A stretch of DNA of 64,000 nucleotides from the IMG/VR virus record IMGVR_UViG_3300046468_002660; one strand, written 5' to 3'. The stretch is from a virus. Below the pieces are notes generated by a model. That model did not search any database. It had not been told where the DNA came from and saw only the letters and a list, made by a program, of their open reading frames with translations. Every line of letters begins with the position of its first letter. Position 1 is the first letter of the stretch. A program made the translations under genes and the position numbers. Of the stretch, positions 1 to 64,000 are shown piece after piece.

Positions 1-120
1 CCTACAGTTGCAACACAAGTTGTGCCTACAGTTGCAACACAAGTTGTGCCTACAGTTGCAACACAAGTTGTGCCTACAGTTGCAACACAAGTTGTGCCTA
101 CAGTTGCAACACAAGTTGTG
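1..120 (+). repeat. 24-bp coding tandem repeat CCTACAGTTGCAACACAAGTTGTG x5 (continues upstream of window)
   Basis: Five exact copies, in frame (PTVATQVV). Confidence 0.97.
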
Positions 121-3100
121 CCTACAGCTCCAACAGCTCCTACAGTTCCGACGGCTGTTACTCCTGTTACAGCTGCTACTTTTGTTCCAGTCACTTTAGG
201 TCCTCCAGCCACTTTTGTTCCAGTTACTTTAGGCCCTCCAGTCACTTTAGTTCCAGTGACGGCTGTGACTCTTGCTCCCCCAGCTACTGCTGTCACTCAA
301 CCTCCACCCCCTACTGTTGTCACTCAAGCTCCTCCAGGTACTGTTGTTACTCAACCTCCTCCTACTAATACTTCGGCGGTTTCTACTCCAGGCGGTACTG
401 CGCCTACTCCAGGTGGCGAACCAGGAACCCCAGGACCTCCAGGAACACCTGGTACTGGAATATCAGGAACAACCACGCCTGGTGAAGGACAACCAGGAAC
501 AGGAATTCCTGGCACAGGAGCGCCTGGAACCCCAGGAACAGGAGTTGGAGATGGTGGCGGAGATGGTGATGGAGATGGAAGTGGAGATGATGATGATGGA
601 GATGGAGATGGACCTGAGCCAACCCCAGTAGAAGAAATTCCAACTCCTGTTGAAACAATTGTTGTTACCGAGACGCCTGCAGATACACCTGAACCAACAC
701 CCACTCCCACACCAATTCCTTGCTGTGAAGATGCGAGTGCGCAGTGCTTGCTTCCAGGTGGTGTTAATTTAGCTTGGGATGGAGTATGTGGTGATAGTGA
801 GATTATCTGGAGACTTGAAGGTGGTAGCTGGAAACCTAACTTCGTCAGCGCTGGTGCAAGTGAGAACATTATAGTTTACAAAGTAAATTGGAAATCTCCT
901 GAAGATTTAGGGGATCTAACAGATGAAGAGTTTAATTTTTGCTGCGGTTTTCAAAAAAGTGGTGACCCGTTAACAGCAGAGCAAGAAATAGAAGCTGAAT
1001 ACTATGGCGGGAAATGGGATGTTACTCAATATAACCCTGGTAGTGGAGAGGCTTGTGATTATATGAGTGTTGAGCTAAATACAGCTATGTATCTTGCCTT
1101 AGGGTTTGATGAAGAAGGTAATCGGAAAGAAGGAAATGCAGGGGCTATTGATGCCAGAAAAATGTTTCAACATGATTATAGTGAGAATCTAATTCCTAAT
1201 CCGAACGATTCACAATCAACTAATAAATTTTATGACGAAGCTATTTACAACGCAAGAATCACAAAGCTCTTTTCTGGTGGTGATTTTGGAAAATGTGTAG
1301 ATGCTGAGTCTGAGTATGTTCAATTAAGTTCTCTAACAAATATTAAAGTTAGCACCATATCTTTAGGTCCTACAGGTTTTAATGCTAACATTGGAGAGAA
1401 TACATTAAACATAGGCAGGTGCGGTTTTAAAAACCCAGCTCCAGAAGCGGGTGACGATGGTTGTGAAGCTAAAGGCGAAGCTCAAATCGTAAAAATAAAA
1501 CAAAGAAAACAAATCAAAGAAGTTAGTTTTTGCGGAAACACAAGCTTATGGGCTAGTTGCGAAGTTTTTCGAGACGTATGGGTGCCAGATTGTTTGTATA
1601 ATTACTATGTGGGTGAAGACTGTACATACATAAAAGAAGAAGTGGATCCGTTCACAATTGAAACTCAACTTGAAGACGAGTTATCTTTTCAATATGGTGG
1701 AGGTCGAGGAAAAAAGAAACCAAAAGAATACACATCCGATTACACAGCTGATATAAAAATTGAATTATGCACAGGAAATTTAAATCTTGAAATTAAATTT
1801 GGCAAAAAGTTGCCTCGTCAAAATTTGAACCTGCCTTTCACGCTTGATAGTAATATATTTGGAGTAGATAACACAACAAAGACAATATCTGCTATTTTTG
1901 CAACGCAAGAGGATGAAAATGGCAACTCGATCTCTTTTCAAAATGGTGCTTTGTATACAGCTGTTGTTCAAGATGGTGAAAATCTTGAGGGCTGGCCAAA
2001 AGACGAATTCCCGAATACAGGTAGCGGATGCCGATTAGAAATTGCTTATTGTGTCACCGTAGTTTCAAAAGATGTCAACTCGAATCCCTTTTTGGGTACG
2101 GGTACATTTTTCAACATCATTCAGCAGATTCAATATGCTATTGAAGCTGATGACCCTTGCGCGAAAAAGATACAAGAAGATATTAATAAAAAGCTAGAGG
2201 GTGGCGATATAGCTTCTCTCTTTAAACGTTTTCCTTTTGTTACCGCCAATAACATCATTAATGTTCTTGGGGGTTACAATGGAAATGGTTTTGATCAAAT
2301 TACAAATTTTCAAGAATTAGATGATTATCTCCAAGAAGTTCAAACATTTGTCAATCTTTTTTATGTAGATGTTTTTGTTTCTAAAATGCAACAAGCTAGG
2401 CGAGAAATAATAGAGAGAGAGGATCTTAACGCTGGAGAGACGAGCGTGACGGATATTTTTAACAATTACTTGAACAATTCAGAAGACCCTTATTTTAATA
2501 ACTTCTGGGATGACATTTACAATGCTTTAAGTGAGACAGCTCCAGAAAATTTCTTATTGACTAGTCCTGCTATTCCTGACTTAAGAGAGGGTACACCCGA
2601 TGACAATATTGGAAAGGCCAATAGCGATTACCGATTTTCTTATGTCGCATCAATTTCCATGTTGAATTTTGAAGGTCTTGCTGAGTTGCTCGATCTCGGG
2701 CTTGGCGATAACAGACCTGTACCAATCACTCTTGAAGCTGTTTGCCCTAAAACGTTAAATTCAGAATACTGGTATCTTCCTGATTCTAACTCAGAATTTC
2801 AAGATGGGTATGACTGGGAATACCAGCAATCAACGCCTTTTGGAAGAATCGTGGCTGCACACGATTTTATATCAAGCATTTCGCTTATTATTGGTTGTCT
2901 TTGCGGTCAAGCAGCTAAAATCTCTGGCGTTCTTAAATTCCACGAAACAATCGATTTAAACGCCGAATGGCTCAAGCTTATCGATTCAACTGGATATTCT
3001 CTAGAAGATTTAAGCGGTTTATGTAGCTTGACTAGTATACCTTTAAGTCACATACATTACCCTATTGAATCAGGAAAATCAGAGCCTGAGGAAGGAACGG

Positions 3101-3246
3101 AGCCAGAGAATTGTTTACAGATCTCTATAGAAGGTTTTGATCCTAACAAGGATTTCAAAATAGAGGCGCCTGTCAGCAAACCCAAATATGGAACCAAGGA
3201 TCCAGTTACAATAAAAGTTAAAATTGCAAATATTGTAGGCGATTAA
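1..3246 (+). CDS. Large Pro/Thr/Gly-repeat, acidic, Cys-rich protein (5'-truncated; probable virion/surface protein)
   Basis: Frame open from base 1; PTVATQVV repeats, then PGT/GDG low-complexity tracts and a PTPTP linker, then ~840 aa acidic Cys-rich region; no catalytic motif recognised. Confidence 0.6.
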   Translation, partial: PTVATQVVPTVATQVVPTVATQVVPTVATQVVPTVATQVVPTAPTAPTVPTAVTPVTAATFVPVTLGPPATFVPVTLGPPVTLVPVTAVTLAPPATAVTQPPPPTVVTQAPPGTVVTQPPPTNTSAVSTPGGTAPTPGGEPGTPGPPGTPGTGISGTTTPGEGQPGTGIPGTGAPGTPGTGVGDGGGDGDGDGSGDDDDGDGDGPEPTPVEEIPTPVETIVVTETPADTPEPTPTPTPIPCCEDASAQCLLPGGVNLAWDGVCGDSEIIWRLEGGSWKPNFVSAGASENIIVYKVNWKSPEDLGDLTDEEFNFCCGFQKSGDPLTAEQEIEAEYYGGKWDVTQYNPGSGEACDYMSVELNTAMYLALGFDEEGNRKEGNAGAIDARKMFQHDYSENLIPNPNDSQSTNKFYDEAIYNARITKLFSGGDFGKCVDAESEYVQLSSLTNIKVSTISLGPTGFNANIGENTLNIGRCGFKNPAPEAGDDGCEAKGEAQIVKIKQRKQIKEVSFCGNTSLWASCEVFRDVWVPDCLYNYYVGEDCTYIKEEVDPFTIETQLEDELSFQYGGGRGKKKPKEYTSDYTADIKIELCTGNLNLEIKFGKKLPRQNLNLPFTLDSNIFGVDNTTKTISAIFATQEDENGNSISFQNGALYTAVVQDGENLEGWPKDEFPNTGSGCRLEIAYCVTVVSKDVNSNPFLGTGTFFNIIQQIQYAIEADDPCAKKIQEDINKKLEGGDIASLFKRFPFVTANNIINVLGGYNGNGFDQITNFQELDDYLQEVQTFVNLFYVDVFVSKMQQARREIIEREDLNAGETSVTDIFNNYLNNSEDPYFNNFWDDIYNALSETAPENFLLTSPAIPDLREGTPDDNIGKANSDYRFSYVASISMLNFEGLAELLDLGLGDNRPVPITLEAVCPKTLNSEYWYLPDSNSEFQDGYDWEYQQSTPFGRIVAAHDFISSISLIIGCLCGQAAKISGVLKFHETIDLNAEWLKLIDSTGYSLEDLSGLCSLTSIPLSHIHYPIESGKSEPEEGTEPENCLQISIEGFDPNKDFKIEAPVSKPKYGTKDPVTIKVKIANIVGD

Positions 3247-3301
3247 ATCTATTTTTTTCTTGCGTTTAGATTCTTTTTGTTTTAATATATAAAATATTTC
3301 C

Positions 3302-3679
3302 ATGCCTATATTCAATTTTGATTACAAAGATGTTTTGTCTAAAATTTTAATTTGCCCTACAGACAACAGAACAAAATCCGCAATAACATTTTGGAAAAAA
3401 GAAACTGGTTTTTTTAAAAAATTATACAAAAAATATCCAGACGATGGATTTTGGCGTAACATATCCTTAATAGATACACCTTGTACAAAAGGCAAAATCC
3501 CCAGCTTGGCTTTATTTTTTGACAAAAAAAATCTTTTGTGGAGCAAGATTTTGCACAAAAAATGGAAGACTTTTCATTGGTCTCCTCCACAGCATAAATC
3601 TTATAAGTTTCACAAAGATACAGACAAACCAATTAAACATAAACCAAAAAAGCGTAATCTTCGAGATTTTTTAAGTTGA
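3302..3679 (+). CDS. Hypothetical basic protein
   Basis: 125-aa Lys-rich ORF filling the gap before recA. Confidence 0.7.
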   Translation: MPIFNFDYKDVLSKILICPTDNRTKSAITFWKKETGFFKKLYKKYPDDGFWRNISLIDTPCTKGKIPSLALFFDKKNLLWSKILHKKWKTFHWSPPQHKSYKFHKDTDKPIKHKPKKRNLRDFLS

Positions 3680-3704
3680 CGTTTATAGAGTTGTGTGTTA
3701 TCAT
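3676..3704 (+). promoter_or_regulatory. sigma70-type promoter (leaderless) for recA
   Basis: TTGACG-N17-TATCAT with extended -10 TG; ATG at 3712 is 7 nt downstream. Confidence 0.7.
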
Positions 3705-3711
3705 AACGAAT

Positions 3712-4809
3712 ATGGAAACAAGTTATTCAGAAAATTTAATAGAAAAATTTTTAAAAGACAAAGATAATTCAAAATATCATTATAACAATTACGAAGAGCT
3801 AGATTATAAAATCCCAACAGGTAGTCTCAATTTGGATCTAGCTTTAAATGGAGGTTTTTGCTCTGGAGCTCATAGATTTACTGGGGTTAACGAAGGAGGT
3901 AAAACAAGTTGCGCTCTAACTGTTGCTAAAAATTTTCAAGAACATTTTAAAAAAGATGGAATGGTAATCTACGTAAAGAGTGAGGGTAGATTAAGTCCAG
4001 AGTTACTTACTAGATGCGGGGTAGATCAAAGCCCTCAGAAGTTTTTTAAATTTGACTGCAATGTTTACGAAAAAGTTTTTGAATTATTGCGGGAATTAAT
4101 TTCGGACAACCCAGAAAATAAAAAATATCTTTTTATCATCGATAGTGTTGATGCGCTGTGTCGATTATCTGACTACAATAAAGCGTTTGAAGATAGCGAA
4201 CAGGTTGCTGGAGGAGCTCTGATAACATCAGTTTTTTTAAAAAAAGTTATTTTACCTTTAACAAAAATGGGACACATGCTCATTTTAACATCTCAAGTTC
4301 GTGTTGAAGTTGCTACTAACCCATACGCTTCTCGAGGCGGTCCTAAGGTTAAACAAGCTGGTGGCAATGCAATTAAGCATTACGCAAATTTTATTTTAGA
4401 GTTTCAAGAAAGATATTCTACCGAAATAATGTACTCAAATCCTTCCGCTACTAGACTTGAAGACAAAGGTAACCCTATAGGTCATTACTGCAAAATTGTT
4501 TTTAGAAAAAGTGTCAATGAAAAAACTGGAGCTCAAGTAAAATATCCAATTAAATATGGCAGATCTGATGGTAATTCTATATGGACGGAAAAAGAAGTTA
4601 TTGATTTGATGAAAAACTGGGGCTACTTAGATCAAAAAGGCGCCTGGATTTCCATAGATGAAGACTTACATCTTAAACTAAAAGACAACAATTTTGATTT
4701 TCCTGAAAAAGTTCAAGGAGAGCAAAAAATCTTAGATATTTTAGAAAAAGATGTAAAATTAAGAGATTTTCTTTATAATTTATTAAAACAAGAAATTTTA
4801 AACGTTTAA
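3712..4809 (+). CDS. recA: RecA/UvsX-family recombinase
   Basis: IPTGSLNLDLALNGG, Walker A GVNEGGKTS, Walker B FIIDSVDAL, SQVR, GGNAIKHYA; start moved from 3676 to ATG 3712. Confidence 0.92.
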   Translation: METSYSENLIEKFLKDKDNSKYHYNNYEELDYKIPTGSLNLDLALNGGFCSGAHRFTGVNEGGKTSCALTVAKNFQEHFKKDGMVIYVKSEGRLSPELLTRCGVDQSPQKFFKFDCNVYEKVFELLRELISDNPENKKYLFIIDSVDALCRLSDYNKAFEDSEQVAGGALITSVFLKKVILPLTKMGHMLILTSQVRVEVATNPYASRGGPKVKQAGGNAIKHYANFILEFQERYSTEIMYSNPSATRLEDKGNPIGHYCKIVFRKSVNEKTGAQVKYPIKYGRSDGNSIWTEKEVIDLMKNWGYLDQKGAWISIDEDLHLKLKDNNFDFPEKVQGEQKILDILEKDVKLRDFLYNLLKQEILNV

Positions 4810-4811
4810 AA

Positions 4812-6536
4812 ATGACTACAAACACAAAACAAAAAGATAGACTCAATGCTGTAGAGGGAGAAATCATCCCTCAAACAAAAGATGAAGAAAAAAAAGCTCA
4901 ACTAATAGCTTTATTAACAGGATCTTCTCTAGAAGAACCCAAAGCTGAAGAACCTAAAGCTGAAGAACCCAAAGCTGAAGAACCCAAAGCTGAAGAACCC
5001 AAAGCTGAAGAACCCAAAGCTGAAGAACCCAAAGCTGAAAAGCCTTCAAAGTCTATTAGCAACAATAAAAAACGCAAAACAACAAACAAAAAAAATAAAA
5101 AAGTCAGAGACGATTTGATTGATTTATTAACAAAAGAAGATAAAACAAACAAACGATCTGATAGAGATGAAGTTCCAAAAGATTTTGCCTCACCCGATAG
5201 TTTTGATAAAGCTCGTGAAGTTATCAAATCTGATATAGAAAATTCGCTATATGAAAAACAAAAAAACTCTCTTATCGATTTAACCCTAAAGATAGTTCCG
5301 AAAGAATCTTTAATGGAATTCTACCAAGAAGTGCAGAAAGTTTCAGCGACGTCATTAAATTTAGAACTTCCGCCTGAAGTTATTAATCAATTTAAAAAGT
5401 CTAACGATCAAGATTTGGTGCTTGAGAAAAAAGAAGTCTCCATTAAGGCTCCGAAGAAAACAGAAACAAAGCGGAAGCGTACGGTTAATGATTCCCTTTT
5501 AATTCATTGGAATGGTCGCTTTGGCAACAGGATGCACACATATGCTTATCTACACAATAGAGCTAAAAAATTAGGCGGTGAAGTTTTTCTTCCCTCGGAT
5601 TGGGAGGGTAAGCATTTATTTAATTTAGATTATAAAATTGTTGAAGACGATGATTTTAGATTAGGAGTGAATCAGACTATACAACAGTTTGACACGCTAC
5701 AACATCGATTACAAGTTGTTGATGATTATAATGCTAGAACCAATTTTAATTTTAAGTATTGCAACCCTGACGACCCCACTCAAACTTATAAAGATTACAA
5801 AGGTGGCGTTTGCGTAGACAGTGTTTGCGCCTATCATCATAAAATCTTCGATGAAATGAATCTTTCTGATATTCTTAAACTCTATGAGTTTAACGATCAG
5901 GTTAAGAATTTAGATATGTATAAACGCCTTGAAGACAAACAAGGAACATATGATATAGCTCATTTACGAAGAGACGATATTTCAAATGTTAACTACAAGA
6001 AAAATGGAGGTTATTCAGTAATCTCTAAAGAGGCTTACTTAAAAGCTTTTAAAAAATTTGACTACAATCCAGACGAAATAGAGTGGACTACTGATGATTG
6101 GTCTAGTCAATGGGGAGTACCAAACTCCATTGAATCAGGTTTGATAAATCGCAGGGGTGGGTGGAATTACCCTACAGGTTCTGAAGTCATACCAGGCATA
6201 ATTTTTGATTGGCTTCCAGATTTTCTCAGGTTGTATTTTGCTCGTTCAATCTTTAGAGCTAATTCTTCATTTAGCTTTTGGGCATGTACTTTAGCTAAAG
6301 GAAGAGAAACTCCCCCTAGAATTTTTGCTCCACGCTTAGATAAAAGAGTCTTATATGCGAGCCAAGAAACTTATATGCAAGAAACTGAATTTGATTTTGA
6401 AGAAGGTAATCACCCTCACTGGCTTTGTATTACAGGAAAAGATAACTGCGACGATATTCTTTTTGCGGACGAGCCTAACCCAAAATTCACAAAAGGTAAG
6501 AAAAGAAAGAAGGTTAAAGGTAAGTTTAAATATTAA
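4812..6536 (+). CDS. Glycosyltransferase (GT11/alpha-1,2-fucosyltransferase-like) with long charged N-terminal extension
   Basis: GRFGNRMHTYA, HLRRDD and ANSSFSFWA resemble the three GT11 motifs. Confidence 0.65.
   Translation: MTTNTKQKDRLNAVEGEIIPQTKDEEKKAQLIALLTGSSLEEPKAEEPKAEEPKAEEPKAEEPKAEEPKAEEPKAEKPSKSISNNKKRKTTNKKNKKVRDDLIDLLTKEDKTNKRSDRDEVPKDFASPDSFDKAREVIKSDIENSLYEKQKNSLIDLTLKIVPKESLMEFYQEVQKVSATSLNLELPPEVINQFKKSNDQDLVLEKKEVSIKAPKKTETKRKRTVNDSLLIHWNGRFGNRMHTYAYLHNRAKKLGGEVFLPSDWEGKHLFNLDYKIVEDDDFRLGVNQTIQQFDTLQHRLQVVDDYNARTNFNFKYCNPDDPTQTYKDYKGGVCVDSVCAYHHKIFDEMNLSDILKLYEFNDQVKNLDMYKRLEDKQGTYDIAHLRRDDISNVNYKKNGGYSVISKEAYLKAFKKFDYNPDEIEWTTDDWSSQWGVPNSIESGLINRRGGWNYPTGSEVIPGIIFDWLPDFLRLYFARSIFRANSSFSFWACTLAKGRETPPRIFAPRLDKRVLYASQETYMQETEFDFEEGNHPHWLCITGKDNCDDILFADEPNPKFTKGKKRKKVKGKFKY
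4932..5036 (+). repeat. 15-bp coding tandem repeat GAAGAACCYAAAGCT x7 (EEPKA)
   Basis: Seven copies with one synonymous change. Confidence 0.97.
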
Positions 6537-6544
6537 ATGATTTC

Positions 6545-8794
6545 ATGAGTTTCGATTTATCAAAATTTAATCTTTTTAAGAAAAAAAATGTGACACAATC
6601 TTCGGCAGATTTAATCACCTCTCCCTTTCCGACTTTTTATGAAAAACAAAAACAATCTTCAGGTAAAAAAGTTATAAGTTTTTCATTATTTGGTTCAAAG
6701 CCTTTGTATTTTTTAGGTGCTGAATTAAATATTAAAGAAGCTAAAGAAATTTATCCTGATTTCATTTGTCGTTTTTACTGTACTCAAGATGTTCCTAATT
6801 TAGAAAAATTAAAATCTTTAGCCGAAGCTGGAGAGTGCGAGTTAATCGTTCCTGATTTATCGTCTCCTCCGATCTTTTGGAGGATTCTAGCTTGTGATGA
6901 CCCTCATATCGATGTCTGCCTCCAACGAGATTGCGATTCAATAGTTAACTATCGAGAAAAAGCGGCTGTTGATGCTTGGTTAAATTCAAGCAAGACACTA
7001 CATCTGATGCATGACTGTAAAAGAGGTCATTTTCATAAAGTTATGGCTGGCATGTGGGGAATCAAAAAAACAGATAAATTTAATTTTTCCAATGAGCTTA
7101 ATCAATTTTTTATTCAAAAAAAATATAAATCTTTTGACACAAAAACTGATTCAAAAAGTTGGGGCTCTGGAGTAGCTACGTATTTCGACGACCAATACTT
7201 CTTAAAAGATATTATGTTTAAGCAGTTTGAAGATGATTATTTGGAACATGGCGAAGAAAACCCCTTCCCAACTCATGAGCCAATTAATTATGGTTCCTTT
7301 GTTGGAGATCGCGTTCTAGCTACAGAAGTTTTAGATTTAGATAATTTTCTAGATAAAGAAACGATTTTCTTACAATCTCATTTAGCTATTGACGATCAAA
7401 TGCCTTTAAATGGAATGATAAGGTACTTTCATTCTTTAGGAAAAAAAATTATTTTTGCGGTCAGAGAGTCTAACTTAAATGTGATCAAGCATAGCCTTTC
7501 TGACCTCGAAAACCTTTCTTTTCACAAGTTGCTTGGTAATGATGATGGGATTGATTGGTATTTAAAAGATTATGACGTAAACAAAGTTGGCTTATTAGTT
7601 GTTGGTGGTGGAGGCAAACAAATACACGAAAACCTTGACTTCATAGACAAGTGTTATAAGCAAGCTGGACTTGACCCATCAATTCGTAAAAGTCATTCCT
7701 TCATTCCAAACAAAAGCTGTTCTCATTTAAGTCAAACTGAATCATTTATCATTGATAAATATAAAAAATTATATAATTCAATAATAGAGTTCAACCCTTT
7801 TAACAAAACAAACCCCGAGCTTTTTTCAATTACGAAAAATAAAAAAGTCCTCGCTTTTCATACGAATGAAATAGGAGTAAGGGGTTCAGAATGGGCTGCA
7901 TACAAATACGCTCATTACAATGAAACTTTGCTTGGTAATGATTCAATTTATATAGCTGGCCCTAAAACTTCTCAGTTTGAAAGACCCGAGTCCCACAAAG
8001 TTTTCTCTGAGCGATTTAAAGTTTACAGGTACGAACAATGGAGTGAAGTTGACGAAATTTTAAGAAACGAATCTGTTGATATTTTGTACATGCATAAAGG
8101 TGGTAGTAATGATGGCAAATTTTCAAACAGAGTTAGAACTTGTATACATGCTTGCTTTCAAATGCTAGACATTCATGGAGATCGTTATGCCTACAACTCT
8201 GAATGGTTGAGTCAAAAAATGTCTAATGGAGATGTTCCTTTCGTGCCTCTAATGGTTGATCTTTTTGAATCAAATTTAAATTTAAGATCAGAATTAAATA
8301 TTCCTGATGACGCTATTGTGTTTGGTCGCTTCGGAGGGCCAGATCAGTTTGATATTAAGTTTGTGCATGAAGCTGTTGAGCAAGTCTTAAAAGATAGAGA
8401 AGACGTATATTTTCTTTTTGGATTTACAAATCAGTTTATTAATCACCCACGTGTAATTTACCAACCTCCTTTCTGCGATGAAGTTTTTAAAACAAAATTT
8501 ATAAATACTTGCGATGCAATGCTTCATGCTAGACACATGGGAGAATCATTTGGTTTAGCTATAGCAGAGTTTTCCTCTAAAAATAAACCTGTTATTACAT
8601 ATCAAGGCGGCAACGACCAAGCTCATTTAGAGATGCTAAAAGATAAAGCTTTGTATTATACTAATAAAGAAGAAGTTTATACTATACTCAATAACTTTAC
8701 CAAAGAATTATCTTCTTTAAACTGGGATGCGTATTCTGAAAATTATAACCCAGAAATTGTTATGCAAAAATTTAAAGAAGTTTATATTAATTAA
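6545..8794 (+). CDS. Multidomain glycosyltransferase (N-terminal GT-like domain paralogous to 45906; C-terminal GT-B/GT4-like domain)
   Basis: ISFSLFG...FWR...RDCDS...REKAAV...AGMWG; C-terminal HARHMGESFGLAIAEF. Confidence 0.7.
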   Translation: MSFDLSKFNLFKKKNVTQSSADLITSPFPTFYEKQKQSSGKKVISFSLFGSKPLYFLGAELNIKEAKEIYPDFICRFYCTQDVPNLEKLKSLAEAGECELIVPDLSSPPIFWRILACDDPHIDVCLQRDCDSIVNYREKAAVDAWLNSSKTLHLMHDCKRGHFHKVMAGMWGIKKTDKFNFSNELNQFFIQKKYKSFDTKTDSKSWGSGVATYFDDQYFLKDIMFKQFEDDYLEHGEENPFPTHEPINYGSFVGDRVLATEVLDLDNFLDKETIFLQSHLAIDDQMPLNGMIRYFHSLGKKIIFAVRESNLNVIKHSLSDLENLSFHKLLGNDDGIDWYLKDYDVNKVGLLVVGGGGKQIHENLDFIDKCYKQAGLDPSIRKSHSFIPNKSCSHLSQTESFIIDKYKKLYNSIIEFNPFNKTNPELFSITKNKKVLAFHTNEIGVRGSEWAAYKYAHYNETLLGNDSIYIAGPKTSQFERPESHKVFSERFKVYRYEQWSEVDEILRNESVDILYMHKGGSNDGKFSNRVRTCIHACFQMLDIHGDRYAYNSEWLSQKMSNGDVPFVPLMVDLFESNLNLRSELNIPDDAIVFGRFGGPDQFDIKFVHEAVEQVLKDREDVYFLFGFTNQFINHPRVIYQPPFCDEVFKTKFINTCDAMLHARHMGESFGLAIAEFSSKNKPVITYQGGNDQAHLEMLKDKALYYTNKEEVYTILNNFTKELSSLNWDAYSENYNPEIVMQKFKEVYIN

Positions 8795-8796
8795 TC

Positions 8797-10755
8797 ATGT
8801 TTAATTTACGAATAGTCAAAGAATCTGATTTTATAGAGATTGATTTACCAGAAAGCGTCCACGAAGGCAAAAAAACTGGCTTTAAATATATCTTTAATCA
8901 CGTTCAAGATTTTGAAAAAGAAATTGTTATAGCTCCTCATTACAACGAAACTTATATCAGCTTAGAGTTATTTAAATTAGCAATTCATTGCAAAAAAAAT
9001 AAAGTAAAGATTACTTCAATTGGTTCAATGAATCAATTTACTTTTTTTGGAACCTTTTCGGACGAAGTTATTTGTTTAAAAGACACGCACTTGCATAATA
9101 TTTATGCTAGTAACTATTCTTCTTTTGGAACTGATGGTAGTTATTTCCATAAAATTCCAAACTACGTTGATATTTACAAAGGAGGTATGGATATGAATGC
9201 TTTTCCAGAAGCTAATCAAATTTCTATTGATGAAGTCATAGAAGCTTTCACCTTCCCTCCTTTATATGTAAGAGATTCTACTTTTAATTATTTTAATTCT
9301 CTAGATTTACCTTCTGATATTATTTATTGTGAAATTAAAAATAATTTTTATCCAAAACTTTTAAATTTTATTAAAAATAACTTTCCAGATGCTATTGGTG
9401 TAGACAAGTCTTTTCAAAGATCTTTACTAAAAGAAGCTAAAGATCATTTCATGGGGGTTCAGTTATTAGCTAGTTTATATAAAGGTTGGCAATTTATAGC
9501 TGCAGGAGGCTCTGTAAATTTGTTTAATGTATTACCTGTTAGACCTCTGCTTTTCCTAGAAAACTCTAGCGACTTAACAGATGATTTTGTTAAAGCGGCT
9601 AAATCTTTTGGTTCCTCAAGGTACAATGCAAATCCTATTTTAATTAACTTTAGCCCAAGAATAATGTTAAGTGAAGTTGATGAAGCTCAAGATTATTCGA
9701 TGAATAGCGTTGATTTTAATAGTTTAAAAAGTCAGATAGGTAAAGCCTTTGACCAAGCAAAAACTTTGAACACGGTTCGTGTTCGAGAAAATACCATTAC
9801 GAGCAAACTTGCATCTAAAAAAGTTACGTTTGATAATGAAATAAAGATAAAAATAAACAACAAAGTCATTAATTGGATATTTCAATATCATCATGATTAT
9901 AATTTTTTTAAAAAAAATATATTAGAATGGGCGCTTGAAGACGCAGGCTTTGATTTCTCAAACGAAGATCCTGATTTCACTGTAGGGGTTTACATTAATG
10001 ACCAAAATACTTTTGATAAAATAAACTCTTTGTCTTCGCAAAAGTTTTTGCTTTCTGCGGAATCTCATACTCGCCACCCTGTGTTAGATAATTGCCATAG
10101 TTTTGTTCAAGATGCTCGACCTAATGACGACTTATCTTATATAAAATACGCTCCAACAATGTGCTGCTGGTCTCCACCTTTTAAGAAAAGTTCTAAATTT
10201 TTAAACATTTTAAATATGTTTTCAGATAATTTTACTTTTGTTTCTGCTTTAGATAGTGGTAGGTATAGCTGGAGAAACGATTTAATTAATAATTTAAAGT
10301 CTAAATTATCTAACAAATTAGACGTTTTTGGTGGATTGAGTAATCGTCACTTAGGTGGTTACCACTGTAACACAAACAGTAATTTTCTAAACGAAAAATA
10401 TGAATCCTTGTTACCTTATCTTTTTGGCGTAGCAATTGAAAATGATACTGCAAAATTTTCAAAAGAAGAATATATAACAGAAAAAGTTACCGATCCTATT
10501 TTATGTGAAACTATTCCAATTTGCTCTAGCGCTCCGAATCTTGATCGTTATTTTTTTGATGGGAGTTATATTTTATATGAAGACTTTGAGAATTTAGATT
10601 TTGCAAATCTCAAAAACGAATATCTAATGCGTAGAGATCAAATTTTAAAACAAAAAGAATTCATAAGAACTTCTTTAAATGTTTTTAGTTATTTTAATAA
10701 GTTAAGTAACGATTTGTCTTTATTAAATAAGACTCGTCCCATTACTTTGCGATGA
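8797..10755 (+). CDS. Multidomain protein with C-terminal GT10 (alpha-1,3/4-fucosyltransferase)-like domain
   Basis: KYESLLPYLFGVAIEN...EYITEKVTDPI..ETIPI matches the GT10 motif. Confidence 0.6.
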   Translation: MFNLRIVKESDFIEIDLPESVHEGKKTGFKYIFNHVQDFEKEIVIAPHYNETYISLELFKLAIHCKKNKVKITSIGSMNQFTFFGTFSDEVICLKDTHLHNIYASNYSSFGTDGSYFHKIPNYVDIYKGGMDMNAFPEANQISIDEVIEAFTFPPLYVRDSTFNYFNSLDLPSDIIYCEIKNNFYPKLLNFIKNNFPDAIGVDKSFQRSLLKEAKDHFMGVQLLASLYKGWQFIAAGGSVNLFNVLPVRPLLFLENSSDLTDDFVKAAKSFGSSRYNANPILINFSPRIMLSEVDEAQDYSMNSVDFNSLKSQIGKAFDQAKTLNTVRVRENTITSKLASKKVTFDNEIKIKINNKVINWIFQYHHDYNFFKKNILEWALEDAGFDFSNEDPDFTVGVYINDQNTFDKINSLSSQKFLLSAESHTRHPVLDNCHSFVQDARPNDDLSYIKYAPTMCCWSPPFKKSSKFLNILNMFSDNFTFVSALDSGRYSWRNDLINNLKSKLSNKLDVFGGLSNRHLGGYHCNTNSNFLNEKYESLLPYLFGVAIENDTAKFSKEEYITEKVTDPILCETIPICSSAPNLDRYFFDGSYILYEDFENLDFANLKNEYLMRRDQILKQKEFIRTSLNVFSYFNKLSNDLSLLNKTRPITLR

Positions 10756-11162
10756 AATTTAAGACTTTATTTGGGGCAACCAAAAGAGTTTCAAAAATAA
10801 AAAATCATTTAATTGATTGGGATGAAAAAAGTAGGAGTAAGTTTCAATTTAATGTTAAAAAATTTTTAGAACCTTATTGGTCTAGACATGTTGTTTTTGA
10901 AGAGTTTCCAATTGTTGGAACCAAGATGTCTTTAGATTTTTTTAACGCAAATAAAAAAGTTGCTATTGAAGTACAAGGGGGTCAGCATACTAAATATGTT
11001 CCGTATTTTCATGGGGGGCACAAAGTGAATTACTTATCTCAACTTGAAAGAGATCATAACAAATTAAAGTTTTGTGAATTAAATGATATTTTGTTAATTG
11101 AAATATATGAAAAAGATATATTAAGTGAAGATTTTTTTGAAAAACAAGGTTTATCGCTTTAA
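10752..11162 (+). CDS. DUF559/Vsr-like endonuclease
   Basis: EEFP...LDFF...VAIEVQGGQH...QLERD..K...C...I.LIEI. Confidence 0.75.
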   Translation: MKFKTLFGATKRVSKIKNHLIDWDEKSRSKFQFNVKKFLEPYWSRHVVFEEFPIVGTKMSLDFFNANKKVAIEVQGGQHTKYVPYFHGGHKVNYLSQLERDHNKLKFCELNDILLIEIYEKDILSEDFFEKQGLSL

Positions 11163-11168
11163 TATAAA

Positions 11169-11174
11169 GTGTAT
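11169..11174 (+). promoter_or_regulatory. GTGTA(A/T) upstream motif (first of ~15 copies; putative phage-specific promoter)
   Basis: Same motif at 15119, 15274, 23781, 28331(-), 28372, 34183, 35823, 38763, 40193, 41371, 45891, 57015, 60063(-), 63402; mostly 14-15 nt before a start codon. Confidence 0.7.
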
Positions 11175-11182
11175 ATAAATAT

Positions 11183-11437
11183 ATGAATAATATTGATCCA
11201 GAAAATTTAGAAACTTTTCACATTCCAGAAAGTATTTTAAATGAACTTTTTGAACTAACAGGTGAATCAGAATCTAACAGAGGGTTTTTATTAGCTTGTG
11301 TCGGTCAAGATGGTCGCCCTTTTATTTACAACAAAACAGCAACGCAGGTCGTAGAGCTAGGAATTAGAAAAGCTGTTGAAGAATACTTGGTTAATCTCTC
11401 TGAAGGAGATAGCTTAGATTTTCTTTCTGATCAGTAA
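11183..11437 (+). CDS. Hypothetical acidic protein
   Basis: 84-aa ORF preceded by GTGTA motif. Confidence 0.75.
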   Translation: MNNIDPENLETFHIPESILNELFELTGESESNRGFLLACVGQDGRPFIYNKTATQVVELGIRKAVEEYLVNLSEGDSLDFLSDQ

Positions 11438-11441
11438 GTTG

Positions 11442-11470
11442 TTGACATACCACCCATAATGTGGTATTAT
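11442..11470 (+). promoter_or_regulatory. sigma70-type promoter (leaderless) for dnaB
   Basis: TTGACA-N17-TATTAT with extended TG; ATG 7 nt downstream. Confidence 0.8.
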
Positions 11471-11477
11471 CGGTTTC

Positions 11478-13010
11478 ATGAAGCTTTTTGATTTAAATCA
11501 AGAAAGAGTTCTGCTGGCGGGAATTTTTTCTAACTCGGATTATTTCCAAACAGAAATTGCTAATTTCATTAGCGAAAAAGATTTTTATTCTAAAGATTCG
11601 GTAGTCAATAAAACTATTTATACAAGAATAAAAGCTTTATTAGACATTGATAAAGTTATAGATATAGCTTTATTAGCTCACCATCTAAATTCTTTAAAAC
11701 TTTCTTTTCAAGATAACATTACTGTCAGTCAATACCTTGAATCTTTAGATCTTTTATCTCAAAATGTTTCAGAATCTGCGCTTCAGAACGCAGCTGAAGT
11801 CGTCAAGCTTTTAAGCATCAGGAGGGAGTTGTCCGAAGTAGGTCAAAATATTACTACGAAAATGCAATCCTTAGATTCTACTGCTTCGTATGATGATATT
11901 ATCAATGCTTGTGATTCTATTTACAACAATCAAATTGAGTTGTATGAAAACACTTCAGGTAAAGCAGTGAATCTTTTTGATATAATGCCTGATTTAATTA
12001 ATCAGAGAGCTAATGACCGATCAATTTATAAAGATGCGGGACCAATGGGTCCGCATCCAACTTTAAATGCTTTATGTGGCTCACTAACTAAGGGTGGTCA
12101 AATCACAGTTATTTGTGCTGGTTCGGGTGTAGGAAAAACGCAATTCACAACTCATTACTGTATGTATGTAGCAGGAAAACACAATATTCCTATTCTTCAT
12201 TTAGATAATGGAGAGATGAGCGAAGAAGAAATAGTCTTCCGAATGGCGGCTTCATATTCTAGAGTTCCTTTGCATTTAATAGAGAGTGGTGACTGGGCAG
12301 ACGATTCGACTTGCAGAGAGAGGGTTACTAATGCTCTAGATAAAATATCTTCAGGAAAAATTCGCTACGATTATTATAATGTTGGAGGTAAAAATATTGA
12401 CGAAATCTTAACTTACGTCAGGAGGTATTATTACTCTCAAGTTGGCAGGGGTAACAAGTTGATCATTAACTTTGATTATATTAAATCTAGTTTTGAAATG
12501 ACTAATAAATTTAAAACAGAATATCAAGTTGTTGGAGAAGTTGTAGATAAATTTAAAAAAGTTATACAGAGAGATTTAGTTTTTGAGGGTAGACCTCAAG
12601 TTTCTTTAATGACCAGTGTTCAAGCTAATAGAATAGGTACAGTAGGCAACCGAAATTCTGATGCTGTAGTTGACGATGAAAGTGTTATCTCTTTAAGTCA
12701 TCGAATAAAACAATTTTGCTCTCATTTATTGATACTTAGAAACAAGACCGTGGATGAAATGCAGTGGGATCCTGTTTTTTGTGGGCGACATATAATGAAG
12801 ATTGAAAAAGCTCGCACTTATGGAGCTGATTTTGCTAGAGCGCAAAATTTAGTTGAACTGCAAGACGGATCTCAGCGCAGAAACTATATTAATTTTGAAT
12901 TTGACAATTTTAAAATTATAGATAAAGGAGACTTGGTCGATCTTGACAGACAAGCTCGTTCAATTAATTCTCTTGCTGGAAACAATGAAGGAGATGATCT
13001 TCCGATATAA
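11478..13010 (+). CDS. dnaB: DnaB-like replicative helicase
   Basis: N-terminal ERVLLAGI; Walker A AGSGVGKT; NGEMSEEEI; FDYI; QANR; KAR. Confidence 0.9.
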   Translation: MKLFDLNQERVLLAGIFSNSDYFQTEIANFISEKDFYSKDSVVNKTIYTRIKALLDIDKVIDIALLAHHLNSLKLSFQDNITVSQYLESLDLLSQNVSESALQNAAEVVKLLSIRRELSEVGQNITTKMQSLDSTASYDDIINACDSIYNNQIELYENTSGKAVNLFDIMPDLINQRANDRSIYKDAGPMGPHPTLNALCGSLTKGGQITVICAGSGVGKTQFTTHYCMYVAGKHNIPILHLDNGEMSEEEIVFRMAASYSRVPLHLIESGDWADDSTCRERVTNALDKISSGKIRYDYYNVGGKNIDEILTYVRRYYYSQVGRGNKLIINFDYIKSSFEMTNKFKTEYQVVGEVVDKFKKVIQRDLVFEGRPQVSLMTSVQANRIGTVGNRNSDAVVDDESVISLSHRIKQFCSHLLILRNKTVDEMQWDPVFCGRHIMKIEKARTYGADFARAQNLVELQDGSQRRNYINFEFDNFKIIDKGDLVDLDRQARSINSLAGNNEGDDLPI

Positions 13011-14059
13011 TGAACTCTAATGAAATTGAGAACCTATTGAGTGATTTAGGTTACAAACTTTACGATAGAGGCTCTTATTGGCAAAGTGCTGCTCTTTATA
13101 GAGGAGGCGACAACCCTAATGCCCTACAAATATACAAAGACTCAGGTGTTTGGAAAGATTATGTTTCTGGAGGAAGTTTTGCTCCACTTGCGTTATTAAT
13201 AAAAAAAACTATAGGTGATAAAGAATTCAACAAGTTAAATCTAGATGAAGCTATTACTAAAGCAGCTGAGTACACACCCAAAGAGCTGTCCGTCATTTCT
13301 CTAGAAAAAACTTTTTCAAAAAATGATTTAGATAACTTATTGCCTCACTATTCTTTTTACAATAAACGTGGTATTTCAGATGACACCCTTCTTTTCTTTA
13401 AATCTGGCATGTGTACTTCAGGCTCAATGTATCAAAGATACGTTTTCCCTATCTTTAATAAATTTCAACAAGTGCATGGCGTAGCAGGGAGAGATATGAG
13501 TAACGCTTCAAACCGACCAAAATGGAAGCATATGGGAAAGAAAACGAGCTGGGCTTACCCTTTGTACTCTACAAATTCTCAAGGCAATTATCCTATTTTA
13601 GATAGTATTTTAATATCTTCTGAAGTTATCCTCGTTGAAAGCATTGGTGATATGCTATCTCTTTACGAAAAGGGGTATAAAAATGTTTTGGTTACTTTTG
13701 GTTTAGATATATCATCGAATCTTTTAACAATTCTAATGGGTTTAAATATTCAAACAGTTCACCTCTGTTTTAATAATGATTTAAATTGTGCTGGACAAAA
13801 CGCTGCAGTAAAGAATTTCTTAAAGCTTTTAAATTATTTTGATTCAAGTTGTTTAAATATTGCGCTACCAACTAAAAATGATTTTGGGGAAATGAGCGGT
13901 GAAGATTACAATTATTGGGAGAATAAAAAAAATAAAAACCTCTCTAGTAATAATCTAATATGCGAACATGTTTTAAAGATTTCTAAAAATTTATTTTCAA
14001 AAAATAAAATTTCTAAAAATCTTTTTAAGAATATTAAAAAATTATCTTGCTATGAATAA
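13010..14059 (+). CDS. dnaG: DnaG-like primase (TOPRIM)
   Basis: KRGIS, RYVFPI, GVAGR, PKWKH, LVESIGD, NDFGEM; coupled to dnaB by TAATG overlap. Confidence 0.85.
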   Translation: MNSNEIENLLSDLGYKLYDRGSYWQSAALYRGGDNPNALQIYKDSGVWKDYVSGGSFAPLALLIKKTIGDKEFNKLNLDEAITKAAEYTPKELSVISLEKTFSKNDLDNLLPHYSFYNKRGISDDTLLFFKSGMCTSGSMYQRYVFPIFNKFQQVHGVAGRDMSNASNRPKWKHMGKKTSWAYPLYSTNSQGNYPILDSILISSEVILVESIGDMLSLYEKGYKNVLVTFGLDISSNLLTILMGLNIQTVHLCFNNDLNCAGQNAAVKNFLKLLNYFDSSCLNIALPTKNDFGEMSGEDYNYWENKKNKNLSSNNLICEHVLKISKNLFSKNKISKNLFKNIKKLSCYE

Positions 14060-15113
14060 AGTCAGGTTATCAGCTAGTCGAATTTCAACTGCCGAAAAAT
14101 GCTCGTGGGTTTATTGGTGCAAGTATGTTAATCATATTCCCGATTCTTCGAACACGGGAGCTTCAAGAGGTAGCGTGTGTCATAATATATTTGAATACCT
14201 TGGAAAAGACAGGCACAACAAACACTATAAAAGCATTCTATCTAAGGGTTCTATTAAAGGATCTAAAGCTGTAGATAAACTTGTTCAGACCCAAGCGTCC
14301 CAACAAGACCCAAAAGTTAATTCAGAAGAAGACCTTAGCTTGATAGATGAATTTATAGTTAATGGTTTAGCTTATGATTTCTATGGAAAAGATAAGGAAG
14401 AACCTTTTAAAGCTTTTTCTGAGCAAACTTTTGATATTCAAATCGATGATGGTGATAAGAATTATTATATATATGGATTTATTGATAAATTATTTTTATA
14501 TGATAAAGGAAAAAGGGCTGTAATTAGAGATTTTAAAACTAGTAAAAAAGTTTATGTTGGTTCTGAAATCACAGATAATTTACAGAATTTAATTTATTGT
14601 CTAGCGGTTAAAAAGATGTATCCAAATTGCAAAGAACTTCAAACTGAATTTTTGTTTTTAAAATTTAATTTAGAAGAAGATTTACTAGGCTTACCAGGGG
14701 AAGGTGTTTTAAAAATGGACCCAATGTCCTTAGATGAATTAGAAGGTTTTGAATACCACTTAACAGAGATTCAATCATATTTAGATAATTTTGATTATAA
14801 TACGGCTTGCTCTAATTTCGCAGCTGACCAACCTTACCCTGAAGATAAAAGTTTTTCTGGGCCATTATCGTGCGGTTTCGCTAAAGAGCCAGGTCAATTA
14901 AAAAAAGATGGGACTCCTATGTGGCATTGTAATTATAAATTTCCTTTTTATTATTTCGCTTTAAAAAGCAAAGATGGAACTTTAATAAAATCAGTAAAAG
15001 AAGAAGAAGAGCATAAGTTAGTAGCTGATAAAGATGCAGGTGAATATATTGAAAAATTACATTATGAAGGCTGCCCAAAATTTAATGTTAAAAATAATGA
15101 TCTGGATTTGTAA
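14052..15113 (+). CDS. PD-(D/E)XK exonuclease, RecB/Cas4-like
   Basis: LSASRI...C; GSVCH; GFIDKL...IRDFKTSK; Q..IY; C-terminal Cys residues (possible Fe-S). Confidence 0.85.
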   Translation: MNKVRLSASRISTAEKCSWVYWCKYVNHIPDSSNTGASRGSVCHNIFEYLGKDRHNKHYKSILSKGSIKGSKAVDKLVQTQASQQDPKVNSEEDLSLIDEFIVNGLAYDFYGKDKEEPFKAFSEQTFDIQIDDGDKNYYIYGFIDKLFLYDKGKRAVIRDFKTSKKVYVGSEITDNLQNLIYCLAVKKMYPNCKELQTEFLFLKFNLEEDLLGLPGEGVLKMDPMSLDELEGFEYHLTEIQSYLDNFDYNTACSNFAADQPYPEDKSFSGPLSCGFAKEPGQLKKDGTPMWHCNYKFPFYYFALKSKDGTLIKSVKEEEEHKLVADKDAGEYIEKLHYEGCPKFNVKNNDLDL

Positions 15114-15291
15114 TTTATGTGTAATTATAGCTGATGAATCATCACGCTAATAATTCATATAAAATAATCCCTACACAAACCTATTTGGGGTGACCAAGAA
15201 CTTTTTAATTGGTGTTATATTTTTTTGTATGAAGTTAGAAGCAATTTAAAAATTAAATAATATTTTATTCATTGTGTATTTAAATATAGCA

Positions 15292-15600
15292 ATGAAGTTA
15301 ATAATTGATTCAACTCTCTGTGAGCCCCCTAGCGAGATTTATCCTTTTAGAGATGTAACTTTATATGCAAAAACATATATATTCGATGATGTTCTACTGC
15401 GATGCAAAGAAGGTACTCGTAGTTCATATTGGGAATGGTTAAAAAAATATGGAGCTCATGATTTTATTTCTGATTTAATAAAAGAAGCTGATCAAGAACA
15501 TGGTTTTTTAATAGCTTCTAAAAAAGCTAATTTAAACATCAAAAAAATTTCTTATACTAATTTAAATTTTATCATTTCGGTGTTAAAATCTGTCAGATAA
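15292..15600 (+). CDS. Hypothetical protein
   Basis: ORF; ATG 15292 follows the GTGTA motif at 15274. Confidence 0.7.
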   Translation: MKLIIDSTLCEPPSEIYPFRDVTLYAKTYIFDDVLLRCKEGTRSSYWEWLKKYGAHDFISDLIKEADQEHGFLIASKKANLNIKKISYTNLNFIISVLKSVR

Positions 15601-15603
15601 AAC

Positions 15604-15632
15604 TTGACTTTCACTCTGTTTTCTGTTACAGT
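15604..15632 (+). promoter_or_regulatory. sigma70-type promoter for the polymerase cluster
   Basis: TTGACT-N17-TACAGT with extended TG; ATG 15644 11 nt downstream. Confidence 0.65.
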
Positions 15633-15643
15633 TGGTTCTGTTT

Positions 15644-16402
15644 ATGTTACCTTTATTTAAATCTCATTACAGTATAGGAAAAAGTATATTGACACTTAAT
15701 CCGCCAGGAGCTTCTAAAGAAGAAGGTTCTGATTCAATCTTTGATATTTTAATCGAAAATAATCTTAAAAAATTAGTTTTAGTTGAAGATGCTCCCACGG
15801 GTTTTCTTCAAGCTAGAAAAATATGCTTCGAAGAAGGCGTTCATCTAATTTTTGGGCTACGCTTGAAGTTAAAATGCTTTGAAGAAGATGACTCGCCAAC
15901 ATCTAACCACAAAGTTATTATTTTTGCTAAGAATGACGAAGGTTGTAAAAAACTTAATTTAATCTACAGTGAAATACATTGCAAGCACAATGGCTTAGGG
16001 AATTATAAACTCTTAAAGAAGTTTTGGAGCGAGAAAGATCTCATGTTAGCCGTTCCATTTTATGATTCTTTTTTATTTGAAAATAGTTTTTCTTTTGCTA
16101 GCTGTCTTCCAGATTTTTCTTTTTGCTCTCCATTATTTTTTATAGAAGAGAATGGGTTGCCCGTAGATTTTTTGCTTAAAAATCTTGTCAAAGAGTATTG
16201 TGATACATACAAGTATAAAACTCAAGCAGCTAAGAGTATTTTTTATAAAAACAGAATCGATGCCGATGCGCTTCAAACTTACAAATGTATTTGCAATAGA
16301 GGTTTTTCAAGAAACACATCTTTATCAAAACCTAATTTAGACGGCTTTGGAAGTAGAAATTTTTGCATTGAAAGCTGGAAGGAGGCTTGTAATGAACTCT
16401 AA
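15644..16402 (+). CDS. Stand-alone PHP domain of DNA polymerase III alpha
   Basis: KSHYSIGKS, LVED...G, IFGLRL, IIFAKNDEGCKKL resemble the DnaE N-terminal PHP domain; adjacent to dnaE core. Confidence 0.8.
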   Translation: MLPLFKSHYSIGKSILTLNPPGASKEEGSDSIFDILIENNLKKLVLVEDAPTGFLQARKICFEEGVHLIFGLRLKLKCFEEDDSPTSNHKVIIFAKNDEGCKKLNLIYSEIHCKHNGLGNYKLLKKFWSEKDLMLAVPFYDSFLFENSFSFASCLPDFSFCSPLFFIEENGLPVDFLLKNLVKEYCDTYKYKTQAAKSIFYKNRIDADALQTYKCICNRGFSRNTSLSKPNLDGFGSRNFCIESWKEACNEL

Positions 16403-17030
16403 TTTACTTAGATTTAATAAAGATAAAAAGTTTCTAGTATTTGATTACGAAACTTGTAGCTTAAATTTGTCTTCGCCAGACAACAAACCTTGGCAACTAG
16501 CTTTTTTAGTCTGTTCTCATAAAGAAGTTGAAGAAAGGCATGACTTTTATCTTAAATGGGATGATTTGAAAATTTCTGATGGAGCTAAGCAAGTAACTGG
16601 ATTCAAAGAATCTGTTTATAAAAAACGTGCTGTAGATCCACTAGAAGTTTTAGATTTATTTGAAAGCTACTTTTACAATGAAGAATATTATATTGTTGGC
16701 CACAACATAATTGGGTTTGACATTTACATTCACAATATTCACCGCTTGTTATGTAAAAAATCTTCGGATTTTTCTTATTTAAATCGATTAATAGACACTA
16801 ACTGTCTAGCTAAAGCTAACGCTTTAAATATTGAATACGACTCAAGCGATCTTACGTTATGGCAATTCAAGCTTCAAAAAATAAAACAAAGAGGACTAAA
16901 AACTAATTTAAAATCGTTATGTCAAAAATATAAAATTGATTTTGATGAAGCGAAATTACATGATGCACTTTATGATATTGAGCAAAACTTTAAAGTTTTT
17001 AAATCTATGATATGGGAGTCTAATATATGA
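16392..17030 (+). CDS. DEDDh 3'-5' exonuclease (DnaQ/epsilon-like)
   Basis: VFDYETC, GHNIIGFD, IDT, LHDALYD; GGAGG upstream of ATG 16392. Confidence 0.9.
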   Translation: MNSNLLRFNKDKKFLVFDYETCSLNLSSPDNKPWQLAFLVCSHKEVEERHDFYLKWDDLKISDGAKQVTGFKESVYKKRAVDPLEVLDLFESYFYNEEYYIVGHNIIGFDIYIHNIHRLLCKKSSDFSYLNRLIDTNCLAKANALNIEYDSSDLTLWQFKLQKIKQRGLKTNLKSLCQKYKIDFDEAKLHDALYDIEQNFKVFKSMIWESNI

Positions 17031-19570
17031 TGCAAGATTTTTTTAATAATTTTTCCGAATACAAAAATTGTGTTCCCCCAGGAGTCAGGTTGCCTCAAAT
17101 TGAAATTGAGAGTAAGTATTACAAATCATTAAACCTTGATAGCGATGTAGATAACTTTACCTTTCTTACAGAACTTTGCAAAAACAGTTTAAAAAAGAAA
17201 AAATTAGACAAGCAATATTTAAAAAGAGCTAAATCTGAATTAGCTATCTTAAAAAAGCTTGGCTTTGTGGATTACATTTTATTAAATTGGGACATTATTA
17301 ATTTTTGTCATGAAAATGATATTCCTGTAGGGCCAGGTCGTGGATCTGCCGCTGGGTCTTTGGTGCTTTTTTTAATTGGGGTAACTAGTGTTGACCCTGT
17401 TAAGCATGATTTATTTTTCGAAAGGTTTGTGTCCGAAAGTAGAGCTAAACAAATAGAAAAAGATGGAGTGGTTTATTTAGATGGAAGTCTACTTGCTGAT
17501 GTTGATAATGATATTGCTTATGAACATAGACAGCGGGTCATAGATTATATTGAAACTAAAAATCCATCCAGAACATCAAAAATTTTAACATTAAATAGTT
17601 TGAGTAGCAAGCTGTGCATTAAGGAATGTGGAAAAATTGTTTCAGAACTTTCTGAAAAAGATGTGAATCTAGTCAGCGATTTTATCCCAAAGAAATTTGG
17701 GAAAGTCTTTTCTTTGTCTCAATCTTTAGAAGAGAGTGAAAGGTTTGCCGCGTGGACAAAAAAATATCCAGAGAGTTTTAAAATTGCTCAAAAGCTAGAA
17801 GGGTTGTATAAAAATACAGGAGTACACCCATCAGGAATAGCTATTTGTTTTTATGAAATCTCTGAAATTTGTCCGCTACAATCAACTAATGATGGCTCCA
17901 TTGTAACAGGGTATGATATGAATTGGGTATCAGAACTTATGGTAAAGTTTGACATCCTTGGGTTGAGAACGCTTAGTGTAATTTATGATGTCTGTAAAGC
18001 TTTAGGTTTAAATGTTTACGACATTGATCTTGACGATCAAAAGTTATACCAACCTCTTCAAGATAGTTTAAGATCTCCTCAAGGGCTGTTTCAAATAGAA
18101 GCTGACACTAATTTTAGAGTTTGTCAAGCAGTTAAACCAAGAAATTTAGAAGAGCTTAGTGCTGTAATTGCGATAGCAAGACCAGGTGCGTTAGAATTTA
18201 GTGATTCTTACGCTGATTATATTCGTACAGGAGAATCCAATGAAGTGCATGATTTTTTCTCGGATGTTTTGAGTTACACAGGGGGCATACCTTTGTACCA
18301 AGAGCAGTTAATGAAGATGGCTGTTAAGGTAGGTTTTTCATTAGATGAATCTGAGCAGTTAAGAAGGATTGTAGGAAAAAAGAAAGTAGATCAGATGGCT
18401 TCTTGGCAAGAAAAAATTTCCAAAAAGGTTCAAGAAAATAATCTTCCCGAGGAAGTTGGAGAAGTTCTTTGGAGTGTTGCCGAGGATAGTGCTAATTATT
18501 CTTTCAATAAAAGTCACTCTATTGCCTATGCAACTTTAGCTGCTTGGACTACGTTTTTAAAATTCAATCATACGCAAGATTTTTTCTTAAGTTTGTTGAA
18601 AATGACAAAATTTGAACCATCTCCACAAGAAGAAATTAGTGACATCACAAAAGACTTACCTTTTTTCGACATGAAGCTATTGCCTCCTGATCTAGAGAGG
18701 TCTCAAATGGATTTTGCAAAAGAAGGTGAGCATATTAGATTTGGATTAAACAGTATTAAGGGTGTGAGCGAAAAATCTTTAGAGGCTCTTGGTAAATTTA
18801 GGTCTTCAGACAAGCCAAATAAGTTCAATACTTTTGTAGCAGCTAAACAATCAGGCTTAAACATAGGTATATTATCGTCTTTAATTCAAGCTGGTTGTCT
18901 GCCAGAATATGACTCGAGTCGCCCTTTATTAGTTTTAGAAGCTCAATCTTTTAATTTATTAACAGATCGAGAGAAAAAATGCGTTATAGAAATTGGTAAA
19001 AAATATGATTATAAACTTCTAGATATTATAGCTGAAGCTCACAAAGGTTTATTAGCTTCAGATGGTAAACCTTTAATGAAAGAGTCTAGGTTTAATACTT
19101 TTAAATCAAAATATGATAAATATAAAGCTATCTATTTGCAAAACAAAAAGCATGAACGATTTGCTAATTGGTATTTTGAAACAAAGCTTTTAGGTTATAG
19201 TTACAGTGGAGATTTAAAATCTGTATTTAATGAATCTGAGATTATTTATAACTCTAATAATTTTTATGATGAAAAATCTTGCAGAGGAAAATTCATAGGG
19301 ATTGTTAATGATTATTATAAAGGTGTAAGTAGAAATGGAAATAAATATTTTAAAATGATATTAAGTGACGAATACGGCAAGTACCCTGTTATGTTTATGG
19401 ATAATTCTAGAGGAAATAAATACTCAGATTATCTAGAACTCGGCAATCAATTGCCAGAAAAAGGTGATATCATAGCGATTATAGGAACAAAAAGTTCAGA
19501 TATAATTTTCGCTGATTATTTACTACCTTTGAAAGAAAAAATTTATATGAAATTAGGAGATTTAAATTAA
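17027..19570 (+). CDS. dnaE: DNA polymerase III alpha catalytic core (lacks PHP)
   Basis: GPGRGSAAGSLV, DLFFERF, DVDND, GVHPSG, KFDILGL, LYQEQ, YSFNKSH, IRFGLNSIKG. Confidence 0.96.
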   Translation: MMQDFFNNFSEYKNCVPPGVRLPQIEIESKYYKSLNLDSDVDNFTFLTELCKNSLKKKKLDKQYLKRAKSELAILKKLGFVDYILLNWDIINFCHENDIPVGPGRGSAAGSLVLFLIGVTSVDPVKHDLFFERFVSESRAKQIEKDGVVYLDGSLLADVDNDIAYEHRQRVIDYIETKNPSRTSKILTLNSLSSKLCIKECGKIVSELSEKDVNLVSDFIPKKFGKVFSLSQSLEESERFAAWTKKYPESFKIAQKLEGLYKNTGVHPSGIAICFYEISEICPLQSTNDGSIVTGYDMNWVSELMVKFDILGLRTLSVIYDVCKALGLNVYDIDLDDQKLYQPLQDSLRSPQGLFQIEADTNFRVCQAVKPRNLEELSAVIAIARPGALEFSDSYADYIRTGESNEVHDFFSDVLSYTGGIPLYQEQLMKMAVKVGFSLDESEQLRRIVGKKKVDQMASWQEKISKKVQENNLPEEVGEVLWSVAEDSANYSFNKSHSIAYATLAAWTTFLKFNHTQDFFLSLLKMTKFEPSPQEEISDITKDLPFFDMKLLPPDLERSQMDFAKEGEHIRFGLNSIKGVSEKSLEALGKFRSSDKPNKFNTFVAAKQSGLNIGILSSLIQAGCLPEYDSSRPLLVLEAQSFNLLTDREKKCVIEIGKKYDYKLLDIIAEAHKGLLASDGKPLMKESRFNTFKSKYDKYKAIYLQNKKHERFANWYFETKLLGYSYSGDLKSVFNESEIIYNSNNFYDEKSCRGKFIGIVNDYYKGVSRNGNKYFKMILSDEYGKYPVMFMDNSRGNKYSDYLELGNQLPEKGDIIAIIGTKSSDIIFADYLLPLKEKIYMKLGDLN

Positions 19571-22029
19571 TGGAAATACTACCAAATTTTACGCCAAGAG
19601 TGCAACAAGCGATTAAAATTGCAAAGCAAGATGCTATTGACATGAAGCATCAAAAAGTAGAACCCATACATCTTTTGTGCGGAATTTTTAAAGTTCAAAA
19701 TAGTTTTTTTAATAGCTTACATGACAACACGGCTTTGAAAGATCTTGATTTTAGCTCTTATATCAATAGATTTGTTGAACAACCAAAGTCTTTCAACATA
19801 AGAGAATTAACTTATTCTAAAAGTTTTAAAAACATCTTAAGAGATTCGGTAGAACTAGCTAATTCTTATGCTCATGATTATGTAGGCATAGAGCACGTTT
19901 TGGTTTGTTTAATTAATTTAGTAGATTTAAAATTCTTTTTTGAAGAAATTTCCATTGACCCTGAACAACTATCTTTGCATATAAAAGCAACTCTTGAAGG
20001 GGATATATTAGAAAAAAAAGATCAATTAGATCAGCATTTAAATAAAAAATCTAAAAATAATTTTAAAAGTGCAGAGCCTACCCCAGCAAATACATCTTCA
20101 ATTCTTGCTAAATATGGCTGTAATTTTACAGAATTAGCTGAGGAAGGTAAATTCGATAAAGTAGTCTGCAGAAACTCAAGTATTTCAGACTTGATAGAAA
20201 TTTTGTGTCGCAGAACAAAGAATAATCCTATTATTTTAGGTGAAGCTGGTGTCGGAAAAACGGCTCTAGTAGAAGGTTTGGCTCAAAAAATAGTATCGTC
20301 AGATGTCCCTGATTTCTTAGAAGGCAAAGTTATTTATTCTTTGAATTTAAATAATTTAATTGCGGGTACAAAGTATCGAGGTCAATTCGAAGAACGTTTG
20401 AAAGATTTCATCGATGAATTTTCAAAAGACGAAAGAAACATTTTGTTTATTGATGAGATACATACTTTAGTTGGAGCAGGAAATGCTGAAGGAGGAATGG
20501 ACGCTGCTAACATACTAAAACCAATGCTTGCTCGTGGCAATCTTCGTTGTATTGGAGCTACTACCCTGAAAGAGTACAAGAAATCCATCGAAAAAGATGC
20601 AGCTTTAAGTAGGAGATTTCAATCGGTTGTAATTGAAGAGCCTAGCATAAAAGACTCTTACACAATACTTAACAACCTTTCTGTTCAATATGAATCTTTT
20701 CACCAAGTGAGGTATAGAAAAAATGCGTTAAAAGCTGCTGTTGACTTAAGTCATCGATATATTACAGATCGCTTTTTACCAGACAAAGCTATTGATATTA
20801 TTGATGAGGCTGCTTCTAAGGTTAAAATTAAAAATTTTCATAAACCAAAAGAAGCTAAGAATATTGAAAGGTCGTTGGAGTCCTTGATAGATCAAGAGCA
20901 ATCCACAAAAGACTTGGATAGAAAAAAAATCCTAGGAGATTGTATCGACGATCTTTTTGAAGAGTATCAAGTTATCTTAGATGATTGGCAAGAATCTGTG
21001 AAAAAAAAACCTATTTATGTTACAGAAAATGATATTCACGAAGTTATTTCTTTAAAAACGTCGATACCTATTTCGATTATCTCTTCTTCTTCTGATGAAA
21101 AATATCTTAATTTAAAATCTAATTTAAAAAAAGAAATCATTGGCCAAGAATCCGCCATCAATTCAGTGTATCATTCTGTAATTCGATCAGCTTGTGGTTT
21201 AAATAATCCTGAAAAACCAGTTGGAACTTTTCTTTTCTTAGGTAAAACGGGTACGGGTAAAACATTAACTGCAAAAAAAATATCTAAATATATTTTTGGA
21301 GGTGAAGATAAAGTTATTAGATTAGATATGGGCGAATATTCAGACTCTGTCAGCTCCTCTAAAATCACAGGATCGTCTCCAGGATATGTTGGCTATGAAG
21401 AAGGTAGTGCTATCATTGATAAAGTTAGAAAAAATCCGTATAGCGTTATTTTGTTTGATGAGATTGAAAAAGCTCACCCAGAAGTTTTTAAAGTGCTTTT
21501 AAATATCTTAGATGAAGGAGTGTTAACAGATAATTTTGGTCGCTCAGCTAGCTTTAAAAATTGCTTGATTATCCTAACGGGTAATCTTGGTAGCGAAATT
21601 ATAGATAAACCTCAAAGCTCGATAGGGTTTGCTGCTGAGAGCAATAATGAAGATATTGTTAAAGATAAATTAAAAACTAAAATCCATAACACTTTCTCTC
21701 CAGAATTTGCGAATAGAATAGATGATATTGTTGTGTTTTCTCCTTTCTCGGATGTTGATTATGAAAAAATTATTAGTTTACATTTAAAAAATGTTAATTT
21801 AAAATTAAAGCCTAAAAAAATAAAGCTTTCTTTAGATCAATCATTAATTAAATTTTTTATAAATAAGTTAAAAGAGATTGATTTAGGAGCAAGACCTGTT
21901 GAAAGAATTTTTCAAGATGAAATTGAATGCTTGCTTGCAGAAAATATTTTATTAAAAAAAATACAAGAAAATACAAAAATCTGTTTCTATAGAGAGTCAG
22001 ATCAAACTTTTTTCAAAATTCAAAAATAA
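19570..22029 (+). CDS. clpC: ClpC/ClpA-type AAA+ unfoldase
   Basis: Clp-N repeats, [55 protein letters not shown], ClpP-docking IGF loop. Confidence 0.93.
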
Positions 22030-22033
22030 AGGC

Positions 22034-22062
22034 TTGTCATTAAGTGTAATATTTGGTATAAA
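22034..22062 (+). promoter_or_regulatory. Putative sigma70 promoter for tmRNA
   Basis: TTGTCA-N17-TATAAA with extended TG; a GTGTAA lies in the spacer. Confidence 0.45.
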
Positions 22063-22086
22063 TAATATTGTTCTTTAAAATTTTAT

Positions 22087-22452
22087 GGGGGTGTACAGGA
22101 TTCGATTGACATTGGATTCTTTCGCCGCAAGCAGGAGTTGTGTCTGGCTCCTTTACAAAGGCACAAATTTTACATGGCAACAAGTCACGTATTAAAGCTT
22201 ACTCGCCTCAAAGCGAAAAGCTTGCTCTAGCAGCTTAGTCTCTGCTACCTCGCAACTTTTGACGCAGATAAAAAGATTGCGGGGTCATCAATCTGCAAAA
22301 CAGATAAAAGTTTTCTTGTATCTTAAACTGTAAATAATTGAAACAAGAAGTTGGATGTTAATATCATAACTGTAAAAAAAATTGACTAAGCTTGTAGACG
22401 CGATTGCTTAAAGATGATCAAGACGCGGGTTCAAATCCCGCCACCTCCACCA
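22087..22452 (+). ncRNA. ssrA: tmRNA; tag reading frame 22176-22238, (A)GNKSRIKAYSPQSEKLALAA*
   Basis: 5' GGGGGTG pairs with 3' CACCTCC-ACCA including G3:U70; GGATTCGA after the 5' stem; T-arm GCGGGTTCAAATCCCGC; internal ORF ending LALAA-stop. Confidence 0.95.
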
Positions 22453-22475
22453 ATTTAAACTTTAAAATTAAAATT

Positions 22476-23756
22476 ATGAAAATCAACGAATTAAATAGAA
22501 GAGAGTTTTTAGCTAGAGCCGCAAAGTCTTATCTAGGTGTTGGCTTAATGCCTTTGGTCGGAAGTTATCTACACGATAACGCTTACGCATTAACTCCTGG
22601 TTCTCGTCCTGCAAAAGCTCGCCATGTAATTTATTTAAATATGGCGGGAGCAATGTCTCATCTAGACACTCTTGACCCAAAACCTCAAAGTCCAGATGTT
22701 CAAGGGCCAGTTGAAGCTATTCAAACAAGCGTTGACAACGTTTTTCTTTCAGAAAATTTACCAACAGTTGCAAATCATATGCACAATGCTGCTATTGTTC
22801 GTTCTGTTACTAGTAATCAAGGGGCTCATGAACAAGCTAGTTATTTAATGCATACCAGCTATCAAAAACGAGGAACAATAGTTCATCCGACTTTTGGCAG
22901 CTGGGTAGCTAAACTCTCAGGTTCAATCAATAGAACTATTCCAGCAAACGTTAAGATCGGTGGTGGTGGAGGTGGAGCTGGATTCTTGGAGTCTCGGTAT
23001 GGAGCTCTTCCACTTAGAAATGCTAAAGCAGGATTAGCTAACAGTTCAATGGCTGATTATTTAGATAGCGAGCGATTTAATGATAGAATAAAAACCGCTG
23101 AACAATTAAACGCTGTTTTCAGTGAACAATATAATCAAAAACAAATTCGAGCTTATACAGATCTATACAAAGATGCCGTAAAATTAATGCAAAGCGAAGA
23201 TTTAAAAGCTTTTGATATCACCGATGAGCCAGAGGCGATGACTGAATTATATGGGTCCAGTAATTTTGGACAAGGTTGTTTGCTTGCCAGAAGACTTATA
23301 GAAAATAAAGTACGTTATGTTGAGGTTACTCGTGGAGGTTGGGATACTCATGATAATAATTTTGAACGAGTAGGCGCAAACTGCGCAGACATAGATAAAG
23401 CTTTGGGGGCTCTGCTTTTTGATTTGGAAATAAGAGGTTTGCTTGATGAAACTTTAGTTGTTTTAACATCTGAATTTGGTCGCACACCAAAAATTAACCC
23501 TAGGGATGGCAGAGACCATTGGCCAAAAGCTTTCTCGGCTTTCTTTGCTGGGGGTGCAATAAAAGGAGGTGCAATTTATGGAAGAAGTGATGACAAAGGA
23601 ATGGAAGTGGCTGAAAACCCTGTTAAACCAGAAGATCTAAATGCTACAATAGCTTATGCTTTAGGCATGTCTCTTAATGATATTCACTATTCTCCTTCTG
23701 GCAGACCTTTTCAAATTGCACATAAAGGGCAACCAATTTTAGATATTTTAAATTAA
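22476..23756 (+). CDS. DUF1501 family protein with Tat signal
   Basis: NRREFL twin-Arg; VIYLNMAGAMSHLDTLDPKP; FGQGCLLARRLIE; GGWDTH; SEFGRTP; GRDHW. Start moved to 22476 because 22404 lies inside the tmRNA. Confidence 0.9.
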   Translation: MKINELNRREFLARAAKSYLGVGLMPLVGSYLHDNAYALTPGSRPAKARHVIYLNMAGAMSHLDTLDPKPQSPDVQGPVEAIQTSVDNVFLSENLPTVANHMHNAAIVRSVTSNQGAHEQASYLMHTSYQKRGTIVHPTFGSWVAKLSGSINRTIPANVKIGGGGGGAGFLESRYGALPLRNAKAGLANSSMADYLDSERFNDRIKTAEQLNAVFSEQYNQKQIRAYTDLYKDAVKLMQSEDLKAFDITDEPEAMTELYGSSNFGQGCLLARRLIENKVRYVEVTRGGWDTHDNNFERVGANCADIDKALGALLFDLEIRGLLDETLVVLTSEFGRTPKINPRDGRDHWPKAFSAFFAGGAIKGGAIYGRSDDKGMEVAENPVKPEDLNATIAYALGMSLNDIHYSPSGRPFQIAHKGQPILDILN

Positions 23757-23795
23757 TTCGGTATTTTTTTGTGCCATAAAGTGTAAGTGTTTTGT

Positions 23796-24599
23796 ATGAA
23801 ACGAAAAATACTTATCATGGGGTTGCCAGGTTCTGGAAAAACAACCCTAGCAGAGCTTTTAGTCTCTAAACTTAAAGCTTCTTGGTTTAACGCAGATGCA
23901 GTTCGTCAAGACATTTATAGTGAACTAGGCTTTTCAGAAACTGATCGCTTAGAACATGCGACCAGAATGGGTAAATTGTGCGACTGGGCAAATCTTGGTG
24001 GAGGTTACTCAATTGCGGATTTTGTTTGTCCAACTCAAGAAACTAGACAAGCTTTTAACGCTGATTTTACTGTTTGGGTTGATAGAATCCAAGAAGGTCG
24101 CTACGAAGACACTAATAAAATGTTTGAGAAGCCTATGAATTATGACGTTCGTTTAATCGAAGGTACTCCAGAGGATTGGGTGGATACAGTTTTAGAAAAG
24201 TTAAATTCAACTGAGCAGTGGGACAACCAAGCTCCAACAGCTTTGCTAATAGGTCGTTATCAACCTTTTCATGTTGGGCATAAGACTTTAGTTGCTGAAT
24301 CTATAAAAAGAACTGGTCAATGCTGCATTGCTTTGCGAGATGTTGGAGGTATAGATGAAAAAAATCCTTATGACTTTAAAAAAGTAAAAGCTGAAATAGA
24401 ATCTGCCTGTATAGAATTTGGTGATAAAATAAAAGTTGTTGAATTACCTAACATCACTGATGTTTTTTATGGTCGTGGAGTTGGTTATAATATTGAACAG
24501 CTAGAACTTAGCAAAGAACTTCAACAAGTTTCTGCTACAAAGATTAGGGCTGGAGAAATAGGGCAAGATGGAAAGCCTTTAGGTAAACGCCCTGAATAA
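23796..24599 (+). CDS. APS-kinase-like P-loop kinase fused to HIGH-family nucleotidyltransferase
   Basis: MGLPGSGKTT, NADAVR, GFSETDR, DFVCP; then GRYQPFHVGH and SATKIR. Confidence 0.85.
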   Translation: MKRKILIMGLPGSGKTTLAELLVSKLKASWFNADAVRQDIYSELGFSETDRLEHATRMGKLCDWANLGGGYSIADFVCPTQETRQAFNADFTVWVDRIQEGRYEDTNKMFEKPMNYDVRLIEGTPEDWVDTVLEKLNSTEQWDNQAPTALLIGRYQPFHVGHKTLVAESIKRTGQCCIALRDVGGIDEKNPYDFKKVKAEIESACIEFGDKIKVVELPNITDVFYGRGVGYNIEQLELSKELQQVSATKIRAGEIGQDGKPLGKRPE

Positions 24600-24967
24600 T
24601 GAAAAAATATAGTACAATTTTTTGTGATGTAGATGGTTCTCTTTTTGAATATCGCAAATTTGAATCCTATGAAACAACGGATTGCGTGTTACTTCCAGGT
24701 GTAAAAGAGAAATTTGATGAATGGAAGGCTGCAGGTCACATGATTATATTAACCACAGCAAGACCTGAATATTTAAGAGAGCATACAATTAAAGAATTAA
24801 ATATTCATAAATTAAAATATGACAGATTGATCATGGAAATAGAAAGAGGCCCTAGATATCTTATCAATGACACTGATCCTGAAAAACCTGGGCGTCGAGC
24901 TTTTGGTGTTAATTTAGATCGAGATCAAGGTTTTGTTAATCAAAACTGGAGTGATATTAACTTATGA
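24599..24967 (+). CDS. HAD-superfamily phosphatase
   Basis: FCDVDGSL, ILTTARP, LIND. Confidence 0.8.
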   Translation: MKKYSTIFCDVDGSLFEYRKFESYETTDCVLLPGVKEKFDEWKAAGHMIILTTARPEYLREHTIKELNIHKLKYDRLIMEIERGPRYLINDTDPEKPGRRAFGVNLDRDQGFVNQNWSDINL

Positions 24968-25128
24968 GTAGACAAAAAAAATACCAATCAACTACAAAAG
25001 GTAAACAAGCTCAACAAAAAGCGCAAAAAAAATACGATGAGTCTGATCTTTTAAAAAGAAGACAGCAGAAAAGAGATTATATGCGTCGCAAACGAGCGGA
25101 AAATCCAAACTATTGTAGATGGAAATAA
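24964..25128 (+). CDS. Small basic protein (54 aa; not in ORF track)
   Basis: ATGA overlap with upstream gene; MSRQKKYQSTTKGK...RWK*; followed by terminator. Confidence 0.7.
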   Translation: MSRQKKYQSTTKGKQAQQKAQKKYDESDLLKRRQQKRDYMRRKRAENPNYCRWK

Positions 25129-25142
25129 TTTTTTGATTCCTC

Positions 25143-25170
25143 AAGCCCCTTTTTAGGGGCTTTTTTGTTT
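25143..25170 (+). terminator. Rho-independent terminator
   Basis: AAGCCCCT-TTTT-AGGGGCTT followed by T tract. Confidence 0.85.
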
Positions 25171-25174
25171 TTTC

Positions 25175-25203
25175 TTGACTTTAATTACTTTTGGTGATAC
25201 ACT
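25175..25203 (+). promoter_or_regulatory. sigma70-type promoter
   Basis: TTGACT-N17-TACACT with extended TG; ATG 9 nt downstream. Confidence 0.75.
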
Positions 25204-25212
25204 GTTAGTATT

Positions 25213-26289
25213 ATGAAAAAACCAGGAAGAAAAAGAAAAACATCTCAATATAAATTCAGACGTCAAACTTTTCCTTTTCATCAATATTGGTTAATGTATT
25301 TTACAGAAAAATATATTGATGGCGTTGAAAAAGATTTTGCTAGTTTTATTAAAGCTAAATCTTATAATACAGCCAAGACTATTTTAAAACTAAAATGCAG
25401 AGAAGATAATAAGCAAGTTAAATTAAAAGGTATCTCAGGTTTTATGCTTCATAAAGATTATACAAACACCGTAACTCAAAAAAAATTAACTATAGAAGAT
25501 TGGAGTAATGTTAAAAAATCTGCATTCCCTAATTTAAATAATTTTTTATTCAAAAAATTCAACCCTCGCCCAGAAGGTTATACGAATCGTTTCAACAAAT
25601 GTACAAGTGAAGATGTAAAATACAAAGGGTTTAAAAAGGGTGATGATAATTGGGCTCGAAAAAACAGAAAGGGAGTTTCTAAAAAAATCAGCGAGCGCAA
25701 AGGTCTAGTTTGGAATGGTGGAGCTTGGGTAAAGTGGGATAAAGAAGAAATGAAAAAAGTTAAAAACCAAATTGTTGAAGCTTTAATTATTTATAAACAT
25801 AATCGATCTAAAGCAGCTAAACACCTCGAAATGGGGCGCGGAACTTTGTACAAATTAATGCTAAGATGTGCAGACAAAAGCTGGTGGAACAAACGCTTTC
25901 CAATAGTTAAGTCTCTTCCTCCAAGAGTTCCGAGAGAGCAAAGATCTGCCACACAAAAACGAGTTATGGCAGAGAGAAGAGCTAAAGGAATAAAACCTTT
26001 TGGAAAACTTGAAGGCGTTGAAGGCGTTGAAGAAAAAAGGCTAGCTAACCTTCGAGCTTCAAAAGCAAAAGAACGCGACAAATACAGAAAGTCTTTGATA
26101 CCAAAAATTGAAAAAGCTCTCAGTGAAAATAACAATGTTAGAACGCTAGCTGCAAAAAGTTTAAATGTAAAATATGGAACATTAAAAGCATGGATGAGGC
26201 GAACTGCGTGTTGGATAAATTGGAGCGAAAAATACCCGAGCAGATATAACAACAAAAGTGAAATAACATGGAACACAGTAAACAAATAA
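25213..26289 (+). CDS. Basic DNA-binding protein with two Fis-type HTH motifs
   Basis: IVEAL...NRSKAAKHLEMGRGTLYKLM and IEKAL...VRTLAAKSLNVKYGTLKAWM. Confidence 0.7.
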   Translation: MKKPGRKRKTSQYKFRRQTFPFHQYWLMYFTEKYIDGVEKDFASFIKAKSYNTAKTILKLKCREDNKQVKLKGISGFMLHKDYTNTVTQKKLTIEDWSNVKKSAFPNLNNFLFKKFNPRPEGYTNRFNKCTSEDVKYKGFKKGDDNWARKNRKGVSKKISERKGLVWNGGAWVKWDKEEMKKVKNQIVEALIIYKHNRSKAAKHLEMGRGTLYKLMLRCADKSWWNKRFPIVKSLPPRVPREQRSATQKRVMAERRAKGIKPFGKLEGVEGVEEKRLANLRASKAKERDKYRKSLIPKIEKALSENNNVRTLAAKSLNVKYGTLKAWMRRTACWINWSEKYPSRYNNKSEITWNTVNK

Positions 26290-27323
26290 TCGAAAAACAT
26301 TCAAAGCTTTTTGATCAATATCTAATAGAATTCCAAGAAGACATTAGAAGAATAGTTGGTAAATTTAAAAAAAGCTTTCACGCTCTTTCTGATGAGGAAA
26401 TTTATAGTGAATGTAATTTACATTTATTAAAAAACAAGGAAAAGATATTAAATTCTTTTCCTGACGATCAAGAGTTCAATCAATCAGAGTTTAAAAAAAT
26501 AGCATATCATTATGTAAAAAACGAATGTGTTTGGACTCACTACAGATTCATGAATAAATCTTATAACCGTCGCAAGCTTGACGGATATATAGAGACTGAC
26601 GATGGAACGAAAACTATTTTTGAAGCTGCTATTGAAACTCAAGGAAAAGAAAATGAGGACATTGATAGTGATTTAATATTTCATGCAGCTACCACTGATC
26701 AATTTTTTCATGTGCTCACAAAATATTCCTATCTTTTGACCGAGCAGGAAGTTGAAATTATTTCTTATATTCGTTCTGGTTTTAATCAAGATCAAATCGC
26801 TGAAAAACTAGAAGTTACGCATCAAGCTATATCTTTTTGTTATAAAAATATCCAAGCGAAATTAAAAAGTCATTTTAATTTTCATGATGTATTAAATGGA
26901 GGTTCAGTAAAGTTAATCACCAATGGGCAAAAAGCTATTGATTCTTTTTTTAATGTAGATCATCAAGAACCATCAATTAGCGAAGAAGATAAGCAAAAAA
27001 TTAAAAATTATATTCTTGAAAACCCTAAAACTTATACAGGTATAGAAATTAATAAAAAATTATTTAATAATAAATACAGTAATCAAAAAATCTGGGGAGC
27101 GATTAGAAGTTTAAAACTCACCCCTCTTGTAAAGAGCAGGAATCGTCCTTTCACAAACAAAGAAAGGGAATTAATTTTTTCTTGTTTTGAAAAAGGGAAA
27201 ACCGCTGAAGAAGTTGCAAAAATCATAGGCATTAAAACTACTTCAGCTAGAAGAATGAGAGAAGAGTTAGTTAAAAAAGGAAAACTCTTAAGGCTAAGTG
27301 AGCTTAGAAATAAAAGTTCTTAA
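26268..27323 (+). CDS. Sigma-factor-like protein with region-4 HTH and extra C-terminal HTH
   Basis: LTEQEVEII...GFNQDQIAEKLEVTHQAIS; GKTAEEVAKIIGIKTTS. Confidence 0.65.
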   Translation: MEHSKQIIEKHSKLFDQYLIEFQEDIRRIVGKFKKSFHALSDEEIYSECNLHLLKNKEKILNSFPDDQEFNQSEFKKIAYHYVKNECVWTHYRFMNKSYNRRKLDGYIETDDGTKTIFEAAIETQGKENEDIDSDLIFHAATTDQFFHVLTKYSYLLTEQEVEIISYIRSGFNQDQIAEKLEVTHQAISFCYKNIQAKLKSHFNFHDVLNGGSVKLITNGQKAIDSFFNVDHQEPSISEEDKQKIKNYILENPKTYTGIEINKKLFNNKYSNQKIWGAIRSLKLTPLVKSRNRPFTNKERELIFSCFEKGKTAEEVAKIIGIKTTSARRMREELVKKGKLLRLSELRNKSS

Positions 27324-27335
27324 ATTTCATTTTTG

Positions 27336-27382
27336 AAAAAAAAATATTCGACAAACCACTTAATAGTGGACTATATACATTA
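27336..27382 (+). repeat. 47-bp dispersed upstream element, copy 1 (copy 2 at 39310-39356)
   Basis: 41/47 identical; core AGTGGACTATATACATTA abuts the start codon. Confidence 0.85.
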
Positions 27383-27921
27383 TGAAAAATCTATTATATA
27401 AAACTCGCACATATTTAGTTGGTCACATGCAGTATCTTAGTGGTCGAGATTGGAGAAAAGAAGTTACAGAAAAATTATCTCCACTAGAAATCACTTGTTT
27501 TAATCCCTATGAAAAACCATTCATCAAAGATGTGGAAGAAGATGAAGCTTCTCGTCGAGAGATGGAAACTTGGATGAAAACCAAGCAATATGATCGAGTA
27601 ACTGAAAAAATGAAAACTGTTCGCGCGTATGATTTAAATTTAGTTGATCGTAGTGATTTTATTATTGCTCATCTTGTTCCTGATGTGGCGAGCTGGGGTA
27701 GCGCAGAAGAAATTGTTACAGCTGTTCGAGAAAAAAAACCTGTTTTTATTAGTATGGAAGGGGGGAAATCAAAGACTCCTCTGTGGATGCTTGGAATGCT
27801 ACCTCATAAATATATTTATAATTCAATAGATGAAATAATTGAAATGCTATATGCTATAGATAGTGGTGGCAAGCCGATTGATTCAGATCGCTGGAGATTA
27901 TTAAGAAAACAATTTAGATAA
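27382..27921 (+). CDS. Nucleoside 2-deoxyribosyltransferase-like protein
   Basis: TYLVGHM..WR...FNPY...DLNLVDRSDFII...WGSAEEI. Confidence 0.75.
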   Translation: MKNLLYKTRTYLVGHMQYLSGRDWRKEVTEKLSPLEITCFNPYEKPFIKDVEEDEASRREMETWMKTKQYDRVTEKMKTVRAYDLNLVDRSDFIIAHLVPDVASWGSAEEIVTAVREKKPVFISMEGGKSKTPLWMLGMLPHKYIYNSIDEIIEMLYAIDSGGKPIDSDRWRLLRKQFR

Positions 27922-27922
27922 T

Positions 27923-27951
27923 AAAAAACCCTCTGAAAAGAGAGGGTTTTT
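27923..27951. terminator. Bidirectional intrinsic terminator between convergent genes
   Basis: AAAAACCCTCT-GAAAAG-AGAGGGTTTTT. Confidence 0.85.
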
Positions 27952-27975
27952 AAACTCTTTAGTTAAACAATAGAA

Positions 27976-28314
27976 TTAGTCTAATTCGTAATGCTTACCT
28001 TCAAAGGTGCAGATGTGAGGATCGTCACAGCCTGAAGCTGAATCTGGTATATCATATGTGTAGGTTACTGAGATTGTATCTCCATTATAAGTCCCTGCTG
28101 CACATGAGAAACAATACTGCGTAGAATCCGCTGACCCATCGCCAGTTGAATCATACCCACTTTCAGTATCATAACTACACCCACTTCCACCTGTAGGGGT
28201 ATTCATGACCACATTCTCCATACAGTCATTACTCAATATACTGCACATTGATCTGCTGCCTTCATCAGAGGTTATATCACCGCTTATTGTAAATGTAAAA
28301 CTTCCGCTTGCCAT
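27976..28314 (-). CDS. Small acidic Ser/Gly/Cys-rich protein ending in a GDPH/VWD-like motif
   Basis: C-terminal GCDDPHICTFEGKHYELD; GTGTA motif upstream on minus strand. Confidence 0.7.
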   Translation of the reverse strand: MASGSFTFTISGDITSDEGSRSMCSILSNDCMENVVMNTPTGGSGCSYDTESGYDSTGDGSADSTQYCFSCAAGTYNGDTISVTYTYDIPDSASGCDDPHICTFEGKHYELD

Positions 28315-28385
28315 AATACTCTATTATACACTATTTTAAAACAAGTTTTTTTATTAATAATCATTATCTATGTGTAATAACACAT

Positions 28386-29066
28386 GTGAAAAAAAATGAA
28401 AACATTGCTTTTTATAATCTTTTAGATACAAAAAATACCAGAGATATTCGAACAATAATTAATTTAGAAACTATTCCAATGCTTGATCAATTTGCTGCTC
28501 AAGGTCATGATGCTACAAGAAAAGAATGGGTGGAAGAAAAATTATCTGAACCAAAATGGAATTATTCTCACAGAATATGGGTCAAACAATTTCCTCCTGA
28601 TGGATCAAGTCTTGAATGCATCATGAATATAATTGATGGTAGTATAGAATATAATAATAAAAAATATTTTTTTATACAAGACCCAATTGAAGTCGAAGAG
28701 AAAAACAGGCTTTTGGACAATTTTTTGATTCAATTTATGTTGGAACATAATTTTGGATCTGATTTTTTTCTTGACGATGTTAATAAAAAACTATCTGTCA
28801 CAAGGCGCAATTTATATATTGCTAATCGACACGATAAAGTTCAACCTAAAACAGACTGCAACACAAATTTGTACGATCAAAGCGAAATAAATTGGAATAT
28901 AATATTAAGCAGAATTACTTTTCTTGATATTATAACAATAATAACTTTTAGTAGGGCTGCTAGATTTAAGATAGTATTTCGTCATGATTGGAAGAATTGT
29001 AAAGGAGCTCTCGTGAAAGAGTCCAACGAAAATAAGTTACATGATTTTTTTGAAATTAGAGATTGA
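28386..29066 (+). CDS. Hypothetical protein
   Basis: 226-aa ORF, GTG start 14 nt after GTGTA motif. Confidence 0.65.
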   Translation: MKKNENIAFYNLLDTKNTRDIRTIINLETIPMLDQFAAQGHDATRKEWVEEKLSEPKWNYSHRIWVKQFPPDGSSLECIMNIIDGSIEYNNKKYFFIQDPIEVEEKNRLLDNFLIQFMLEHNFGSDFFLDDVNKKLSVTRRNLYIANRHDKVQPKTDCNTNLYDQSEINWNIILSRITFLDIITIITFSRAARFKIVFRHDWKNCKGALVKESNENKLHDFFEIRD

Positions 29067-29091
29067 CTTATTTATTAAATTTTAGTATTAT
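29063..29091 (+). promoter_or_regulatory. sigma70-type promoter
   Basis: TTGACT-N17-TATTAT; ATG at 29100. Confidence 0.65.
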
Positions 29092-29099
29092 ATATCTAT

Positions 29100-29168
29100 A
29101 TGGAAATTTTGCAATTTATTTTATATTTCGCTACTTGTTACGCTTATTATTATTTTAATATGTCATGA
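29100..29168 (+). CDS. 22-aa hydrophobic small protein (not in ORF track)
   Basis: MEILQFILYFATCYAYYYFNMS*; directly after promoter, ATGA-coupled to next gene. Confidence 0.5.
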   Translation: MEILQFILYFATCYAYYYFNMS

Positions 29169-29413
29169 TCATTATAGACAATGCTTTGAATTATAATTTT
29201 CGTTTCGGTTTTAATCAAACTCAAGACTACATTATAAATTCTTTAGAAAAAGAGTTTAAACAAATTCATGGCGAAACACTTTTTAACGAGTGTTCATTAA
29301 TAATAATTATTGAAAACCAAAATTTTTACCACGTAATTAGAAACAAACATAAAGTTAGAGTCAGTGGAGAGCTTGTGGATAATTTATGTAATGATTTGCA
29401 ATCGCATATTTAA
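29165..29413 (+). CDS. Hypothetical protein
   Basis: 82-aa ORF. Confidence 0.6.
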   Translation: MIIIDNALNYNFRFGFNQTQDYIINSLEKEFKQIHGETLFNECSLIIIIENQNFYHVIRNKHKVRVSGELVDNLCNDLQSHI

Positions 29414-29479
29414 TAATGTTAAATAAAATATAATAGAAATTATATAAGAGTTTTTTATGATAAGATATATCATCAAGCA

Positions 29480-29644
29480 ATGAACAAATCAAAACTTAAA
29501 GAAATAAAAGATATTATGGGCTACCAAGGTCTTCCTCAACAAAAAAGGTTATTAAGAAAATTTAAAAAATCGTATGCAGCTTTAAGTCAACAAGATAAAA
29601 TTCAAATTATAAAAGATTTAAAACAAAAATTTAGTGGAAAATAA
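29480..29644 (+). CDS. Small basic protein (54 aa; not in ORF track)
   Basis: MNKSKLKEIKDIMGYQG...FSGK* fills the intergenic gap. Confidence 0.6.
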   Translation: MNKSKLKEIKDIMGYQGLPQQKRLLRKFKKSYAALSQQDKIQIIKDLKQKFSGK

Positions 29645-29673
29645 ACTAAATAACATTAATATAAGATATAAAT

Positions 29674-30018
29674 ATGGAAACAGAAAATGATAATCGCCCT
29701 CAAAATAACGATTGGAAAGAACGCGAAGTAGGCGCTCTTTGGAAAAAATCAGGTAAAAGTCAAAATTATTTTTCAGGCAGAGTCAGTCTTGAAAATTATA
29801 AAGACGAAAAATTTGTCAACATTGTAGGGTTTGCGAACAAAGGTAAAAGAGAAAACCCCAATGCTCCTGATGTTATTCTTTATTACTCAGCCCCTACTTC
29901 TACACTTGATCTTGAATCCTCTAATTCAACTTCAAAAATCCAAGCAAAAGAAGAGTCTAGCTCAGCTCAAGTAGAGAAAGAAGCTGAGCAAGGCGCTGAA
30001 GAAGAAGTTCCATTTTAA
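29674..30018 (+). CDS. Putative ssDNA-binding protein (DUF736-like)
   Basis: EVGALWKK..K..YFSG; NPNAPD; acidic tail ending EEEVPF. Confidence 0.65.
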   Translation: METENDNRPQNNDWKEREVGALWKKSGKSQNYFSGRVSLENYKDEKFVNIVGFANKGKRENPNAPDVILYYSAPTSTLDLESSNSTSKIQAKEESSSAQVEKEAEQGAEEEVPF

Positions 30019-30019
30019 C

Positions 30020-30214
30020 ATGTCTCTTTGTTCAGATACAGTTTTTGTTGTAACTAGGGGTGGTAGAAGAGTTGAGGCTCAAAATTATCTTTCTTATGAA
30101 GATGCTAAAATTCGAGCCTCAGCTCTTATCACCATGATCAATGAATGGGACAAACCTTGCCCAACAAATGAAGTTAAAATTGTAAAAACTCGATCTCCTT
30201 ACAAAATTCGCTAA
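30020..30214 (+). CDS. Hypothetical protein
   Basis: 64-aa ORF in tight operon. Confidence 0.65.
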   Translation: MSLCSDTVFVVTRGGRRVEAQNYLSYEDAKIRASALITMINEWDKPCPTNEVKIVKTRSPYKIR

Positions 30215-30216
30215 CA

Positions 30217-30696
30217 TTGAAAACTTCAAAAAAAGTTTGGGGCAGTGATTTCATAAAACTTGCTCAGCAAAAAAAATATTTAATCAAAAAACCTACCTTA
30301 ACTCAATTTGAAGCGTATGTTAATTTCATTTTATCGGGTAAAAATGCCGATGGAAACCCGACAGAAGTTAAATTATCTTTAAAACCTTTTAAAGGTAATA
30401 AATTATCAAAGTGGCTTTGGGTAGAACTTAAAAACAGCAAAGGAAAACCAGGCTGGCTTTATGGAGAATCAGATTTTGTTGTTTTTGAGCTTGAATCTTC
30501 ATATCTTTTTGTTGTTAGAAAGAATTTGTTAGAATATATTCATTCTTCTATTGACTTTCACCTGCCTTTAGTCCAAAACGCGTGGGAAGCTAAATATAAA
30601 ATCTTTCAACGACCAGGTAAGTTGGATCAAATTACTCAAATCAAATTGCAATCTATTAAAAATTTAAAAGGAAATTATTCTTGGGAAAAATTATGA
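30217..30696 (+). CDS. PD-(D/E)XK-fold protein, paralog of 60063-60515, probably inactive
   Basis: WVELKNSKGKPGWLYGESDFVVFE. Confidence 0.6.
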   Translation: MKTSKKVWGSDFIKLAQQKKYLIKKPTLTQFEAYVNFILSGKNADGNPTEVKLSLKPFKGNKLSKWLWVELKNSKGKPGWLYGESDFVVFELESSYLFVVRKNLLEYIHSSIDFHLPLVQNAWEAKYKIFQRPGKLDQITQIKLQSIKNLKGNYSWEKL

Positions 30697-31031
30697 GCGT
30701 ATTCGAAAAAGTTAATTTTGCACTCGTCACTAGCGATTCTTTAATGGAAAAAGTGCCTTCATGGAGTTCTTATGTTTCGATGGAAGAGCCTCAGTTTTTA
30801 GATTTAATAAATTACTCTAAAGAATTAGTGGACTCAGAAGGGGATCACAAAATCACTTTTTTAGTAGTGGCTCAGGGAGAAGATGCAGTTGAAGCTCAAG
30901 AAGCTGCTCAGCAACAGGAAGCTGTTGAAACAATAGAAAAAATAAAGGAAAAAGAAGAAGCCGCCTCTAAACGAGCTTCAGACTTGCGTAGTAAATCAAA
31001 AAGCATTTTAAATTCAATTTACGGAGTTTAA
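30693..31031 (+). CDS. Hypothetical protein
   Basis: ORF with ATGA coupling. Confidence 0.65.
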   Translation: MSVFEKVNFALVTSDSLMEKVPSWSSYVSMEEPQFLDLINYSKELVDSEGDHKITFLVVAQGEDAVEAQEAAQQQEAVETIEKIKEKEEAASKRASDLRSKSKSILNSIYGV

Positions 31032-31035
31032 TTGC

Positions 31036-31064
31036 TTGACTTTATTTTATAATTATTCTATTAT
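31036..31064 (+). promoter_or_regulatory. sigma70-type promoter
   Basis: TTGACT-N17-TATTAT; ATG 31074. Confidence 0.65.
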
Positions 31065-31073
31065 AATACAATC

Positions 31074-31301
31074 ATGAGTAAAAAAAGCCATTCTCAAAAA
31101 GAAATTAATAAAGCTGTAGACGGTTTCACAAAAAGTCAAAAAGCTTGCAGTGGAACCTGTAAGTCAGACTCTATTTTTCATGTTGGTGATGCAGGAAAAG
31201 GAGATTCACCTAGAAACATCAGCAATCAATTTAAAAAAAATTATGATAACATTTTCCCAAATGCTTTTAAACCAAAATGGATGAACGAATTAAAAAAATG
31301 A
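31074..31301 (+). CDS. Small hypothetical protein (GKGDSPR..FKKNYDNIF motif)
   Basis: 75-aa ORF after promoter. Confidence 0.65.
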   Translation: MSKKSHSQKEINKAVDGFTKSQKACSGTCKSDSIFHVGDAGKGDSPRNISNQFKKNYDNIFPNAFKPKWMNELKK

Positions 31302-31618
31302 ATAACAATTTTATATCAAATTATCACATCGTATTTTCTCACCCAAGCAGGTCTTCTCTTGTTAAGTTGATAAACTCTTATTCAGGTAAAACTCCAATTA
31401 GTTTTTCAGCAACACCTAAAAAACAAAAGAAAGAGTATCTATTTTCTGTATCTGGTTCAGCCTCTGCTGACGAAGGCAATGGAGCTTCATTTTTAGAAGA
31501 GTTAAAAGAATTGGATGATAAAATTACATTACTAGAAATTGGAGGTTCTTTTATCGATAATTTGGGGCGGGGGTTCGTTAACTCACTTTGCCAAAAACAA
31601 TATACAAAAACATATTAA
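31298..31618 (+). CDS. Hypothetical protein
   Basis: ORF with ATGA coupling. Confidence 0.6.
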   Translation: MNNNFISNYHIVFSHPSRSSLVKLINSYSGKTPISFSATPKKQKKEYLFSVSGSASADEGNGASFLEELKELDDKITLLEIGGSFIDNLGRGFVNSLCQKQYTKTY

Positions 31619-31620
31619 TT

Positions 31621-31821
31621 ATGATAGTCTTAAATTTTGCTTTAAATAAATTCTTGCCATTTATCGTGCTCACTTGTCTTTCATTTCATGCTTTAGGCTT
31701 TGAAAGATTTGAACCTTATGTTATAATTGGTCTTGCCCTTTTCATTGGTCATTTCAATTTTAAAGCTGGTTATGCCGTCGCTTATTGTGAAAAGAATAAT
31801 GTTGATTTAAATGTTGACTAA
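31621..31821 (+). CDS. Small membrane protein
   Basis: Two hydrophobic segments. Confidence 0.6.
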   Translation: MIVLNFALNKFLPFIVLTCLSFHALGFERFEPYVIIGLALFIGHFNFKAGYAVAYCEKNNVDLNVD

Positions 31822-32047
31822 GTTGAAAAATAAAATTGCAAGTTTATTTGCTCCGCAATATTATGTTGTTTATAAAAATAAAGACAATGAAATAAAAACT
31901 TATCGAATTGGAAAAATTGATCTATATAAATCTTTTGGTAACAAAAGGTGTCTTAGAAAAAACATGGGCTTCCGAGCTTATTGTTATGGACGAAATCAAG
32001 TGAGATCTTTTCGTCATGATAGAATTATTTCAATAACAAAAAAATAA
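31811..32047 (+). CDS. Stand-alone WYL-like domain protein
   Basis: RAYCYGRNQVRSFRHDRIISI matches the WYL C-terminal R.FR.DRI motif. Confidence 0.6.
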   Translation: MLTKLKNKIASLFAPQYYVVYKNKDNEIKTYRIGKIDLYKSFGNKRCLRKNMGFRAYCYGRNQVRSFRHDRIISITKK

Positions 32048-32065
32048 AATAATAAAAAATTAAAA

Positions 32066-32623
32066 ATGAGTGAATATTATACGCATCAAAAATATCTAAA
32101 AGAAGAATTAAATAAATTACCTCAAAACGCCCACGTTCTAGAGTTAGGCGTTGGTGGTGGTAGCAGCTCTCTTATGAGTGATTTCTGCCTTAAAAATCTA
32201 TCTTGTAAGGTGCAAGGTTTTGAAACTTCAAATCAATGGTTAAAAGAAACTGAAAAAAAGTATGGTCTCTCCTCTAATTACACCTTTACTTATTTATCTT
32301 CTTGGGATTTGCTTGAATCACATCTAGACATTAAAAATAATATTTACGACTTAGTGTTTGTCGATCAATCTCCTTGGAAAGCTAGGATTGATTCAATTAA
32401 ATTGCTCTCTAGCTGCACAAAAGTTTTTATTCTACATGATTATGATACATTTAATACTGAAAAATGGCATAAAAGTGAAGGTCTTACAGTTCAATCTAAA
32501 AATATACGCGTTAATGATGATAGCACTTACTTAGGCTTAACTTTTGGAGAAAAGTTTATATTAGAAGATAACTTTGAGATTCTCCCACCAACTTTAGTAA
32601 TGAGAAATAAAGCATTGTCTTGA
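32066..32623 (+). CDS. Class I SAM-dependent methyltransferase-like protein
   Basis: VLELGVGGGSS, YDLVFVD, ILHD. Confidence 0.65.
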   Translation: MSEYYTHQKYLKEELNKLPQNAHVLELGVGGGSSSLMSDFCLKNLSCKVQGFETSNQWLKETEKKYGLSSNYTFTYLSSWDLLESHLDIKNNIYDLVFVDQSPWKARIDSIKLLSSCTKVFILHDYDTFNTEKWHKSEGLTVQSKNIRVNDDSTYLGLTFGEKFILEDNFEILPPTLVMRNKALS

Positions 32624-33189
32624 ACTTTTTTTTTGAATTTTGTTTATTTTTGTGTATAATATTTGCACTAGTAAGTTTATTTTTTTACCGTAAATTTCGT
32701 AAATCTCATTTTGAATATGAATCCAGCTCTAGTATTAACGTCGATCTTATGCGCAAAGAAAATGCGCTTCTTAAAGATCAATTAACCCAAATTCAAAACT
32801 CTCTTGAATATGAACGAGAACTTATTAACTCTCAGCGAGAAGAATTTAACCAAAAAGAAAAAGAATTAATTAAATCTAATAGTGACCTACAAAATCAACT
32901 CACTGAAGAAACAGAAGCTCGCAGAAAAGTATTAAGTCAAAAAAAAAGCAGTGAGGTCCGCCTCGGTAACATAGCTGAAACTCTAGCTCCTTTTTTAGAA
33001 CAATTTGAATTTGACCCAGAAAACTGTACTTTTTTAGGAAAACCTGTAGACTATATCTCTTTTGGGGACGACGAAATAACAATTATTGAAATTAAAAGTG
33101 GTAACAGCCAATTAAATCAAAAACAAAGACACATTAGAGATCTTGTAAAAAACAAGTTAATAAGCTGGAAAGAAGTAAGAATAAAATAA
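32620..33189 (+). CDS. Membrane-anchored Holliday-junction-resolvase-like endonuclease (Endonuc_Holl type)
   Basis: N-terminal TM + coiled coil; GNIAETLAPF...FLGKPVDYISF...IEIKSG..L...Q..I. Confidence 0.8.
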   Translation: MNFFFEFCLFLCIIFALVSLFFYRKFRKSHFEYESSSSINVDLMRKENALLKDQLTQIQNSLEYERELINSQREEFNQKEKELIKSNSDLQNQLTEETEARRKVLSQKKSSEVRLGNIAETLAPFLEQFEFDPENCTFLGKPVDYISFGDDEITIIEIKSGNSQLNQKQRHIRDLVKNKLISWKEVRIK

Positions 33190-33209
33190 TTTTAACAAAA
33201 CTAAATAAT

Positions 33210-33851
33210 ATGAAAAACAAAATCGTATCATTACTATTAGCCTTCGGGCTGTCTAACGCTGTTTTTGCAAATTCTGCAAAACTAGGATATGCATCTGATT
33301 ATTTTTATCGTGGTGTACAAAAGTCGGAAGAAGCTGTTCAAGCTTCACTTGCTTTGTCTGCCGACCTTGAAGGTGTAACTGTTTCCGCTGGAGCTTTTAC
33401 AAATCAATCGGTAAATACTGGATCTGATTCATATCAATTAACGCTTGGCGCTGAAAAGTCCTTGAATGAGCTTTTCTCTATTTATGGAGGCTTAAATCAC
33501 TTCGAGGACGTATCTGGAGAAGCTTTGTTTGAAGCTCAGATCGGCGTTCAGCTTAACGCATTGCTGTCTCCTTCTGTTAATGTATATCGTTCTTTTGACG
33601 ATGAATTGTATACATTTGAGGTTGGCGTAAACCATAAGTTTGATCTTGAATTAGCTAACTTATGCTTACACGCTTCCGCTGGCCAAACTGATCTGACAGA
33701 AGCTATAGATAGCGATTACTATGCTTTTGGGGCAAACGTTTCTCGAGATCTATCAGAAAATGCGTCGGTTGTAGTTTCTGCTGACCGTATTGATTCTGAT
33801 TTAATTGATTCAGAATGGGTGTTCGGTCTATCAGTTTCCACAAACTTTTAA
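33210..33851 (+). CDS. Outer-membrane beta-barrel protein, Gcw_chp/TIGR02001-like
   Basis: Signal peptide; YASDYFYRG; amphipathic strands; terminal Phe. Confidence 0.7.
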   Translation: MKNKIVSLLLAFGLSNAVFANSAKLGYASDYFYRGVQKSEEAVQASLALSADLEGVTVSAGAFTNQSVNTGSDSYQLTLGAEKSLNELFSIYGGLNHFEDVSGEALFEAQIGVQLNALLSPSVNVYRSFDDELYTFEVGVNHKFDLELANLCLHASAGQTDLTEAIDSDYYAFGANVSRDLSENASVVVSADRIDSDLIDSEWVFGLSVSTNF

Positions 33852-33870
33852 CTTTTAATAAAATAAAATT

Positions 33871-34134
33871 ATGAAAAATACACTAGATACAATCACTTGT
33901 GCTGTAAAAGGTATTGCAGCCACATTGCTTAGCGTTCTTGGACTTCTTGTTATTGTCCAAGCTGTTTTTGGTTCATCTGCTCCTGTGGATGTGATCGGAA
34001 ATCTACAAGCTTTAATTGGAGGGTTTGTTGGGCCAGAGACTGGCTTCACGTCTTTCCTCACTCTTGTTCTTGTAGTAGCTTTGTTAGCTAAGAATAGTTC
34101 CTGCTCTCAAAGCAAATGCGACAAAGAAGGTTAA
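33871..34134 (+). CDS. Small inner-membrane protein
   Basis: Two to three hydrophobic helices. Confidence 0.75.
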   Translation: MKNTLDTITCAVKGIAATLLSVLGLLVIVQAVFGSSAPVDVIGNLQALIGGFVGPETGFTSFLTLVLVVALLAKNSSCSQSKCDKEG

Positions 34135-34155
34135 TTATTTATTAACCTTTAAATT

Positions 34156-34182
34156 AAGGGGGGCTTTGCCCCCCTTTTTTTT
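34156..34182 (+). terminator. Rho-independent terminator
   Basis: AAGGGGGGC-TTT-GCCCCCC followed by T8. Confidence 0.9.
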
Positions 34183-34197
34183 GTGTAATTATGTTTA

Positions 34198-35814
34198 ATG
34201 AAAAAAATAACAATACGCACGGGATCTAACCTAAGCCCTATACTTCAGTCAACTGTTAATATTCCGCAAGCTTTTACAGAACTTGTTAAAAATTCGATTC
34301 AAAATTTATCTACAATAGTAAGTATTGAAATCAAAAATGATACCATTTTGATTGCAGACAACGGTATTGGTTTTAATTATTTAAATGACAGTGATGGCAA
34401 GAATGATTTTGATCGTTATTTTGTTTTTGGGAATTCTTATGATGCAACCCGTGGAGAAGGTTTAAGGTTAGGGCATATGGGTTTAGGTGGAAAATTATCT
34501 AACGACAAATTATCTAAAGCAGGTGCGCCAAATTGGTCTTTGTATACAAAAAATAAAACGGGTGAAGCTTTTATTGTAAACTACAATCCACCTAAATCAG
34601 AATTCTTAGATGATTATTCCCCTGAAATTCAACCTGTTAACTCAAAAGACTCGTTGGTAAACACAACCACAGGAACTACAGTTGTCATTAATGATGTTAA
34701 TGATATTTTTCATAATAACAATCGCTTAATCCATGAAATAAAAGAAGAGTTGAGGAATTTCTTCGGGACTTTAGTTACTTCAATCCATCAAGAAGGAAAA
34801 AATCTTGAAGTTATTTTCAATGGTGAATCTTTAAATTTTGATTATCGTTTACCTGGAATATCTTTCGCTCCTTTGGTGAAAAGTTTTAGTTATGACTATT
34901 ATGGTGAAGAAAAAACATCTGAAATAACTTTTAATTTATCTTATGTAAAGACAAGAGAATTTTTAAAAGACCATCCTGTGCAGAATGTTCAAATAGTTTC
35001 TAATGTAAAAATCAGTGACTTGTATTTATCAAACTCAGATCTTTTAGATCTTTTAACAGAAGATGAAGATGAAAAACTTGAAATTATGAATTTGTTTCAT
35101 AATACGATTGGTTATGTAAGTTGTCCAGATATAAGTTCTGTTTTGGATGATTCAGGAATGCCAGCAAAAGATCTCTCACATCATAGTCTACGTTCGGATC
35201 ATCCGATCACAACCGCTTTCTTGGAAAAAACCTACGAAGTTATCATTGATCTACTTAGAGCTTATAAAAAACTTAAACGAGAAAACGAATTCAAACATTT
35301 TAATAATTTTGTAGGTCAAATTACTGATTTCTTAAAGTCAACAAATATGTTAAGTAAAGATATGCTAGTCACAATCCGTAAACCATCAAAAAACCTTAAC
35401 GATGTAGAGCGTTCAGCGTCTTCGGCTATACGCAATGCTAGAGAATTCAATCCAAAAAACAAAACCCAAAAAGATAGATCTAATTGGGAAACAGAAGTAA
35501 AAGCTAGTGAAAATTATTTAAACCAAGAAGTAATTGATTACAATATTATTGATTTTGGTGAAGGTAACGAAGAAGAAATGTCGAAGCATTTGAATGCTAA
35601 TAATTTTCAAATTTTAATTAATTCTACAAATTATAAATATCAAAAAGTAAACAATTCCAAAAACCCTCTTTTTATAATGCTACATCTTTCTGAATGTTTA
35701 ATTTCGGAAATATGTACTTTTCATAACCCAAGCGTTACAAGAAAAGAAATTGAAAAATGTGTCGCTAACTTTTATAAAAATTATTTTGATGAAATGTTAA
35801 CTTTAGTAAAGTAA
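34198..35814 (+). CDS. GHKL (HSP90/MutL/MORC-like) ATPase
   Basis: FTELVKNS, IADNGIGF, GHMGLGGK, TGTTV. Confidence 0.8.
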   Translation: MKKITIRTGSNLSPILQSTVNIPQAFTELVKNSIQNLSTIVSIEIKNDTILIADNGIGFNYLNDSDGKNDFDRYFVFGNSYDATRGEGLRLGHMGLGGKLSNDKLSKAGAPNWSLYTKNKTGEAFIVNYNPPKSEFLDDYSPEIQPVNSKDSLVNTTTGTTVVINDVNDIFHNNNRLIHEIKEELRNFFGTLVTSIHQEGKNLEVIFNGESLNFDYRLPGISFAPLVKSFSYDYYGEEKTSEITFNLSYVKTREFLKDHPVQNVQIVSNVKISDLYLSNSDLLDLLTEDEDEKLEIMNLFHNTIGYVSCPDISSVLDDSGMPAKDLSHHSLRSDHPITTAFLEKTYEVIIDLLRAYKKLKRENEFKHFNNFVGQITDFLKSTNMLSKDMLVTIRKPSKNLNDVERSASSAIRNAREFNPKNKTQKDRSNWETEVKASENYLNQEVIDYNIIDFGEGNEEEMSKHLNANNFQILINSTNYKYQKVNNSKNPLFIMLHLSECLISEICTFHNPSVTRKEIEKCVANFYKNYFDEMLTLVK

Positions 35815-35881
35815 ATTTTTCTGTGTAATTGACTATAATGAATGATTGATTTTTATTGTTTTATTTTTATTATAATTTTGA

Positions 35882-37168
35882 ATGGAAGATAAAAATATAG
35901 TTTATGTCGGAATGAGTGCCGATTTAATTCATCCTGGTCATATAAACATACTAGAGTCAGCTTCTAAATATGGTTTAGTAACAGTTGGACTTCTAACAGA
36001 TAAAGCTATTGCAAGTTATAAAAGGCTTCCAGCCTTAACTTACGATCAAAGAAAAAGAGTTATCGAAAATTTCAAATTTGTATCTAATGTTATTCCTCAA
36101 ACAACTTTAGATTATAGTGAAAATCTAAATAAAATTCGACCTAAATATGTTGTTCATGGAGATGATTGGCGAACAGGGATTCAAAAAAGTAGTCGCCAAA
36201 AAGTCATTGATTTATTAGATTCTTGGGGTGGCGAATTAATTGAGCTCGAATATACTCCAGGTATCTCTTCAACTCAATTACATCAAAGCGTTCAAGAGGT
36301 TGGGGTTACCCCACAGATTAGACAAGATAAATTAAAAAGATTATTAAAAGCTAAAGATTATGTTCGAGTTATTGAGTCTCATAATGGACTAAGCGGTTTA
36401 ATAGCTGAAAATGTAAACTTTGAAGGTAAAGAATTTGATGCAATCTGGCTTTCTAGCTTAACAGATTCTACAGTTAGAGGAAAACCTGATATAGAGCTGC
36501 TAGATCGATACGGAACTTTAAATGATATTATTGAGGTAACAACTAAACCCATAATTGTAGATGGAGACACTGGAGGAAAAATAGAGCACTTTTCTTTCAC
36601 TGTTAAAACTTTAGAAAGATTAGGGGTTTCCGCTATAATTATTGAAGACAAAATTGGATTGAAAAAAAACTCCTTGCTTGGAACTGAGGTTAAACAAGAG
36701 CAAGATTCAATAGAAAATTTTTGCAGTAAAATTAAAGCGGGGAAACATTCACAACGCTCAGAAAACTTCATGATTATTGCGAGGGTGGAGAGTTTTATTT
36801 TAGGGAAAACAGTGGAAGATGCAATTGATCGTGCAAAAGCTTATATAGAAGCTGGCGCTGACGGAATTATGATTCATAGCAAAGAGTCCAATGGTGAAGA
36901 AATTATTGATTTCTGTAATGAATACAGCCTCCTGAACCAAAGAGTACCACTTGTTGTTGTGCCATCTTCATACAATCATTTCACAGAACAAGAATTGAAT
37001 GATCTTGGGGCAGATGTTATTATTTACGCAAACCATTTACTAAGAAGCGCTTATCCTAGTATGGTTAAAACAGCAGAATCGATACTTAAACACTCTCGCT
37101 CTCTAGAAGCTTCAAATGAGTGCATGTCTATAAAAAATATTTTAAATTTAATTCCAGGAACGAAATGA
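35882..37168 (+). CDS. pepM: Phosphoenolpyruvate mutase with N-terminal cytidylyltransferase domain (AepX-type)
   Basis: DLIHPGH NTase domain; [14 protein letters not shown] and diagnostic [10 protein letters not shown] (EDKx5NS). Confidence 0.95.
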
Positions 37169-37560
37169 AAAATATTTTATTTAATAAATTAATCGAGGAG
37201 GGGTATAATTTTTTTTGTGGAGTTCCAGATAGCGGCTTGAAAGAATTCCAAAATTCGATAATAGAATCTAATTTTAAAAACGTTATTGCTACAAACGAAG
37301 GGCAAGCTATTGGAATTGCTGTGGGAGCGATGATGACTGGCTTAAAACCTTGCGTCTACATGCAAAATTCTGGTTTAGGAAATGCAATTAATCCTTTGAC
37401 AAGTTTATGCGCTCCTTTTAACCTAAATCCTTTGTTAGTCATAGGTCATAGGCATACATTACCTCAACACAAAATAATGGGAAAGGTTGATGAAGATTTG
37501 CTGGATTTAATAGGTTACAAAAATTACCTTTTAATAAAAGGAGATAATAATGAAAAGTAG
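37165..37560 (+). CDS. Phosphonopyruvate decarboxylase, alpha subunit
   Basis: [37 protein letters not shown]; ATGA-coupled to pepM. Confidence 0.9.
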
Positions 37561-38008
37561 AAAAGAAGCTTTATTGGAAATATTTAATTCTCACCCCAAA
37601 AACTCTCTCTTTGTTATTTCTACTGGGTTTTTATGCAGATCTGTCTATAATTTATTCCCTGATAAAAAAAATATTTTTTATATGCAGGGTAGTATGGGTC
37701 TTGCTCCTTGCATTGCTCTTGGTGTTGCCCTTAACACTTCAAAAGATGTTGTAGTTATTAATGGAGATGGAGCGCATTTAATGCACTTAGGTATAACTCA
37801 TACTATTAGAGATGAAAACCTCAAAAATTTATATCACTATATTCTTGACAATGGATCTCATGAATCTGTTGGCGGTTATAAATGCGCATCCTTAGAAAAA
37901 TCTTATTGTGGGGTTAATAAAATATTTAAAATCTCTAAAGATGGCAAATCTTCACGGGTTGGTTTTGATTTTGAAGATAATAAAAACAATTTTGTAGAAT
38001 CGATATGA
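37550..38008 (+). CDS. Phosphonopyruvate decarboxylase, beta (TPP-binding) subunit
   Basis: STGFLCR, FYMQGSMG, GDGAHLMHLG, DNGSHESVGG. Confidence 0.9.
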   Translation: MKSRKEALLEIFNSHPKNSLFVISTGFLCRSVYNLFPDKKNIFYMQGSMGLAPCIALGVALNTSKDVVVINGDGAHLMHLGITHTIRDENLKNLYHYILDNGSHESVGGYKCASLEKSYCGVNKIFKISKDGKSSRVGFDFEDNKNNFVESI

Positions 38009-38763
38009 CAGATTTTTTTGTATGCTCAAAATCTACTAAAAAATATATAAAAGGCGAAAACTATTATTTAGTTACCGCTCCCCCAACTAAAGATATATTA
38101 AAAAAAGCTCAAAAATTCTCTAATGTCATTGCAATTGGTGGTGGAGCCGTAATCGATACAGCTAAAATTTTATCAAAAACCCCAATCACTTGTTACCCGA
38201 CAACAGCTGCTGGAGCCTCAGATACCAGCCACTCTGTTTACTGGGATGGTTCGAATAAAAAAAATTTTAATTCATTTTTACCAAAACAAGTTTTTTTAAA
38301 AAAAGAATATGTAGAAACTCTCCCAAGCCAGTTAGTATTGGAAACTAAAAGTGACTTAATAGCTCATTGTCTTGATGTTATTTGGTCGAAAGATAAAACA
38401 GAAGATAGTGAATTTTTTGCGAAAAAAGGTTTGAGCATAATATCAAAAGACCCCACTAATCTTGCATTAATTAAAGCTGGTCGCTTTGGAGGAAAAGCTA
38501 TAGAGATTACCCCTACCACCATTCTTCACTCTCTGTCTTACCCATTAACAGGTATATATAATATCTCTCACGGTTTAGCTTTATCTTTTCTCATACCAAA
38601 AGTTTCGTCTTTAATGAATTTTGACCCTCCGAATATAAATTACACAAAAAACTTGCCTGGAATAGACTGGGATATTGTTGTCAGAAAAGCAATGCAATAT
38701 CCAAAGTTTCATAATACTCACAAAAAACTTAGTGTTAAAAATTTAACAAGCGCTTTAATTTAG
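38005..38763 (+). CDS. Iron-containing alcohol dehydrogenase, putative phosphonoacetaldehyde reductase
   Basis: AIGGGAVIDTAK, PTTAAG, HSLSYPL..HG; operon with pepM/ppd. Confidence 0.8.
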   Translation: MTDFFVCSKSTKKYIKGENYYLVTAPPTKDILKKAQKFSNVIAIGGGAVIDTAKILSKTPITCYPTTAAGASDTSHSVYWDGSNKKNFNSFLPKQVFLKKEYVETLPSQLVLETKSDLIAHCLDVIWSKDKTEDSEFFAKKGLSIISKDPTNLALIKAGRFGGKAIEITPTTILHSLSYPLTGIYNISHGLALSFLIPKVSSLMNFDPPNINYTKNLPGIDWDIVVRKAMQYPKFHNTHKKLSVKNLTSALI

Positions 38764-38786
38764 TGTAATTTTTAATTGATTGTAAC

Positions 38787-39014
38787 ATGGATGATGATTT
38801 TTATATTGGTGGCCCTCGAGATTATGATGAGCAAACAGATGCTTTAAGATTTGATCTTGATGATTTAATAGCTAGATATTTTGAAGAATTTGATCTAAAT
38901 ACTCTTACTATTATTGGAGCTTTGCAAGAAAAAGTTGAAGAATTATGTTCTGGAGGTAATATAGAATTTGAAATGGATGATGATTTTTTTGACGATGAAA
39001 AAGATGAAATTTAA
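38787..39014 (+). CDS. Small very acidic protein
   Basis: 75-aa Asp/Glu-rich ORF. Confidence 0.7.
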   Translation: MDDDFYIGGPRDYDEQTDALRFDLDDLIARYFEEFDLNTLTIIGALQEKVEELCSGGNIEFEMDDDFFDDEKDEI

Positions 39015-39297
39015 GGAATACTATAAACACTATTTAAGCTTACATCAAAACAAAACTTGTATATTATTGCACTACATAGGTCAATGGGCTACAATTGGAG
39101 TTATTTATTTAATTATAAAATATAACTTGTGGTTATTGATACCCATTATACCTTTTGTAGTTTATCCATTTGCTTGGAGCGGACATTATTTTTTTGAAAA
39201 AAATAAACCTGCAGCCTTTAAAAACCCTTGGCTTGCAAAGCTTTCTGACTGGAGAATGTTTTCTGAAATTACCATCGGTAAAATTAAACTTTTTTAA
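39004..39297 (+). CDS. DUF962/Mpo1-like membrane protein
   Basis: YLSLHQN....LHYIG...AWSGHYFFEKNKPAAF..P. Confidence 0.8.
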   Translation: MKFKEYYKHYLSLHQNKTCILLHYIGQWATIGVIYLIIKYNLWLLIPIIPFVVYPFAWSGHYFFEKNKPAAFKNPWLAKLSDWRMFSEITIGKIKLF

Positions 39298-39309
39298 AAT
39301 TCAATATGT

Positions 39310-39356
39310 AAAAAAAAATATTCCACGAAAACCTTAACAGTGGACTATATACATTA
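39310..39356 (+). repeat. 47-bp dispersed upstream element, copy 2
   Basis: 41/47 identical to 27336-27382. Confidence 0.85.
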
Positions 39357-39358
39357 AA

Positions 39359-40186
39359 ATGAAAATACTAGTAACAGGACATAAAGGGTATATAGGATCC
39401 CATCTTTATACCGAACTTAAGCAGCGTAAAGATATTACTGAGATTATAGGTGTAGATCTTCAAGATGGAGATGATATTCTTTATTGTTTACCAGATAAAG
39501 ATGTGGATGTTGTATTTCATTTTGCAGCTTTTCCTAGGGTAGAGTACTCTGTTTTAAACCCAAGCTATACCTTTAAACAAAACTGTTTAGTTACTTCTAC
39601 ATTGCTTGATTGGTCTAGAAAACATAATGTCAAAAAATTTATTTTCTCTTCTTCTTCTGCAATTATGGGGGATGGTGACGGAAAACCTAAATCCCCATAT
39701 GGTTTACATAAACTAATTTCTGAGATGGAGTGCAACTTGTATCAAGATCTATACGGAATACAAACGACATGTTTAAGATATTTTAACGCGTATTCGGAAG
39801 ACCAACCTTATGGAGGAGCCTACACAACTGCAATATCAGCATGGATGGAAATGATTCGTCAAAATAAGCCTTTAAGACTTGATGGAGACGGGGAGCAGAC
39901 TAGAGATTTTGTTCACGTTAATGACATTGTCTCAGCAAATATTCTAGCTATGGATCATGACAATATGGATTCTTCCTACTATGATGTTGGATGTGGAGAG
40001 TCTTTTTCGTTAAATTATATTAAAAAATTTATAGATTCTAAAATTGATGTTGAGTGGGATTTTGCTCCACCTCGAAAAGGTGACGCTAGAAACACTTTAG
40101 CTAATATATCACCACTAAAAGATCGTGGCTGGCTCCCTAAAGTTTCTTTTGATGAGGGATTGCAAAAATGTTTCGGCAACTTTTAA
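39359..40186 (+). CDS. NAD-dependent epimerase/dehydratase
   Basis: TGHKGYIG, SSSA, YGLHK, LRYFNAY, GDGEQTRDFVHV. Confidence 0.92.
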   Translation: MKILVTGHKGYIGSHLYTELKQRKDITEIIGVDLQDGDDILYCLPDKDVDVVFHFAAFPRVEYSVLNPSYTFKQNCLVTSTLLDWSRKHNVKKFIFSSSSAIMGDGDGKPKSPYGLHKLISEMECNLYQDLYGIQTTCLRYFNAYSEDQPYGGAYTTAISAWMEMIRQNKPLRLDGDGEQTRDFVHVNDIVSANILAMDHDNMDSSYYDVGCGESFSLNYIKKFIDSKIDVEWDFAPPRKGDARNTLANISPLKDRGWLPKVSFDEGLQKCFGNF

Positions 40187-40206
40187 TTTATTGTGTAAAT
40201 TGATAT

Positions 40207-40428
40207 GTGAATGATCGATCTTGCATTTATTTTTTATTTTTTCTATTAGTTTTAGTTACATATTTTTTATATGATAAAGTTATAGACAATAATCGATTAT
40301 ATCAAATATGCAAAGATCAAGATGAAACTATACACTTGCAATCAGAAGCTATTGCTAAACAAAATTTGTATATTAATATATTAAACAACTCAAGCAATTA
40401 TAAATCTATATATTCTCCCATTCATTAA
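40207..40428 (+). CDS. Small membrane-anchored protein
   Basis: N-terminal TM; GTGTA motif 14 nt upstream. Confidence 0.6.
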   Translation: MNDRSCIYFLFFLLVLVTYFLYDKVIDNNRLYQICKDQDETIHLQSEAIAKQNLYINILNNSSNYKSIYSPIH

Positions 40429-40429
40429 A

Positions 40430-40801
40430 ATGACAATTAGAAGTTTAATTTCAGAATGTAATTATAAATACTTTTTTAATGCTATCTACAAGTATTACTT
40501 AAAAGATAATACTCATGATTTTGTGAGAGGGTTTGACACCCTGCTTTTTAATTATTTTAAGTTGACAAGGAACAATAAGTTAATTGAAGATTTGGATCAA
40601 AATTTTCAGCTATACCTTTCAAATCCTTCTGATCAGATTATTGATGTCAGCGTTTTGGATCTTGCTTTAGATGAACTGCAAACGACTGATAAATTCAAAT
40701 TAGATCAAGTCTTAAATTTTGAAATTATTACCTCTGTGCAATTAAACAAACAAGAAATTTTAGCTCATTGTATCTGGGCCTTTAAAAGTGAGCTTGTATA
40801 A
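40430..40801 (+). CDS. Hypothetical protein
   Basis: 123-aa ORF. Confidence 0.65.
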   Translation: MTIRSLISECNYKYFFNAIYKYYLKDNTHDFVRGFDTLLFNYFKLTRNNKLIEDLDQNFQLYLSNPSDQIIDVSVLDLALDELQTTDKFKLDQVLNFEIITSVQLNKQEILAHCIWAFKSELV

Positions 40802-41294
40802 CCTCCCAACTCACATAAAATCTCCACAAATTGTTTATGGTGTTGTGGAAATAGAAGAAGGTCATAAAAACAAGTATGAGTACGACCCTAATTTAGGCGG
40901 TTTTCTTTATGATCGATGTCTTACTTCAGCAATGGTATATCCTGCAAGCTATGGTTTCATACCAAACACTTTATGTGAAGATGGAGATCCCTTAGATATA
41001 TTGATTATCAGTCCAGAACCAATAAAACGGGCCACTATTGTTGAGTCGAAAGTTTTGGGTGTTTTAGATATGGAAGATGAAGGAGATAAAGATTTTAAAA
41101 TCTTGGCTGTTCCTAATTTTTACACTCATAAATATTCTAACTTACAATCCATTGATAAAGCTTTTTTAGAGATATGTAAAAACTTTTTTGCGCATTATAA
41201 AGATTTATCAGCTTCTGGAGATAGGGTAAAAGTTTTTGATTGGCATGACAAAAAACATGCGCAAAACATTATAAAAGAAAGGATTATAAAATGA
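40788..41294 (+). CDS. ppa: Family I inorganic pyrophosphatase
   Basis: KYEYD, YPASYGFIPNT, DGDPLD, DEGDKDFK, FFAHYK. Confidence 0.95.
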   Translation: MSLYNLPTHIKSPQIVYGVVEIEEGHKNKYEYDPNLGGFLYDRCLTSAMVYPASYGFIPNTLCEDGDPLDILIISPEPIKRATIVESKVLGVLDMEDEGDKDFKILAVPNFYTHKYSNLQSIDKAFLEICKNFFAHYKDLSASGDRVKVFDWHDKKHAQNIIKERIIK

Positions 41295-41365
41295 GTGTTA
41301 TTGCTGTAATTGGGCTTCTTGCTGTTATATATACTGTTTGTTCTTGGGAAAAATATAAATGGTGA
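41291..41365 (+). CDS. 24-aa single-TM small protein (not in ORF track)
   Basis: MSVIAVIGLLAVIYTVCSWEKYKW*; ATGA coupling. Confidence 0.5.
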   Translation: MSVIAVIGLLAVIYTVCSWEKYKW

Positions 41366-41384
41366 ATAATGTGTAACATATTAT

Positions 41385-41585
41385 GTGTCTAAATTTTTTT
41401 GTTTGGTTTTTTTATTCGGTTGCACAACAACTCAAAATCTAAAAGTCACTGATACAAAGTTTACTGATTCTAACCGTGACTGGTCAGCTGTATACAGAGA
41501 AGAAATAAGAATCGCTATTGAAAACGGGGATAAAGAAGCACATTATTTTTTTATTCAAGAGTTGGTTAAGTTGAAGTTTAAATAA
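41385..41585 (+). CDS. Small putative lipoprotein
   Basis: Lipobox-like VFLFGC. Confidence 0.55.
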   Translation: MSKFFCLVFLFGCTTTQNLKVTDTKFTDSNRDWSAVYREEIRIAIENGDKEAHYFFIQELVKLKFK

Positions 41586-41672
41586 GTTTTTAAAAAAAAT
41601 AGAAATTTTTACTTATTTTCTTATGATATATTGCAGAAAGAAAGTTTTAAAAATTTAGTAAAACAAAGAATT

Positions 41673-42398
41673 ATGACAAACGATAATCCTTCATCACTCA
41701 AAAATATTTTTTGTGTATCGTACGGTCATGAAGTGAGTATTAAATTCGACACTTCTCCAGAATTTGATTTGGTGGTTCTTAATTATAGCGATGAAGGGTC
41801 AGAAAATAAATTTCCTCATGATTGCACTCATGAGATGCACGTTAAGACAGAATGTAAAGGCGATCTAATGTTGTTGGCATTAAATTTTGTAAACTTAAAT
41901 TATAAAGATTACTCTAGAGTATGTGTGTTTGATGATGATATTACAATAACAATTTCACAGATCAATCAATTATTCGCAATAGCAGAACAGCACTCGCTCG
42001 ATCAATTTGCTCCATCATTATCACGAGACAGTGTCTTTACTCATGCACACACGTTGTGTCACAACAAGGGTGTGCGGAAAGTGCAATGGGTGGAAGTTAT
42101 GATGCCTGGTTTCAGCAAAAGATTTGTTGACCAGATGTTACCATTGTATAATGACTTATATGATACACACAACTTAAAAAGTTCATGGGGGCTGGATACT
42201 CATGTATTCCCAGCAGTCAATAGCAGCATCAATGGCGGTTGTGCGATTATAGATGACATAATTGTGAAGCATCATAGAGCAATACGTAGTCAAGATATAC
42301 AGTTTTCTAATGGTCGATACGCCTCTCAAGAAGCGGCGATAATATGGAGCAAAATAAATGAATTTTCAAAGAAACACCTTTTTCAAAAACATGATTAA
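41673..42398 (+). CDS. DUF707-like glycosyltransferase
   Basis: FDDDI, WVEVMMPGFS, WGLD, AIIDD..V.H. Confidence 0.65.
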   Translation: MTNDNPSSLKNIFCVSYGHEVSIKFDTSPEFDLVVLNYSDEGSENKFPHDCTHEMHVKTECKGDLMLLALNFVNLNYKDYSRVCVFDDDITITISQINQLFAIAEQHSLDQFAPSLSRDSVFTHAHTLCHNKGVRKVQWVEVMMPGFSKRFVDQMLPLYNDLYDTHNLKSSWGLDTHVFPAVNSSINGGCAIIDDIIVKHHRAIRSQDIQFSNGRYASQEAAIIWSKINEFSKKHLFQKHD

Positions 42399-43116
42399 CA
42401 ACTTTTTTAATAAAATTTTTGTGATTAATCTTCAGAGATGTTCTGATCGAAAAAATCACGTTGAGAAAATAATGTCTGAACAAAATGTTGACTTTGATTT
42501 TGTGGAAGCTGTTGATGGAGAAGCTGAATTTAAAGATCACGAATATTATGTCGATTTTTTAAAAAAAAATTGTTATAACTGCAACAACTGGAACCAAAGC
42601 AAAGCTCAACTTGGTTGTTGGTTAAGTCATATAAAAATTTGGGAAAAAATTGTAGCAGAAAACATTGAATCTTGTTTAATTTTAGAAGATGATTTTCTTT
42701 TTAATAAAAACGCAAGTGTTGAAGAAACATTAAAAGATCTACCTAAAGACTGGAACATCTTTATGGCTGGTTATGGTAGCGCTCAGATTTCAGATGTGAT
42801 AAATGACAATATTGTTAGGCTTACCACTCCTTCTTGCACTCATGCTTATGCTTTAAAATATGAAGCTGCAAAAATTATTTTAGATAATTGCTATCCATTA
42901 ATGGGAGCTTTAGATAGTTTCACTGGGCATATATTTTTTACTAGAGACAATAATAAAATCTTTAAAAATGGTTTTGAAACTAGGTGTAATTTTACCGCAG
43001 AAGAAATGCAAAAAAGAAACCCTAAATATAGTCTAAATTCTTTGGATAATCTATTTAGTTACGCACCAAAAGAACCTCTTTTTACCCAAGGAGGTTCTAA
43101 TTACTCTACAATTTAA
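42391..43116 (+). CDS. Glycosyltransferase family 25
   Basis: FVINL.R..DR, EAVDG, GCWLSH..IW, LILEDD, THAY. Confidence 0.9.
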   Translation: MINNFFNKIFVINLQRCSDRKNHVEKIMSEQNVDFDFVEAVDGEAEFKDHEYYVDFLKKNCYNCNNWNQSKAQLGCWLSHIKIWEKIVAENIESCLILEDDFLFNKNASVEETLKDLPKDWNIFMAGYGSAQISDVINDNIVRLTTPSCTHAYALKYEAAKIILDNCYPLMGALDSFTGHIFFTRDNNKIFKNGFETRCNFTAEEMQKRNPKYSLNSLDNLFSYAPKEPLFTQGGSNYSTI

Positions 43117-43120
43117 TTCT

Positions 43121-44119
43121 ATGAATTATTTAATTAACTTTGCTCATGGCACTTACTTAGGAGCTCAAAAACAAAACTCTAAGACAGGGATAGAATCTGG
43201 ATGTTTCGATGCTGTTATTCAATATAAATATAAAGACATTGAAGAAAGTTTTGAAGTTGAAAATTCGGAAATTTTAAATGGCGGTAATAGCAAGGGTGCT
43301 GGTTTTTGGCTCTGGAAACCTTATTTTTTACTTAAAACTTTAAAATCCGTCAATGAAGGAGATATAATTTTTTATTCTGACTCTGGAGCCTCCTTTGTGA
43401 GAGATGTTAAACCCTTGATAAATGAAGTTAAAAATTCCCCCCAAGGTCTCGCTTGTTTTCATTTAGGTGGAGATCATAAAGAAGGTCTTTGGACTCAAAA
43501 AACTACGCTTTATGGAATGGAGATGGATACTGAAGAAATAAGAAGTTCAACTCAAATAATGGCGAGTTTTGTCGTTGCAAAAAAATGCGCAAGTGCAATA
43601 TCTATTATTGAAGATTGGTTATCTTTTTGCAAAAAACCTGAGCTTATACGTGATAATAAAAATCTTGGTAAAAACTATCCTGGATTCAGATCTCATAGAC
43701 ATGATCAATCAATTTGGAGTTTAATTTGCAAAAAGCATAAAGTTAAGATTCTTCCCGATCCAACTCATTGGGGATTACATTATAATGGAGATCGCAAAGA
43801 CTTTTTTATATTTCATCATCGCCAAGATCCTCCACCAAAAGAAATTCCTTTGGATTTAATCAATATCGCAAATAATTTCAATAAAATAGATTTAAAAAAT
43901 CATCCAGCTCTAGGAACTTGGAATTATCACAATGTTTTTTATCGTGATGTCTCTGAAGACGGTTCTGTTGTACTTAGGAAAAATGACGATATTATATGGA
44001 CTAAAAATTGCATTTCTAAAACTAAAGATTCTTTTTTATTGGAAGACGATCTTTTTCATCAATTTGTTGATGGAAGTTTAAACATAGAGGGCAAATACAA
44101 AGGAGCAAGAGTTCAATGA
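43121..44119 (+). CDS. Putative glycosyltransferase
   Basis: GFWLWKPY, YSDSG, HRHDQSIWSL. Confidence 0.6.
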   Translation: MNYLINFAHGTYLGAQKQNSKTGIESGCFDAVIQYKYKDIEESFEVENSEILNGGNSKGAGFWLWKPYFLLKTLKSVNEGDIIFYSDSGASFVRDVKPLINEVKNSPQGLACFHLGGDHKEGLWTQKTTLYGMEMDTEEIRSSTQIMASFVVAKKCASAISIIEDWLSFCKKPELIRDNKNLGKNYPGFRSHRHDQSIWSLICKKHKVKILPDPTHWGLHYNGDRKDFFIFHHRQDPPPKEIPLDLINIANNFNKIDLKNHPALGTWNYHNVFYRDVSEDGSVVLRKNDDIIWTKNCISKTKDSFLLEDDLFHQFVDGSLNIEGKYKGARVQ

Positions 44120-45069
44120 ATTTTGAATTTAAAAAATTAGATTATAAAAATCTTTTAAATAAGTATTCTATTGAAATAGCTAGCAATGAACCCTCAGAAA
44201 GAGAGTTTGCCTATGCTAAAGTTTCTTTTAATCAACTTTCTGAAATTGATTACTCTATTGTGATGCCAGTGTTCAATCAAGAAGATTTAATTAAAAAACA
44301 TATAGAATCTATATTAAAATATACTAAAGACAATTATGAACTAATTTTAATATTGGATTTTTGTGTAGACAACACAGAAAAAGAAATTTTAAATTTTTTC
44401 TCGAACTACGCTAATAGTTACAATAATTTAGAATCTGTTACTATTGTTAAGCACTGTAAATTTCCAATTTTCGAAGCTTCTTGTGATAACGTTGGCTTTA
44501 TGCTTGCTAAAGGAAAATTCCTACTAGAAATACAATCAGATATGGAAATGACTGAAAGTGGTTATAATTTACAATTAAAAAGACCTTTTGATCATTTTGA
44601 TAACTGTATAGGTGTTTCTGGAAGATGCACGGCTAACTTTTCTAAAAGTTGGCTTACTGGTTCCAAATGTCACAGCACCTTAACTAAAGTATCTGACACT
44701 GGTACTAGTAGAGATATTTTTTATCAACATGATACTTGCTGTCGAGGTCCATTATTACTAGATAGAGAAAAATCTGCAAGCTTATCTTTTTTAAATGAAA
44801 AAGATTTTCATCTAGACGATGCTGATCATCACTTTTTCGCAAGAGCTTCAGCTGAAAACTATATATGTGGATACATGGCAATTGATTTTTATTCTAATCT
44901 AAACATGGGATCTTCAAGAAAGAGGGGTAAATTACCTCGTGATTCATATTTAATAAATGAAGAATACCTACATTTAAGACAGCAAAACTATAGTGTTAAT
45001 TTTTATGATGGCACTAACTTTATACAAATGCCAAATGTCATTAAACACGAACTTATAAAAAATAATTAA
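44116..45069 (+). CDS. Glycosyltransferase family 2
   Basis: SIVMPVFNQE, ELILILD.C.D.T, A.GKFL. Confidence 0.8.
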   Translation: MNFEFKKLDYKNLLNKYSIEIASNEPSEREFAYAKVSFNQLSEIDYSIVMPVFNQEDLIKKHIESILKYTKDNYELILILDFCVDNTEKEILNFFSNYANSYNNLESVTIVKHCKFPIFEASCDNVGFMLAKGKFLLEIQSDMEMTESGYNLQLKRPFDHFDNCIGVSGRCTANFSKSWLTGSKCHSTLTKVSDTGTSRDIFYQHDTCCRGPLLLDREKSASLSFLNEKDFHLDDADHHFFARASAENYICGYMAIDFYSNLNMGSSRKRGKLPRDSYLINEEYLHLRQQNYSVNFYDGTNFIQMPNVIKHELIKNN

Positions 45070-45077
45070 AAAATAAT

Positions 45078-45869
45078 ATGGAAATCACAGATTCAGAAAA
45101 AGCAAAATTACTAAACGCCTTTAGAAGTTCGTCTGCAAACGACGAATCTTTTAAAAACTTATGGTATAAAGGAGCCTCTTTATATATTCCACAAATTAAT
45201 GAACTTTTAAATTTAACTCCTGATAATTCGTTTGAATTAAAAGATATTGATCATTTTAAAAACGAAGATCAAAATTATTTAGGGGATATTTTCTCCAAGT
45301 ATAAATCTGATAAATCTACACAACATAATTATCATATTTTATATTCTTTTATCTTAAACTCTCTAGGTAAAGACAAGGAATTAAACCTCCTTGAGATAGG
45401 TCTGGGCACAAACAACGGCAGTCTTGTATCGTCAATGGGTGCTGACGGCACTCCAGGAGCTTCAACTAGAGCTTTTAAAGAGTATTTACCTAATGGTAAT
45501 ATATATGGAGCTGATATAGATAAAGAAATTTTATTTGAAGAAGATAGAATTAAAACTTGTTATGTAGATCAACTTGAAATTGATTCTTTCTCCAACATCA
45601 CTGAAACTTTTGGTGATATAAAATATGATTTAATTATAGACGATGGACTTCATTCAACTGGCGCTAATCTTAATACATTACTCTTTGCTCTAAATAATGT
45701 AAAGGGTGGGGGCTGGATAGTTATAGAAGACATAGGATTTGAAACTTTTGGTTTATATAACAACTGGAAGATAGTTCATTATATATTGTCTAAACTACCC
45801 TTGGAAGTTTACATGGTCAAGGCTAGGCATCATTGCTTATTTTGTGTCCGTAAAAATTATATTAATTAA
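45078..45869 (+). CDS. Class I SAM-dependent O-methyltransferase
   Basis: SDK...HNY, LLEIGLG, YGADID, DLIIDDGLH, GGWIVIEDI. Confidence 0.8.
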   Translation: MEITDSEKAKLLNAFRSSSANDESFKNLWYKGASLYIPQINELLNLTPDNSFELKDIDHFKNEDQNYLGDIFSKYKSDKSTQHNYHILYSFILNSLGKDKELNLLEIGLGTNNGSLVSSMGADGTPGASTRAFKEYLPNGNIYGADIDKEILFEEDRIKTCYVDQLEIDSFSNITETFGDIKYDLIIDDGLHSTGANLNTLLFALNNVKGGGWIVIEDIGFETFGLYNNWKIVHYILSKLPLEVYMVKARHHCLFCVRKNYIN

Positions 45870-45905
45870 TTGCATATCCTCGTTCTAGAAGTGTAAGTAT
45901 GTTTA

Positions 45906-46619
45906 GTGAATTATATTAGTTACAGTTTGTGGGGGGGTGAGTCTATTTATAATCAAGGTGCCATTCAAAACGCCAAACAAATCTCCGAAATATACCCAAA
46001 TTGGAAAATGGTAGTTTTTCACTCCCAAAAAACCTCCAAAAAAATTTTAAACGAATTAGTATCGTTAGATTGTCTTTGCATAAAAGCTGACGAGTCTTTT
46101 TATGGAATGTTTTGGAGGTTTTTTGCTCATGATTTAGCTGATGCTGATTATATTATCTTTCGAGATGTTGATTCTAGATTGAGTTTGAGAGAAAAATTTG
46201 CGGTTGAAGAGTGGATTGCTTCTGGTAAAAGCGCTCATTGCATTAGAGACCATCCTTTGCATAGAATCCCAGCGAGATGCGCTTACCCTTCTTTCTTGGG
46301 AGGCATGTGGGGAATAAAAAAAAGCTCTTATCCATCATTGATTAGTGAAATTAAAAAATCTCCACTTTCAAAATGCTTTGCTGGGGAAAATAAAAACTCT
46401 CGTGCGCTATATGGCTTTGATCAAGAATTTTTGCAAAACATTTATAATTATTTTAATAACAAAAATGACATTTTTATCCATGATGAATTTGGTGATGGCA
46501 ATAAAATAGATTACCCTAGAGATAATTATGCCTTTATAGGAGAAAGAATGACAGTTAATAATCTACCAACTTGTTCAGACAGAAACTATATTAAAGCTTG
46601 GTACAATGAAAATAAATAA
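45906..46619 (+). CDS. Putative glycosyltransferase (paralog of 6545 N-terminus)
   Basis: ISYSLWG, FWRF, RDVDSR, REKFAV.EW, GGMWG, DQ.FL. Confidence 0.6.
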   Translation: MNYISYSLWGGESIYNQGAIQNAKQISEIYPNWKMVVFHSQKTSKKILNELVSLDCLCIKADESFYGMFWRFFAHDLADADYIIFRDVDSRLSLREKFAVEEWIASGKSAHCIRDHPLHRIPARCAYPSFLGGMWGIKKSSYPSLISEIKKSPLSKCFAGENKNSRALYGFDQEFLQNIYNYFNNKNDIFIHDEFGDGNKIDYPRDNYAFIGERMTVNNLPTCSDRNYIKAWYNENK

Positions 46620-47364
46620 AGTTATACTCTCCTCAAATAACAACCCTAACTATATAGAGTTTTGGCCTTCGGTTTACGAAACTTGGTCTAAACTTGGGGT
46701 TGAAGCTTATTTATTTTACATCGGCAAAAGCTCTAAACATTTAAACTACTCGGAAAACGTTCTTACTTTCGATATTGACCTTATGGGTGTAAACGATTGT
46801 TTTGCATCTCAATGTTTAAGGTTATTGGGGCCAAGCCTTTTCCCTGATGACTTTGTTATTATATCTGATGTGGACATGTATCCGTTAAGTTATGATTATT
46901 TTCACAAAAGTGTAGAAAACCTTAAAGATGATTTATTTATTAATTATAGAGGCGGTGTAGTGAGAAGTTCAGAGTTGCCAATGTGTTATAATTTAGCCAA
47001 AGGTTCGACTTGGAGGGAAGTTTTTGAAATTGAAAGCGAAGACTTGGCAAATTCTTGGAAATCTATTTTTCGAGACATTTTAATAAAATGGTTTCCAGTT
47101 GAATATAAAACTCCTTGGGAGGTTCACCAAGGCTACCTCTGGGAAACTGATCAATCTCAACTCAGAAGTCACATTAATAAATGGAACGCAAAGACAAAGA
47201 GATTTTATCAACTTTATGATCGTGATACTAATTTTTCCAGGCTAGATCATAGAGGTGGCAGATTACATGATTCGTATACTGATGGTAATACTGATTTTTC
47301 GCCCGCAAGACCCTTTTCTGAACATGAAGATCGCATTTTAAAAGTTATAAATCAAATAGTATGA
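46606..47364 (+). CDS. Putative glycosyltransferase (DxD)
   Basis: Y.EFWP, SDVDM, WETDQ; within glycan cluster. Confidence 0.55.
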   Translation: MKINKVILSSNNNPNYIEFWPSVYETWSKLGVEAYLFYIGKSSKHLNYSENVLTFDIDLMGVNDCFASQCLRLLGPSLFPDDFVIISDVDMYPLSYDYFHKSVENLKDDLFINYRGGVVRSSELPMCYNLAKGSTWREVFEIESEDLANSWKSIFRDILIKWFPVEYKTPWEVHQGYLWETDQSQLRSHINKWNAKTKRFYQLYDRDTNFSRLDHRGGRLHDSYTDGNTDFSPARPFSEHEDRILKVINQIV

Positions 47365-48143
47365 ACAACTTTATAGAAATTAATAAATTCTCACATCTTC
47401 ATGACGGCGATAAAGTTTTCTTTTGTAAAACTGATTTTTTGAACAACCAATTTCGTGAAATTTCTAAACTAAAACATGACGTTCTTTTAATTTCTGGGAA
47501 TTCAGATTATTGTATTACTGACAATCATATTAAAGAGCTGCCAAGTAACGTTAAGTTTTGGTTTGCTCACAACTGCTTGGTTGATGATGACAGAGTTCAT
47601 CCACTTCCAATGGGTATAGAAAATCAATCAGAGTCAGCCTTGGGTGCAAGACATGGAGTATCTTGGGGAGGGAGAAAACGAGACATCTTATTATCTAACA
47701 TAAAACAAAAACCTCCTACAAAATTTGCTTATTCAAATTTTCGAATTTGGACAAACTCTGAACATAGATCCTTAATTCGTGATATCAGCATTGAAGCTGA
47801 TTATATTGACTGGGAAAATCCATCTCTTACAAATGAAGGCTTTTATAATAAATGTTTAGATTACGAATTAGTTGTTTGTGCTCAGGGTAATGGCCCAGGA
47901 GATAATCATAGAATCTATGAAACTCTTTATCTTGAAAGAATTCCTATTACTTTTAATCAGTGTATGTACAAAAAATTGCATCATAACTTTCCTGTTATTT
48001 GCCTAGATGATCCCAATAAATTAAAAGATAAAAAATTTTTAGATGAAGAGCTAAAGAAAATAAAATCGAAAACATTTAATAGGAACATGTTACACCCAGA
48101 ATGGTGGATTAACGAAATAAAAAATAAAATAGAATTATTATGA
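47361..48143 (+). CDS. Exostosin/GT47-like glycosyltransferase
   Basis: PLPMGIEN, CAQGNG..NHRIYETLYL.RIPI. Confidence 0.6.
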   Translation: MNNFIEINKFSHLHDGDKVFFCKTDFLNNQFREISKLKHDVLLISGNSDYCITDNHIKELPSNVKFWFAHNCLVDDDRVHPLPMGIENQSESALGARHGVSWGGRKRDILLSNIKQKPPTKFAYSNFRIWTNSEHRSLIRDISIEADYIDWENPSLTNEGFYNKCLDYELVVCAQGNGPGDNHRIYETLYLERIPITFNQCMYKKLHHNFPVICLDDPNKLKDKKFLDEELKKIKSKTFNRNMLHPEWWINEIKNKIELL

Positions 48144-48556
48144 AATCAATCAATGATGTTAAACAAGGTAAAAATGTAAAAATTAGTGACTTTACAAATC
48201 TTTATGGCTGTGAATTGGAGGATGATGTTTTCGTCGGTCCCTTTGTTGAAATACAGTCTAACGTAAAAATCGGAAAATCAACAAGAGTTTCATCACATTC
48301 TTTTATTTGCTCGAATGTAAATGTAGGCAAAAATTGCTTCATAGCGCATGGAGTTATGTTTACAAATGATAAATTTACAGAAAACAAAAGTGAGTGGATA
48401 GAAAGACCGACCCAAATTGGAAATAATGTCAGAATTGGATCTAATGCAACTATATTACCAGTGACTATTGGAGATAATGTTATTATTGGTGCAGGAGCTG
48501 TTGTTACAAAAGATGTTCCTAGTAACTCTGTAGTGAAAGGTAATCCAGCAAAATGA
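48140..48556 (+). CDS. Hexapeptide-repeat sugar N-acetyltransferase (WbpD/FdtC-like)
   Basis: NLYGC, GPFVEIQ, GVMFTND, GAGAVVTKDVP, GNPA. Confidence 0.9.
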   Translation: MKSINDVKQGKNVKISDFTNLYGCELEDDVFVGPFVEIQSNVKIGKSTRVSSHSFICSNVNVGKNCFIAHGVMFTNDKFTENKSEWIERPTQIGNNVRIGSNATILPVTIGDNVIIGAGAVVTKDVPSNSVVKGNPAK

Positions 48557-49434
48557 ATCTTAAAATAGGTATAGTTGGTCTTGGTTATTGGGGAAAAATA
48601 ATTTTAAAAAACTTAAAAGGTTTAGGGTATAAAAATATAAAAGTATATGAACCAAATAAAATTAATTGGGGAGATATAGGCTTTAAGGTTCCCACGGCAG
48701 AAAGTATGGAGGATTTGCTTGATAGAGATAAAATCTTTGTTGTAACTCCGACTAATACTCATTCTTTAGTTTGTAATTTTTTTATTAAGCATGGTGTAGA
48801 TATTTTTTGCGAAAAACCTTTAACAAATGATTTAAGCGCGACTCTAGATTTGTACAAAAACATTAACGAAAACTCTTCAAAACTTTTTGTTGACTGGCTT
48901 TTTACTTTTAACCCTGCTGTCAAAAAAATAAAGGAAATCATTCAATCGAAAGGAGCTCCCAAAACAATTATTTCAAATCGCTTGAATTATGGACCTCAAA
49001 GATTTGATGTCGATGCGAGGCTAGACTTATCATCGCACGATGTTTCTATAATGTTGCATTGGCTTGAAGTTTTTCCAACTACAATAAACTGGGTTGACTT
49101 TAAAAGAAATAAGTCCTCTGTCACCAATGATAGCAATATTGGAGTTCTTTCATTCGACAAGGGGGACAACACCACATCAGTTCAAATTAATTCTAGTTGG
49201 GAATTTGGAGAAAAAAATAGGGATGTTATAATTGAATTTTACGATGGCGAATTTTTAAAATGGAATGATTTCTCTGGATTGCTTACCTTAAATGGCTCAA
49301 ACATATCTTTTGAAAATTACTCCCCTTTAGAAAAAAGTATTTCTACTTTTTTAGAAAACAAATTTGATCAAGAAAAAAACAAGCTGTTAACTATAAATAT
49401 TAATAAAATTTTGCAAAATGAAGATACAATTTAA
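48553..49434 (+). CDS. Gfo/Idh/MocA oxidoreductase (WbpB-like)
   Basis: GLGYWG, TPTNTH, CEKP, DLSSHD. Confidence 0.88.
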   Translation: MNLKIGIVGLGYWGKIILKNLKGLGYKNIKVYEPNKINWGDIGFKVPTAESMEDLLDRDKIFVVTPTNTHSLVCNFFIKHGVDIFCEKPLTNDLSATLDLYKNINENSSKLFVDWLFTFNPAVKKIKEIIQSKGAPKTIISNRLNYGPQRFDVDARLDLSSHDVSIMLHWLEVFPTTINWVDFKRNKSSVTNDSNIGVLSFDKGDNTTSVQINSSWEFGEKNRDVIIEFYDGEFLKWNDFSGLLTLNGSNISFENYSPLEKSISTFLENKFDQEKNKLLTININKILQNEDTI

Positions 49435-50524
49435 CGACCTTAATGCTCAGTGGCAAATAATCAAAAAAAATACGCTTAAAGAGTTTGAAAAACTTTTTAA
49501 AAAGTCTAATTTTATTTTAGGGGATCAAGTCAAAACTTTTGAAGATAATTTCTCTAAATACATCAACTCAAAATACTCTGTTGGCGTTTCAAATGGAACA
49601 GATGCATTAAAATTGTCAACTCAGGCTCTTGACCTTCAAGGTTCTATATGTTTTATATTGCCAGCAAATACATATGTTGCAACAATCCTCGGTCCTGAGC
49701 AAGCTTACCCAAATGCACATTTTGAAATTGTTGACTGCGATAATTTTCATCAAATTGACACAAAAAAGACAGAAAACTTTTTAAAGAAAAATTCTTCCCG
49801 CTTTGACAGTATTGTGTTAATTCCTGTTCACCTTTATGGATATTCTTGCGACATGGATGAATTAATGAGAATAAAAAAGCAATACAATTGCTACATGATT
49901 GAAGATTCTTCTCAAGCTCATGGAGCACAATGGAAAGGCAAGACGGTAGGGACTTTTGGTGATGTCTCAGCTTTTTCCTTATACCCTGGGAAAAATTTAG
50001 GTGCGGCTGGAGACGCGGGTGTAATATCTACGAACAACAAACAAATTTACGATAAATTATTAAAGCTTAGAGGTTTAGGTTCAGTTAAAAAATATATTCA
50101 TGACATGAAAGGTGGTAATCATCGTTTAGACACTCTTCAAGCAATTATTTTAAATGAAAAAATTAAATTTATTGAAGATTGGAATGAATCGAGAAGAAGA
50201 GTGGTTAAATTTTTTGAGTCGAAAATATCAAATCCAAAGATAAAACTGCCAAAAACTCAAAACTATTGCTTGCCTGTTCATCATATCTACCCAGTTTTAG
50301 TAGATAATAGAGATGATTTTACAAATTTTTTAGATAAACATTCTATCCAGTGGGGTATACATTACCCAATATGTATAGAAGATATGTGCATGTATAAAAA
50401 TTTAGTCCCCAAGCCAAATGTTAAGGCATTATCTTTTAGCAAACGGATGGTAAGCCTGCCAATACATCCTTTTTTAAACGAGCAACAGCTTGACTATTTA
50501 GTTGAAATTTTAAATATTTATTAA
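49418..50524 (+). CDS. DegT/DnrJ/EryC1/StrS sugar aminotransferase
   Basis: VSNGTDAL, PVHLYG, EDSSQAHGA, SLYPGKNLGAAGDAG, RLDTLQA. Confidence 0.95.
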   Translation: MKIQFNDLNAQWQIIKKNTLKEFEKLFKKSNFILGDQVKTFEDNFSKYINSKYSVGVSNGTDALKLSTQALDLQGSICFILPANTYVATILGPEQAYPNAHFEIVDCDNFHQIDTKKTENFLKKNSSRFDSIVLIPVHLYGYSCDMDELMRIKKQYNCYMIEDSSQAHGAQWKGKTVGTFGDVSAFSLYPGKNLGAAGDAGVISTNNKQIYDKLLKLRGLGSVKKYIHDMKGGNHRLDTLQAIILNEKIKFIEDWNESRRRVVKFFESKISNPKIKLPKTQNYCLPVHHIYPVLVDNRDDFTNFLDKHSIQWGIHYPICIEDMCMYKNLVPKPNVKALSFSKRMVSLPIHPFLNEQQLDYLVEILNIY

Positions 50525-50599
50525 ATTTTAAAGAAACTTTTAGCGTTGTGAATGTGTATAGTTGATTTTTTAAAGTTTTATTTTAATATCTAAATATAG

Positions 50600-51592
50600 A
50601 TGAGCGAAAGCATTCGAGAAAAAAATAAAAAAATAATCAAAAATATGCTTTTTTGGTTACATCAAGTTTGCTTAAAGCATAATTTAAGATATATGGCGAA
50701 AGGTGGAACATTAATTGGAGCGGTAAGACATAAAGGAGTAATTCCTTGGGATGGAGATGGTGACGTTTTTATGCCTATTGATGATTGGCTAAAACTCCAT
50801 AAACTTATTACTGAAATTGAAGACCCTTATTTCTTAAATTCAGATGGGTCATGGACTTCGGCAAGAACTCCAACTTGGGGAAGTTTAAGCTCTGGTCACC
50901 CACAAAAAGGAGTTGTTAAAAAGTTCAACATGCCGAATGATCTTTTTTTTCAATGTGCTGCAACCGATTATCATATGGCAGGTAGAATTATTAAAATAAG
51001 GTCAAAAGAACTCTATAATACCCCCGCCTCAACCTGGGGACCATCTCACGCAGGTGTGCAGTTAGATATATTCCCAATAACAATTCAACACGATCACATC
51101 TTAATAGATTATGAAGAAACCCCAACTGGTCATTATCATTGGCAACCTCTAAGCGAAGTATTTCCTTTAGTTACATTGCCGTTTGAAGATAGAGAAATTT
51201 TTTGCGCAAAAAACCATTTATCTAGATTAAAAGATTCTTACGGAGCAGAAATTCCCCCATTCCCCGAAAACTATAGACATCTTTTAGGGGATGGTTGGTC
51301 TCATGAAGGTCCAGTTGCAGAAATAAAATCACGCCCATTAAATTATTATCTTGAACATTTTCCTCATTTTTACAATGAAGATATGTCTTTAAAAGATTCT
51401 ACTATTTCTGGAAACCCAGAGTCTGTTGAAGAATTTCTTTCAAAGAATACATTAAAAGCTGCAACTCCAGACACTTACGTTCCTCAAAACACTAAACCAA
51501 GAAAAGGGACGGACCCTTTTTGGAAATTATTTTCTCAACACGAAAAAACAAAAGGTAAAGAATTTGTTCAAACTCGCCCTCCTAAACTTTAA
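50600..51592 (+). CDS. LicD-family phosphotransferase
   Basis: GGTLIGAVRHKGVIPWDGDGDV, LDIFP, VFPL..LPFE, L...YG. Confidence 0.88.
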   Translation: MSESIREKNKKIIKNMLFWLHQVCLKHNLRYMAKGGTLIGAVRHKGVIPWDGDGDVFMPIDDWLKLHKLITEIEDPYFLNSDGSWTSARTPTWGSLSSGHPQKGVVKKFNMPNDLFFQCAATDYHMAGRIIKIRSKELYNTPASTWGPSHAGVQLDIFPITIQHDHILIDYEETPTGHYHWQPLSEVFPLVTLPFEDREIFCAKNHLSRLKDSYGAEIPPFPENYRHLLGDGWSHEGPVAEIKSRPLNYYLEHFPHFYNEDMSLKDSTISGNPESVEEFLSKNTLKAATPDTYVPQNTKPRKGTDPFWKLFSQHEKTKGKEFVQTRPPKL

Positions 51593-51662
51593 ATAATTTA
51601 CACCTTGATCTTGCAAAAAATTTGTGTTAAAATTCAAAACATGGATTTTATTGAGTTTCTGC

Positions 51663-51691
51663 TTGACACTTTACTTCTAATAGTATAAACT
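51663..51691 (+). promoter_or_regulatory. sigma70-type promoter (leaderless)
   Basis: TTGACA-N17-TAAACT; ATG 7 nt downstream. Confidence 0.75.
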
Positions 51692-51698
51692 AATAAAC

Positions 51699-52421
51699 AT
51701 GCTTAAGAAAAAATGTACTACATGTGGTAAAACATTACCTGTAGAAAACTTTTACAAACAGCAAGAAAAAATTTTAGAAGCTCGAGCTGAAAAAATAAAA
51801 AATCCAAAGATAAATAAAGACGGAACCCCCAGAAAATATAAAAAATTTACTGAAGCTGATAACTATATAAACGTGTGTATGTCATGCCATCTCGCTAACT
51901 GCAAAAAGCAACATAAAAAAAATAAAGACAAAAACAATGCTAGAAAGAAAAGGAATTACAGAGCAAGGCACGAGTATTATTTAAATCAAGTTCGCAATTT
52001 TAGAAAAAACTTTCCAGAAAAAGTTAAAGCCCAAAGACAAAAGCATTGGCACGAAGTTCAAAAACCAAGAATGCATAATGACCCCTTTGAAAAATTTAAA
52101 GTTTATACAAAAACAAGAGCTTCAAGAATAATGAATAGCCTTGCCTCAGGTAAAGTTTGCGAAAATGACTTGCTAGATTGCGATTCAAATACTTTTATTA
52201 AACACATTGAATCTCAATTTACAGAAGAGATGAATTGGGATAACTATGCAGAAGAATGGGAGTACGACCACATTAAACCATTAGCAGCTTTTGATTTCTC
52301 TAATGAAGATGAAGTGAAAGAGGCTTTCAACTATAAAAATGTAAGACCTTTAAATAAAAAACAAAATCAATTAAAAGGTTCAACTTGGAATGGGAAAAAA
52401 CAATATTACAATGAAAATTAG
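51699..52421 (+). CDS. HNH homing-type endonuclease
   Basis: N-terminal CxxC...CxxC; HIESQF...MNWDNY..WEYDHIKP...N.RPL...N..KG. Confidence 0.8.
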   Translation: MLKKKCTTCGKTLPVENFYKQQEKILEARAEKIKNPKINKDGTPRKYKKFTEADNYINVCMSCHLANCKKQHKKNKDKNNARKKRNYRARHEYYLNQVRNFRKNFPEKVKAQRQKHWHEVQKPRMHNDPFEKFKVYTKTRASRIMNSLASGKVCENDLLDCDSNTFIKHIESQFTEEMNWDNYAEEWEYDHIKPLAAFDFSNEDEVKEAFNYKNVRPLNKKQNQLKGSTWNGKKQYYNEN

Positions 52422-52650
52422 AAAAAAACTAAAAAACGCAGAGTTTGAATATGACGAAGAAACTAAAAAGTTTCTAATAATAGATGGTGAAGGCGACGCT
52501 GTTGTTGAATTAAATAAAGTTTATGCTTTTGCATTTATGCGTTTTGTTGTACGCATGGCTCAAAGAAATTGGTTAAGAAATAAAAAATCTTCAGATAAAA
52601 ATGAAGATTCTATATTTAAACCAAAAAATCAAATGGAAATATTTCAATAA
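52411..52650 (+). CDS. Hypothetical protein
   Basis: ORF. Confidence 0.65.
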   Translation: MKIRKKLKNAEFEYDEETKKFLIIDGEGDAVVELNKVYAFAFMRFVVRMAQRNWLRNKKSSDKNEDSIFKPKNQMEIFQ

Positions 52651-52667
52651 TAAATTATCATAATAGC

Positions 52668-53015
52668 ATGAATCAAGAAAAAAAAATACAGAACGTTGAA
52701 GAAATAACATCAGAATTACTTTCTTCTTCTGATGTCGTATACGCTTCAGAAGAACAAGAATTTTTTTATAAATCAACTGACGACCCAGTGCCTTATGGAG
52801 AACCAGTTGGTTTAGATGTACCTATTTATAACTTTAATTATTTAAAGCATGAAGTTGATGAACATGATAATAGTCGTGATGCAAGCAAATGGAGAAGTTA
52901 CGCAAGTGAAGAATATGAAGCTCTTCTTAAAGATCAATTAAGCCCTAAAGAAATAAAACTTGTTTTATTTAAAGATATTTATTGGAAGCCAAGCTATGAC
53001 TGTGAAAAAGAATGA
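52668..53015 (+). CDS. Hypothetical acidic protein
   Basis: 115-aa ORF. Confidence 0.65.
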   Translation: MNQEKKIQNVEEITSELLSSSDVVYASEEQEFFYKSTDDPVPYGEPVGLDVPIYNFNYLKHEVDEHDNSRDASKWRSYASEEYEALLKDQLSPKEIKLVLFKDIYWKPSYDCEKE

Positions 53016-53244
53016 TTACCCTAAATTATATGAGTATCGTATAAAATATAATGCTGGAGAAAACCACTCAGCTTTAGACAATTTTCATTACTACAATGCT
53101 GAAACAGCAGCTCAAGCCTTAGATTACCACAAGGCAATGATGCAAAAACATGGCTTTGAGAGTCAAACAATTTCTATTGAAAAAAAGAATCCTTATGCAA
53201 ATCGATGGGAAGATCGAAGTGAAATTTTAAAAGAACAAATATAA
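52996..53244 (+). CDS. Hypothetical protein
   Basis: ORF. Confidence 0.65.
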   Translation: MTVKKNDYPKLYEYRIKYNAGENHSALDNFHYYNAETAAQALDYHKAMMQKHGFESQTISIEKKNPYANRWEDRSEILKEQI

Positions 53245-53249
53245 TTGAC

Positions 53250-53681
53250 ATGAAAAATACTGAGAGAACTTGTTGGATAATAGCTATAATTTTATTAGCT
53301 CTTTTTTGTGACCGAAAAATGGCTAAAGTTGAAAATATGGAGTCTTTAATTACTTCCTACGATTTAAACAATCAGGTTAAATCCGATCAAATAATAGACT
53401 TGATGCATCAAATAAATAATGGCAGCCAAGATCAATACAGACAAGGCTTTGAAGAAGGTAAAGCTTACGCAATGATCGCCGCCATCAATAATGAAGATTT
53501 GCATAAATATGCTGATGGATATCACGCAGCAATGTCCCAAATGGAATTCAGCCAAAAAGCTAGGGATTACAATAACTCAAATGAAATATACAGCTTGTTT
53601 CTTGAAGTTTTAAATATGCTTGATGAGTCAGATCACGAATATCGAGAATTATTAAACTTTGTTGCTGAAGATGGAAATTAG
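53250..53681 (+). CDS. Membrane-anchored helical protein
   Basis: N-terminal TM; YRQGFEEG/YADGYHAA motifs. Confidence 0.65.
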   Translation: MKNTERTCWIIAIILLALFCDRKMAKVENMESLITSYDLNNQVKSDQIIDLMHQINNGSQDQYRQGFEEGKAYAMIAAINNEDLHKYADGYHAAMSQMEFSQKARDYNNSNEIYSLFLEVLNMLDESDHEYRELLNFVAEDGN

Positions 53682-53904
53682 TTCCGAGCAAATTATTTAT
53701 TCTGAACATGGTTACGATGAATGCTTTGAATACATTAATGGAGGTAGAGTTCCTGAAGGAATTGCTGTTGGATATGAAACTGAATCCACTACCCCTCATA
53801 GAGTTTTAATTTTGTTTAACGACATTAAATATAGCGCTTATGACCATGATTATTGGGATAATTTAGATTTGGAAAATGATGTAAACCGCGTAATTTTACC
53901 ATGA
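53671..53904 (+). CDS. Hypothetical acidic protein
   Basis: ORF. Confidence 0.6.
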   Translation: MEISSEQIIYSEHGYDECFEYINGGRVPEGIAVGYETESTTPHRVLILFNDIKYSAYDHDYWDNLDLENDVNRVILP

Positions 53905-54167
53905 TAGCTTTTAACAAATATTACTCAGAACAGCCTCAAGATCCTTTAAAAAAATTACAACAGCTTCTAAATAAAATTGATCTTTTTGAAGAAGATGATT
54001 TTTTAGAAGAAGCCTTCGACGAAAACACTTCAAATAATTCAAATTTATCAGAGCTTTTAGAGATTGTATATTTTCATTTATTTACTGAAAATTATTCCAA
54101 CATCGACCTTTCCATAACGAAAAACAAAAATAATTCACTAGAAATAAAGATCAAAAAACTATCATGA
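53901..54167 (+). CDS. Hypothetical protein
   Basis: ORF with ATGA coupling on both sides. Confidence 0.6.
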   Translation: MIAFNKYYSEQPQDPLKKLQQLLNKIDLFEEDDFLEEAFDENTSNNSNLSELLEIVYFHLFTENYSNIDLSITKNKNNSLEIKIKKLS

Positions 54168-54691
54168 AAAAGAGAGTAGATAACGAGAAAGATTATTCAA
54201 AAAAAATTGAGTTAATTAAGCCGCCTTTATTTAATTTTATACGCTCAAAGATTTATAATCATAGTGATGCTGAAGACATCTTGCAAAACACTCTTCTAAT
54301 TTTAGTTGAAAAGCAAAATTCTTATAATTCAAATAAGAGTTTTTATAGCTGGGCTTTTACAATTTGCAAATTTCAAATTAAAAGATATTTAACAATATCT
54401 AAAAGAAATAGAGAGGATAATTGGGAATCTTTCGAATCTGTTCCTATTACTAATACGTCTAGTCCTTTTTGTGATTTAGCTCAAAAAGAATATATAAAAC
54501 AAAAAGATTACGCTATATCACAAATTAAATCTAAGTTCTTGACGCCCAGAGAGTTAGAGTTCTTTTCTTTAATACAAAAAGGTAAAAATAGAGAAGAAAT
54601 AATGAATTCAATGGGCATTAAAATAATTAATTATTATCAATATCGCAATAGAGTTTCAAAAAGATTTGTAGAAAATTACGTAGAAGTTTAA
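54164..54691 (+). CDS. ECF-type RNA polymerase sigma factor
   Basis: LFNFI...DAEDILQNT...Y....SFYSWAFTI (region 2); LTPRELE...G.NREEI (region 4). Confidence 0.85.
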   Translation: MKKRVDNEKDYSKKIELIKPPLFNFIRSKIYNHSDAEDILQNTLLILVEKQNSYNSNKSFYSWAFTICKFQIKRYLTISKRNREDNWESFESVPITNTSSPFCDLAQKEYIKQKDYAISQIKSKFLTPRELEFFSLIQKGKNREEIMNSMGIKIINYYQYRNRVSKRFVENYVEV

Positions 54692-55105
54692 TTGAACACA
54701 GAATTACATATTTTTAAAAGTGCTGAGTCAATTTTTGATTTAAAATATAAAAGTTTTATCAACAATCATCTGGGAGAAGTTTTAATTGGAGGAAGAGGTC
54801 TTAAAAGAGACCCCATAACTTCTTTTAATTTATATTTTAAACCAAATTATGATGTCGAAAATTTAATTTCAATACTTATTGAAATGTTAAAACAAACCCC
54901 TTTAATAGAAATAAAGTCTTTCAATAAATATGACGAACTAGAGTCTTCTTTTAAAATTTTTTATTTAAATTCAGATGAATCAATAGAAGATTTTTATTGC
55001 TTAGAAGATGCTTTTGATTTTGTTCAAGATGATTATCGTGTAGTGCAAATTTGCGAAGTGAAGACTAAAAGTTTAACTTTGTTGAACCGTTTTTGGCTAA
55101 ATTAA
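54692..55105 (+). CDS. Hypothetical protein
   Basis: 137-aa ORF. Confidence 0.6.
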   Translation: MNTELHIFKSAESIFDLKYKSFINNHLGEVLIGGRGLKRDPITSFNLYFKPNYDVENLISILIEMLKQTPLIEIKSFNKYDELESSFKIFYLNSDESIEDFYCLEDAFDFVQDDYRVVQICEVKTKSLTLLNRFWLN

Positions 55106-55680
55106 TGAGAAAAAAATTAAACAACAAGCGCAGGAAAGCTGACATTTTAAAATTGCGAGCAGAGGGGAAAAGCTTTCGTCAAATATCTAAAGAGTTAGGG
55201 TGTTCAAGAAGCTTAGTGTCTTACCATTGCGGAAATGGAAATGAAAACTTAAGATCAAGAACTCAACATAAAACAAGAAATCCTTTGTGCAAGAAAGTCT
55301 CAAATTTTAAATGTCGGTGTTCACGATCTAATTATAAAGCAATTTCTAGTAAACTTAAAACTTTTAAAAGAAAACCTTCAGTTTCTTCAGGTAACCCTTC
55401 AGATACAGTTGTAAATAACATTTCTAAAAATTACACTTGTAAAGATGTTATTGATAAATTAGGTGCAGAACCTGTTTGTTATTTGACTGGAGAAAAAATT
55501 GATTTAACAAAACCTGAAACTTATCACTTAGATCACATTATTCCATCTTCCAAAGGAGGGACTAATGATTTAGATAACCTGCAAATATGTTTGAAAGAAG
55601 CTAATTTTGCAAAAGGAGAGCTATCATTGGATGAATTTTATAAACTTTGTGAAAAAGTTTTAAATTGGCGCAAAAAGTAG
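55105..55680 (+). CDS. HNH endonuclease with N-terminal HTH
   Basis: GKSFRQISKELGCSRS; CYLTG...HLDHIIPSSKGGTNDLDNLQ...AN.AK. Confidence 0.85.
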   Translation: MRKKLNNKRRKADILKLRAEGKSFRQISKELGCSRSLVSYHCGNGNENLRSRTQHKTRNPLCKKVSNFKCRCSRSNYKAISSKLKTFKRKPSVSSGNPSDTVVNNISKNYTCKDVIDKLGAEPVCYLTGEKIDLTKPETYHLDHIIPSSKGGTNDLDNLQICLKEANFAKGELSLDEFYKLCEKVLNWRKK

Positions 55681-55712
55681 ATTTTTCAATAAAAACCGTT
55701 AATATAAATAAT

Positions 55713-56075
55713 ATGCAACCATTACCACAATTATCAGAAGATCAACAAAAAATTCTTCAAAATTTCGTAAAACTTGAAGAAGATTTAGTTGATTCAGAAC
55801 ATAAAAATGACTTCGAAATTCTAAGAGAAGCTTGGAATGTAGAAATACAAAAGCCAGGATGCACTCAATGCATTAAAAACTCTGCTCAAGCTAAATATGC
55901 AGGTTTAGCCACTTTGATTGTTGAGCATAAAGTTTCGATTGAGCAAGCTAAAGAGATTCAAGATTTAAGAGTTGAGTTAAGTAAAGAACATCAAATTATT
56001 CAACAAAAAATTAACGCCGAAATACAAACAAAAATTTCTGATATTAAAAATCAAGGAGAAACCGCTAATGCGTAA
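55713..56075 (+). CDS. Hypothetical coiled-coil protein with CxxC
   Basis: GCTQC; adjacent to thioredoxin. Confidence 0.6.
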   Translation: MQPLPQLSEDQQKILQNFVKLEEDLVDSEHKNDFEILREAWNVEIQKPGCTQCIKNSAQAKYAGLATLIVEHKVSIEQAKEIQDLRVELSKEHQIIQQKINAEIQTKISDIKNQGETANA

Positions 56076-56331
56076 AATGAATAATTTAAAATATTTTACA
56101 GCATCTTGGTGTGGACCTTGCAGATTTTTTAAACCTACTATTGAAGAATTGATTGAAGAAGGAGAAAATATTGAAATCATTGATATTGACGAAAATCAGT
56201 CTTTATCTTCGGACTATCAAATTATGAGTGTACCCACATTAGTTTTTGAGAATAATGGATCTACATATGCTCGTTCTAGTGGAGCCATGCCAAAAGAACA
56301 AGTTAAGCAGATTTTAGCTCATAGCTCATAA
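56068..56331 (+). CDS. trxA: Thioredoxin
   Basis: WCGPC, IDIDE, IMSVPT. Confidence 0.92.
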   Translation: MRKMNNLKYFTASWCGPCRFFKPTIEELIEEGENIEIIDIDENQSLSSDYQIMSVPTLVFENNGSTYARSSGAMPKEQVKQILAHSS

Positions 56332-56339
56332 TCTCTTCT

Positions 56340-56415
<76 letters not shown>

Positions 56416-56470
56416 TACACTTCTCAGTAAAGTAAAATTGCAGGTTGTAGGTTACAAGGGGTTTTAATAA

Positions 56471-57013
56471 ATGAAAATTAAGGATTATATAGATTATATA
56501 TCATTAAAAAGAAAAGAGCTTGGAGGTCACTCAATTTGTCCCTTCGCTAAAACTTTTTTAGATAAAATAAAAATAATTGAGTCTACTAATTTTATGGCAG
56601 ATGCATTTGATTGTATACAAAATAAAAATCATCCAATGCTGTATTTAATTTATGGTGACTCAAAACAATTTGATAAAAAATGGCTAGAAGAATTTTGCAA
56701 TGATCACCAGCAGTTTGCAAAAATAAATGACCTGTGGTTAATATGGGATCATCCCGATCAAATAAATAAAATAAATGGCGTAGAGACAAATAATAAAGAA
56801 TATGCTATATTGTTAATACAAGGGTTAAGCGAGTTAAATAAATACTCAAAAAGATTACATAAAACAAATTATTATGAATTTTGGGATAAAGATTATTATA
56901 ATAAAATAGTTAAGAGTCGAGGTGAAATAGATGGTTTTGAAAAATATAAAAATTTATCTGATGATTGTTTTGAAGAAATGTTGATTCATAAATTATCTAA
57001 AAATAAAGATTAA
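56471..57013 (+). CDS. Hypothetical protein (ICPFAK, DHPD motifs; DUF1415-like)
   Basis: Motif resemblance only. Confidence 0.55.
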   Translation: MKIKDYIDYISLKRKELGGHSICPFAKTFLDKIKIIESTNFMADAFDCIQNKNHPMLYLIYGDSKQFDKKWLEEFCNDHQQFAKINDLWLIWDHPDQINKINGVETNNKEYAILLIQGLSELNKYSKRLHKTNYYEFWDKDYYNKIVKSRGEIDGFEKYKNLSDDCFEEMLIHKLSKNKD

Positions 57014-57038
57014 AGTGTAATTAATTACATTAATAATC

Positions 57039-57704
57039 ATGATCCCTAGTCGAAAAACCCATTGTCAAAAAACCACTAAAACACCAGAAGAGACGGTGGA
57101 TTTTTCTAGTCTTGAATCGTCAAGCTTAAAAGAAAACTCTGTTAAAAAAGATATTTGTTATATAAAATTAACTAAATGTGGGTCTACTTCAATCAATCGT
57201 TGGTTGCAAACAATAGGTAAAAGTTTTTATTTCATTCGTCATAGACCAAGTAGACACTTATCAAATATAGAAGTTCTTGAAAAATCTGATTTCATCTTTT
57301 CTGTTGCTCGAAACCCTTATTCAAGAGCCGTATCTTCATGGGCTTTCTTAGAGGGTGGAAGAAGAGGTAAAGAAGATAGACCTCGTTTATCGTTTAAAGA
57401 ATTTATGGAAAATGATATATATATCACTCATTTTCGAAATGTTCATACCAAAAGTCAATATGAACTTCTAAAACCCTTTTTGCATTTTAATAATTTTCAT
57501 TTAGGAAAATTAGAAGAAATTGACATTACTCTTTCTTTAATTTGCGAAAAATTTAACCTAAATAAAAGTGATTTTAGTTTTCCACAAATAAGATCAAGCA
57601 AGCATGATGATTATAAAAGTTATTATAATGATGAAATTCAAGAGTTAGTTTATAATAAATTTAAAAAAGATTTTCTTTTTTTTGGTTACTCTGAAAATCT
57701 TTAA
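57039..57704 (+). CDS. Sulfotransferase (Sulfotransfer_2 family)
   Basis: 5'PSB-like KLTKCGSTSI; 3'PB-like ARNPYSRAVSSW; H..SQ; C-terminal DF..FGY. Confidence 0.85.
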   Translation: MIPSRKTHCQKTTKTPEETVDFSSLESSSLKENSVKKDICYIKLTKCGSTSINRWLQTIGKSFYFIRHRPSRHLSNIEVLEKSDFIFSVARNPYSRAVSSWAFLEGGRRGKEDRPRLSFKEFMENDIYITHFRNVHTKSQYELLKPFLHFNNFHLGKLEEIDITLSLICEKFNLNKSDFSFPQIRSSKHDDYKSYYNDEIQELVYNKFKKDFLFFGYSENL

Positions 57705-58086
57705 CTAGCTCCCAGCGATTATCGTAATTTAATCGAAAAGAACCTTTGCACTTTTCTCCCCAAGAACACTCATTTGGAGCAAATAAACTCATAAAATATT
57801 TCCCATTATCTTTTTTATATAAATGATATATTTGCCCAATAACAGGTTTCATTCTCATTTCTGCATTAAATATTATTTCGTTCCATTTAACATCTTCAGC
57901 TAATTGCTCAAGTTCTTTTTTTAATTTATTAAATCTTTCTTCGTAGTGTTTGTTTGCAGAATGTACCGCACCAACTTTCCATCCACCAAGACTATGATCG
58001 GGTTTAATTACGGGAGCAGATAAGTTGCTTCCATAAGGTAAAGCATAAGCATTTGGCACATAACTATCGGGTAAATCTTTATCCAT
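57661..58086 (-). CDS. DUF2452-like protein
   Basis: LPYGSNLSAPVIKP, KPVIGQIYHLY, SL.AP.E.W. Confidence 0.7.
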   Translation of the reverse strand: MDKDLPDSYVPNAYALPYGSNLSAPVIKPDHSLGGWKVGAVHSANKHYEERFNKLKKELEQLAEDVKWNEIIFNAEMRMKPVIGQIYHLYKKDNGKYFMSLFAPNECSWGEKCKGSFRLNYDNRWELVKDFQSNQKKENLF

Positions 58087-58276
58087 TTTTTTCTAATTTA
58101 GTTAATATTTTTTTTAAAACATCAATTCTCGCCTCTTGTTCAGAAATTGCTCTACCCCACTTGCTTAAAGGTAACATCGGCATATATGATTCCTTGGAAT
58201 TGTATTCGCAAATTTTTTCATTCTCTAAAAAAGAAATTTCTTCTTTTATTAAATTTATAAAATCTTTTTTGCTCAT
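58079..58276 (-). CDS. Hypothetical protein
   Basis: ORF in minus-strand operon. Confidence 0.55.
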   Translation of the reverse strand: MSKKDFINLIKEEISFLENEKICEYNSKESYMPMLPLSKWGRAISEQEARIDVLKKILTKLEKNG

Positions 58277-58701
58277 TACATAATAACATTCCACTCTTCT
58301 TCTTTGTCAACCCAATCTTTAAATTTTTCAAATCCACCTCTTGCAGACCAATCTGAATCAATGGTTAATTTTGAAGATATTCCACCTCTTGGATTAAAAA
58401 CCATAACCAATCTTAATCGTTCGGGTTCATAAACTTCTATTAGATGTTCGTAAAATATATTAATTAATCTTTCGTAAGAAACAACTATATCTCTTAAATG
58501 AAAGACATATTGCTTGAGGCTTTTTAGCTCTATAATTTTATCTTTTGGATAAAAACTGAGGTAAGCATTTGCAAAATCGGGTTGCTCTTTAACTCCAAGA
58601 AAAGTAAATTCGGGAACTTTTACTTTTATTTCGTATGCACCTTTGCTTGGATTAGGCAGAGATTTTAATATTTCTTTATTTATTTGATCGTATTTTTTCA
58701 T
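58276..58701 (-). CDS. QueF (preQ0 reductase)-family T-fold protein lacking the catalytic Cys
   Basis: PEFT...QPDFA, ELKSLKQY, SYE, PRGGIS; no Cys anywhere in the protein. Confidence 0.85.
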   Translation of the reverse strand: MKKYDQINKEILKSLPNPSKGAYEIKVKVPEFTFLGVKEQPDFANAYLSFYPKDKIIELKSLKQYVFHLRDIVVSYERLINIFYEHLIEVYEPERLRLVMVFNPRGGISSKLTIDSDWSARGGFEKFKDWVDKEEEWNVIM

Positions 58702-58703
58702 AT

Positions 58704-58895
58704 TTACCAATTTTTAATAATATTTCCTATAATAAATAAACAAGTCGTCATATTTAAAACGACTATAATTGTTCTTAGGATTAAACTAAATCTAGCTTCC
58801 TTCAATGAAAGAATAGGTATGTCGGGCTGATCTTCATCCGTTTTACCGACTCGATGATCTAATGTTCTAGCCCAAATTAACCAAAGTTTTTTCAT
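58704..58895 (-). CDS. Small membrane protein
   Basis: C-terminal hydrophobic helix. Confidence 0.65.
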   Translation of the reverse strand: MKKLWLIWARTLDHRVGKTDEDQPDIPILSLKEARFSLILRTIIVVLNMTTCLFIIGNIIKNW

Positions 58896-59662
58896 TTAAA
58901 AAAAAGATTATCATCATGTTTTTTAATACTATCTAAATCGCTTACTTTTTCAACATTAGAATCTCGTTCGCATAAAAATTTATAACGCTCAATATCGTCT
59001 GACCACTCTTCTCCTGTCCAAAATTCAAACCCTGCGTAATCTGCTTTGTATATACATGATTTTTCGTAGCCAAAGCCGAGATACATATAATCTTTACCGC
59101 TTTCGATACAATAATCAATTTCTGCAAGATTAGCATATTTACCAAGGTATAGTTTTGGCTCTTCATAATCCCATGCGAATTGAGTTGAAAAAACGCTATT
59201 TGAACCAACATCCCGCATAAATGTAAATGCGATTGGTTTTTCATTTAAATAATAAATTAAAAAATATTTACGATGGGATTCTGATAAAATTAAAGGAGCT
59301 AAATCCCATTTTTTAAACCCTCTATATTCAAAATATTTATCAAAAATTTCGTTTAATATATTTATATTAATTTCTTTTGCATTTAAACACTTTGTGGTAA
59401 TGTTTTTGCATTTCTTGCGAGCTTTTCTAGTGCTTCTAGTGTCGGAAAATTTTTTAAGATTAATTCTTGTTTGTCTCGCTTGATACCAATGTGATTTTAA
59501 TATGTTTCCGAGAGAATCTTTTTTTATTAAATAATCGTCGGGTAACCAACCCTCTTTTAAAGCAATATCTTCCTCAACCAAGGGAACTTCTGCCATACAA
59601 TCAAAAAACATATAATCATACTCTGTAATTGCTCCCGAATAGTGTTTAAAATATATTCTCAT
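58892..59662 (-). CDS. ATE1/Bpt-like aminoacyl-tRNA-protein transferase
   Basis: AL.EGW; WDY..PKL.LGK; YMYLGFGY...C.YKADY.GFE.W. Confidence 0.75.
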   Translation of the reverse strand: MRIYFKHYSGAITEYDYMFFDCMAEVPLVEEDIALKEGWLPDDYLIKKDSLGNILKSHWYQARQTRINLKKFSDTRSTRKARKKCKNITTKCLNAKEININILNEIFDKYFEYRGFKKWDLAPLILSESHRKYFLIYYLNEKPIAFTFMRDVGSNSVFSTQFAWDYEEPKLYLGKYANLAEIDYCIESGKDYMYLGFGYEKSCIYKADYAGFEFWTGEEWSDDIERYKFLCERDSNVEKVSDLDSIKKHDDNLFFK

Positions 59663-60048
59663 GCCATACCTTCGTCAAACATTCTCCACCCTCTTGTGTT
59701 TTCAGTAGCTCGATCAAGAAATTTACAACCTAAAGATAAAGGATTGAACTTATTTAATTCTTTTGTTATAATTGTCTGATCAAAATCTTTACAACTATAA
59801 ACATCTAATTGGATAAAATTTGGATTAGTTTTTTCCCAAGAATGTAAGGCTATGTGACTTGTAGTGATTAAACAAAATGCACTAATTCCTTCATTATATT
59901 TTTCGTCGCAACGAACTGCTTTTGCAGGAGACAGAAGCTCCATGTTTATTAAATCTACAATATTATGAATCCAATTTTCTGTGAATTTAATTTCCGTAAA
60001 AGGAGTTTTTTCAAAAGTTGCATTAACTAAAAGTTGTTTGTGTTCCAC
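59659..60048 (-). CDS. speD: S-adenosylmethionine decarboxylase-family proenzyme
   Basis: GISAFCLITTSHIALHSW, DVYSCK. Confidence 0.85.
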   Translation of the reverse strand: MEHKQLLVNATFEKTPFTEIKFTENWIHNIVDLINMELLSPAKAVRCDEKYNEGISAFCLITTSHIALHSWEKTNPNFIQLDVYSCKDFDQTIITKELNKFNPLSLGCKFLDRATENTRGWRMFDEGMA

Positions 60049-60062
60049 ATAAATATGTTACA

Positions 60063-60515
60063 CTATTTCAGCTTCCAATGTTTAATATCTTTAACAAAAT
60101 CTTTAATTTTTACCATTGAAATAATATCTTTTCTATGTTTTCTTTGGTAAAGTCTGTACAAAGCATCTTTAGAATTATGAACTAATTTTTTATTAGTTAT
60201 TTTTTTTCTAAGCCAAGTTAACAAATCTTCTCTACGAACAACAATATAACATTTTTTTTGTTCAAAAGCTATAAAATCAGCTTTCCCTTTCAACCATCCA
60301 ATGTTTCCTCGTACATTTTGAATTTCAAGCCAAGCAATATCGTAATTATATTCTTGATCTGAGCGTGATATTTTTTTTGCTCCCTTAACATCAATTAAAG
60401 AATTATTGACTCGAAAATCCCAATGTTCGTAAATGTCTTGATCCTTACTTGATTTAGTAATAGTAAAATTATTTTTAACGCAAAGTTTATGAAATCTTTC
60501 TTCACTTTGATTCAT
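60063..60515 (-). CDS. PD-(D/E)XK nuclease
   Basis: E..F, HWDF....IDVK, WLEIQNVRG..GWLKG.ADFIAFE. Confidence 0.7.
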   Translation of the reverse strand: MNQSEERFHKLCVKNNFTITKSSKDQDIYEHWDFRVNNSLIDVKGAKKISRSDQEYNYDIAWLEIQNVRGNIGWLKGKADFIAFEQKKCYIVVRREDLLTWLRKKITNKKLVHNSKDALYRLYQRKHRKDIISMVKIKDFVKDIKHWKLK

Positions 60516-60897
60516 TAATTGTAGCTAATTCTTTTTTTGAAAAAGGTCTAAGCCAACCTTGTCCACTATGGATTTCTGCTGTATCTTCGGGTTGTTTATA
60601 TTCAATATTTAATGAATACGCTAAATCTCTAATTTGCTTAGGTGTGAGTTTAAGTTTTTTTCCGTTCAGCCACACGGCATAAGGAATACTTCCGTTAATA
60701 TTTAAAGGGTGAGGAATTGGATTAATTTGAATTTGAAAAACTTCTTCAATATTTGGGGTAAAATTTGGAGGAGTTGTAGGTATCAAAAAATGTTTCGGCA
60801 AACTTGGGGGTGGAGGAATAGGTAGATTTATTTCTTCTTTTAATTTAGAAGATTTGCATCCAATCACAAATAAAAGCAGTAACCAATTAAGTTTCAT
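60502..60897 (-). CDS. Pro-rich putative lipoprotein
   Basis: MKLNWLLLLFVIGC lipobox-like. Confidence 0.6.
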   Translation of the reverse strand: MKLNWLLLLFVIGCKSSKLKEEINLPIPPPPSLPKHFLIPTTPPNFTPNIEEVFQIQINPIPHPLNINGSIPYAVWLNGKKLKLTPKQIRDLAYSLNIEYKQPEDTAEIHSGQGWLRPFSKKELATINESK

Positions 60898-61069
60898 AAA
60901 ATTGCATTAACATTTTAAGCTGATTTTGTACATCTTTTATCTCTCTTTTTATGCTTTTTGTATAATCTTTTTTTTTGTTAACTTGTTGTAACAACCTCGT
61001 TGATAACTCATTTAACTCTTCAGCACATTTCAAGAGAACTTTATCATGTTCGCTTATAACGCTTTGCAT
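60887..61069 (-). CDS. Small coiled-coil protein
   Basis: 60-aa ORF in operon. Confidence 0.55.
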   Translation of the reverse strand: MQSVISEHDKVLLKCAEELNELSTRLLQQVNKKKDYTKSIKREIKDVQNQLKMLMQFYET

Positions 61070-61986
61070 AGCTCTAAACCTTTACCTGTGATTTTTCTTT
61101 TACCATCTATTTCAATGAGATTTTTATTCAACAAATATAATTCATGATCTCTTTGAAGAGCGGTTTTACTCATCCCAATTTTTGCCGCAAGCCCTGTGAG
61201 TGTAGCTGATCCACAATTGTTTAAAGCTTGTAGAATTTGTTTCTCTGTGTATGTGATACCATAAGGCAAGATACCTACTTGGTCACATAAATCAGCAAAT
61301 TGTTGCAAACCAAAAATATAATTATCTTTTGATCCACAATATAATTCTATTTCTTTGGCTCGTTTTACCGCACTACGAGCGTTTCCTCTAATTGTACTAG
61401 CAATTTCTTCTTCGACATTGTTTATAAATTTAACTTCGGGAGCACATAATTTCAATATGTTTGATAAATCTTTTGTGCTATAAGGTTCAAAGTCAACTAC
61501 TGTCAATCTATCCTTTAAGGGTGGAAAAATTTTATCTGTCTCCGTAGTTGCAAACAAAAATGTTTGTTTTTTAAAATTGAACTCGAAAGTCATTTCGTTC
61601 CACTCAAAGGTTTTTCTAGTATTTGCTTCGGCATTAAAAATTGTAAGAAATGCCATTGTTAAATCTTGGGGAAGGGCATGGCATTCGTCAAATAAGATAG
61701 TTATTTCATTATCTGCTATAAGGGGGAGAAATATTTGTTCAAAAAATTGCTCATTATTTTTAATCGTAGAGCAGTTTAATTCAATAAATGATCTTCTATC
61801 TCCATCTCTGTTGGATAAATTTCTAGCAAATGCTTTAGCAAACTCAGTCTTACCCAAGCCTTTTGCTCCCGACATTAATAAAAATGGACATTGCGAAGTT
61901 TTGTCAAAAGCATCTAAATAAAAAGATAACTTTTTCTTTACAGCGTTTTGCCCAACTAATCCTTTAAAATAATTACTCATCATCAA
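61054..61986 (-). CDS. ruvB: RuvB-like Holliday junction branch-migration ATPase
   Basis: VGQ..VK..L, GAKGLGKT, LFDECH, ATTE..PPLKDR, RGNAR, C-terminal wHTH with E.YL. Confidence 0.85.
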   Translation of the reverse strand: MMMSNYFKGLVGQNAVKKKLSFYLDAFDKTSQCPFLLMSGAKGLGKTEFAKAFARNLSNRDGDRRSFIELNCSTIKNNEQFFEQIFLPLIADNEITILFDECHALPQDLTMAFLTIFNAEANTRKTFEWNEMTFEFNFKKQTFLFATTETDKIFPPLKDRLTVVDFEPYSTKDLSNILKLCAPEVKFINNVEEEIASTIRGNARSAVKRAKEIELYCGSKDNYIFGLQQFADLCDQVGILPYGITYTEKQILQALNNCGSATLTGLAAKIGMSKTALQRDHELYLLNKNLIEIDGKRKITGKGLELCKAL

Positions 61987-62197
61987 ATTTGGTTAAGGTG
62001 TACTCTATTTTAGACTCAATATTATCATTCGTTTCTTCGGAAATGTCAAGGGATAAATCTTGCGATTCAGTTCCCATAAGCATCTCCAACCACTTTTTAG
62101 AAACAGGAACTTTGGTTTTTTTTCCAACCCAATCTCCTAGTTCTTCGTAGCTTATTTCCGTATAAGGGCTATATCCTTTTGGTCTTCCTCTTTTCAT
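61973..62197 (-). CDS. Small protein with N-terminal AT-hook-like KRGRPK
   Basis: MKRGRPKG; acidic C-terminus. Confidence 0.6.
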   Translation of the reverse strand: MKRGRPKGYSPYTEISYEELGDWVGKKTKVPVSKKWLEMLMGTESQDLSLDISEETNDNIESKIEYTLTKFDDE

Positions 62198-62221
62198 ATC
62201 AATAATCTTATAAAAAATGTT

Positions 62222-63136
62222 TCATCGAGTCAAGATTTTTCCTGAAAAAATTTGTCCATTATATTGAAAATCTCTCAACTTTAATACAGCAGAACGATTC
62301 AATCCTTCCTTTGACCAAATAACTTCGGCATTTATTTGAGAGGCTAACTGATTCACTGCATCATCCAAGTACCTTTCTGTGATATAAACTTTTTTATTAT
62401 TTAAATAATCACGAAGAGGTTTGGGGATATTGTTATTTTTTTTCGTCCAATCGCTCCAAGAAAAATGAGAAGCCATAGGTTCTAAATATAAATTTAAGTA
62501 GCGACCATTTGTCTTTTTCATGAACCAAAAAGTCTCTGCGATAGAATCGTGAATACAATTTCTCCAAACTTTTGGTCTATCGTTTTTTGGGCAAGTTAAA
62601 TGAAGAAAATAATTTTTTATTTTAGCGTCATAGACTACTGCTGAATCGAATTTGTATTCTCCATCAGCAGTTTTTGTTTTTCTCAAAGAGTAATCTAAAG
62701 AAAGAATTATTTGTGTATTAAATCTGAAACCAAAACGATTATAATCAAATTTATCTCTGATAAATTCTTGGTAACTCATCCAAAACCAAAGCCCATCTCC
62801 GATCAAATCTCTTCCACATAATTGTCCCACAAAAGTATATATTTTTCTTAAAGCAATAATTGCTAAATCCCCTCTTTTTCTTTCGCGGGGATTAAGACCT
62901 TTGTGTTGACCTTTGTATTTTGACGGAAACCATGATTCACCGCCACTAACATTTAAATCTTTATCAGAGATATGTTTGTGTATGACGAGTTCCGAACCTT
63001 TGAATGAGTGATTGTTATAGACTCCTTCAACATTTAGATAAAGACCATTAGGAGTTTGTTCGGTTTCAAACCTAAGATTTATCTTTGCGTAGATAAATAA
63101 AGGGCAAAGCAGTATTATATATAATATATGTTTCAC
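62222..63136 (-). CDS. Secreted hypothetical protein
   Basis: Signal-peptide-like N-terminus; 304 aa. Confidence 0.7.
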   Translation of the reverse strand: MKHILYIILLCPLFIYAKINLRFETEQTPNGLYLNVEGVYNNHSFKGSELVIHKHISDKDLNVSGGESWFPSKYKGQHKGLNPRERKRGDLAIIALRKIYTFVGQLCGRDLIGDGLWFWMSYQEFIRDKFDYNRFGFRFNTQIILSLDYSLRKTKTADGEYKFDSAVVYDAKIKNYFLHLTCPKNDRPKVWRNCIHDSIAETFWFMKKTNGRYLNLYLEPMASHFSWSDWTKKNNNIPKPLRDYLNNKKVYITERYLDDAVNQLASQINAEVIWSKEGLNRSAVLKLRDFQYNGQIFSGKILTR

Positions 63137-63306
63137 AAGAATTTGTATAAGATATTCAATTGATTAACTCCGCAGTATTTAGCAAAATAAGCACAAAATT
63201 CCGCAACTTTTTGGGGTGACCATTGTTCTTTTTGCATAATATTTCCGAGTTCGGCATATTCGCCATCGTTCCATAAATCAGTTAATGTAATGTATTTTGT
63301 TTTCAT
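63133..63306 (-). CDS. Small hypothetical protein (57 aa; not in ORF track)
   Basis: MKTKYITLTDLWNDGEY...YKFL*; GTGA overlap with downstream gene; minus-strand TTGACA at 63367-63362. Confidence 0.65.
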   Translation of the reverse strand: MKTKYITLTDLWNDGEYAELGNIMQKEQWSPQKVAEFCAYFAKYCGVNQLNILYKFL

Positions 63307-63361
63307 AATGAGTTTTAATAATTAATAATATGTTGACCATCATGAATCAAAAAACATAATC

Positions 63362-63406
63362 TGTCAAGCTTTATTGTTGACAACCTAATTAAATTTATGT
63401 AGTGTA
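63362..63406. promoter_or_regulatory. Divergent promoter region
   Basis: TTGACA on minus (63367-63362) and plus (63377-63382); GTGTAA at 63402. Confidence 0.55.
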
Positions 63407-63411
63407 ATGAT

Positions 63412-64000
63412 ATGACACAAATACTAGGTTTAACTTGCATCAGTGAAGAGTTGAAGGATAGAGACAAGAAGAAATATTCTTTTCGTACAATGACTCGTAA
63501 AAGATTTAATGACTTGTGTAACCAAGAAAGTAGAGATGAAGCAGTCAATCAATTATCTGAAAGAGTTTTGCACAATGTTATTGTTACTCAATATATTGTC
63601 AATCATTGTCATTCCTCAAATATTAGGCATTATCGTCTTAGTTCTGCTCTTTTTCCTCTCCTTACCGATAAAACTTTGGACATCTCTTTTGAAGATTTGC
63701 CTCACAAAGCTAGAATCGAAGGAGAATTAGAACTTATTGGATTAATCGCTAAAAAGTTCGACATCTCAATAGGTTCGCATCCCGATCAATTCAATGTTCT
63801 TGCGTCTACTGACAGAGAAAAAGTTGATCGCACAATAAATGAACTAAATTTTCAAGCTAGTGTTCTTGATATGATCGGGTTGCCTCAAGATCATACTACT
63901 CCAATGAATATTCACATAAACTATACTCCAAAAACGGATGAAAGTTTAGAAATAGTTGCAACTAGATTTTTTCGCAATCTTTCTATGTGCGACAAGGGTG
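63412..64000 (+). CDS. uvsE: UV-damage endonuclease (3'-truncated; not in ORF track)
   Basis: Manual translation: LGLTCIS, FRTMT, HYRLSSALFP, GSHPDQFNVLAS, MNIH. Confidence 0.9.
   Translation, partial: MTQILGLTCISEELKDRDKKKYSFRTMTRKRFNDLCNQESRDEAVNQLSERVLHNVIVTQYIVNHCHSSNIRHYRLSSALFPLLTDKTLDISFEDLPHKARIEGELELIGLIAKKFDISIGSHPDQFNVLASTDREKVDRTINELNFQASVLDMIGLPQDHTTPMNIHINYTPKTDESLEIVATRFFRNLSMCDKG

Follow-up and report, generated by a model that had tools for sequence, protein, structure and literature searches.

Organization of the locus

The window analysed here is the 64,000-nt stretch of the virus record IMGVR_UViG_3300046468_002660, in which a four-gene phosphonate cassette occupies positions 35882–38763, with all ORFs at the coordinates given below. 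The cassette consists of a cytidylyltransferase–PEP mutase fusion (CT-PepM), a phosphonopyruvate decarboxylase (Ppd) split into two chains (131 + 152 aa), and a 252-aa Fe-dependent alcohol dehydrogenase (Fe-ADH). A first-pass annotation, made from the sequence alone, had proposed these four overlapping genes, and both the ORFs and their family matches confirm them. The cassette and its immediate surroundings comprise the following features.

34156–34176, + strand: strong intrinsic-terminator-like hairpin (9-bp stem with 7 G-C pairs, then a T-run)
34198–35814, + strand: first island gene, directly 5' of the cassette, encoding a 538-aa protein (weak sub-threshold HATPase_c_3 match)
35882–37168, + strand: bifunctional Fom1-like CT-PepM protein, 428 aa (PF01467 CTP_transf_like and PF13714 PEP_mutase)
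37165–37560, + strand: Ppd alpha half, PYR domain, 131 aa (TPP_enzyme_N; TIGR03297)
37550–38008, + strand: Ppd beta half, PP/TPP-binding domain, 152 aa (TPP_enzyme_C; TIGR03297)
38005–38763, + strand: mini Fe-ADH, 252 aa (best family TIGR03405 Phn_Fe-ADH)
38787–39014, + strand: 75-aa ORF (63–71% identity in G006 and G007, two relatives that lack the cassette)
38977–39297, + strand: Mpo1-like/DUF962 small membrane protein (PF06127 at E 4e-27; two hydrophobic segments)

The four cassette genes are translationally coupled via overlapping start and stop codons. ATGA overlaps form the pepM/ppdA (37165–37168) and ppdB/adh (38005–38008) junctions, and an 11-nt overlap joins ppdA to ppdB, where a Shine-Dalgarno-like AAAGGAGA precedes ATG 37550. 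The most likely start of PpdA is ATG 37165, which is also where gene callers in independent assemblies placed it (131 aa). Promoter motifs common to the cassette and its flanks, which had been proposed earlier, lacked statistical support: 46 sigma-70-like matches were found, compared with 37.6 ± 7.4 in shuffles. A 78-nt element is present in two copies; one precedes the gene at 27382, and the other, at 39279–39356, precedes the gene at 39359.

On the 5' side, the hairpin at 34156–34176 ends a conserved backbone gene (33871–34134) and marks the left edge of a variable island. The 538-aa protein encoded directly behind it had no PHROG match and was not found in five relatives, and its gene shows an identical junction with pepM in independent assemblies. 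On the 3' side, the 75-aa ORF had no family match in profile searches and belongs to the small number of island genes kept in cassette-less relatives; the idea that it is paralogous to the Mpo1-like gene was rejected, there being no similarity between the two. Three further viral loci (L013, L015 and L016) also have an Mpo1-like gene close to the cassette. Mpo1-like/DUF962 is an ordinary bacterial family.

Enzymes of the cassette

The CT-PepM fusion contains an N-terminal cytidylyltransferase domain (~residues 4–140; PF01467 at E 8e-12 in the profile search) and a C-terminal PEP mutase domain (~residues 150–427; PF13714 at E 9e-56). Against the NCBIfam equivalog TIGR02320, PepM scored 386.3 bits with a cut-off of 319.55, placing it within this family, and the next-best families, Pphn_pyruv_hyd (135.6 bits) and prpB (105.6 bits), both fell far below their own cut-offs. 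The diagnostic EDKx5NS motif, pointed out in the first-pass annotation, is present in the translation, and the structural-database matches of this domain are the PEP mutases 5unc and 1m1b. The C-terminal domain is thus predicted to convert PEP to phosphonopyruvate. The N-terminal domain carries the nucleotide-binding motifs HPGH (HxGH) and TPGISST (GISST-type) and matches the Fom1 CyTase domain (PDB 5x3d) at E 6e-62, with ~68% identity over 137 residues. According to Cho 2017 (cited in PMC6697681), Fom1 CyTase joins HEP and CTP to form CMP-2-hydroxyethylphosphonate (CMP-HEP). Given this identity, the predicted product of the phage domain is likewise CMP-HEP, formed from HEP and CTP with release of PPi.

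PepM shares 60–69% identity with bacterial PepM. Among GenBank phages, the only full-length PepM matches were two small human-faecal 'Bacteriophage sp.' contigs (50–53% identity), and no nucleotide match to the 30–50 kb part of the window was found. In Vibrio phage Va2, a 'PEP mutase' aligns at only 29% identity, over half the protein. A free PepM phylogeny did not recover a single viral clade; a single-clade constraint was not rejected either (p-AU 0.47).

Both Ppd halves score higher as phosphonopyruvate decarboxylase than as sulfopyruvate decarboxylase, in line with their initial reading as a split Ppd: the alpha half scored 116 bits against TIGR03297 versus 77 for sulfopyruvate decarboxylase alpha, and the beta half 111 versus 83 for the corresponding beta family. 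Summed, the halves reach 227 bits, which is below the TIGR03297 cut-off of 312.5, a value set for the single-chain enzyme. The split enzyme is not a single polypeptide and totals 283 aa, compared with about 375 aa for single-chain Ppd; the absent parts are the linker (L032 residues ~132–170) and a C-terminal segment (~313–346). The PP-domain GDG...N TPP-Mg motif and the PYR-domain catalytic Glu are both kept; across 90 viral and cellular Ppd sequences, E45, QNSG67–70, H102, GD203–204 and N232 each reach at least 90% conservation. The split Ppd is predicted to decarboxylate phosphonopyruvate to phosphonoacetaldehyde.

The mini Fe-ADH is similarly reduced. Its score against TIGR03405 (69 bits) is far below the cut-off of 423.7, and its match to the profile misses ~75 positions at the N-terminus as well as the C-terminal end, so that the full two-domain architecture (~355–390 aa) is not present. 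Two marks of the group III Fe-ADHs of phosphonate pathways (PhpC/FomC/Pdh) are nevertheless kept, a Gly-rich NAD(P)-binding motif and the Asp-His-His-His metal ligands: GGG45–47, D51, D117, H121, H175 and H189 show no variation among 56 homologues. The predicted model (pLDDT 95) displays a reduced Fe-ADH fold, with a TM score of ~0.8 when normalised on the query and ~0.55 on the targets, and the protein falls into a separate clade in the tree with 100% support. We predict that it reduces phosphonoacetaldehyde to HEP. HMM scores, catalytic residues and the close match between the CT domain and Fom1 CyTase agree with the route first put forward, from PEP through phosphonopyruvate, phosphonoacetaldehyde and HEP to CMP-HEP.

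Glycan genes surrounding the cassette

The cassette lies in a variable island that also carries a large set of glycan genes.

34198–54100 (no strand): variable cargo island, ~20 kb, with the phosphonate cassette and glycan genes; right edge approximate (53681–54164)
39359–40186, + strand: NAD-dependent sugar-nucleotide epimerase/dehydratase (PF01370 at E 1e-46)
40788–41294, + strand: inorganic pyrophosphatase (PF00719 at E 1e-45)
41631–50524, + strand: glycan assembly and sugar-modification genes (family matches; a DUF707-like gene among them), including the next six entries
42358–43116, + strand: GT25
44116–45069, + strand: GT2
45078–45869, + strand: methyltransferase-like gene
48140–48556, + strand: hexapeptide acyltransferase
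48553–49434, + strand: GFO/IDH/MocA oxidoreductase
49418–50524, + strand: DegT aminotransferase
50600–51592, + strand: LicD-family phosphotransferase (PF04991 at E 1e-25)

The block at 41631–50524 additionally holds three genes without assignment. A pyrophosphatase gene also adjoins a cellular cassette (L032).

The LicD-family protein scored 91.3 bits against PF04991 (gathering score 22.6), with the match covering only profile positions 1–57 of 227, and matched the Mf1 cholinephosphotransferase at E 4e-14, below that model's cut-off. Its gene sits 12 kb from the cassette. Elsewhere, a LicD or TagF-like Glyphos_transf gene adjoins homologous cassettes, and LicD is found in three flanking ORFs of viral cassette loci. 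On the basis of this co-location, LicD is a candidate for the transfer of HEP from its CMP-activated form to a hydroxyl group of a sugar or glycolipid. Together with the other glycan genes of the island, it makes plausible the earlier suggestion that the phosphonate is attached to a glycan. DNA hypermodification was also considered as the target and judged unlikely, given that the island combines several glycosyltransferases with sugar-nucleotide genes. No flippase, polymerase, ABC exporter, lipid-carrier priming transferase or polytopic membrane protein was found in the 64-kb window.

Viral origin and mobility of the island

The window encodes UvsX, DnaB, primase, an exonuclease, a split DnaE, a clamp loader and tmRNA, and contains no ribosomal genes. 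More than 580 DnaE relatives were present in IMG/VR, the longest record measuring 205 kb, and the gene order of the replication module is kept among them. Two IMG/VR records, G006 and G007, are collinear with the window at 3.3–34.1 kb and again at 54.1–64 kb, and are without nearly all genes in between; backbone synteny with them stops at 34134, and the nearest relatives carry ~11 kb of other DNA in place of the island. Four independent assemblies show identical junctions at either end of the cassette, and GC content is uniform across the locus.

Terminase or virion genes were not found within the window; TerL was found in the collinear clade relatives G016, G034 and G035. Among relatives, the HK97-type capsid Pfam family gave no match. 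The Gp23 and NCLDV capsid families yielded no match either, in searches whose controls were equally silent. TerL (phrog_2) and window-type DnaE were not found in the cassette-bearing records G001, G003, G005 and G048. Taken together, the phage replication module, the terminase-bearing relatives and the backbone synteny on both sides uphold the viral origin assumed at the outset; these sequence features indicate that the contig derives from a tailed phage and that no chimeric join lies at the cassette locus. PEP_mutase was found in none of 42 clade relatives of this phage, which marks the cassette as mobile cargo. The first-pass annotation was right about the genes, and missed both the miniaturised forms of Fe-ADH and Ppd and the place of the cassette in a variable cargo island.

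Distribution of the split and miniaturised enzymes

A search of viral catalogues for pepM-ppd-adh synteny, suggested as a check in the first-pass annotation, found it in ~20 IMG/VR contigs. For the mini ADH, at least 120 clusters at 90% identity were present among the matches listed, of 334 matches, with Tara Oceans data included, and its Atlas clusters are labelled 93–100% viral. The gene order CT-PepM, Ppd, ADH is also found in most of 80 bacterial and archaeal loci, several of which have LicD-like matches near the cassette. All 80 of these nearest cellular loci carry a fused Ppd and a full-length ADH, and none has the split or mini forms. In trees, the viral forms of Ppd and ADH each constitute a single well-supported clade. 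These findings suggest that split Ppd and mini Fe-ADH define one lineage, new here, on viral and uncultured-assembly contigs.

In four viral loci (L013, L015, L016 and L020), a ~507-aa B12-binding radical-SAM enzyme adjoins the cassette. This is the enzyme class of Fom3, which methylates CMP-HEP.

Proposed function and alternative explanations

We consider it probable, from the sequence evidence assembled above, that the phage cassette makes CMP-activated HEP and that LicD most likely tags an island-built glycan with it in the infected cell. The carrier would be an uncultured aquatic tailed phage with a genome of ~160 kb, whose 20-kb variable island holds the cassette. The PEP mutase domain would convert PEP to phosphonopyruvate, an unfavourable step that the two-subunit TPP decarboxylase would pull forward by yielding phosphonoacetaldehyde; the mini Fe-ADH would reduce this to HEP, and the Fom1-like CT domain would then join HEP to CTP, giving CMP-HEP. 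The nearby pyrophosphatase would remove the released PPi and draw nucleotidyl-transfer reactions, CMP-HEP formation included, towards product. LicD would most likely place HEP on a sugar from the island glycosyltransferases and sugar-modifying enzymes, resulting in a phosphonate-tagged glycan whose acceptor may be a virion protein, a host envelope glycan or a glycolipid.

The cassette might instead supply a free small-molecule phosphonate during infection, as an antimetabolite or phosphorus store and not as a glycan tag, for example a fosfomycin-like antibiotic, a 2-hydroxypropylphosphonate derivative, methylphosphonate or hydroxymethylphosphonate. The first four activities do correspond to the early fosfomycin steps of Fom1, Fom2 and FomC, the B12 radical-SAM gene stands beside the cassette in the four viral loci named above, and the ADH gene is followed here by an Mpo1-like gene, whose Pfam family is named for an Fe(II) dioxygenase. 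However, no B12/radical-SAM, HppE-, MpnS- or HEPD-like gene was present in the window among scanned ORFs of at least 300 aa, and the surroundings of the cassette are glycan genes and LicD, as they are in 12 other viral loci. Characterised tailoring pathways, moreover, use CMP activation to feed a transferase (PMC6697681). A free product is therefore an unlikely outcome. A family scan found no AEP transaminase in the window. Slightly less probable again, in our estimate, is that the phage acquired a bacterial operon of which the short Ppd and ADH are now inactive relics, and that no phosphonate is made. The Ppd halves (283 aa in total, versus ~377 aa) and ADH (252 aa, versus ~375 aa) are indeed much shorter than their counterparts in all 80 cellular loci and score under curated cut-offs, yet such short ORFs remain intact, and their catalytic residues invariant, in ~20 viral contigs and over 100 protein clusters. 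The viral forms are single well-supported clades, the ADH model is confident and compact, and the deletions hit the inter-domain linker and peripheral segments, with active-site motifs spared.

A cellular or mis-assembled source, either a bacterial polysaccharide island joined to phage DNA or a small-genome bacterium, would account for the cell-like genes of the window (DnaE-type polymerase, ClpB-like ATPase, tmRNA, PPase, DUF1501 and a porin-like gene), for the Verrucomicrobiota MAG labels of DUF1501 relatives and for the closeness of PepM to bacterial PepM. We regard it as highly implausible: the cassette junctions on both sides recur in the four independent assemblies, phage backbone synteny resumes beyond the island on both sides, and GC content is uniform. 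In addition, the relatives are terminase-encoding IMG/VR records of 146–205 kb that are CheckV complete, split Ppd and mini ADH occur in none of the 80 nearest cellular loci, and the Atlas labels of the mini-ADH clusters are almost entirely viral.

Implications for phosphonate production

Methylphosphonate and 2-HEP have been reported as the most abundant phosphonates in marine high-molecular-weight DOP (PMC8931226), and surveys assign phosphonate production to bacteria and archaea via the pepM marker, with viruses not mentioned. A far-reaching and rather doubtful extension of our reading is that the miniaturised HEP pathway is mobile cargo across several unrelated aquatic phage lineages, that infected cells or virions are a real source of the HEP esters of marine high-molecular-weight dissolved organic phosphorus, and that metagenomic pepM counts credited to bacterioplankton include viral copies. 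If true, a widespread phage HEP cassette would be an extra phosphonate source, and its viral copies could be told apart in counts, since neither split Ppd nor mini ADH occurs in any of the 80 sampled cellular loci. Phage-encoded glycan chemistry would also extend to phosphatase-resistant C-P compounds, and such C-P glycans would bear on virion stability, receptor masking and superinfection exclusion. The small forms of Ppd and Fe-ADH may in addition serve enzymology.

Comparison with known phosphonate systems

The cassette resembles the early part of the fosfomycin pathway of Streptomyces wedmorensis (Fom1, Fom2 as Ppd and FomC as Fe-ADH) in its enzyme set and in the fusion, and the predicted product CMP-HEP is common to both (PMC6697681). 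The two differ in that the window is without Fom3 and Fom4 equivalents, that the phage Ppd is split into two genes, and that the phage Ppd and ADH are ~25–33% shorter; the setting is a phage glycan island here, whereas it is an actinomycete antibiotic cluster there.

In the bacterial phosphonyl-tailoring (Pnt) pathways described by Rice et al. 2019 (PMC6697681), Ppm is fused to or located beside a cytidylyltransferase. Ppd and a head-group enzyme accompany it, and LicD-like phosphotransferases place the phosphonate on surface glycans; Li and Horsman 2022 (PMC8942020) counted neighbourhoods of the HEP type. The common logic is that a phosphonate is made, CMP-activated and then transferred by a LicD-type enzyme. 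The characterised Pnt enzymes, in contrast, act with AEP and a PF12804-type PntC, whereas the phage system is predicted to use a HEP head group and has a PF01467-type CT; its carrier is a virus, and its Ppd and ADH are separate miniaturised lineages.

Among viruses, Ppm was not found in 364 huge-phage genomes or in RefSeq viruses (PMC8942020), and in the literature we found no virus phosphonate pathway described besides one giant-virus MAG contig (AEP). That AEP cluster, on an NCLDV MAG contig (GCF 881), has Ppm/Ppd beside amino-sugar genes and was read as encoding a viral phosphonoglycan (PMC8942020). Both are thus virus-borne Ppm/Ppd systems with sugar genes nearby; the NCLDV cluster belongs to a eukaryote-infecting giant virus and combines a Ppm–Ppd fusion with an AEP transaminase, whereas the cassette described here is carried by a tailed phage and is predicted to follow the HEP route.

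Phosphonate cassette and predicted product

A four-gene phosphonate cassette at 35882–38763, proposed by the first-pass annotation, is confirmed by the ORF listing, family scores and an EDKx5NS motif in gene 1. The co-directional genes are:

35882–37168 (+), gene 1, CT-PepM: cytidylyltransferase-like domain (PF01467) and PEP mutase (PF13714, E 9e-56)
37165–37560 (+; alternative start 37120), gene 2, phosphonopyruvate decarboxylase (Ppd) alpha: N-terminal TPP-binding domain
37550–38008 (+), gene 3, Ppd beta: C-terminal TPP-binding domain
38005–38763 (+), gene 4, mini Fe-ADH, 252 aa: relative of Fe-dependent alcohol dehydrogenases

Against the NCBIfam PEP-mutase equivalog model, gene 1 scores 386 bits, above the cut-off of 319.6; its PepM domain matches solved PEP mutases and its N-terminal domain contains HPGH and TPGISST. 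Phosphonopyruvate decarboxylase is the top family for both Ppd halves (116 bits for alpha and 111 for beta, versus 77 and 83 for sulfopyruvate decarboxylase subunits). Gene 4 scores best against TIGR03405, the Fe-ADH family of phosphonate pathways, although its 69 bits fall short of the 424-bit cut-off. All four genes are translationally coupled, because they meet at ATGA (genes 1/2), an 11-nt overlap with Shine–Dalgarno-like AAAGGAGA ahead of the start (genes 2/3) and ATGA (genes 3/4). ATG 37165 is the most likely Ppd alpha start, since gene callers chose it in other assemblies.

The N-terminal domain of gene 1 aligns with PDB 5x3d (E 6e-62, identity about 68%), the structure of the cytidylyltransferase (CyTase) domain from Streptomyces Fom1. 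From CTP and 2-hydroxyethylphosphonate (HEP), the Fom1 CyTase forms CMP-HEP (Cho et al. 2017, cited in PMC6697681). Within a 90-sequence Ppd alignment, the split halves retain E45, QNSG, H102, GD203–204 and N232, and lack the inter-domain linker and one C-terminal segment of a Bacteroidales reference. In the mini ADH, GGG45–47, D51, D117, H121, H175 and H189 are invariant across 56 homologues; its predicted model (pLDDT 95.2, pTM 0.91) superposes on Fe-ADHs, including 1o2d, FucO and sulfoacetaldehyde reductase, with TM ~0.8 (query) and ~0.55 (targets). As modeled, the enzyme is a catalytic core that is trimmed yet looks complete. In the 64-kb window we found no gene for an AEP transaminase, MpnS/HEPD, HppE or a B12 radical-SAM enzyme. 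Given a Fom1-like cytidylyltransferase, conserved PepM/Ppd/ADH cores and the absence of these other head-group genes from the window, CMP-HEP is the predicted end product.

Viral origin

Genes of the window include those for a UvsX-like recombinase, DnaB, primase, exonuclease, clamp loader, ClpB-like ATPase and sigma-like proteins, one tRNA, one tmRNA and a DnaE-type polymerase whose PHP-like and exonuclease parts are encoded separately; no ribosomal genes were found within the 64 kb. The replicase apparently occupies three adjacent genes (15632–19570, +):

15632–16402 (+), PHP-like
16347–17030 (+), exonuclease subunit
17027–19570 (+), polymerase core

This arrangement and the neighboring replication genes are syntenic in 76–80 of 80 IMG/VR loci compared. 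More than 580 polymerase relatives occur in IMG/VR (identity 59–79%) in records of up to 205 kb, with records of 146–205 kb among them rated complete by CheckV. Relatives carry a large terminase (Terminase_6N in records G016, G034 and G035; phrog_2 at E 1.5e-26 in G016). Collinearity with the window in the two nearest, G006 and G007, covers 3.3–34.1 kb and 54.1–64 kb; nearly everything between 34.1 and 54.1 kb is missing from them. The cassette and its flanks recur in four independent assemblies, the fullest reaching back to the 538-aa gene upstream and forward to the pyrophosphatase; the exact mini ADH protein is also recorded on a 160,389-bp contig, and GC content is flat across the locus. 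From the replication genes, terminase in relatives, two-sided collinearity, independent assemblies and flat GC, we conclude that the window is part of a predicted tailed-phage genome, in line with the viral origin first suggested, and that the cassette sits in a variable cargo island of roughly 20 kb (34198 to about 54100). A strong terminator (34156–34176) lies just ahead of the island start.

Other backbone features were also observed. A full-length, one-piece tmRNA (22087–22452, +; Rfam RF00023, 118 bits) was missed by ARAGORN. Its 3′ end is overlapped by the ORF called from 22404, and relatives measure 426–432 aa, so this DUF1501 gene (22404–23756, +; Pfam E 2e-111) probably starts later. 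Its closest named relatives (71–73% identity) are labeled as Verrucomicrobiota MAGs, a weak hint either of the host or of bins containing phage contigs. A TorF/Gcw_chp porin-like match at 33210–33851 (+) is weak (NCBIfam E 1e-6, below cut-off) and conserved in G006 and G007; if the phage does encode a barrel of the outer-membrane type, this would indicate a Gram-negative host. A 78-nt element, present in copies 79% identical (27305–27382 and 39279–39356), ends immediately ahead of two unrelated start codons, those of a 179-aa backbone gene and the island epimerase, and is probably a shared promoter or 5′-leader. A minus-strand block conserved in relatives (58276–60048) contains GTP-cyclohydrolase-like and SAM-decarboxylase-like genes and an arginyl-tRNA-protein-transferase-like C-terminal domain:

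58892–59662 (−), ATE_C

Distribution and lineage of the cassette

A search of viral catalogues for pepM–ppd–adh synteny recovered cassette loci in IMG/VR. Among 42 searchable relatives of this phage, 11 of which are 90% complete or more, none was found to carry a PEP mutase, the window-type DnaE was not found in five cassette-bearing records (G001, G003, G005, G048 and G002), and cassette-bearing G002 and G004 have their own terminase; the cassette therefore appears to be distributed among several unrelated viral lineages, carried as cargo in variable glycan islands. G001, the 189,182-bp record of locus L004, has direct terminal repeats, is rated 100% complete and has the cassette. Searches of it for Terminase_6N, phrog_2 TerL, the HK97 capsid family and window-type DnaE found nothing, nor did those for the Gp23 and NCLDV capsid families, whose models were silent in controls too.

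We compared the 80 nearest cellular loci from GTDB species genomes (Bacteroidota, Ignavibacteriota, Gammaproteobacteria, Patescibacteria, archaea and others), in all of which PepM is 60–69% identical to that of the window. Where genes are complete on the contig, cellular Ppd is one ORF, typically of ~372–400 aa, and ADH typically spans ~360–400 aa. The IMG/VR loci have a two-gene Ppd (about 130 + 158 aa) and an ADH of about 255–275 aa, the one exception being L018 (fused 345-aa Ppd, no ADH). The viral-type set includes three metagenome or assembly contigs (L116, L198 and L200); L198 has phage-like neighbors (Mtd_N tail-fibre domain, ribosomal protein S21 and a ClpB-like gene). The 22 split Ppds form one clade (96% support), and a fully supported (100%) branch sets the 23 short ADHs apart. 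The PepM phylogeny envisaged at first pass was less decisive: short-form copies occupy at least four places of the free tree, the AU test does not reject one clade (p-AU 0.47), and PepM is too conserved to resolve a viral grouping. Of the 90%-identity clusters, 334 match the mini ADH; the top 120 all measure 247–276 aa, several of them from Tara Oceans, and the ESM Atlas clusters of the mini ADH are labeled 93–100% viral, mostly Uroviricota. Split Ppd and mini ADH are thus provisionally virus-specific, with SAR11 and other streamlined marine bacteria outside the sample.

In the gammaproteobacterium Psp_hYS2021 (2.06-Mb chromosome), Ppd and Fe-ADH share one 703-aa open frame (L046:7294–9405); of the cellular PepM sequences in the tree, the one from this genome lies closest to that of the window.

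Glycan island and destination of HEP

Alongside the cassette, the island contains:

50600–51592 (+), LicD-family phosphotransferase
downstream genes: epimerase, inorganic pyrophosphatase, GT25, GT2 and methyltransferase-like gene
downstream amino-sugar trio: acyltransferase, oxidoreductase and DegT

The flanks of 12 non-redundant IMG/VR loci encode mostly sugar-nucleotide epimerases/dehydratases, GT2, methyltransferases and UDP-glucose dehydrogenases. B12-binding radical-SAM enzymes (~507 aa), the enzyme class of the CMP-HEP-methylating Fom3, adjoin the cassette in four related IMG/VR loci (L013:6485–8026, L015:8680–10203, L016:6185–7708 and L020:12938–14458), so some phages may make a hydroxypropylphosphonate head group. 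In another cassette-bearing lineage, CT-PepM is immediately preceded by a TagF-like Glyphos_transf gene (L116:6434–9179, L198:6434–9179); both loci have a ~200-aa ORF between pepM and ppdA, with a faint methyltransferase match in L198.

LicD-like enzymes are proposed as transferases in bacterial phosphonyl-tailoring pathways (PMC6697681). LicD was found in 3 ORFs flanking viral cassettes, and LicD-like matches occur near the homologous cassette at several cellular loci. The HEP group is predicted to go onto a glycan, probably via the island LicD-family phosphotransferase. The window encodes no polytopic membrane protein, and therefore no flippase, polymerase or priming transferase; candidate acceptors are a virion protein that receives its glycan in the cytoplasm, or an envelope glycan/glycolipid of the host that relies on host export. 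The pathway set, LicD and glycan island support, at the level of gene content, the earlier suggestion that the phage may make a phosphonate for glycan or protein attachment.

Glycan enzymes also occur outside the island: among three large function-unassigned proteins upstream of the replication genes (4812–10755, +), one of 749 aa shares a domain with island gene 45906–46619 and one of 652 aa has a GT10 fucosyltransferase-like domain at its end. At 23787–24599 (+), an APS-kinase-like domain is fused to one resembling a nucleotidyltransferase, and a separate sulfotransferase gene lies at 57039–57704 (+); going by annotation, PAPS synthesis and sulfation of a glycan may be further activities of the phage.

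Comparison with known systems

The only published virus-encoded phosphonate pathway found in our literature search is the AEP cluster of one giant-virus MAG (PMC8942020); that study reports no Ppm in 364 huge phages or in RefSeq viruses. No report of phage-borne phosphonate synthesis was found in the literature searched, subscription journals lying outside its coverage. Marine surveys credit pepM to bacteria and archaea, and a word search of these papers found no viral pepM source. At the gene level the evidence is strong, and it is relevant to where the HEP of marine DOP comes from, for which an explanation is lacking. The chemistry predicted for the cassette is the same as that of the early fosfomycin or HEP-type phosphonyl-tailoring route, whereas the window differs in its carrier, a phage, and in its shortened enzymes.

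Follow-up and report, generated by a model that had tools for sequence, protein, structure and literature searches.

A phage-borne island of cytoplasmic glycan enzymes adjoining a 2-hydroxyethylphosphonate operon, with LicD as candidate phosphonyl transferase

In the bacterial Pnt clusters, PEP mutase (PepM), phosphonopyruvate decarboxylase (Ppd), and a cytidylyltransferase for CMP activation are encoded with a LicD-family gene and glycosyltransferases (GTs) nearby, and the predicted product is a glycan-borne phosphonate (PMC6697681). These features are common to the locus described here, a ~12 kb run of sugar enzymes (positions 39359–51592) from an uncultured large marine phage, which is a variant of a known phosphonyl-tailoring pathway. 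Comparison with the Pnt clusters revealed that (i) they follow the aminotransferase (AEP) branch, whereas the phage locus, in a tailed-phage genome, follows the Fe-alcohol dehydrogenase (Fe-ADH) branch leading to 2-hydroxyethylphosphonate (HEP); (ii) the phage cytidylyltransferase is of the PF01467 type and is fused to PepM; (iii) 11.8 kb separate the phage LicD, at the distal end of the GT island, from the HEP operon, and this LicD represents a subfamily of its own in which a C-terminal extension is conserved; and (iv) envelope export genes are absent from the phage locus. The first-pass annotation had put forward the link between LicD and pepM as the best candidate for a new system, but LicD-like phosphotransferases in pepM neighbourhoods had already been reported by Rice et al. 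2019 (PMC6697681).

The early fosfomycin pathway of Streptomyces wedmorensis (Fom1 CyTase-PepM, Fom2, and FomC; PMC6697681) has this fused architecture too and is likewise predicted to yield CMP-HEP, there as a short-lived intermediate on the way to C-methylation by Fom3. The phage has no radical-SAM enzyme but has LicD, and we therefore read its CMP-HEP as a putative transfer donor. The lic1/LicD systems that decorate lipooligosaccharide (LOS) or teichoic acids with phosphocholine (Haemophilus and S. pneumoniae) and the ribitol-phosphate transferases FKRP/fukutin (PDB 6kaj) are of the same fold family (LicD), carry the same metal-binding Asp motif, and likewise place a phospho-substituent from a cytidine-activated donor on a glycan hydroxyl. 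Their donor is a CDP-alcohol, whereas the phage donor would be a CMP-phosphonate; choline kinase and LicC are also absent from the phage.

Among viruses, chlorovirus PBCV-1 glycosylates its capsid in the cytoplasm with virus-encoded soluble GTs and a methyltransferase (A075L/GT114, A064R, and others; PMC11571054, PMC9614988), and a GT114 homologue is shared with the phage (47361–48143). By contrast, the phage is tailed and has a bacterial host, its remaining GTs have no relation to the chlorovirus ones, its glycan would also bear a phosphonate, and no glycosylated virion protein is known. An NCLDV metagenome contig also carries a virus-encoded phosphonate operon beside sugar-modifying genes, read as encoding a viral phosphonoglycan (Li and Horsman 2022, PMC8942020); it belongs to a giant virus and has the AEP pathway beside amino-sugar genes, whereas the tailed phage has the HEP pathway. 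In that study, which scanned 364 huge-phage genomes, the NCLDV contig is the only virus-encoded phosphonate pathway named. Our literature search found no paper on a phosphonate-glycan cassette in a tailed phage.

The island begins directly 3' of the operon for CMP-activated HEP, as annotated at first pass, and this HEP/CMP-HEP operon is intact (+ strand). The cytidylyltransferase-PEP mutase (CT-PepM) fusion (35882–37168) matched PF13714 (E = 9e-56) and PF01467 (E = 8e-12), scored 386 bits against TIGR02320 (above the equivalog cut-off of 319.55), and has the EDK-x5-NS motif in its sequence. It is predicted to form both the C–P bond and CMP-HEP, and would thus be the donor-forming enzyme for LicD; its CT domain is the sole clear cytidylyltransferase in the window (the whole 64-kb stretch of DNA analyzed). 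Ppd is split into two genes (37120–37560 and 37550–38008), the products of which matched the N-terminal (E = 2e-33) and C-terminal (E = 8e-32) halves of TIGR03297. A short Fe-ADH (38005–38763), the gene for which is conserved across 20 viral loci, is predicted to reduce phosphonoacetaldehyde to HEP; its top NCBIfam match is Phn_Fe-ADH (TIGR03405, E = 3e-19, under the cut-off).

All the genes that had been listed for the island were found at their positions, on a single strand (+) with few gaps and with LicD as the last gene. The genes around the island are replication and regulatory genes. Four further genes had been overlooked: a Mpo1-like/DUF962 gene, genes for a 73-aa membrane-anchored protein and a 66-aa lipoprotein, and an acidic 75-aa ORF. 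The Mpo1-like small membrane protein (38968–39297, + strand; PF06127, E = 4e-27) has 2 hydrophobic segments, and its homologues among viral HEP cassettes occur only at three LicD-bearing loci. The 73-aa protein (40207–40428) has a hydrophobic N-terminus as its membrane anchor, and in the predicted lipoprotein (41385–41585) the N-terminal signal peptide contains an L-F-G-C lipobox; a GTGTAA motif lies 14 nt before the start of each of these 2 genes. A 123-aa protein (40430–40801) had no match in Pfam, NCBIfam, and PHROG searches. None of the island enzymes has a membrane segment, and in a six-frame hydropathy scan of the 64-kb window every ORF had at most 3 predicted membrane segments, which leaves no flippase, polymerase, or priming transferase. 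The earlier statement that Wzx/Wzy/ABC export and priming genes are absent from the window is therefore borne out. These data support the view that the island is a phage-borne cytoplasmic glycan toolkit adjoining the HEP/CMP-HEP operon.

Of the seven GT-like genes originally proposed, 3 are firm, 3 probably have a GT-A fold, and for the DUF707-like gene the assignment is weak. The firm ones encode a GT25-family enzyme (42358–43116; PF01755, E = 1e-25), a GT2-family enzyme (44116–45069; PF00535, E = 4e-9; PDB 5hea GalT1, E = 1e-5), and a GT-B enzyme of the A075L type (47361–48143; PDB 8q8i/8avq/8asa, E = 3e-15). The last, formerly called "exostosin-like", is reassigned to GT114: its alignment with chlorovirus A075L covers residues 36–253, and the catalytic Asp and both phosphate-binding Arg residues are conserved (PMC11571054). 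The three genes left unclassified at first pass provide GT-A-type leads only. The 43121–44119 protein had no match in a Pfam search; in an Atlas structure search it belonged to a mostly viral family with a GT-A-like predicted fold (TM 0.65–0.70 to GT2 and GT34 clusters), and its nearest clusters were from Uroviricota. The 45906–46619 protein, a probable GT-A (GT8-like) transferase, has a D-V-D motif and weak Foldseek matches to glycogenin and an LPS glycosyltransferase, obtained with a poor query model (pLDDT 53); one homologue adjoins a GT2 gene in Synechococcus phage S-SRM01 and another lies upstream of pepM in locus L002. The 46606–47364 protein, which also has a homologue in L002, is from a viral family with GT-A/GT8-like features (Atlas scores of 0.99 for Uroviricota clusters and 0.93–0.94 for GT8/Nucleotid_trans clusters). 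The DUF707-like protein (41631–42398), possibly a GT-A-type transferase, matched PF05212 at E = 6e-4 and 19.6 bits, under the Pfam cut-off of 24.1, and had no match in a PDB search.

The sugar-modifying genes begin with a GalE-like NAD-dependent epimerase/dehydratase (39359–40186; PF01370, E = 1e-46), which has GxxGxxG and YxxxK motifs and belongs to an SDR cluster found in 19 viral HEP loci. The class I SAM methyltransferase (45078–45869) gave a weak Pfam signal but matched the sugar O-methyltransferases TylE (PDB 8ia9, 2e-10) and MycE (3ssm, 2e-9), in agreement with its earlier description as an O-methyltransferase; homologues lie directly 3' of Fe-ADH in 9 viral HEP cassettes, and a weak homologue lies directly 5' of LicD in locus L034. 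A hexapeptide acetyltransferase (48140–48556; PF00132, E = 8e-24), a Gfo/Idh/MocA oxidoreductase (48553–49434; PF01408, E = 1e-12), and a DegT aminotransferase (49418–50524; PF01041, E = 1e-72) form a trio with overlapping stops and starts. The top NCBIfam match of the oxidoreductase is UDP-GlcNAc 3-dehydrogenase (4e-18, under the cut-off), and the predicted product of the trio is a 3-acetamido (possibly 2,3-diacetamido) nucleotide sugar. The family I inorganic pyrophosphatase (40788–41294; PF00719, E = 1e-45; NF002317, E = 9e-44) had been taken for a pathway partner; such a gene is beside the operon in only 1 of 80 bacterial and none of 21 viral loci, and is thus not recurrent. In line with the suggestion that the glycan may be sulfated, the window has possible sulfation genes, but both lie outside the island span (+ strand). 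One encodes a Sulfotransfer_2-family protein (57039–57704; PF03567, E = 1e-6, 29.6 bits against a cut-off of 22), possibly a glycan sulfotransferase, and is preceded by a GTGTAA motif. The other (23787–24599) encodes a fusion of an APS-kinase-like P-loop domain (PF01583, E = 5e-12) and an HxGH nucleotidyltransferase-like domain, with PDB matches to APS kinases (7e-6) and NMN adenylyltransferase (1e-3), and could supply activated sulfate.

The LicD-family phosphotransferase (50600–51592) scored 91.3 bits against PF04991 (cut-off 22.6). Its P-W-D-G-D-G-D motif aligns with P-W-D-Y-D-V-D of FKRP, and the metal-binding Asp motif is kept. It differs from the lic1 and FKRP enzymes by an internal insert of ~70 residues and a C-terminal extension of ~80 residues, the latter retained in ten close relatives (63–89% identity). 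Structure models of LicD and of the 45906–46619 protein were of insufficient quality.

With the support of gene context rather than chemistry, LicD is the best candidate for a CMP-HEP:glycan phosphonyl transferase, because LicD genes are enriched beside the same CT-PepM/Ppd/Fe-ADH operon elsewhere. In 80 bacterial loci with a CT-PepM 60–69% identical to the phage fusion, Ppd and Fe-ADH were kept in at least 71, and LicD lay within 1.5 kb of the operon in 23, in most cases as the next, co-directional gene. LicD density was 0.108 hits/kb beside the operon and 0.0047 hits/kb in the distal flanks (4 matches in 844 kb), a difference of ~23-fold. Of 21 viral HEP records, 4 have LicD at most 1.7 kb away from the operon, and in two metagenome loci LicD is directly 5' of PepM-Ppd. 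A second contig appears to carry both the PepM and the LicD subfamily of the phage, since a PepM of 99% identity and a LicD of 83% identity come from contigs of the same length (22,168 bp). This co-occurrence is not universal: a LicD-like gene is absent from the other 17 viral records, including a complete 189-kb genome, and the cassette thus works without LicD elsewhere. Moreover, the phage LicD forms its own subfamily, as distant from operon-linked LicDs as from generic ones, and is not orthologous to the former. The first-pass proposal that LicD transfers HEP thus gains from the operon-adjoining LicDs and loses from these two observations. Our literature search found no biochemical study of a LicD acting on a phosphonate donor.

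We lean slightly toward a phage-encoded, wholly cytoplasmic route to a phosphonate-tagged glycan, with HEP attached by LicD. The protein families, gene order, and comparative linkage are observed, and from these we infer the substrates, the acceptor, and the following sequence of steps. The upstream operon would convert PEP to HEP, and the CT domain of the PepM fusion would convert HEP to CMP-HEP. Host UDP-sugars may be turned into rarer donors by the epimerase and the oxidoreductase/aminotransferase/acetyltransferase trio. Six to seven soluble GTs (GT25, GT2, GT114, and GT-A-like viral families) would then build a short chain on a cytoplasm-accessible acceptor, and the TylE/MycE-like methyltransferase would O-methylate a sugar. 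Finally, LicD would take the HEP-phosphonyl group from CMP-HEP and attach it to a hydroxyl of a sugar, releasing CMP and leaving a phosphonate monoester.

It is unlikely, on balance, that LicD is unrelated to the phosphonate and moves host-made phosphocholine, glycerol-phosphate, or ribitol-phosphate, with HEP attached by an unrecognised transferase or kept as a small molecule. Such a role would suit the 11.8 kb between LicD and the operon, the viral cassettes that function without LicD, three viral or metagenome contigs with LicD and cytidylyltransferase pairs but no pepM, and L034, where the 77%-identical LicD orthologue is part of another island and the 4.2 kb of available upstream sequence lacks pepM. 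But genes of the LicC, TagD, or TarI type are missing from the window, its only other nucleotidyltransferase-like domain resembles the NMN adenylyltransferase or sulfurylase type, CMP-HEP would be left without a consumer in the window, and the strong enrichment of LicD beside the same operon would have to be set aside. That the genes act on phage DNA, or yield a soluble glycosylated phosphonate metabolite instead of a surface glycan, is highly improbable: the families GT25, GT2, GT114, and LicD build glycans, the number of transferases (seven) far exceeds known DNA glycosylation needs, and no base-hydroxymethylase was seen among the scanned ORFs, although a deoxyribosyltransferase-like nucleotide-metabolism gene lies nearby (27382–27921) and some related cassettes have a B12 radical-SAM enzyme that resembles Fom3 and is of a type usual in pathways to small-molecule phosphonates.

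For the cytoplasmic route with LicD as HEP transferase, the acceptor could tentatively be sought on the phage's virion proteins or, about equally, in a glycoconjugate of the host envelope that is synthesized on the membrane's inner face; a different acceptor is improbable. The first-pass annotation placed the glycan on virion proteins, a claim that rests solely on the missing export genes and one chlorovirus-like GT. Virion decoration would mean that the glycan is assembled in the cytoplasm straight on proteins of the capsid or tail, a strategy known from chloroviruses, mimiviruses, and some mycobacteriophages, with a HEP cap added by LicD. It draws on the GT114 enzyme, homologous to the builder of the PBCV-1 capsid N-glycan core and with conserved catalytic residues, although that family also has bacterial members (PMC11571054); on the several GT-like genes from overwhelmingly viral families; on the solubility of all the enzymes and the absence of priming and export genes; and on the giant-virus precedent (PMC9614988) for spending 15 genes on a structural virion component. 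Against it stand the lack of an identified virion protein or glycosylation site, the replication and regulatory neighbours, and the lipoprotein and two small membrane proteins inside the island. Because an LOS core can likewise be extended without a phage flippase and three small envelope-directed proteins lie in the island, the virion target is not supported over the host envelope.

Haemophilus LOS is decorated by GT25- and LicD-type enzymes without a dedicated flippase (lic1 and lgt systems). The same 2 enzyme types in the island may, with the other GTs, extend a host lipid-linked or LOS-type acceptor on the membrane's inner face, and host machinery would export the product. The envelope-directed proteins, the GT9-type genes in related viral cassettes, and the occurrence of the same HEP-LicD operon in bacterial chromosomes are consistent with this possibility, as are 2 published cases: Enterococcus phage sensitivity is governed by LicD-dependent wall decoration, according to a preprint (10.1101/2025.05.13.653012), and marine pepM has been proposed to yield surface phosphonoglycoproteins that lower viral lysis (PMC8931226). 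However, the island has no host-like acceptor-specific gene, its GT families are largely viral rather than host-like, and 12 kb is expensive for exclusion, for which phages usually use single small proteins. If the glycan is built on the host surface, the surface of the infected cell would be altered, which may, for example, block other phages or stop re-adsorption of the progeny.

The window has a G+C content of approximately 31%, carries nearly all of its genes on the + strand, and encodes a UvsX-like recombinase, a DnaB-type helicase, a primase, a family-B DNA polymerase, and a Lon-like protease; structural genes are absent from it. A strong terminator (34156-34176) forms the left boundary of a long co-directional run, which consists of a 538-aa ATPase-like gene, the phosphonate operon (35882-38763), and the glycan island (39359-51592). 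The gene content that the first-pass annotation gave for the island is essentially right, with firm assignments for the epimerase, the pyrophosphatase, the GT25 and GT2 glycosyltransferases, LicD, and the acetyltransferase/oxidoreductase/aminotransferase trio. Small genes in the island gaps that are absent from that annotation encode (i) a very acidic 75-aa protein (38787-39014); (ii) a protein of the Mpo1-like/DUF962 type (38968-39297; PF06127, E 4e-27), in which two segments are hydrophobic; (iii) a 73-aa product with a membrane-anchoring N-terminus (40207-40428), starting 14 nt after a GTGTAA motif; and (iv) a 66-aa lipoprotein (41385-41585) whose signal sequence is a textbook one and whose lipobox is clear, likewise starting 14 nt after GTGTAA. 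The previously noted element of ~47 bp is indeed duplicated, with one copy (27324-27381) directly upstream of a deoxyribosyltransferase-like gene and the other (39298-39358) directly upstream of the epimerase gene. Megablast of a 15.7-kb region against 50,697 phage records returned no match, and no relatives were found in IMG/VR through LicD alone, the 538-aa upstream gene, or a downstream gene. The lineage of this phage is barely represented in IMG/VR.

The phosphonate operon has the composition of a 2-hydroxyethylphosphonate (HEP) pathway. Its PEP mutase (PepM) scored 386 bits against TIGR02320 (cut-off 319.55) and shows the EDK-x5-NS motif in translation; the split Ppd (TIGR03297 halves) and the Phn-type Fe-ADH belong to the HEP branch and not to the AEP branch. 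A PF01467 domain fused to PepM represents a phosphonate cytidylyltransferase of predicted substrate specificity, and no other plausible source of a cytidine-activated donor is encoded in the window. The same strand carries LicD 11.8 kb farther downstream, beyond glycosyltransferase genes, as in phosphonyl-tailoring (Pnt) neighbourhoods. The logic shared with Pnt comprises PepM, Ppd, a branch enzyme, cytidylyl activation, and LicD-like transfer; by contrast, the HEP branch, the Fom1-type fused cytidylyltransferase, the phage setting, and the virus-type glycosyltransferase toolkit distinguish the window from it.

The LicD protein (50600-51592) matches PF04991 in two stretches with 91.3 bits (cut-off 22.6; E 1e-25), and its P-W-D-G-D-G-D motif, which is invariant in 11 subfamily members, aligns with P-W-D-Y-D-V-D of FKRP. 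Judged by profile and motif, the family assignment is secure. An AlphaFold2 model built on the 11-sequence alignment was too poor for fold comparison (mean pLDDT 42). The subfamily is composed of the window protein and ten others at 63-89% identity; the next matches are generic LicDs at E ~1e-16. An internal insert and a conserved ~80-residue C-terminal extension are common to all members. Because the donor specificity of LicD is not readable from sequence, gene linkage was tested instead.

In 80 bacterial and archaeal genome loci with a 60-69% identical CT-PepM fusion, at least 71 of which also keep Ppd and Fe-ADH, a search with an HMM made from 120 LicD sequences revealed LicD at most 1.5 kb from the operon in 23 loci, mostly as the immediately following, co-directional gene. 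In the other 844 kb of flanking DNA, used as an internal control, there were only 4 LicD hits, that is, 0.0047 hits per kb versus 0.108 near the operon, a 23-fold enrichment. The viral set was composed of 21 IMG/VR viral contigs bearing the CT-PepM/split-Ppd/short Fe-ADH operon at 53-71% identity. When co-occurrence of licD and pepM across these phages was examined, as the first-pass annotation had proposed, a Pfam LicD search of the whole records located LicD in 4, each time at most 1.7 kb from the operon, whereas the other 17, including a complete 189-kb genome, had none. Profile-profile comparison (hhalign) against the LicD profile revealed no hidden LicD-like gene among the conserved gene clusters of the viral loci. 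No common alternative transferase was found in the LicD-less viral cassettes, where the genes directly upstream of pepM (c5, c30, c37, and c79) are without detectable shared homology.

Metagenome data add to this picture. In contigs L038 and L039, LicD directly precedes stand-alone PepM and Ppd. Two protein clusters of relatives, P0244 (PepM, 99% identical) and P0005 (LicD, 83% identical), share a longest Logan contig figure of exactly 22,168 bp, and the PepM and LicD of the window likewise share one of 160,389 bp; the shared 22,168-bp value points to at least 1 further co-occurrence of PepM and this LicD subfamily. The 83.6-kb contig of P0002, a close LicD relative, had no matching value among the listed PepM clusters. 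Weighing against linkage in this subfamily, a 12-kb metagenome contig from a related phage (L034:1-12103) carries a 77% identical LicD orthologue and keeps the downstream synteny, including tRNA-Thr; upstream of LicD it differs, with a GT61-like gene, a SnoaL-like gene, unknowns, and a related methyltransferase, and the 4.2 kb that it covers upstream of LicD contain no pepM. In the comparison of the window with L034, LicD is the right edge of a swappable island.

In bacteria and in several viruses, the linkage between LicD and the HEP operon is real. Because of this linkage, and because the window has a sole plausible maker of a cytidine-activated donor, we infer, as the best available reading, that LicD may be a CMP-HEP:glycan phosphonyl transferase. 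The earlier proposal that LicD transfers HEP from CMP-HEP is favored by the linkage in both sets, whereas the lack of LicD in most viral cassettes weighs against it, as does the diversity of the operon-linked LicDs, which are no closer to the LicD of the window than generic LicDs are. The idea had already been raised for bacteria by Rice et al. in 2019, with LicD-like phosphotransferases noted near pepM (PMC6697681); our literature search found no paper on LicD acting on a CMP-phosphonate.

Comparison of the viral cassettes revealed that the only recurrent components are the four-gene HEP core, an SDR epimerase (19 loci), the methyltransferase family (10 loci), and DegT-type aminotransferases (8 loci). 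The pyrophosphatase, previously assigned the role of driving nucleotidyltransferase reactions, is absent from the other cassettes and was dismissed as a specific partner. The glycosyltransferase complement is nearly entirely different from phage to phage, and other viral HEP cassettes include GT9-like, TOD1/MUCI70-like, DUF5672, and FkbM genes. The DNA polymerase of the window has no counterpart in any of the 19 larger pepM-bearing viral records; therefore, the HEP core has moved among unrelated phages, each time in a variable sugar island, and these records, coming from unrelated phages, are uninformative on where the glycan of this phage goes. A tblastn search with two large genes that adjoin other viral cassettes, run to see whether they encode tail fibres, gave no hit. 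Five other viral HEP cassettes contain a B12-binding radical-SAM enzyme of the Fom3 type (L013:6485-8026, L015:8680-10203, L016:6185-7708, L017:5941-7191, and L020:12938-14458), which might C-methylate CMP-HEP in those phages and thereby yield a different phosphonate head group. The Mpo1-like/DUF962 gene is present only in LicD-bearing viral HEP cassettes (L013:5272-5577, L015:6743-7099, L016:33-335, and the window), adjoins LicD in two of them, and is absent from the 80 bacterial and archaeal HEP loci; three of the four loci are mutually related, so that the pattern amounts to about 2 independent observations. The substrate of this protein of an iron-dioxygenase family might be the phosphonate or a lipid, and a smaller possibility is that it chemically alters the phosphonate head group.

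Seven glycosyltransferase-like genes had been listed for the island, of which three are firm, three are probable, and one is doubtful. The firm ones are the GT25, the GT2, and the product of 47361-48143, which had been called exostosin-like and is a homologue of PBCV-1 A075L over nearly its whole length (E 3e-15, residues 36-253). Its S-D, R, and H-R positions line up with the catalytic Asp73 and the phosphate-binding Arg158 and Arg208 of A075L, in agreement with GT114 membership. A075L is the founding member of CAZy GT114 and a cytosolic xylosyltransferase for the core of the capsid N-glycan (PMC11571054). The three unclassified genes (43121-44119, 45906-46619, and 46606-47364) have no match in Pfam, NCBIfam, or PHROG. 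The first and the last belong to families almost confined to tailed-phage records, with GT-A-type structural or feature neighbours. In the product of 45906-46619, a predicted strand is followed by a D-V-D motif; a poor AlphaFold2 model (pLDDT 53) gave weak GT8-like (glycogenin-type) Foldseek matches, and a homologue adjoins a GT2 gene in Synechococcus phage S-SRM01. The DUF707-like assignment (41631-42398) falls below threshold. The methyltransferase (45078-45869), a weak Pfam hit, matches TylE and MycE, which O-methylate macrolide sugars; its family is marine and very abundant. The overlapping genes at 48140-50524 form a WbpB/WbpE/WbpD-type set of Gfo/Idh/MocA dehydrogenase, DegT aminotransferase, and hexapeptide N-acetyltransferase; all their NCBIfam matches are far below the cut-offs for equivalog-level identity with characterised enzymes (66 bits for the oxidoreductase against UDP-GlcNAc 3-dehydrogenase, cut-off 450). 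Far from the island, between the recombinase and helicase genes, a further glycan enzyme is encoded, a 652-aa protein (8797-10755) with a GT10 (fucosyltransferase) C-terminal domain.

The first-pass annotation described the glycan as possibly sulfated. Candidate genes for this modification do exist in the window but lie outside the island: a Sulfotransfer_2 protein (57039-57704), an APS-kinase-like domain fused to an HxGH nucleotidyltransferase-like domain (23787-24599), and a DUF1501 protein (22404-23756), which together look like a sulfate-activation and transfer set and could act on the same glycan. These genes and the island share the GTGTAA motif, which occurs at 15119, 22044, 23781, 28372, 34183, 35823, 38763, 40193, 41371, 45891, and 57015; 11 of its 21 + strand copies are in non-coding DNA, which makes up ~5% of the window. 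At seven sites the motif is 6-24 nt before a start codon, namely that of the APS-kinase-like gene (23787), the sulfotransferase gene (57039), the ATPase-like gene, three of the four sub-units of the island, and a gene at 28386. Further copies are more distant, at 59 nt from the pepM start and at 155-360 nt from the start codons that follow at 15274, 22404 (DUF1501), and 41631. GTGTAA is probably a phage promoter or initiation signal of a co-regulated set, and its distribution suggests one regulatory class. A Sigma70_r2 protein and a GerE/Sigma70_r4-like protein are encoded at 54164-54691 and 26268-27323; they are possible transcription factors of the phage for its own promoter class.

The reported lack of Wzx/Wzy, ABC export, and priming genes holds within the window, where a hydropathy scan of all six frames revealed no ORF with more than 3 predicted hydrophobic or membrane segments; the absence of flippase, polymerase, permease, and priming transferase applies to the 64-kb window rather than to the rest of the genome. 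The window, with no polytopic protein and with the polymerase, helicase, and recombinase of phage DNA, does not have the features of a Wzx/Wzy- or ABC-dependent surface polysaccharide locus. The reading as an ordinary host LPS or capsule locus was rejected on the presence of phage replication genes and the absence of a polytopic membrane protein. The absence of Wzx/Wzy does not point to virion proteins. In bacteria, as in the lic1 and lgt systems, soluble or peripheral enzymes likewise extend LOS-type cores and add LicD decorations from the cytoplasmic side, and export is left to housekeeping machinery.

Two acceptors of the glycan have to be weighed. Virion proteins, a tentative candidate at somewhat less than an even chance, are suggested by the GT114 homologue and by the mostly viral glycosyltransferase-like families, and the giant viruses, which spend many genes on particle glycans, provide a precedent. 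A host-envelope glycoconjugate, whose probability also falls a little below one half, is suggested by the GT25 and LicD enzyme types, the GT9-like genes of sister cassettes, the lipoprotein and two small membrane proteins within the island, the position of the island among replication and regulatory rather than structural genes, and the occurrence of the same operon at home in bacteria. Two lines of published work are consistent with an envelope acceptor: phage sensitivity is governed by LicD-dependent wall decoration, according to one report (10.1101/2025.05.13.653012), and marine pepM has been proposed to serve protective surface phosphonoglycoproteins (PMC8931226). In the fuller version of the virion reading, which is unlikely, cytosolic chlorovirus-like glycosyltransferases and a new LicD subfamily would equip the virion proteins with an oligosaccharide that the phage makes itself and that is O-methylated, possibly sulfated, and terminated by a HEP ester. 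If true, a phosphonylated glycan would for the first time be known from bacteriophage virions, and viruses would be a direct source of HEP-esterified polysaccharide in marine dissolved organic matter.

The interpretation of the island is thus partly supported: the gene observation is confirmed, the chemistry is plausible and backed by comparative linkage, and the two candidate acceptors are about equally likely. Virus-encoded phosphonate synthesis is represented in the literature searched by one AEP cluster on a giant-virus metagenome contig, the only one named as virus-encoded in a survey that also scanned 364 huge-phage genomes (PMC8942020), and our search for phage or auxiliary-metabolic pepM found nothing beyond it. 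HEP is among the phosphonate esters of polysaccharides in the large marine pool of organic phosphorus, the producers of which are thought to be a minority of bacteria, and methylphosphonate esters are a precursor of oceanic methane (PMC8931226). The compact set of soluble enzymes encoded here offers a test of whether LicD enzymes accept CMP-phosphonates, a step proposed since 2019, and bears on whether phages use glycans on their own particles or on infected cells. The interest of the island is that it makes both the LicD-phosphonate question and a possible viral input to marine phosphonate esters directly testable; if a phage brings along the HEP pathway, the glycan toolkit, and the transferase, then viruses, or the cells that they reprogram, would count among the producers.
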